DNA of 18,940 nucleotides from a virus (taxonomy: Duplodnaviria; Heunggongvirae; Uroviricota; Caudoviricetes), in IMG/VR virus record IMGVR_UViG_3300011155_000013, positions 1-18,940 of that record; one strand, written 5' to 3'. The notes beneath the pieces were generated by a model. That model saw only the letters and a list, made by a program, of their open reading frames with translations. It had not been told where the DNA came from and searched no databases. Position 1 is the stretch's first letter, and every line of letters begins with the position of its first letter. Below, piece after piece: positions 1 through 18,940 of this stretch. The translations under genes were made by a program, and so were the position numbers.

Positions 1-288
1 GCGCAGAAGAGCAATCGGCTGGGGGTGAAGGTCACCGAACTGACCGCCGAGCAGAAACGGAACCTGGACCTGCCTGGTGGTGTGGTGATTACCGAAGTAC
101 TTAACGGGCCGGCGGCGATGATCGGGTTGCGACCGGGCGACGTCATATCTCACCTGAACAACCAGGCGATCGATTCGGCCAAGACCTTCAGTCGTGTGGC
201 GGAACAGTTGCCCAAGAACCGTTCGGTATCGATGCGTGTGTTGCGCCAGGGACGTGCCAGCTTCATTACCTTCAAGCTTGCCGAATAG
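1..288 (+). CDS. mucD: 3' end of MucD/DegP-family periplasmic serine protease (second PDZ domain); 5'-truncated by window
   Basis: Frame open from base 1 (AQKSNRLGVKV...GPAAMIGLRPGDVI...GRASFITFKLAE*). PDZ-type 'GLRPGDVI' motif and a C-terminus typical of Pseudomonas MucD; followed by the lepA start as in the algU-mucABCD-lepA-lepB locus. Confidence 0.88.
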   Translation, partial: AQKSNRLGVKVTELTAEQKRNLDLPGGVVITEVLNGPAAMIGLRPGDVISHLNNQAIDSAKTFSRVAEQLPKNRSVSMRVLRQGRASFITFKLAE

Positions 289-309
289 GTACCAGCACTT
301 CTGATTCGG

Positions 310-341
310 AAGGGCGGCCGAGAGGTCGCCCTTTTGTTTTT
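310..341 (+). terminator. Intrinsic terminator of mucD
   Basis: Stem AAGGGCGGCC (310-319) / GGTCGCCCTT (324-333) with one G-U pair, GAGA tetraloop, then TTGTTTTT. Confidence 0.85.
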
Positions 342-369
342 GTGCGCCAGGGGCAGTCCCGGTTCGGCG

Positions 370-398
370 TGGCGTCGCAAACTTCGATCAGTTACACT
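370..398 (+). promoter_or_regulatory. Possible sigma70 promoter of the host lepA operon
   Basis: TACACT (393-398) as -10, with a poor -35 TGGCGT (370-375) 17 bp upstream; lies between the mucD terminator and the lepA GTG. Confidence 0.3.
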
Positions 399-451
399 CC
401 CCGGCTATTTTCGGCGGGCAATCAGCCTGCGGCATTTTTGAGTGTTCAGTT

Positions 452-508
452 GTGAGTGACCTGAGTCATATCCGTAATTTTTCCATCATTGCGCACATCA
501 ATAATTGA
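452..508 (+). pseudogene. lepA: 5' fragment of lepA (EF-4) cut by the integration; contains the attL crossover
   Basis: GTG at 452 reads MSDLSHIRNFSIIAHI (452-499), the LepA N-terminus. It then reads NN-TGA instead of DHGKST, so homology ends inside the G1 motif. Confidence 0.9.
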
Positions 509-634
509 CCCCTCCGACACCCCCAGACAACCCCCGCCAACATACCCACTCAAACATAGATGAATACTGGCTTGTAGTGATATTGGCCATGTCATCTGAA
601 GTCAACCCAAGACACCTGCAGACACCAAAAGCGC

Positions 635-694
635 GTACATAGCTGTGTACATAGGGCAGCTCTGTGGCACGATGCACCTCCGGGGTATGTACAC
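635..694. repeat. Putative integrase arm-type binding sites
   Basis: GTACATAG direct repeat at 635-642 and 647-654; inverted GTGTACATAC at 685-694; located between attL and the int start. Confidence 0.55.
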
Positions 695-716
695 ACCCCT
701 GAAATGGAGGAATCAC

Positions 717-1949
717 ATGGCTTTGTCAGACTCCTGGCTGAAGGCCCACCACAAGAAGCCGCACGAGACGGCGATCGAGAAGGCAGACGGAGAAGGCCTG
801 GGCGTGCGGGTCTCCGCCACAGGCAAGATCGTTTTCCAGATGCGCTACCGGTTCGGCGGAAAGCCGGCCCGGCTCGACCTGGGTACATACCCACTGCTCT
901 CACTGCGTGAAGCGCGTACAGAACATCAGCGGTTGCGTACAGAACTGGAGAGGGGAAAAGACCCCCGCCATGTACGCAGCTCGGAGCGCGAGGAAGTGGC
1001 TCAGGTCTGGACCAACGAGCAGCTGTACCGCGAGTGGCATACGACCTACTGCGTGGAGAACAAGCTCCAGGCTGACGACTACCTTCGCAGCTTCGAGATC
1101 CACGTCTTCCCGAAGCTGGGAAAACTGCCGGCCGATCAAACGACTGCCCACCAGTGGCTCACCTTGATCGAGACCATCGCCGACAACACACCTTCAATCG
1201 CTGAGCGCATCCTGCAGACCACCAAGCAGATGCAGAAGTGGGCGCACCGCCGCGGGTTGATGAAGACCAAGCCGCTGATCGATGTCTCGGTGGCCGAAGA
1301 CCTGATGATCCAGAAGGAGCCGGCCGGGAGGGCCTTGAGCGAGGAGGAGATCAGGCTGTTCTGGTATGGCGTCGAGGCGTCCAGGATGGCGCCGGGCACG
1401 AAGATATTCCTGAAGCTGCTCCTGCTGTTCGGCTGCCGAGGAGTGGAGCTGCGTGAGCTGGACCCTGTCAAAGATCTCGATATGGAAGCCGGCGTGTGGA
1501 CCGTGCCGCCGGAGAAGAACAAGGTGCGTAAGCGAGTTCGCCGCGGGATCTACAGGCCGATCATCCAAGAGATTCGCCCACTGATAGATGAAGCGAAACG
1601 GCACTCACGCAGTTCGCACCTGCTGTTCACGCAGGAGAAAGCCCCCACGCCTCTCGGGGTGGGCGCCACGCTGAGCATGCCAGCGTCGGTGATGCGGAAC
1701 GTGAAGAGGGTCTACGGCGTCGAGATGAAACACTGGTCGCTGTACGACCTGCGCAAGACAGCTCGGACCAACTTCTCGACGCTGACGGATATGCATGTTG
1801 CCGAAGTGATGCTCGGTCACGCCCTGCAGGGGATGCAAGGCGTGTACGACCGCCACCTATATATAGAGGAGCAGGCTGCTGCCTACAAAAAGTGGTGGGA
1901 CAGAATCATGGAGATCGTGGCGACCCCGCCAAAAAGAAAGGAGGCCTAA
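717..1949 (+). CDS. int: Tyrosine recombinase/integrase with N-terminal arm-binding domain (DUF4102/Arm-DNA-bind_3 type), 410 aa
   Basis: GGAGG RBS at 706-710, ATG 717. N-terminal 'DGEGLGVRVSATGKIVFQMRYRFGGKPARLDLGTYPLLSLREAR'; catalytic R (GCRG, 1437), K (KNK), YDLR (1743-1754), LGH (1818), Y (VYDRH, 1845). Confidence 0.95.
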   Translation: MALSDSWLKAHHKKPHETAIEKADGEGLGVRVSATGKIVFQMRYRFGGKPARLDLGTYPLLSLREARTEHQRLRTELERGKDPRHVRSSEREEVAQVWTNEQLYREWHTTYCVENKLQADDYLRSFEIHVFPKLGKLPADQTTAHQWLTLIETIADNTPSIAERILQTTKQMQKWAHRRGLMKTKPLIDVSVAEDLMIQKEPAGRALSEEEIRLFWYGVEASRMAPGTKIFLKLLLLFGCRGVELRELDPVKDLDMEAGVWTVPPEKNKVRKRVRRGIYRPIIQEIRPLIDEAKRHSRSSHLLFTQEKAPTPLGVGATLSMPASVMRNVKRVYGVEMKHWSLYDLRKTARTNFSTLTDMHVAEVMLGHALQGMQGVYDRHLYIEEQAAAYKKWWDRIMEIVATPPKRKEA

Positions 1950-1960
1950 GCCTCCTTTCT
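1931..1960 (-). terminator. Hairpin shared by the int and xis 3' ends; intrinsic terminator for the leftward arm, possibly bidirectional
   Basis: Perfect 11-bp inverted repeat AGAAAGGAGGC (1935-1945) / GCCTCCTTTCT (1950-1960) with loop CTAA; the A-run at 1931-1935 gives a U-tract on the minus strand. Confidence 0.75.
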
Positions 1961-2143
1961 CATTGCCCCGGCTTCCCAGGTCTCCACCTCCTCGAGGAGG
2001 TACAGGTTCTCGGAGCCATTGTGGCTGATGGCCGGCTTCGGGAACCCGCGAGTTTCTGGCCAGCGGGCGAGGGTGCGGGAAGTCTTCCCGTACCGCTCAC
2101 ACAGCTCTGACGTGGAAATGAATTTCTTGGCTACCTCGCTCAT
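1946..2143 (-). CDS. xis: Excisionase/recombination directionality factor (AlpA/Xis-type winged HTH), 65 aa
   Basis: Short basic HTH pattern 'FISTSELCERYGKTSRTLARW...GFPKP...LYLLEEVETWE'; adjacent and convergent to int. Confidence 0.8.
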   Translation of the reverse strand: MSEVAKKFISTSELCERYGKTSRTLARWPETRGFPKPAISHNGSENLYLLEEVETWEAGAMRKEA

Positions 2144-2334
2144 GGTCTCTCTTTCTCCATCATGATCTCGAGTCGGCGGATGTCGTGGGCGATCTTCCTG
2201 GCAAGCAGGCTTGCCGAGCCGCAGCCCAGGGCATGCGGCATCTCAAAGGTAAGGCTCGCCTCGACGTGGCGGTCTTCTGCCTGGCGGGGCGTCTGTTCGA
2301 GTGCTTCAAGCACCTTGGATACTGCGTCGTTCAC
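2140..2334 (-). CDS. Hypothetical protein, 64 aa
   Basis: GTG start; stop overlaps the xis start (ATGA). Confidence 0.6.
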   Translation of the reverse strand: MNDAVSKVLEALEQTPRQAEDRHVEASLTFEMPHALGCGSASLLARKIAHDIRRLEIMMEKERP

Positions 2335-2370
2335 TCTGGTGTCTGCCCCTGTCTGAGGTTGGCCATACTA

Positions 2371-2406
2371 CTGGTTTACAGTATTTGTGTAAATACAGGA
2401 ATACGG
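2371..2406. promoter_or_regulatory. Compound degenerate CTGTAWWTACAG boxes
   Basis: CTGGTTTACAG (2371-2381), GTGTAAATACAG (2387-2398, 11/12) and extra half-site GAATACGG (2399-2406); intergenic. Confidence 0.55.
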
Positions 2407-2634
2407 TCAAGCTGACGCGGCTAGCTCATTCTCGAGCTTCCAGATGAGGACGTTGCGGTCCCTCCAGGTGCGTAGATCCACGATGTCTTCTCCGGATGCC
2501 GCGGCTTTCTTGAGCAGCAGGCGAGACAGGCTGCGATCCAGGCCTGTTTCAGCTGCCACCTCGCGCCAGGTGATCGGCTCGTCGTCGCGGAAGTAAATGG
2601 GGCCTTGCGGAGTGCGCTGGACAGATATTCTCAT
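2407..2634 (-). CDS. Hypothetical protein, 75 aa
   Basis: AAGGAA RBS before ATG 2634 (MRISVQRTPQGPIYF...); AT-rich upstream gap. Confidence 0.65.
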   Translation of the reverse strand: MRISVQRTPQGPIYFRDDEPITWREVAAETGLDRSLSRLLLKKAAASGEDIVDLRTWRDRNVLIWKLENELAASA

Positions 2635-2670
2635 CTTCAATTCCTTCAATATTCAAGTTTTCTTATATAG

Positions 2671-2859
2671 CTATCGTCTCGCCATTCCCTCCCCGGAACA
2701 GCGATCGAGTGTTCGTTGGTAACTCTTCAGGTCCTTACCTACTCCGTGGATGGCCAATTTTGTCGGGCAGCTGTGAATGGCTGTGGGCTCTGGCAACGGG
2801 CCTGCAACTACGGGTCCCATTAGCTGCAGGCAAGTGCCGAGCGTGTACGCTGCCATCAC
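2671..2859 (-). CDS. Doubtful 62-aa ORF
   Basis: Fills a gap on the arm's coding strand, but has no clear RBS and no coupling to neighbours. Confidence 0.25.
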   Translation of the reverse strand: MMAAYTLGTCLQLMGPVVAGPLPEPTAIHSCPTKLAIHGVGKDLKSYQRTLDRCSGEGMARR

Positions 2860-2886
2860 CCAGCCGGCGAGGAAGCGATCCGTACG

Positions 2887-3684
2887 CTACGCCGGAACGC
2901 CTTCAGCCAGCATGCGGCGCACGTTCTTGGCCAGTTCCACCGGCACTACCTGCTGCGCCTTCTTCGCTTTCTGCGGGAGCATCGCGGCGGCTTCGGGGAA
3001 CAGGTCTGCGAGCTGCTTCTCAGTGCGGCAGGCGTCGAGCAGGTCGCTGACCTTTTCGTGGTAGTCCAGAGCCTGGGTCAGGATCGACATGAACTCGGCG
3101 GACAGTTCGCCGACCTGCTTGACCAGAGGGGCGAGGGCACGGATGCGGGCCTGCTCGAGCTGGTCGACTTCCTTGATGTTCTCCGGTTCGAGGCCCCGGA
3201 GGTTGATATGGTGGTCGGTTGCGAAGGCGGGTAACACGCGGTCGAACCGTGGGGTGAATTTGCGGATGTCGAGTTGGCTGTTCCAGCTGGCGACTCTGAC
3301 TTCCAGCGCCGAAAATACCGGGTCCCACTTACCGCTCATCGCCCTGAGAAGCTGGTTGAAGACCTTCTCGTCGACTTTGTAGGTACTGCTGTGCCCACCC
3401 AGTTGAGTCGAGTGGGTGCGGAGGCGGCCCTTGTCGTCTCGTTCGGCTGGGTAGACCGTAGTTTCAACGCTCTTCCTTCCGGTCATGATGTGCAGCTGAA
3501 TCATCTTGTTCCAGCTGCTCTCCGGCACTTCCGGGATCAGCGACGCCAGGTGACGGGCATGCACCTCGGTGAATTTCGTGTTCAGGGCTTTGACTTTCTT
3601 GGCCATGGCCGGCGCGTGCTTCTCGATCGCCTTGGCGGTGAGTTTGGCGGCCAGGTCTTTGCGGATTTCTTTCGTCAGGGTCAT
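2887..3684 (-). CDS. Nmad5-like (nucleotide-modification-associated domain 5) protein, 265 aa
   Basis: N-terminal 'MTLTKEIRKDL' and C-terminal 'CRTEKQLADLFPEAAAMLP' resemble the Nmad5 family ends as I recall them; not searched. Confidence 0.6.
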   Translation of the reverse strand: MTLTKEIRKDLAAKLTAKAIEKHAPAMAKKVKALNTKFTEVHARHLASLIPEVPESSWNKMIQLHIMTGRKSVETTVYPAERDDKGRLRTHSTQLGGHSSTYKVDEKVFNQLLRAMSGKWDPVFSALEVRVASWNSQLDIRKFTPRFDRVLPAFATDHHINLRGLEPENIKEVDQLEQARIRALAPLVKQVGELSAEFMSILTQALDYHEKVSDLLDACRTEKQLADLFPEAAAMLPQKAKKAQQVVPVELAKNVRRMLAEGVPA

Positions 3685-3713
3685 AGTGAATTCCAGGTTC
3701 TAATTTAATAAGG

Positions 3714-3729
3714 AAATACAGTAATACAG
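3714..3729. promoter_or_regulatory. Tandem half-sites AAATACAG-TAATACAG in AT-rich junction upstream of the Nmad5-like gene
   Basis: 14/16 identical to 2391-2406; shares the ATACAG half-site of the 12-bp box. Confidence 0.5.
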
Positions 3730-3737
3730 GTTTGCCG

Positions 3738-4094
3738 CTATGGATAGACCTCCCAGGTCCCGTAGCTGCCGTTCTCAAACTTCCGGGTGAGGCAGTCTCT
3801 CCCTCGGTGCCAGGCATCCCGCTTGATCAGCAGTGCCTGGTCGAAGTCCTTCGCGGCGCGGTAGATGAGCAGTCGCCGGCGGTCGTCGGTGTCCTCCCCA
3901 AGCAGGTGATAGCCGAGCTCAACAGCCTGCTCTTCGGCCCGTTTGCGAAACTGCGGCCACTGGGCGGGATCGATCAGGTCTCGCCCTTCTTCGTCGATGA
4001 CCCTAAACCGGTTGCTGAGCCAGCACGCGCCCGGAAGCACCGACGACTCGTGGTAGGCGACCTCTCTGAGGAGCCTTGCATACTTTTCTGACAT
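3738..4094 (-). CDS. Hypothetical protein, 118 aa
   Basis: GAGG RBS before ATG 4094; coding-like composition. Confidence 0.75.
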   Translation of the reverse strand: MSEKYARLLREVAYHESSVLPGACWLSNRFRVIDEEGRDLIDPAQWPQFRKRAEEQAVELGYHLLGEDTDDRRRLLIYRAAKDFDQALLIKRDAWHRGRDCLTRKFENGSYGTWEVYP

Positions 4095-4246
4095 GACCCG
4101 TCCTCCAGGAGCAGGCGTAGCAGTTCTTCTTCCAGTTGGTACAGCTCATCGTCCAGCTTGTGAAAGTCTTCAGCGCTGAGTGCCAACGGGTCCCACCGCT
4201 CGTAGAGTTCAGCAACTCTGGCTTCTAGCTCGCGGACTCGTTGCAT
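3974..4246 (-). CDS. Hypothetical acidic helical protein (about 51-aa core; frame runs 121 nt into the next gene)
   Basis: GAGG upstream of ATG 4246; MQRVRELEARVAELYERWDPLALSAEDFHKLDDELYQLEEELLRLLLED looks like an amphipathic helix. Confidence 0.6.
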   Translation of the reverse strand: MQRVRELEARVAELYERWDPLALSAEDFHKLDDELYQLEEELLRLLLEDGSCQKSMQGSSERSPTTSRRCFRARAGSATGLGSSTKKGET

Positions 4247-4473
4247 TTGGTCTCAACCTCGTTCATTGCCTCGGCGTAGTCCTCGAACGGGTGGGTCCGG
4301 AACAGGTGGGCCAGCTGGTGGACAATCAGCCTGCAGGCGGGGTCTTTGAGTATCGCGTTGGTGTCTCCACCGGCGTCTCGGATCTCGTAGATCGCCTGCT
4401 GCAGGCCACGGGCGAGGGGAATGGGATTGCAGGCGCCGTCCTGGGCAATCTTGGCGGTTTCGAATCGGTTCAT
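4225..4473 (-). CDS. Hypothetical phage protein, 82 aa
   Basis: GAGGT RBS; ATGA-coupled to the upstream ORF. Confidence 0.75.
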   Translation of the reverse strand: MNRFETAKIAQDGACNPIPLARGLQQAIYEIRDAGGDTNAILKDPACRLIVHQLAHLFRTHPFEDYAEAMNEVETKCNESAS

Positions 4474-4634
4474 GCTTCACCTCTGGCGAGTTGCCAGTCA
4501 CTGATATTTTCGTTGATGAGAGGGCGGAATGGGCCTTGAACGTCCATCGTGCCGTCGCGGTTCACCTTGATGATGACGCCGGTGATGGTGTGGTTGTCGG
4601 CCCGGCGGACATAGTCACCGCGGCGTGGGGTCAT
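4470..4634 (-). CDS. Small hypothetical protein, 54 aa (MTPRRGDYVRRADNHTITGVIIKVNRDGTMDVQGPF...), KOW/SH3-like; not in ORF track
   Basis: Translated by hand; start overlaps the upstream TGA (TGATG) and stop overlaps the downstream ATG (ATGA). Confidence 0.7.
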   Translation of the reverse strand: MTPRRGDYVRRADNHTITGVIIKVNRDGTMDVQGPFRPLINENISDWQLARGEA

Positions 4635-5245
4635 CAGCATGGCCGCACCTGCTCGTGGTAGTGGTCGACGATGTCGCTGAACAACTCGGCTTCCTTGACC
4701 CAGTGCGCCACATGGCCGTCGCCCATGCTCTTGAGCAGGCTGTGCTCGCCGTGCGTAGCTTCGAAGTCCATCACGTCGTCCGGGTCATCGCTCTTGTAGA
4801 GCACGACCGCCGGCCGATCGGCGTAGGTGCCGTGGAGCGCGCCGCCGGAGATGTCGGCGACGATGCGGACGGGGGTCAGCAGGGCGTTCAGCGCCTCCAG
4901 TAACTGCTTGGCGGTCTCCTCGTTCGGCTCGTTGGTAATATGTAGATGGGAGGTGACCTCACCGAGACGCACGGTTGCCTCGATGACCGCCCCGACGCCG
5001 TTGAATTCGCCCAGCACGGTTCTGGATCCGAACCCTGGTTCACCCTCGCGGCGCACCGCCACCGTGCTATCGCCCGCCCAGCAGACCTCGAGGTGTTCGG
5101 GGAGGTCACAGTGGCCGCCGGCCTGGCGCGCGAGTTCCAGCAGATCAGCGTCCTGGTCCTCGGCTATTTCGTAGTAGACGTCGCCCTCGTCCGCGAAGAA
5201 TATGGCGATGGCCGGGAGTAGCTTGAATCCTATGATCTTCATCAC
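4634..5245 (-). CDS. Hypothetical acidic protein, about 203 aa
   Basis: Long ORF coupled to the ardA stop; start is GTG 5245 or ATG 5242. Confidence 0.8.
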   Translation of the reverse strand: MMKIIGFKLLPAIAIFFADEGDVYYEIAEDQDADLLELARQAGGHCDLPEHLEVCWAGDSTVAVRREGEPGFGSRTVLGEFNGVGAVIEATVRLGEVTSHLHITNEPNEETAKQLLEALNALLTPVRIVADISGGALHGTYADRPAVVLYKSDDPDDVMDFEATHGEHSLLKSMGDGHVAHWVKEAELFSDIVDHYHEQVRPC

Positions 5246-5922
5246 CAGTTGCTCCAGAAAAAGTGGCCGTTGTGCTCGCTGATGTCGCAGTCGTCCTTCC
5301 AGACCCGCTCCCAGTCGATGTAGTGGAAGAAGTGGCTGTCGTCCTTGATCTGGCCGGTTTCGATAGCGAACTCCTGCTCCATCTCGGCGCCACTGTCGTA
5401 CTTACCGCGGTAGGCCCCACGAATAGTGCTGATCGGCGTGTCGTTGGTACCGAAGCAGTGTTCGAACGCCTCCAGGATCTCCTGGCCGTCGTCGCCGAAC
5501 TCTTCCTCGGCCTCGGCGATGCGCTCTCGGATCTCGTAGAGCTTGTCGAAGCTGGTGTACTCGCCGACGCTGCCCTCGGGGAACCCTTCGTGGTCGTGGA
5601 TGGCCCACTCTTCGGCGGAGGGGACTTCACCGGTGCCGTGGCAGTGACTGCACCGGTGCCAGGTGGTGATAGAAGGGAGACCGAGTCGTCGAACCTCTGC
5701 GTCATCGCACCCGTGGCGCACCACCATGACCTCTTCGACGCCTTCACACTCTGGGCACTCGACCATCACGTTCGGGTAGGGGCTGGTTATCAGCACCTGC
5801 TCCTTCACGGCCTTGCTCAGATCCTCGGCATCGACATAGTCATCGAGGTCGAGCCAGGCCCCGTGAAGTCGGCCGTTGTTGTAGCTGGCGAGGCATGCGA
5901 CGTAGATGCGCATAATTTCCAT
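5242..5922 (-). CDS. ardA: ArdA antirestriction protein with a CxxC...CxxCxGxG insertion, 226 aa
   Basis: 'RIYVACLASYNNGRLHGAWLDL', 'EEWAIHDHEG', 'GEY', 'YIDWER'; about 49 D+E in 226 aa; AAGGAG RBS at 5929-5934. Confidence 0.92.
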   Translation of the reverse strand: MEIMRIYVACLASYNNGRLHGAWLDLDDYVDAEDLSKAVKEQVLITSPYPNVMVECPECEGVEEVMVVRHGCDDAEVRRLGLPSITTWHRCSHCHGTGEVPSAEEWAIHDHEGFPEGSVGEYTSFDKLYEIRERIAEAEEEFGDDGQEILEAFEHCFGTNDTPISTIRGAYRGKYDSGAEMEQEFAIETGQIKDDSHFFHYIDWERVWKDDCDISEHNGHFFWSNW

Positions 5923-5938
5923 GCTTATCTCCTTAATG

Positions 5939-5950
5939 CTGTAAATACAG
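5939..5950. promoter_or_regulatory. 12-bp palindromic box upstream of the ardA RBS
   Basis: CTGTAAATACAG, between the upstream stop (5952) and the RBS (5934). Confidence 0.7.
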
Positions 5951-5951
5951 G

Positions 5952-6173
5952 TCAATCGACGAGTTCAGTGACGTGTTCTTTGATGACCTCGCCGTCCTTG
6001 AACAGGGTGACCGGTTCGCCGGCTACTCGGCCGTAGCCGGCCTTGCTGAGCTGGACGTACTCGTCAAACTCAGCTACTGCGATGGCGGCGTGTGGGCCTC
6101 GGTAGACGACGCCGATGTTGCCGGCGGTGAGTTCGTAGATCGGCGTGGTTTTGGCCGAGAAATTGGTTGGCAT
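5952..6173 (-). CDS. Hypothetical phage protein, 73 aa
   Basis: AAGGA RBS; co-oriented and tightly packed. Confidence 0.75.
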   Translation of the reverse strand: MPTNFSAKTTPIYELTAGNIGVVYRGPHAAIAVAEFDEYVQLSKAGYGRVAGEPVTLFKDGEVIKEHVTELVD

Positions 6174-6176
6174 GGG

Positions 6177-6377
6177 TCAGTCCTTATGCCGTGTGATGAA
6201 GTGCTCCAGCGCGTTGGCCATCTCTTCTGGCAGAGGCGGTGGGAAGCTCGGGAAGACGATCTCATCGAACTCCGCGCCCACCTCACCGAGCTCCTCGGTC
6301 TTGTTGGTGACATCGATCGCCGCGTCCAGTGCCTCCAGCAAGTTGGTGGCTATGCGGATCAGGTCCTGCTTGGTCAT
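6177..6377 (-). CDS. Hypothetical acidic protein, 66 aa
   Basis: GGAGG RBS; ATGA coupling; 14 D+E. Confidence 0.75.
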   Translation of the reverse strand: MTKQDLIRIATNLLEALDAAIDVTNKTEELGEVGAEFDEIVFPSFPPPLPEEMANALEHFITRHKD

Positions 6378-6649
6378 GCGTCAGCCCTCCGGCGATTGAA
6401 ATAGCCGAGCACCGCGCGCAGTTCGCCGTAGGCGGTGAGGCCCGTTGTGAGGTCGAAGTCGATGACGCCTTCTTCGCCCTCAGCCAGGTGGTTCAGCTCT
6501 CCGCAGAACTCGGCGTCGGCCTCGTCGCACATGATCTGCAGGTCTTCCTTGGCACCGTCACCGTCGAAGGTTTTCACCCAGATGACGCGGTCCTCGGTGA
6601 TGGAGCTTCCGCCGTCGAAGCCGGCGGCTGTGATCTCGTAGACGGTCAT
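6374..6649 (-). CDS. Hypothetical acidic protein, 91 aa
   Basis: AGGAGG RBS; 20 D+E versus 7 K+R. Confidence 0.8.
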   Translation of the reverse strand: MTVYEITAAGFDGGSSITEDRVIWVKTFDGDGAKEDLQIMCDEADAEFCGELNHLAEGEEGVIDFDLTTGLTAYGELRAVLGYFNRRRADA

Positions 6650-6652
6650 TGG

Positions 6653-7234
6653 TCAGTCCTCCTGCTGATAGCCGACCAGCTTGTACTGGTCCTGCCAGGA
6701 CTCGCCGCAGTCGTTGCAGGAGACACCCTGCCAGGCCGCTCCGGCGTCGACCGTCACCGAACCACCGTCGAGGTCTGAACTGCCGCAGTACGGGCAGCGG
6801 GTGCCCCCTTCAGTTGCGTATTGCTCGGGCGTCTGGGGAAGTTTCTGGCTCTCGGCGACCTGCCGGCCATGCACCTGTAGCCGCAGGTAACCCTCGGTCT
6901 CATGGCCTTCGTCCACGAATGGCCACGCCGGCCAGAGTGCCTTCAGTGCGGCGTCCACGTCATCGTCAAAACCACGACTGCAGCTGTGGTTGACGATCAA
7001 CTCGCTCGGGCTGTTGCCCCACACGATGGCCATCCATCCTGTCCCTGCGCCATCCTTGATCATGCGCAGGCCGCAGTCGTCTACGGCGGCACAGTCTTCG
7101 ACGACCTGCTCGATCGACTTGTCTTCGACGAACTCCCAACCGTCGCCGTCGTCCAGCTCGTAGTGTTCCCAGCCCATGCTGCGCAGGCTGCCCAGGATCA
7201 GGCCGAGGGCCAGTTTTTCTGCTTGAAGTGACAT
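6653..7234 (-). CDS. Hypothetical two-module protein with C-terminal Zn-ribbon (CPYC...CNDC), 193 aa
   Basis: GAGG RBS; two CxxC pairs. Confidence 0.8.
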   Translation of the reverse strand: MSLQAEKLALGLILGSLRSMGWEHYELDDGDGWEFVEDKSIEQVVEDCAAVDDCGLRMIKDGAGTGWMAIVWGNSPSELIVNHSCSRGFDDDVDAALKALWPAWPFVDEGHETEGYLRLQVHGRQVAESQKLPQTPEQYATEGGTRCPYCGSSDLDGGSVTVDAGAAWQGVSCNDCGESWQDQYKLVGYQQED

Positions 7235-7244
7235 GATGGCTGCC

Positions 7245-7514
7245 TCAGCTGAAGTCGGCGGGGGTGAGTGGAATGGTGCGGAGGAATACGCCTCGCACTT
7301 GTTCGCCGTTGGTGGTTGTGAGAAGGGCTCTACCGTCGTAGCAGAGAGTCACTTCCTGCTGCTGATCCAAGGTGACGGTCGCGTCGTTCGAGAGGGTCAG
7401 CGTGACTATGCCGGAGAACCCCGCGCCGCCCGGGTAGTCGAAGGTTTCCACCTCACATCCGTTGATGTGCTCGATGTCCGCGACGTCAAACAGGCGCTTC
7501 AATTTGATTTTCAT
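7245..7514 (-). CDS. Hypothetical protein, 89 aa
   Basis: CAGGAG RBS overlapping the 12-bp box. Confidence 0.75.
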   Translation of the reverse strand: MKIKLKRLFDVADIEHINGCEVETFDYPGGAGFSGIVTLTLSNDATVTLDQQQEVTLCYDGRALLTTTNGEQVRGVFLRTIPLTPADFS

Positions 7515-7526
7515 GTTGCCTTACTC

Positions 7527-7538
7527 CTGTAATTACAG
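7527..7538. promoter_or_regulatory. 12-bp palindromic box
   Basis: CTGTAATTACAG (perfect palindrome) in a 26-bp junction; overlaps the CAGGAG RBS on the minus strand. Confidence 0.7.
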
Positions 7539-7540
7539 TT

Positions 7541-7918
7541 CTAAGCCGCTGATCTAACCGGCGGAAACACAATCGACGCCTCCGTCTGGCCCTCGTCAGC
7601 GAACCACTTCTTCTCGAGCAGCAGGTCGGTGGCGATCTCGCAGGCCTCCCCGGCATCAACGGTGCAGCCTGGCAGGTAGCTGATCACCGCCACGAAGAGC
7701 ATCTCGAAGCCGGCCTGGTAGCCAACGTAGGTCACGTCGTAGCGGTCCTTGATGGCGGAGATCGGGTGCTCGGCCAGCGCGTCGTCGACCACAAAGGACG
7801 TCAGTTCCTTGAAGCGATCCTGGTTCAGCATGTCGCACTGCTCATCCGTCAGCTCCGGCATCTCTGTGCAGGCTGGGCAGCCGTCGTGGTGGTCGTGGAA
7901 GGGGTCGGTGCAACTCAT
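7541..7918 (-). CDS. Hypothetical acidic protein with N-terminal Cys/His cluster, 125 aa
   Basis: ATGA coupling; 'CTDPFHDHHDGCPAC'; 24 D+E. Confidence 0.75.
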   Translation of the reverse strand: MSCTDPFHDHHDGCPACTEMPELTDEQCDMLNQDRFKELTSFVVDDALAEHPISAIKDRYDVTYVGYQAGFEMLFVAVISYLPGCTVDAGEACEIATDLLLEKKWFADEGQTEASIVFPPVRSAA

Positions 7919-8556
7919 GCCGCGCGCTCCTGCAGGTAGTCGTGAATGGTGAACAGCCGGCCGATGTCAGGCGTGGCTTGGATGATCCACTCGTCCAGCC
8001 TTCCGTTGCAGCGAGCCGACTCCATGAGGTCGTGCTCTGTCCACATGTCGAAGCCCATCGCCTGCTCGTCGATGTAGGCTGCGATCAGCGTGCCGACCTC
8101 GTTGTGGTCCCAGGTCTCGATCTCGTCCCAGTTGTCGAGGTTGGCCGAGTAGAAGCTGATGAAACCGCTGCGGCTGGTGAATCGCTCGCGCACCTTGTCG
8201 CGGAAAGCCTTTTCGCTGGTCTCTGCCCTCAGTCGGCGAACCTCGTCCAGCTCGATCTCACAGAAGATCCGGTCGGTGTCGAAGTTGTACTCGCGCGGCG
8301 ATTTCAGCGACTCGAAGGTCAGGGCGATCTTGAACTCGGCGGCCAGTGCTTTGGCATATTCCGCGGCGTAGTTGCCGTGCACGAGACCCCACTGGCAGGC
8401 GCCGAAGGCCCGGTCGCGGAGCTTGTCATTAATCGAACAACCGGTGTCACGGTCGCTGAACATCTGATCCAGCGCGTCGTCGAGGCTGCTGTCGTGGGGG
8501 CTGTTGTAGAAGCCGGAGAAGGGGATGGTGGTTAGCATGGCGGCTGCCTTTGGCAT
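7915..8556 (-). CDS. Conserved hypothetical phage/MGE protein, 213 aa
   Basis: GAGGAG RBS; 'TTIPFSGFY', 'SPREYNFDTDRIF', 'SRSGFISFYS' look like conserved family motifs that I cannot name. Confidence 0.85.
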   Translation of the reverse strand: MPKAAAMLTTIPFSGFYNSPHDSSLDDALDQMFSDRDTGCSINDKLRDRAFGACQWGLVHGNYAAEYAKALAAEFKIALTFESLKSPREYNFDTDRIFCEIELDEVRRLRAETSEKAFRDKVRERFTSRSGFISFYSANLDNWDEIETWDHNEVGTLIAAYIDEQAMGFDMWTEHDLMESARCNGRLDEWIIQATPDIGRLFTIHDYLQERAA

Positions 8557-8557
8557 T

Positions 8558-8875
8558 TCAATACTCCTCAGCCAGCAGGATGGTCAGCAGTCGGCCGGTC
8601 TTGTCCGGGTCGCTAGGGTCTTCGGAGCCGAACTGATACAGCGGGTCGTAGTAGTCGATCTCCCAGAAGATCCGCTCGCCGGCGACATCCAGGGCACCGA
8701 AGTCGTGTTCGCCGTAAGGGTCGTCACCCTCGGTGAAACCGTCGAAGGCGCGCACCGCGGCGATGATTTCTTCCTTGGCCGGGTGGTTGGCCACACCTTT
8801 GGTGAGTACCGTACGGCCGCCGAGGCCGGTGGTGCGGAGCATATCGTTGAGCTGGGCAATCGTCGGGGTTTCCAT
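8558..8875 (-). CDS. DUF3768 family protein, 105 aa
   Basis: 'IAQLNDMLR', 'FTEGDDPYGEHDFG', 'IFWEIDYYD', 'GSEDPSDP..T.RLLTILLAEEY'. Confidence 0.85.
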   Translation of the reverse strand: METPTIAQLNDMLRTTGLGGRTVLTKGVANHPAKEEIIAAVRAFDGFTEGDDPYGEHDFGALDVAGERIFWEIDYYDPLYQFGSEDPSDPDKTGRLLTILLAEEY

Positions 8876-9018
8876 CACTTCACTTCCTTCAGTTGATATC
8901 CTTCAAACGCCTGCGCCTTCCATTTCTGGATGGCGTCTTCAGTGGCGTCCTTCTTTTGTGGGTGGGTTTTGCCGCTGATCCACTTGCCGTTCCGGCGAAG
9001 CTGAACTTGCCAGGCCAT
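8875..9018 (-). CDS. Small basic protein, 47 aa (MAWQVQLRRNGKWISGKTHPQKKDATEDAIQKWKAQAFEGYQLKEVK); not in ORF track
   Basis: Translated by hand; CAGGAG RBS upstream; TGA overlaps the DUF3768 ATG. Confidence 0.7.
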   Translation of the reverse strand: MAWQVQLRRNGKWISGKTHPQKKDATEDAIQKWKAQAFEGYQLKEVK

Positions 9019-9030
9019 AAACGCTTACTC

Positions 9031-9042
9031 CTGTAATTACAG
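9031..9042. promoter_or_regulatory. 12-bp palindromic box
   Basis: CTGTAATTACAG, extendable to CCTGTAATTACAGG (9030-9043); overlaps the CAGGAG RBS. Confidence 0.7.
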
Positions 9043-9045
9043 GGA

Positions 9046-9318
9046 TCAGGCCGCGATTTGATCCTCGCGGCGTTGCCAGACTCCGACGTAGTCGATGCCC
9101 TTGGCGCGGTAGAGCCAGTCTTCCAACTCCTCCTCGGTCATGCGGGTGTCGACCCAGACCTGGGTGTAGCCGGGGTCTTCTCGGTAGGCACCGGCCTTGA
9201 TTACCGACATGGTCGTCTTCAGCGGCGCGAGCCGGCGCACCAGGGTGCTTGCGGAGTGGGTCTCGACGTCGATGCCGAGGCGGTGGATTGGGGCTTTGGC
9301 GGGGATCTGGACGGCCAC
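9046..9318 (-). CDS. Hypothetical protein, 90 aa
   Basis: GTG start overlaps the upstream TAG; GGAG RBS. Confidence 0.7.
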   Translation of the reverse strand: MAVQIPAKAPIHRLGIDVETHSASTLVRRLAPLKTTMSVIKAGAYREDPGYTQVWVDTRMTEEELEDWLYRAKGIDYVGVWQRREDQIAA

Positions 9319-9665
9319 TAGATTGGCTCCATCTGACTGAACAGTTTGTCGTCAATATTCACTACGGCTCCCCAGCGATCTCCACGCCACACCCGGCCAG
9401 TGCGGTGGCTTTCATCCTGAATAGACCAATAAAGTCCGAACGGACCTATGTGGGTTACTTCCGCCGGCACCGTGGGCACATCAGCAATCTCGTAGCCCTG
9501 GGCCGCCATGACGCCGGCGATCGCGTCGCAGGTGTCGCTGTCCCACTCTTTGCCGGACAGTAAGGACTGGATCTGGTCCAGCGTCTTGGCGGCACGGGAA
9601 AACGTGTCGTCCGGCACTCGCTCACCTTGTTCATAGGCGTAGATCAGTTCGGATGGGGTCTTCAC
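9318..9665 (-). CDS. Hypothetical protein, 115 aa
   Basis: GTGA coupling; GAGGAG upstream. Confidence 0.75.
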   Translation of the reverse strand: MKTPSELIYAYEQGERVPDDTFSRAAKTLDQIQSLLSGKEWDSDTCDAIAGVMAAQGYEIADVPTVPAEVTHIGPFGLYWSIQDESHRTGRVWRGDRWGAVVNIDDKLFSQMEPI

Positions 9666-9961
9666 TCTTCACACTCCTCAATATGGGTGGTCGTGCAGCC
9701 GGGGTTCGCAGCCAAGCACTGCTCCTCGGCGTCTTCCTCGCTGACCGCCTGGCAGTAGAACTCGTGCATCTCGTTCATCTCCTCGTCGCCGGCGGCGTAG
9801 AAGACCACCGTGAAGTCGCGCGGTAGGTCGTCCGACTCGTACGGCTCGATCTCGGCGCCGCAGACCGGGCACTCGTCGTTGCACTGGCAGGACCAGGTGT
9901 CGGTCCATTGCGTGCCGCAGTGGCGGTAGTAGTTGAGGAAGCGGGCTGGTTCAGTTTTCAC
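9662..9961 (-). CDS. Hypothetical very acidic Cys-rich protein, 99 aa
   Basis: GGAGG RBS before GTG 9961; 'HCGTQWTDTWSCQCNDECPVCG'; 24 D+E versus 4 K+R. Confidence 0.8.
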   Translation of the reverse strand: MKTEPARFLNYYRHCGTQWTDTWSCQCNDECPVCGAEIEPYESDDLPRDFTVVFYAAGDEEMNEMHEFYCQAVSEEDAEEQCLAANPGCTTTHIEECEE

Positions 9962-11171
9962 AGGGCACCTCCGGGCGGGCATTGAGCCGGTCAGCCACCT
10001 TGTCGGCGCCGATCACCTTCAGCGTTTCAGAACACTCATCGCAGCCAAGGACGAACTGGCAGCGCACGTCGTTCGTATTCAGCCTGTTCTGCGGGACGCC
10101 GGTGGTGATGACGTTCTGCGTGCACCACGTCAGCGATTTGCTGCCGCACTCATGACAGGTGGTGACTTCGGTGAGCGGCTGCGGGGCGGTCTGCGCGATG
10201 GGGCCGGCGTAGAACTTTCGGATTTCCCAAACGTCCGGCAGCCCTTTTGCCAGCTGCTCAGCGTTGGCTTCTGCACACCACGCGGCGCGCTCGGCAGTGC
10301 TGTCTTGCCACCAACGTTCCTCTACTTTCTGCCCTGGTAGGTATCGCACTTGCCATTGCTCCACAGGCTGCTGCTCGGTCTGCGCGATGGGGCCGGCGTA
10401 GAGCGCAACCTGCTTCGAGCCAGCAGGCTTACCAGCCAGAGCTGTCTTGTCGAAGTTCTTCGCGTCGTCTTCGGTCGGGTGCAACCAGCTGCCGAAACGG
10501 CCATTACGGAAATTGGCGTATCCGACAGGCTGCTGCTCGGTCTGCGCGGCACGCAATTCGTCTATCTCCATTTGCATCCCGCCACACTGGGCGCGGAGAT
10601 CGCTATTCTCGCGTTCCAGATCGGCCTGCACGGGGCGTGCTGACAGAGCGGGGCGTGCAAGAAAGGCATCCAACAACACTTGGAATGCATCACAAACGGA
10701 TGCCGGCAGTTGGCCACCAGCTTCCACCGTATGCGGTGCTAGCAGTTCGCACAGGTGGGTGTAGGTGCCTTCGTAGATGTCCTCATCCTGCGCCGGGGCT
10801 GGCTTTTTCGTGCATGCAGGACACGGGAAGCCATCGCGCCGCCAGTCGTCGTGCGCAACATCGTCGCAAAACTGAGCCGGGGCTGGCTCGGCCGATACCC
10901 CATGCTCCAGCGCCGCCTCGCGCAGTGCATCCTCGACGTCACCCGGGATCAGGTAGTTGCGCAGGTAAGCGCACTCGTCGTACTGAAGCAGCACGGTGAG
11001 GTTTTCCGGGAACAGGTGCCCCGGCACCCGCACCACGTTGCTGACGCCGCGATCGGCGTCGACGAAGGCCACGATGTTGCCCCCACCCACTTCACGCAGC
11101 AGAAGGGTCCAGGCGATGCGCTGGCCGTGTTCGGTGTACTCGCGGCCGGTGTTGAACGTGTTGATCTTCAT
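9951..11171 (-). CDS. Mosaic multi-module phage protein, 406 aa (architecture reminiscent of lambdoid Ea22/Ead-type chimeras)
   Basis: Repeated linkers PAPAQ x2, AQTEQQPV x2, YAGPIAQT x2; C-terminal CHEC...CDEC module. Confidence 0.8.
   Translation of the reverse strand: MKINTFNTGREYTEHGQRIAWTLLLREVGGGNIVAFVDADRGVSNVVRVPGHLFPENLTVLLQYDECAYLRNYLIPGDVEDALREAALEHGVSAEPAPAQFCDDVAHDDWRRDGFPCPACTKKPAPAQDEDIYEGTYTHLCELLAPHTVEAGGQLPASVCDAFQVLLDAFLARPALSARPVQADLERENSDLRAQCGGMQMEIDELRAAQTEQQPVGYANFRNGRFGSWLHPTEDDAKNFDKTALAGKPAGSKQVALYAGPIAQTEQQPVEQWQVRYLPGQKVEERWWQDSTAERAAWCAEANAEQLAKGLPDVWEIRKFYAGPIAQTAPQPLTEVTTCHECGSKSLTWCTQNVITTGVPQNRLNTNDVRCQFVLGCDECSETLKVIGADKVADRLNARPEVPCEN
10187..10548. repeat. 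In-frame direct repeats inside the 406-aa gene
   Basis: 27 bp identical at 10187-10213 and 10376-10402; 24 bp identical at 10363-10386 and 10525-10548. Confidence 0.9.
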
Positions 11172-11794
11172 CCCTCAAACCCTCCATCCTCGTTGAACGT
11201 GTACCCGCAGCCGCGAAGGGCTTCATCGACCTGCTCATCAGCGGTCAACCAGTCATGCTCGGATTCCAGTTGGTCGTAGATCCAGTCGGCGAAGAGCCGG
11301 AGCGCGTCCCGGATGTCGCTTTCGGCATCACCGACGTCCCGGTACATGCTGTCTGTATGGGTCACCTCCACGCTCATGCAGCCGCTGTGTTGGTAGTACC
11401 CTCGGTGCCGGCAAGTGGCCTCCAGCTTGTAGAACTGCTTGCTCTGAATCTCTTGCAGTGCCTGGCCAATGCTCAGCAACTCGTTAAGCGTGTCGCCCGG
11501 GCCGAACTCGTGGAGCAAAGCCGATCGCCAGCCCTTCTTGTAGCGGTAGGAACCCTCGAAGCACGCGCCGTCGCCCTGGCTCCAGAATCCGCTGAAGTAG
11601 ATCGCCGGCGTGTATTTGCCTTTGCGGTCAATGTCGATGCCCAGGTGCTTGGCAGCGGTGTCAGCCTGCTCGTAGACGCTGTCCCACCAGTCGTAGTCGA
11701 GCTGGCCGTTGCGGTACCACTCGCGGGCCTCCTCCTTGGCGGAGTCGGAGAGCTCGTCGAAGGTGTAGATGAGGTATTGCTTGAGTGCGGGCAT
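11168..11794 (-). CDS. Conserved MGE protein, 208 aa (family often auto-labelled 'antitoxin of toxin-antitoxin stability system'; function unproven)
   Basis: 'YTFDELSDSAKEEAREWYR', 'DWWDSVYE', 'IYFSGFWSQGDGACFEG', 'LESEHDWLTADEQVDE...YTFNEDG'. Confidence 0.8.
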   Translation of the reverse strand: MPALKQYLIYTFDELSDSAKEEAREWYRNGQLDYDWWDSVYEQADTAAKHLGIDIDRKGKYTPAIYFSGFWSQGDGACFEGSYRYKKGWRSALLHEFGPGDTLNELLSIGQALQEIQSKQFYKLEATCRHRGYYQHSGCMSVEVTHTDSMYRDVGDAESDIRDALRLFADWIYDQLESEHDWLTADEQVDEALRGCGYTFNEDGGFEG

Positions 11795-11796
11795 GG

Positions 11797-11967
11797 TCAG
11801 TCCTCCCACTCTTCTTCAACCACCACACCGACCGCCTTGGCATGAGCTGTGATGCCATTGAGCGTCTCGTGAAGGTCTCGCCAGTCATAGCCGGCGTGCA
11901 GGTCTTGGAGCATCGTCAGCGCGCTGCGAAGTGCGCTCTGAACCGCTTCTACTGTTGGTTCGGCCAT
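11797..11967 (-). CDS. Hypothetical protein, 56 aa
   Basis: GAGG RBS before ATG 11967 (MAEPTVEAV...). Confidence 0.65.
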   Translation of the reverse strand: MAEPTVEAVQSALRSALTMLQDLHAGYDWRDLHETLNGITAHAKAVGVVVEEEWED

Positions 11968-11969
11968 AG

Positions 11970-12113
11970 TCAACCTCGCTTCTGCCGCAGGCGGGCACAT
12001 TTGCTGTGATCGATCTTGTTGCCACCGCCGCGGCGCCGGCCGCAGATGTCGCAACGGTTGGTGAGGCGCTGGTCGAGGCCTCGGGCTCCCATCGGCTGGG
12101 GTTTCCAGGTCAT
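11970..12113 (-). CDS. Small basic Zn-finger-like protein, 47 aa
   Basis: ATG 12113 coupled to the upstream stop; 'CDICGRRRGGGNKIDHSKC'. Confidence 0.65.
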   Translation of the reverse strand: MTWKPQPMGARGLDQRLTNRCDICGRRRGGGNKIDHSKCARLRQKRG

Positions 12114-12328
12114 TGGCCACCCCCGGCGCGGAAGGAGTAGGTGCAGCCGCCGGTGACGATGGTTCCTGGCTTGCGGCGCTCGTACCACTGAGCCGGCACG
12201 CTGACCTGCATGCAGGGCACGCCGTCTTTGGCCAGCACGATGCGCTGGAAGCTGTGGTCGGCCATCGTGCGCGGGATCTCGCGCACCACGGTGTGGGGCA
12301 CGCCGTCAACGTAGAGGGTGGTCATCAC
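12110..12328 (-). CDS. Hypothetical protein, about 72 aa
   Basis: GAGGGAG RBS; coupled at both ends. Confidence 0.7.
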   Translation of the reverse strand: MMTTLYVDGVPHTVVREIPRTMADHSFQRIVLAKDGVPCMQVSVPAQWYERRKPGTIVTGGCTYSFRAGGGQ

Positions 12329-12843
12329 GCCGCTCCCTCAGCCAGCGCCGGCCCGTCGACGAACTGAAACTGCTCGTCCAGCTTGAAGTAGGTGCCCGGC
12401 AGTGCACCTTCCAGCTCGCTGTGCAGGTGGTGCAGGCGCTCGTCCAACGCCTCGATTTTCATCGAACCGTTCAACGTACCCACCTCTTGCCACTCGTCCT
12501 GGAAGCGCTGCTCCAGGTGCATCGGGTGCTGGCCGGGGCGCATGGGGTAGGGCATCAGGTAGAGGCGGCACTGGCTGCTGCCGGGGGCCTCGGGGGTGGA
12601 ACGGCCCACGCGGGAGGGCGGGGCCACCACGAGGGTGTAGCGGGTCTCCAGGCGCAGTTTCCAGCCCTTCTTCTCGGCGGTGCCGCCGCTTCGGACGATC
12701 TGGCCGAGGCGCATGGCCTCGGCGGTTTCGTTGGCGGTCATTCCGCCTCCGCAGAGGTTGAGCAGCATCTGCTCGAGGCGATCGGCAGGGCCTTTGGCGA
12801 CCATGCCGTCGGGGTTGGTGACGATGAGTTGGCGGGTGTCCAT
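12325..12843 (-). CDS. Hypothetical protein, 172 aa
   Basis: AAGGAA RBS after an AT-rich gap. Confidence 0.75.
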   Translation of the reverse strand: MDTRQLIVTNPDGMVAKGPADRLEQMLLNLCGGGMTANETAEAMRLGQIVRSGGTAEKKGWKLRLETRYTLVVAPPSRVGRSTPEAPGSSQCRLYLMPYPMRPGQHPMHLEQRFQDEWQEVGTLNGSMKIEALDERLHHLHSELEGALPGTYFKLDEQFQFVDGPALAEGAA

Positions 12844-12882
12844 GTGAATTCCTTATATGCTTATTACTTTATTTATGGGTTG

Positions 12883-13158
12883 TTACCAGTCGTAAGCCGG
12901 TAGGTCGTCAACGATTTCGCCGTCGCAGTCGAGGCGGATCCAGCGGTCGTCAAAGTGATGGGCCGTTAGCCAGTTGGCGATGTCGATCAGGCAGCGCGGT
13001 GCGTCTTCAAGGGTGTGGAAGCGCAAGAAGAATCCGTACGTCCACGACGCACAGGTTACCCAGGCGTTGTCGTTGCCAAGTTCGGTGAGGGTTGCGGCCA
13101 CCGAGGCTGTGATGTGGGCAGTGCTGATGGTTGGGATAACGGCGGTCTCGATTTCCAT
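12883..13158 (-). CDS. DUF5983-like protein, 91 aa
   Basis: 'ISTAHIT', 'YGFFL', 'WIRLDCDGEIVDDLPAYDW'; start moved to ATG 13158 after CAGGAAG. Confidence 0.65.
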   Translation of the reverse strand: MEIETAVIPTISTAHITASVAATLTELGNDNAWVTCASWTYGFFLRFHTLEDAPRCLIDIANWLTAHHFDDRWIRLDCDGEIVDDLPAYDW

Positions 13159-13167
13159 GGGTTCTTC

Positions 13168-13179
13168 CTGTAAATACAG
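13168..13179. promoter_or_regulatory. 12-bp palindromic box
   Basis: CTGTAAATACAG in a 25-bp junction; overlaps the CAGGAAG RBS. Confidence 0.7.
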
Positions 13180-13183
13180 TTCT

Positions 13184-13369
13184 TTAACCCAGCCGATTCG
13201 ACGGCCAGACGTGTTTGGTGCCTCGGGGGTGCTGGACTTCGACCCACCGGTAGGACTTGCCTGGCAGCGGCTCACCTACGCTGGTGACGGTGCCTTGGTA
13301 GCCGGCGTCGCCGCGGTCGGCGGGGCAGCGGACGATCTGGCCGACGAGGAATCGGCGTGGCTCACTCAT
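13184..13369 (-). CDS. Small KOW/SH3-like protein, 61 aa
   Basis: 'FLVGQIVRCP...GTVTSVG...WVEV...HVWPS'. Confidence 0.7.
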   Translation of the reverse strand: MSEPRRFLVGQIVRCPADRGDAGYQGTVTSVGEPLPGKSYRWVEVQHPRGTKHVWPSNRLG

Positions 13370-13592
13370 CGGGAATCCCCTTGTTTGCCGGCAACTCGCC
13401 CTTCACGCGGCGGGCGCAGCTGTCGATCTGGAACCAGCCTCCGCAGCGGCACTTGTACTGCTCGCCCTGGACGTCCTCCACGTCGTCGCCATCCAAGCCG
13501 ATGATGTCCTGGCAGTGTGGGCACCGACAGATCAGGCTGCGGTCGTGGTCGCGGGCGACGTGGTGCACGTCGTAGATGTATTCGTCAGCCAT
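13362..13592 (-). CDS. Small Zn-ribbon-like protein, 76 aa
   Basis: GGAGG RBS before ATG 13592; CPHC and CRCG pairs. Confidence 0.75.
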   Translation of the reverse strand: MADEYIYDVHHVARDHDRSLICRCPHCQDIIGLDGDDVEDVQGEQYKCRCGGWFQIDSCARRVKGELPANKGIPDE

Positions 13593-13803
13593 TGGGCACC
13601 TCCAGCGCTTGATTGACTTCGGCGGCCAGCTTGTCGACGGCCGCGTAAATGGCATCTCCGTAGTCCGGCTCGCAGTTGTAGACCGTGCCGTTCTTCAGCG
13701 AGACGACGATGTGGGTCCGGTGGTAGGACGGCTCCACGCCGGAGACTTGGTCGGCTGCGACGTAGCGGGTCTCGTTGCCGGGGAGTTTGATCAGTCGGCT
13801 CAT
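13585..13803 (-). CDS. Hypothetical phage protein, 72 aa
   Basis: ATG 13803 in ATGA overlap (MSRLIKLPGNETRY...). Confidence 0.75.
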   Translation of the reverse strand: MSRLIKLPGNETRYVAADQVSGVEPSYHRTHIVVSLKNGTVYNCEPDYGDAIYAAVDKLAAEVNQALEVPNG

Positions 13804-14222
13804 GACAGCAGCTCCTGGGGCACCATGACGACCTCGCCGAGCTTGGCCGCGACGAGGCAGCGCATGGCGGAGATGAGGGGTGTGGGGCCGTAGGAGTGCT
13901 CGCTTCGGCCCCGGTTCATGCACGCACGCCAGTCCGGCGAGGCGTCCTTGAATCGGCTGGCCTGTTCAGCGCTCAGGTTGCAGAACACCTCGATGCCGTG
14001 CCTCTCGATCAGCGGTCCGCCTTGGCTCCAGTCGGTCGACGGACAGTAGTTCTGTTTCTCTGACCAGCCGCTACTCAGTACCCGATCCGCCCCATTGAGG
14101 GTGAACCACCAGCACGCCACCGTATCGAAGTGCAGGTTGGTGGCGCCTTCTGACATGGCCACCGCCCAATCCAGCGCCTTGCCTTCCAGCTCAGTGGTCT
14201 TCACTTCGATCATTTTGGTCAT
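13800..14222 (-). CDS. DUF2591/NinX-like phage protein, copy 2, 140 aa
   Basis: 'VKTTELEGKALDWAVA', 'YCPSTDWSQGGPLIE', 'GPTPLISAMRCLVAAKLGEVVMVPQELLS'; start moved to ATG 14222. Confidence 0.85.
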   Translation of the reverse strand: MTKMIEVKTTELEGKALDWAVAMSEGATNLHFDTVACWWFTLNGADRVLSSGWSEKQNYCPSTDWSQGGPLIERHGIEVFCNLSAEQASRFKDASPDWRACMNRGRSEHSYGPTPLISAMRCLVAAKLGEVVMVPQELLS

Positions 14223-14596
14223 GACAGCAGCTCCTGTGGCACCTGCACCGTGTCGCCGAGCTCGAACTGAACGACTACCCGGCAGGCGGCGATGAGGTAG
14301 TCCTTGCCGCGGCCCTCGATCAGCGGGCCGGGGTCGTTCACGTCGTTGTTCAGGTAGGCGACGATCTCGCCAGTTGTGGTGGTCTGAAGGTCGGGGCGGT
14401 ACTTGGCGATCAGCGGGCCGCACTGGTCCCAGTTGGATGAGGGGGCATAAACCCCCATCATCCAGGGGATATGGAAGCCCTCCGGGAAGGTGACGATGTG
14501 CCCAGGCTCATCCACTGCGCCTATTGCTCGCTTTACCGCCCAATCCAGCGCCCCGCCTTTCAATTCGGCGGTCTTCACTTCGGTCATTTGGGTCAT
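14219..14596 (-). CDS. DUF2591/NinX-like phage protein, copy 1, 125 aa
   Basis: 'VKTAELKGGALDWAV', 'YAPSSNWDQCGPLI', 'YLIAACRVVVQFELGDTVQVPQELLS'; start at ATG 14596. Confidence 0.85.
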   Translation of the reverse strand: MTQMTEVKTAELKGGALDWAVKRAIGAVDEPGHIVTFPEGFHIPWMMGVYAPSSNWDQCGPLIAKYRPDLQTTTTGEIVAYLNNDVNDPGPLIEGRGKDYLIAACRVVVQFELGDTVQVPQELLS

Positions 14597-15150
14597 TGGC
14601 ACTTCCCCTTGCATCCCATGCGCTCGCAGCCGCCGGGGAATCCGTCCTTGTCGCAGCCGTCTGGGTAGTCGGGACCTTCGCTTTCCAGCAACGGCCGCGC
14701 CGCCACCAGCGCGTCATTGAGCAGCCCGACGTCCGCCGGCACCTTGGCCAGGTACGGCAGCAGCTGGTCGAGCGAGGCGACGCAGAGGGTGAGCGCCTGT
14801 TCGAGCTCGAAGGCTCGGGTGGCTTCGGCGCAGGCGCGCTTTTGCCAGGTGTTGGCGTCATCGCGCAGATCGTCGTTTAGTTTTTCCAGGTCTCGGCAGG
14901 ATGCTTTCAACTGGCTGTTCTCGCCTGCCAGCGTCGCGTCATCCGCATATCCTGCGTTGAGCATCGCCATGAAGTCGTCGCGGTAGGCGTCCTTGATCCG
15001 GTCGGCGAGTGCCGGTAGTTGGTGGGTGAAGACCGCCATTTCCAGCCTGCGCTCGACGTCGGCGTGGAAGTCGCCGAAGTCCTGACAGCACTGGATGCCG
15101 GTGAACCCGGTGATGATCAGCGCCTGCTCTTTCGTAAGGGGTGTGCTCAT
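14593..15150 (-). CDS. Hypothetical modular protein with central coiled coil and Cys-rich tail, 185 aa
   Basis: Start moved to ATG 15150 (MSTPLTKEQALIITGFTG...), downstream of the box and CAGGAA. Confidence 0.75.
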   Translation of the reverse strand: MSTPLTKEQALIITGFTGIQCCQDFGDFHADVERRLEMAVFTHQLPALADRIKDAYRDDFMAMLNAGYADDATLAGENSQLKASCRDLEKLNDDLRDDANTWQKRACAEATRAFELEQALTLCVASLDQLLPYLAKVPADVGLLNDALVAARPLLESEGPDYPDGCDKDGFPGGCERMGCKGKCQ

Positions 15151-15160
15151 CTTCTTGTTC

Positions 15161-15172
15161 CTGTATTTACAG
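15161..15172. promoter_or_regulatory. 12-bp palindromic box
   Basis: CTGTATTTACAG in a 26-bp junction. Confidence 0.7.
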
Positions 15173-15176
15173 TTGA

Positions 15177-15563
15177 TTACGCCGCAAGCGGCTTGGTATG
15201 CGAGCAGTGTTGGCACTGCCATCCGCTCTCGGTCATCACCATCGGCTTGTAGTGGCACTTGGGAACCTGACCGAAGACGAATGGCTGGCCCGGGAGGATG
15301 CCCAGGGCGTCAGTGGTCCGCTGGACGATGTTCAGCGCGCACTGGATGACCGCTTTGTCATCTGGTAGCCGGGCCAGCGCCTTCATTTTGGGCTGTTGCT
15401 CCCGCATCACCTTTCCGGCGAGGCGGTGGGCCGCGGCCCGGACGGCTGCCGCAGTGCCGTGTTCGCGGAGGACAAGTGCCATGACCAGGACGGTGTCGAC
15501 GCTGTTGAGCTGCATTGAGGCGGTGCGGAGCTTCCAGGTCGGGATGTTGAGGACGTTCATCAT
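15177..15563 (-). CDS. Hypothetical Pseudomonas-phage-type protein with C-terminal Cys/His motif, about 128 aa
   Basis: 'HGTAAAVRAAAHR'; 'KCHYKP...WQCQHCSH'. Confidence 0.75.
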   Translation of the reverse strand: MMNVLNIPTWKLRTASMQLNSVDTVLVMALVLREHGTAAAVRAAAHRLAGKVMREQQPKMKALARLPDDKAVIQCALNIVQRTTDALGILPGQPFVFGQVPKCHYKPMVMTESGWQCQHCSHTKPLAA

Positions 15564-15592
15564 TTGCCTCGGCCGTCGGGTTTTCTCATCAT
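15560..15592 (-). CDS. 10-aa bridging mini-ORF MMRKPDGRGK
   Basis: ATGA overlap with the upstream stop (15589-15591) and with the downstream start (15563). Confidence 0.4.
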   Translation of the reverse strand: MMRKPDGRGK

Positions 15593-15840
15593 CTTCTGTT
15601 CATCCTTCGGTTGTAGTCCTCGGCCAGCTCCTCGACGTCGTGCCCGGCCAGCTCTTCCGCGGTGAAGACCTTCTGGAAGTGCTCGGGCTTGAAGTGCACG
15701 GTCGCGCCTGGGGTGTAGAGCAGGTGGTAGGTTCCCGCCTTGGCGTGTTGCCGTTGCTGGGCGGTGACGTCGCGGTAGAGGCAGTTGTTGAGGAGGGCGG
15801 CTTGCAGGCGGTGGAGGTCGAGGTGGATCACTTCGCGCAC
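15589..15840 (-). CDS. Hypothetical protein, 83 aa
   Basis: GTG start; co-oriented. Confidence 0.65.
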   Translation of the reverse strand: MREVIHLDLHRLQAALLNNCLYRDVTAQQRQHAKAGTYHLLYTPGATVHFKPEHFQKVFTAEELAGHDVEELAEDYNRRMNRR

Positions 15841-16160
15841 CTTTTCGCCATCTCGATGCCAGCCCGGAGGATTGCCCGGCGGGTGGCAGCGTGTGGGTCC
15901 CCGCCATGTGGCTCCATCACGCCCAGCGGCTGCACCGCGGTGTAGTCATCGCCTATATCGAGAGGGAGCCGCAGGTCTACTGCCAGCTTGAGAGCCTGTT
16001 CTCCGTCCCGCTCCGGCTCCCAGGCAAACGACAGGCAGCTCTCAGGCCCTTGGCCCGGGTGCTTGACGATGAGCTTGTTGCCGCGAGATGACCAACAGAC
16101 GGGCTGAAGCCCGACAAATTTGGCGACCAGTAGCAGGTCTTTTCTGGTGATCGTGGTCAT
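15828..16160 (-). CDS. Conserved Pseudomonas-phage-type hypothetical protein, 110 aa
   Basis: ATG 16160 in ATGA overlap; 'WEPERDGEQALKLAV.L', 'ATRRAILRA'. Confidence 0.8.
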   Translation of the reverse strand: MTTITRKDLLLVAKFVGLQPVCWSSRGNKLIVKHPGQGPESCLSFAWEPERDGEQALKLAVDLRLPLDIGDDYTAVQPLGVMEPHGGDPHAATRRAILRAGIEMAKRCAK

Positions 16161-16511
16161 AATTTGACATCCCCTGAGACCGTTCTGACGTTGCCCATTA
16201 CCTGCTTGCATGTCACATCGCCGCTGACGGTGCGGACTTCGCCGGCGACGTCACCACAGCGAATGTCACCGCTGGTGGTGGTCACGTCGTGGCAGTCGCC
16301 GGTTACCGTTACGTCGCCGCTAGCGGTGGTCAGCTGTTCCACATCACCATGCACCGTGACGCTGATCGGGCCGACAAGTGACCCCTCCTGCCTGACTCCG
16401 TTGACAATCACCAGGTCGTCGATGATCTCTACGTGCCGGCCGCGGAAGGACTTTCCGTCGATCGTTACGCTGCCGGTGGTTTTGAATAGGGCTCGCAGTC
16501 GTTTTGATCAT
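16157..16511 (-). pseudogene. Beta-solenoid (DUF4097-like T.SGDV repeats) gene with an apparent 1-nt frameshift near its start
   Basis: The coupled ATG 16511 is out of frame with the repeat-bearing frame (open 16507-16157). Removing one base from the run at 16502-16505 gives MIKRLRALFKTTGSVTIDGKSFRGRHVEII...SGDVKL. Confidence 0.65.
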
Positions 16512-16828
16512 TCGATCGTCACTCCCTTGCTCCTGACAGCCTCTCTGCACCGGTTCAGCATGCCCATCTCGGCGCCGATCACTGCCTCTGTCATCTCCAG
16601 CTCGTCGATGTCCATATCGTCGTGATCTGCAGGGTCAGGCCACTCCGGCGCCGGCGGCAGCTTGATGACCAGGGCGGCGCGGGAGCGGTGCCAGCCAATC
16701 CACATGAAGTTGACATACTCACAGAGGTAGCTGCCGCTCGCTTCGTCCCACGACGTGTCCTTCGCCCACGGGGCGATAGGGGAGGTGGCGAGGTCTTCCT
16801 CGAACTCCTTCCTCAGTTCCTCGGTCAT
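16508..16828 (-). CDS. Hypothetical phage protein, 106 aa
   Basis: ATG 16828 in ATGA overlap; 'MWIGWHRSRAALVIKLP'. Confidence 0.8.
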   Translation of the reverse strand: MTEELRKEFEEDLATSPIAPWAKDTSWDEASGSYLCEYVNFMWIGWHRSRAALVIKLPPAPEWPDPADHDDMDIDELEMTEAVIGAEMGMLNRCREAVRSKGVTIE

Positions 16829-17052
16829 TTGGCACGCTCCATGAACTTGGCGTAGCTGATCCGGCCGTCGGGGTTCCACCCGGCGTTGAGTGCTTTGCGA
16901 GTCTCGGCGCGGAAGGCGTCCTGCTCGGCGGCGGTGACCTCGGTGAAGCCTTCGTTGAGGGTCCGCTCCACGTCCTTGGCGACTGCTCGGCCCCCGCCGG
17001 CGTGGATACGGCACATGCGGGTTTTGTGGTTGACGAAGTAGCTGGTTTTCAC
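16825..17052 (-). CDS. Hypothetical phage protein, 75 aa
   Basis: GGAGG RBS; GTG 17052 in GTGA overlap. Confidence 0.75.
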   Translation of the reverse strand: MKTSYFVNHKTRMCRIHAGGGRAVAKDVERTLNEGFTEVTAAEQDAFRAETRKALNAGWNPDGRISYAKFMERAK

Positions 17053-17420
17053 TTGGCACCTCCCTCGTGCACGACACACTCGAACGCGGCGTATTTGCCC
17101 TGGTACCGCAGGTGGTAGAAGCGCTCGATCAGGTCATGGCCGCCGACCATGCCCTTCTCGTCAGTCCAGAGGTATCCGGTCATCTCGCTGTAGCACGGGC
17201 AGAGGCTTCCGTCTGCAGCGCCGTGGAGCACCTCGATCAGATGTAGGTCAGCCTGCTCGAGCGTCACCGGTACGTCGCTGATGTAGTAGCGCACCGTGAC
17301 CCGGAGCCCTTCGAGGCTGGTCAGCATGCCTGACAGCGACACGCCAGCAATGGCCACCAGGTCATCGGCCTCGCCGTAACTGGCTGTGCCGATTCGGCCT
17401 TCAAGCAGGATTCGGGTCAT
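17049..17420 (-). CDS. Conserved hypothetical phage protein, 123 aa
   Basis: GAGGT RBS; 'YSEMTGYLWTDE..VGGHDLI'. Confidence 0.8.
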   Translation of the reverse strand: MTRILLEGRIGTASYGEADDLVAIAGVSLSGMLTSLEGLRVTVRYYISDVPVTLEQADLHLIEVLHGAADGSLCPCYSEMTGYLWTDEKGMVGGHDLIERFYHLRYQGKYAAFECVVHEGGAK

Positions 17421-17707
17421 TTCCCTTCACCTCTCGCAGCGATCATTGCGTCGGCCTCGCCCACCTCCAGCACGCACCACACCGTCCAGCCCTCAGCCCG
17501 GGCCGCTTTCTTGGCCTCGATCTCGGCTTCCAGGCGGCTGAGCGTCTTGATCGTCTTCTCGAAGCGCTTGATGGTCCCGCCATCACGGCGCACTGACAGC
17601 GCCACGGTGATCGCCGGTCGTTCCTGTCTCTCGATCAGCTGCTTGGCCTTCACTCCAGGCCCGAACAACGCCCGGCGCATCTCCTGCTCAACGATTGCTA
17701 CGTTCAT
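17417..17707 (-). CDS. Hypothetical phage protein, 96 aa
   Basis: AAGGAG RBS after an AT-rich control region. Confidence 0.8.
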   Translation of the reverse strand: MNVAIVEQEMRRALFGPGVKAKQLIERQERPAITVALSVRRDGGTIKRFEKTIKTLSRLEAEIEAKKAARAEGWTVWCVLEVGEADAMIAARGEGK

Positions 17708-17718
17708 GTGAACTCCTT

Positions 17719-17747
17719 CTGTATTCTAATATTTGTTTATTTACAGG
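17719..17747. promoter_or_regulatory. Compound degenerate boxes
   Basis: CTGTATT half-site (17719-17725) and GTTTATTTACAG (17735-17746, 10/12); 21/29 identical to 2371-2399. Confidence 0.5.
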
Positions 17748-17769
17748 TTGCTGGATAGAACCTTACCGC

Positions 17770-17797
17770 GACGGGTCGGCTATTCTGCCGACCCGTC
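17770..17797. terminator. GC-rich 11-bp hairpin (terminator or RNA processing/stability element; polarity unclear)
   Basis: GACGGGTCGGC-TATTCT-GCCGACCCGTC; no U-tract on the minus strand, weak CTTATT on the plus strand. Confidence 0.55.
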
Positions 17798-17804
17798 CTT
17801 ATTG

Positions 17805-17816
17805 CTGTAAATACCG
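17805..17816. promoter_or_regulatory. Near-consensus 12-bp box
   Basis: CTGTAAATACCG (11/12), intergenic. Confidence 0.55.
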
Positions 17817-17844
17817 GGCTTTCGTTTGCCGGGTTCCGTTGGCG

Positions 17845-18940
17845 CTAGTCCTCATCCTCGTCCGCCGCCACACCCTTCCGCCCGCGCCACTCCTCAGCCA
17901 CCCGACAACCTCGCACCCGCATCAGCCGCTTCACCCGCTCGCCGCGCTTCTCCATCAGCTCTTCCATCGGCTTCAGGCGGGCCTCGAGCAGGCGCAGCTC
18001 CTTGATCAGCACGCCCCTTCGGGACTCCTTCTCCAACTCCGCGACGCCCACCAGATCAGCCAGTTCCCCTACGGTCGCGCTGGTCAGGTAGGTGACGCCG
18101 CGGCGCTCCAGGTCCTTCTCGGCATAGCGGACGTACGCCGCCGGCGACACACCAGACAGCGTCGCCAGGGCGAACAGGGTCTCAGCCCCGATGTAGGCGT
18201 GGCCTGTGCCCAACGCGCTTATGATCATTCGGCAGGTGAGCGCCATCAGGTCGTCGTCGGGGTCGGCAGTCGATATACCATCGTCGAGCACCCCCAGTCC
18301 CAGGTCCCAGACGCCACGCACCACGCGCTCCGCGGCGCCTTCGTACGGTATGTCGCCGTCCTCGATCATCTGTGCCACGTCAGGGGCGACACCTCTCACC
18401 TCCGCAGCCAGCTCACGCAGCCGTTCCAGCACTCCGTCCCGGACCTCGATCAGGCGCTTGGCCAGGTCGTCCTCGTACAGCGTGGACCTCAAAACTGCGT
18501 GGGTCAGGGGCAGCGTTCCTTCCGGTCCGGCCAGGTCCAGGGCCAGCGATTGGCGCACGCTGTAGCCCGTCCTTTTGCTGCGCTCAGGTAACCGGTGGAA
18601 GGGCGGCAGCCCGCCGTCCTGCACTTCGCCATAGCCGACGTGGGCCAGCGCCGGGGCCAGCAATTGGCCGTCGTATTCCATGCCTGCGCCTGCCAGGAAT
18701 CGTGCAACGGCGCGGTCGACGCTGTTGTAGCTGCCCAGCAGCAGGTTGCAGGACAGGCGAGGGCTGACCGATCGCATGTCCTCGGGGAACAGGGCGGTGC
18801 AGCGCATGGCGATCTGCATCAGGCGGCGGGAGCAGTGGTAGATGGTGACCTCGCCGGGGTTGTAGACGGGGGGTTCGCCCCCATCCTGTTGGTCGCCGTC
18901 AGCGCCGGCCTCTGTGGAAGTGTCGTCCTCGGCCTGTTGG
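17845..18940 (-). CDS. Large hypothetical protein, >364 aa, 5'-truncated by window
   Basis: I read the frame of the track's 324-aa ORF as open to the window edge (QQAEDDTSTEAGADGDQQDGGEPPVYNPGEVTIYHCSRRL-MQIAMR...), so ATG 18819 is probably internal. Confidence 0.8.
   Translation of the reverse strand, partial: QQAEDDTSTEAGADGDQQDGGEPPVYNPGEVTIYHCSRRLMQIAMRCTALFPEDMRSVSPRLSCNLLLGSYNSVDRAVARFLAGAGMEYDGQLLAPALAHVGYGEVQDGGLPPFHRLPERSKRTGYSVRQSLALDLAGPEGTLPLTHAVLRSTLYEDDLAKRLIEVRDGVLERLRELAAEVRGVAPDVAQMIEDGDIPYEGAAERVVRGVWDLGLGVLDDGISTADPDDDLMALTCRMIISALGTGHAYIGAETLFALATLSGVSPAAYVRYAEKDLERRGVTYLTSATVGELADLVGVAELEKESRRGVLIKELRLLEARLKPMEELMEKRGERVKRLMRVRGCRVAEEWRGRKGVAADEDED

Follow-up and report, generated by a model that had tools for sequence, protein, structure and literature searches.

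The DNA analysed here (the window, a stretch of 18,940 nt) covers the early arm of a Stutzerimonas siphophage, which is temperate and integrated in lepA, and is not part of an ICE or plasmid. The provirus contig is 82.9 kb long and carries genes typical of tailed phages (terminase, portal, tape measure, gpJ, PolA, RNR and ThyX) but no conjugation genes. The attachment site attL (nt 452–508, plus strand; core TCCATCATYGCGCACATC) is the displaced original 5' end of the host lepA, and its core recurs where the contig ends on the other side. Beside it is a tyrosine integrase gene (nt 645–1949, plus strand; Pfam Arm-DNA-bind_3, Phage_int_M and Phage_integrase), the presence of which marks the element as temperate. 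A minus-strand pair (nt 1946–2334) specifies a 64-aa protein and a 65-aa excisionase-like DNA-binding protein (PHROG matches to DNA-binding protein, 2.6e-10, and excisionase, 1.9e-6), and ardA is found at nt 5242–5922 (minus strand; Pfam ArdA, 2.9e-25). The phage encodes neither a CI/Cro-type nor a LexA-like protein.

The 12-letter palindrome CTGTAWWTACAG matches the window exactly at five positions (5939, 7527, 9031, 13168 and 15161), which are those given in a preliminary description of this DNA. The genes downstream of them are all on the minus strand. The copy at nt 5939–5950 (CTGTAAATACAG) lies 16 nt 5' of the ardA ATG and is kept in relatives G002, G003 and G004. The sequence CTGTAATTACAG occurs at nt 7527–7538, 12 nt 5' of the ATG of an 89-aa ORF (nt 7245–7514), where homology to relatives stops 6 nt past the site, and again at nt 9031–9042, 12 nt 5' of a 47-aa ORF (nt 8878–9018) that leads into a DUF3768 gene and is absent from an ORF listing with a 50-aa minimum. 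The copy at nt 13,168–13,179 (CTGTAAATACAG), right at which homology to relatives stops, lies 9 nt 5' of the ATG that starts a DUF5983-domain gene, and the copy at nt 15,161–15,172 (CTGTATTTACAG) lies 10 nt 5' of the ATG that starts a DUF7736 gene. The stop codon of the preceding gene is 1–4 nt from the site in all five cases, and the stop-to-start gaps measure 26–29 bp, in keeping with the 25–30 bp stop-to-RBS gaps described previously. Reading past the final CAG of the motif gives CAGGAG, CAGGAG, CAGGAAG and CAGGAAC at four sites, so that, as had been noted, the CAG starts the RBS in four of the five copies; the same read-through at 5939 is CAGcattaAGGAG. The near-matches reported earlier were also found. 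One, at nt 2387–2398 (one mismatch), is flanked by an additional half-site and belongs to an operator-promoter segment (nt 2365–2398, minus strand) that is kept in G002–G004 and has the 64-aa and excisionase-like genes downstream. The other two, at 17,805 (one mismatch) and 17,735 (two mismatches), form a degenerate pair (nt 17,735–17,816, minus strand) in the gap 5' of a 96-aa gene (nt 17,417–17,707), with an 11-bp-stem hairpin between them. The palindrome is a real feature, and its copies are far more numerous than chance would give: a match was absent from all 200 dinucleotide-preserving shuffles, and an independent composition estimate put the expected number at about 0.001 per window, equal to the original figure.

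Across the whole contig there are 11 exact and nine one-mismatch copies, and all 20 are intergenic although intergenic DNA makes up only about 10% of the contig. The earlier statement that no copy falls inside a CDS thus holds for the entire provirus. It had also been predicted that copies would be enriched in the early arm only, but they occur in the early, structural, lysis and replication modules alike, preceding genes that include those for portal, major capsid, tail, tail-fibre, ligase, SbcD-like, ThyX and helicase proteins. Since sites precede structural and replication genes, and ardA is the sole recognisable anti-defence gene among those that follow a site, the proposed anti-defence regulon is not upheld. 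The distance to the start codon is 3–16 nt at nine of the 20 sites; the other 11 are 25–250 nt from a start or within control regions, and positions include a 970-bp divergent control region, places over −35 boxes, and the DNA ahead of a terminator. The motif is specific to the element, relatives conserve it, and host DNA is virtually free of it. Five related proviruses (terminase 85–99% identical) have 7–12 exact copies each, and a reversed-pattern control gave none; three lytic relatives have no copies even when one mismatch is allowed; and five host-type genomes (22.8 Mb) have a single exact copy between them. At orthologous sites, the GTA and TAC of the palindrome are 100% identical (48 comparisons) while its centre switches among AA, TT and AT.

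A full site can be described as two abutting 7-bp half-sites, CCTGTAW and WTACAGG, often flanked by weaker half-sites in an 8-bp register, with degenerate CTGTA found 8 bp outside each half-site. In motif-bearing genomes, convergent half-site pairs at 7 bp number 9–13 per genome and direct pairs at exactly 8 bp number 6–7; further spacings are 15, 16 and 24, and divergent pairs show no favoured spacing. These lattice spacings are absent from the lytic relatives. More distant phages found beside lepA share the gene order int-ArsR-p200-RHH-helicase and retain dispersed, intergenic repeats in 8-bp register, but their half-site words differ (GCTGTAT, mainly as three direct repeats, CCCACAT and GCGTAAAT). 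Retention of the lattice with changed words points to a co-evolving protein that binds DNA and speaks against a hairpin in RNA. A few sites overlap putative promoters. Nine sigma70-like matches were detected in 83 kb, and in three of them the −35 lies inside a site, compared with 0.06 expected by random placement and an estimated 0.4 or so when the motif's own TTTACA is allowed for. One is at the 2387 site, the TTTACA of which is the −35 of a promoter (TTTACA-17-TAGTAT) pointing at the 64-aa and excisionase-like genes. The promoters of an RHH (ribbon-helix-helix) gene (TTGACA-17-TAGGAT) and an ArsR gene (TTTACA-17-TACTGT) are kept in the most divergent relative, G005.

Taken from these sequence patterns, the palindrome is probably the core of a DNA operator for a small phage-encoded repressor that would control the whole phage genome. 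Of the functions originally suggested, an operator for an element-encoded regulator is the best reading. We infer a binder, repression on binding and a stop to elongation at intercistronic sites, as follows. A small dimeric protein would bind each half-site, with dimers binding cooperatively. At the few sites that overlap a sigma70-type −35 (promoters of the RHH, ArsR and excision genes), binding would block initiation, and at the many intercistronic sites, among them all five exact copies in the window, protein on the DNA would form a roadblock within long polycistronic units. In the lysogen this would keep the entire prophage silent, ardA with it, until everything is released together. We know of no established mechanism for RHH roadblocking at a single 14-bp site.

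The preliminary description saw no regulator in the window, and indeed no strong candidate is present there; two candidates are encoded about 63 kb away near attR, a 68-aa RHH protein (contig nt 81,245–81,451; beta-strand KKFTMDMP) and an adjacent 87-aa ArsR-family protein (contig nt 82,336–82,599). Together with the integrase and excisionase-like genes, they are present in motif-bearing genomes wherever the records are long enough to include them, and the lytic relatives lack them. The RHH protein is most likely the binder, with ArsR the less likely of the two. It has a PHROG Arc-like match (4.3e-6) but falls below the Pfam threshold for every RHH family (best 0.012), and the monomer model is poor (pLDDT 66, strand modelled as helix). 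The homodimer model gave an ipSAE of 0.47 against 0.00 for the best control, passing a mark that was reached by 20 of 30 solved homodimers and one of 23 single chains. Contacts agreed by at least 96% between runs (pLDDT at least 67) and joined residues 23–28 with 23–28 and 50–60 with 50–60, an RHH-ribbon-like pattern, though this pass may stem from resemblance to solved RHH dimers. Residues K23 and T25 do not vary among phages with the GTA core, and S replaces T25 where the core becomes CAC, a covariation that covers about six lineages and one clear switch.

That the ArsR winged-helix protein instead reads the operators, alone or with RHH, is unlikely; as unlikely is the corollary that ArsR would be the lysogeny repressor and RHH have a narrower, Cro- or Arc-like role. 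The family assignment is confident (HTH_20, 4.9e-10; HTH_5, 9.9e-9; PDB relatives PagR, HlyU and CadC), the gene is the first beside attP/attR with the densest site array over its putative promoter, it accompanies the motif system in every case, and its recognition helix is also altered in a phage with an altered motif. However, that helix differs at two to five of nine positions among phages with a common CTGTA core (SQANASRHL, SQATASRQL, SQATVSRHL and SQPVVSQNL), and in a remnant at the same att site the RHH gene and the one next to it are kept while ArsR is missing. RHH proteins typically use arrays of 7–8 bp subsites set in direct or convergent register, whereas an ArsR dimer usually recognises a single, longer inverted repeat. 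Co-occurrence does not distinguish the two, because both are always found together in full-length relatives.

Other readings dispense with a phage-encoded repressor acting on DNA. The preliminary description had allowed for an RNA hairpin or translational operator, and the motif might act in RNA as a short hairpin 5' of the RBS, either as a translational-repressor target or as a processing/stability element that divides long polycistronic mRNAs; both variants seem rather improbable. Sites 3–16 nt from a start codon adjoin the RBS, the motif continues into the Shine-Dalgarno sequence in four window copies, and larger RNA folds enclose the Shine-Dalgarno at 7527 and 13,168 (z = −2.3 and −2.9). 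The stem of the 12-mer alone is weak, however (−1.8 to −2.7 kcal/mol, no better than shuffles at three of the five window sites), the nine conserved one-mismatch sites are uncompensated, several breaking an internal pair, and Rfam returned no match. The additional half-sites are direct repeats at 8 bp, and in the related phage L156 the site is mainly three direct repeats, which cannot pair. Sites that overlap −35 boxes, precede a terminator or lie in the divergent control region also speak against this reading. A structural or RNA-level role may nevertheless exist at some sites: 24-nt hairpins at contig positions 31,245 (−20.9 kcal/mol, z = −7.2) and 23,205 show compensatory flank changes in relatives.

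It is very improbable that a host factor, most plausibly of the GntR/HutC type, reads the sites and wires the prophage to a urocanate/histidine signal. The published core of the Pseudomonas HutC Phut operator, TGTA-N2-TACA, is fitted by the phage core TGTAWWTACA (a 10-bp identity in an equally compact palindrome), one low-affinity HutC site tested in vitro ends in TACAGG (PMC12977541), and the phage lacks a classical CI-type repressor. But the listed HutC sites have T beside TGTA (CTTGTA...TACAAG) where every exact phage copy has C, the phage encodes no GntR domain, and the host has no matching regulon, the single exact copy in the five host-type genomes lying away from the hut genes. Among phages with the common lepA attachment site, and presumably similar hosts, the site word tracks phage lineage, which points to a phage-encoded reader. 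There is similarly little to recommend the motif as a promoter or activator site, specific to the phage, for switching on blocks of genes. Its TTTACA matches the −35 hexamer at 5/6 positions, and a −10-like hexamer follows 17–18 bp on at three or four sites, but TTTACA shows no bias in its orientation to the gene (centre TT 9, AA 6, AT 3), the centre flips between relatives, and sigma-factor region 2 was not found in the phage. At the nine start-proximal sites the distance to the ATG leaves no space for a −10, start site and SD-bearing leader, so repression or a roadblock fits better than the originally suggested switching on of modules together.

Repeated palindromes on mobile elements are known from plasmids, where KorA/KorB (IncP) and CUP (IncN) provide a 12–13 bp palindrome before several operons and an element-encoded global repressor, with ard genes among the IncN CUP targets. 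These analogies, drawn in the preliminary description, are inapplicable because the element is not conjugative but a tailed temperate phage; its sites lie inside operons beside the RBS and not at promoters, and to our knowledge the sequences are unrelated to the phage motif. The start-associated sequence (SAS) of Cluster K mycobacteriophages is a conserved word just 5' of many start codons, overlapping the RBS, but it is asymmetric and always start-associated, unlike a palindrome with a half-site lattice and 11 of 20 sites placed elsewhere. Closer in subsite design are the RHH repressors MetJ (8-bp met boxes) and Arc/Mnt of P22, in which cooperative dimers bind arrays of 7–8 bp subsites; the candidate strand KKFTMDMP presumably resembles KKITVSIP of MetJ. 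The RHH protein omega of pSM19035 binds 7-bp repeats (WATCACW heptads) that are arrayed directly or inverted, with one dimer on each repeat, and is likewise cooperative, with subsites direct and convergent but not divergent and arrays overlapping the regulator's own promoter (PMC9499535). All of these proteins control a handful of promoters, whereas the phage has about 20 or more sites over 83 kb, mostly minimal two-subsite palindromes in intercistronic gaps and not at promoters. The phage candidate also differs in scoring below the Pfam thresholds.

By analogy, the overall arrangement would follow a known design, that of a master repressor with dispersed operators. In Cluster A mycobacteriophages (L5 gp71, TipsytheTRex repressor) a short word likewise occurs more than 20 times across a temperate genome, both at promoters and in the short gaps between genes of every module, and these operators or 'stoperators' are proposed to silence both initiation and elongation (PMC9283540). 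The site word of heteroimmune Cluster A phages is also reported to diverge along with the regulators (PMC6550527). The systems differ in host, here a gamma-proteobacterium, and in site design, L5 having asymmetric 13-mers with an orientation that tracks transcription and the present phage palindromes of 7-bp half-sites on a 7/8-bp lattice without orientation bias. The L5 binder is monomeric and combines an HTH with a 'stoperator' domain; no repressor of this kind is recognisable here, where the candidate is an RHH dimer.

The record that holds the window is one virus sequence of 82,940 bp, and both ends of the contig are host DNA. The tail of a MucD-type PDZ protease at 1–288 is 100% identical to that of Stutzerimonas nitrititolerans, the opposite end of the contig carries the 5' end of lepA, and each junction has a copy of the core TCCATCATYGCGCACATC. 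Since the original lepA start is displaced to 452–508 and the core recurs at the two junctions, the element is a prophage that inserted into lepA at its 5' end. The left junction (attL, window 290–660) carries the stranded original lepA start followed by a stop, the right one (attR, contig 82,600–82,940, corresponding to L008:12600–12940 among the loci compared) a new lepA N-terminus supplied by the phage, and GCGTACATAG-type repeats near both resemble integrase arm sites. The contig encodes an integrase, an excisionase-like protein, a gpA-type terminase, an S49 protease, a tail tube protein, a tape measure of 1752 aa, gpL and gpJ homologues and an endolysin, together with a large replication arm (PolA, RNR, ThyX, ligase, SbcCD-like proteins, dUTPase, SNF2 and Dda-like helicases, RtcB). 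Among named phages, the lytic Pseudomonas phages UAntarctica, Lana and PMBT3 come closest, with a shared gene order and 55–60% amino acid identity in TerL and PolA. Searched by megablast, the GenBank phage collection gave no match to the window, and no terminase relatives were found among the GTDB representative genomes. The window corresponds to the leftward arm of a temperate siphophage, a long stretch of small early genes. The preliminary description had drawn on the KorA regulon of IncP and the CUP regulon of IncN plasmids, which sit on conjugative plasmids or ICEs with kor/ard regulators, whereas the element here is a siphophage; identity as an ICE or plasmid is ruled out by the terminase, protease, tail and replication genes and by the lytic phage relatives.

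The palindrome CTGTAWWTACAG occurs in five exact copies in the window, at 5939, 7527, 9031, 13168 and 15161, and had no match in 200 dinucleotide-preserving shuffles of the window. Near matches lie at 2387 and 17805 (one mismatch each) and at 17735 (two mismatches). The minus strand carries the genes from 2.1 to 19.4 kb, and on this strand each of the five exact copies follows a stop codon by 1–4 nt and precedes the next ATG by 16, 12, 12, 9 and 10 nt, respectively; at four of them the terminal CAG continues as CAGGAG, CAGGAG, CAGGAAG and CAGGAAC. The gene downstream of the 5939 copy is ardA (5242–5922; Pfam ArdA, 2.9e-25). As a record of copies, near matches, gaps, CAG run-ins and the position of ardA, the preliminary description was correct in every detail. 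Over 209 residues the ArdA homologue aligns with a Pfam model of 155 positions, and residues 56–106 give weak Cys-rich matches (DnaJ CXXCXGXG / Anti-TRAP), which suggests an inserted zinc-ribbon-like piece. A 47-aa ORF (MAWQVQLRRNGKW...; 8878–9018), shorter than common ORF-length cut-offs, begins 12 nt beyond the 9031 site and runs over the start of a DUF3768 gene. At 7521–7538 and 13162–13179, homology to three related proviruses ends 6 nt past the site, and the genes behind these two sites (7245–7514 and about 12883–13158) are swapped for unrelated DNA in relatives. The 7527 and 13168 sites thus coincide with cassette junctions, with a weak excess genome-wide; that cassettes are swapped by recombination at the motif is not convincing, as breakpoints are only modestly commoner at site-bearing junctions (e.g. 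4/12 vs 17/91).

Across the contig there are 11 exact and nine one-mismatch sites. All 20 fall between called genes, in all modules, although intergenic DNA makes up only about 10% of the contig, and motif-derived words are the top 10–12-mers of the genome. Besides early genes, the genes behind the sites include those for portal, major capsid, a tail gene after the tape measure, tail fibre, an SbcD-like protein, ligase, ThyX, a helicase, a 68-aa candidate ribbon-helix-helix (RHH) protein (contig 81245–81451) and an 87-aa ArsR-family protein (contig 82336–82599). Five IMG/VR relatives (TerL 85–99% identical, genome identity 74–89%) carry 7–12 exact copies each, against none of the reversed control word. 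At orthologous positions the site is kept where the flanks have diverged: all 48 comparisons show an unchanged GTA and TAC, and the two bases at the centre switch among AA, TT and AT between relatives. None of the three lytic relatives contains a copy, even at one mismatch, or any comparable repeated word. In five Stutzerimonas/Pseudomonas genomes of the host type (22.8 Mb) a single exact copy was found, about the chance expectation, and the one-mismatch 14-mer matches examined there (recurring CCTGTTTTTACAGG) are tRNA-Gly terminators. The motif therefore survives comparison with both host DNA, where its frequency is near chance, and relatives, where it is conserved. Enrichment in the early arm only, as had been expected, is contradicted by the sites at structural, tail and replication genes, and ardA and its neighbours are accordingly not an anti-defence regulon switched by itself. 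The framing as an anti-defence regulon of a conjugative element should be replaced by one of a putative genome-wide operator set of a temperate phage, in which the five window copies are probably genuine regulatory sites, one of them in front of ardA.

The sole exact host copy (CCTGTATTTACAGG) lies in Stutzerimonas stutzeri V81 (L125:1490–1560, the same locus as L143), directly after a sigma54-like TGGCAC-N5-CTGCT box and some 35 nt ahead of pilA, which encodes the type IV pilin; chance-level though it is, it would deserve attention if it were a phage repressor site at the promoter of a pilus that serves as receptor. At contig 22140–22215 (L005:5140–5215), where the first leftward gene ends (238 aa, with conservation that extends to the lytic relatives), a one-mismatch site separates its stop codon from a strong intrinsic terminator, GCCGCCttcgGGCGGC with T9 behind it, so that read-through into the 20-kb early arm may be regulated here. 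At contig 22933–23905 (L005:5933–6905) the leftward early arm and a rightward HU/IHF-like gene (Bac_DNA_binding, 1.7e-14) are set apart by a 970-bp non-coding divergent region, probably the main control region or origin, which contains an exact site and three half-sites in a direct array.

A function of the sites as promoters or activator targets would agree with three putative sigma70 promoters whose −35 box is part of a site. The 2387 site supplies the −35 box of TTTACA-17-TAGTAT, directed toward a 64-aa gene and the excisionase-like gene, and motif-derived −35 boxes occur in TTGACA-17-TAGGAT before the RHH gene and in TTTACA-17-TACTGT before the ArsR gene, both conserved in G005, the most divergent close relative. 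Promoter-like matches number only nine in the whole contig, and these three are the ones that overlap sites. The distance from motif to ATG is only 3–16 nt at nine sites, too little to fit a −10 element and a start site as well as a leader bearing a Shine-Dalgarno (SD) sequence. The TTTACA within the motif is unbiased in its orientation with respect to the gene (centre TT 9, AA 6, AT 3), and no sigma-factor region 2 was found in the contig. Given the scarce space, the unbiased orientation, the lack of a sigma region 2 and the few −35 overlaps, the sites are best read as candidate repressor operators that would occlude promoters at a few places and act between cistrons elsewhere.

The anatomy of the sites points to a protein as their reader. 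The extended consensus, W-C-CTGTA-WW-TACAG-G-W, consists of two abutting heptads, CCTGTAW and WTACAGG, and many full sites are flanked by extra half-sites. Each motif-bearing genome has 9–13 convergent half-site pairs at 7 bp and 6–7 direct pairs at exactly 8 bp, with additional spacings of 15, 16 and 24, and no preferred spacing for divergent pairs. In the flank profile of the exact sites a degenerate CTGTA lies 8 bp outside each half, and the 8-bp register recurs with other words in the related phage L151 and in L156, which is of the same phage type but more distant. Neither the lytic relatives nor the shuffles contain this lattice. A modular arrangement of this kind is the hallmark of cooperative binding by a protein whose recognition units are short subsites.

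An action of the motif at the RNA level would accord with the closeness of many sites to ribosome-binding sites, with the larger folds that enclose the SD at 7527 and 13168, and with two 24-nt hairpins, at contig 31245 and 23205, whose flanks change compensatorily in relatives. The 12-mer itself folds with merely −1.8 to −2.7 kcal/mol, however, and three of the five window sites do no better than shuffles; the nine one-mismatch sites persist in relatives with no compensating change; other sites lie in the 970-bp divergent control region, over −35 boxes or just before an intrinsic terminator; and an Rfam search of the window gave nothing. Most telling is L156, which uses the CTGTAT core mainly as three direct 8-bp repeats, from which the hairpin cannot form. 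An RNA role for the motif as such is accordingly considered improbable. The two hairpin sites are perfect 24-nt structures (contig 31233–31268, L005:14233–14268, −20.9 kcal/mol; contig 23193–23228, L005:6193–6228, −12.7 kcal/mol), and their arms change in relatives from CAGAC/GTCTG to CGGAC/GTCCG and from GGCGAC/GTCGCC to GGCAAC/GTTGCC, with no U-tract after them; this suggests an added structural or RNA role at these two places, for example upstream of the major capsid gene. Intrinsic termination was rejected, as no U-tract lies behind the sites and terminator-like matches in the window are at shuffle level, and so was an RNase E site, the orientation of the central AA/TT being unbiased. A host factor of the HutC/GntR type would be suggested by the 10-bp core of the motif, identical to the published HutC operator core TGTA-N2-TACA (PMC12977541). 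Against this, the base beside TGTA is C in the phage sites and T in the listed HutC sites, the five host-type genomes contain no matching regulon (the one exact copy of the motif lies upstream of pilA and not at hut genes), and the site word shifts with phage lineage, so that reading by a host protein seems very remote. HutC-like TTGTANNTACAA sites were few in those genomes. The SOS box of LexA, CTGT-N8-ACAG, has the same half-site, but the spacer of the phage motif is 4 and not 8.

What is left is a phage-encoded DNA-binding repressor, and this is the probable explanation when joint or as yet unnamed readers are allowed for. A six-frame search of the contig found no GntR domain (PF00392, E ≤ 1), no HTH_3 of the Cro/CI type and no Peptidase_S24, the last of which also speaks against LexA; Pfam scans of about 100 ORFs gave no repressor with an HTH and a stoperator domain. 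Genes present in the motif-bearing clade and absent from Lana and UAntarctica include those for the integrase, the excisionase-like protein, an 80-aa protein with a possible HTH, the 87-aa ArsR-family protein and the 68-aa protein with RHH features. The ArsR-family protein is the better recognised of the last two (HTH_20, 4.9e-10; PDB relatives PagR, HlyU and CadC). The 68-aa protein has an Arc-like PHROG match (4.3e-6), and every Pfam RHH match is below threshold. Its monomer model is poor and of low confidence. The homodimer model reached an ipSAE of 0.47, a mark attained by 20 of 30 solved homodimers and one of 23 single chains, against 0.00 for the best control; runs agree in at least 96% of contacts, with pLDDT of at least 67. 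The predicted contacts, residues 23–28 with 23–28 and 50–60 with 50–60, follow the ribbon and helix-2 pattern of RHH proteins, and the result may reflect likeness to RHH dimers already solved. An exhaustive profile search yielded 31 relatives, and the gene order next to lepA in their contigs is int, ArsR, a protein of roughly 200 aa, RHH, two small genes and a helicase. Because ArsR and RHH always occur together, co-occurrence cannot tell them apart. Two loci with distant RHH/ArsR homologues found by word search, L135 and L138, lack the motif and are uninformative.

Between lineages the repeated intergenic word varies and the 8-bp register persists. The present provirus and the related provirus G002 combine the word CCTGTAW with the RHH strand KKFTMDM and the ArsR recognition helix SQANASRHL, and G005 has the same word with KKFTLDM and SQATASRQL. 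In the compared contig L148 the word is CC(C/T)GTAT...TACAGG, the strand KKFTMDM and the helix SQATVSRHL; in L156 they are GCTGTAT, TKFTLVL and SQPVVSQNL; in L158/L159 a GCGTAAAT-type word, KKLTVMV and SQPNVSRSL; and in L151 CCCACAT, KKFSIEL and RQPSASNHL. K23 and T25 of the RHH strand do not vary among phages that keep the GTA core, and a changed core goes with S in place of T25, whereas the ArsR helix drifts among phages with a common core. This covariation of strand and core, the drifting ArsR helix and the resemblance of the subsite lattice to omega binding weakly favour RHH. On such comparative grounds the RHH protein is tentatively put forward as the reader, at a little short of an even chance, and the ArsR protein would be a rather unlikely one.

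Among known systems the closest in function would be the repressor of Cluster A mycobacteriophages with its operators and stoperators (PMC9283540). As there, many copies are spread over a temperate phage genome, at promoters and in short intergenic gaps, and an integrase and att junctions are present. The Cluster A site is an asymmetric 13-bp sequence oriented with transcription, whereas the site here is a palindrome whose asymmetric centre is unbiased and flips between relatives; the Cluster A repressor, proposed to stop elongating RNA polymerase once bound, is a monomer with an HTH and a stoperator domain, and none of this kind was recognised in the six-frame search and the Pfam scans. With a site of another type and no such repressor recognised, the phage system may work like that of Cluster A but is probably not a member of it. 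The site geometry is nearer to RHH operator arrays (omega, MetJ, Arc), which have 7–8 bp subsites in fixed register, direct or convergent; omega, itself an RHH protein, recognises repeats of 7 bp arrayed in direct or inverted order (PMC9499535). Genome-wide deployment, mostly as minimal two-subsite palindromes beside ribosome-binding sites, sets the present sites apart from those arrays.

A broader proposal, possible though doubtful, is that temperate phages of roughly 80 kb that integrate at lepA in the Pseudomonas group silence their whole genome through a very small RHH protein reading a 7/8-bp lattice in nearly every non-overlapping gene junction, as a Gram-negative, symmetric-site counterpart of the stoperator system, and that the lineage words mark heteroimmune groups. 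If this were true, the half-site words CCTGTAW, GCTGTAT, CCCACAT and GCGTAAAT would define those groups, the lineages would provide a natural series for co-evolution of RHH strand and operator, and the system would show how a minimal dimer of dimers could block elongating RNA polymerase next to ribosome-binding sites. To our knowledge, a single repressor that serves many scattered sites is a design worked out up to now in Cluster A mycobacteriophages; should the repressor reading hold, this design would be extended beyond actinobacteriophages to proteobacterial prophages, with another protein fold and another site geometry, and ardA and its neighbours would belong to a genome-wide control scheme. 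A 68-aa protein and a 14-bp site would make a compact system, usable for transcriptional roadblocks and for work on repressor–operator specificity co-evolution and superinfection immunity groups. The motif and its variants also give annotators an inexpensive marker, both for this prophage family and for its gene-cassette junctions.

On a metagenomic contig of Pseudomonas type (L154:900–1780), nothing but the RHH gene and a neighbouring 102-aa gene lies between lepA and mucD, apparently what is left of a prophage from this family that used the same attachment site. In the related phage L151, precomputed Pfam matches place genes with Acb2/Tad1-hairpin and Sequestin domains (anti-CBASS/anti-Thoeris sponge) in the replication arm (L151:19342–19835).
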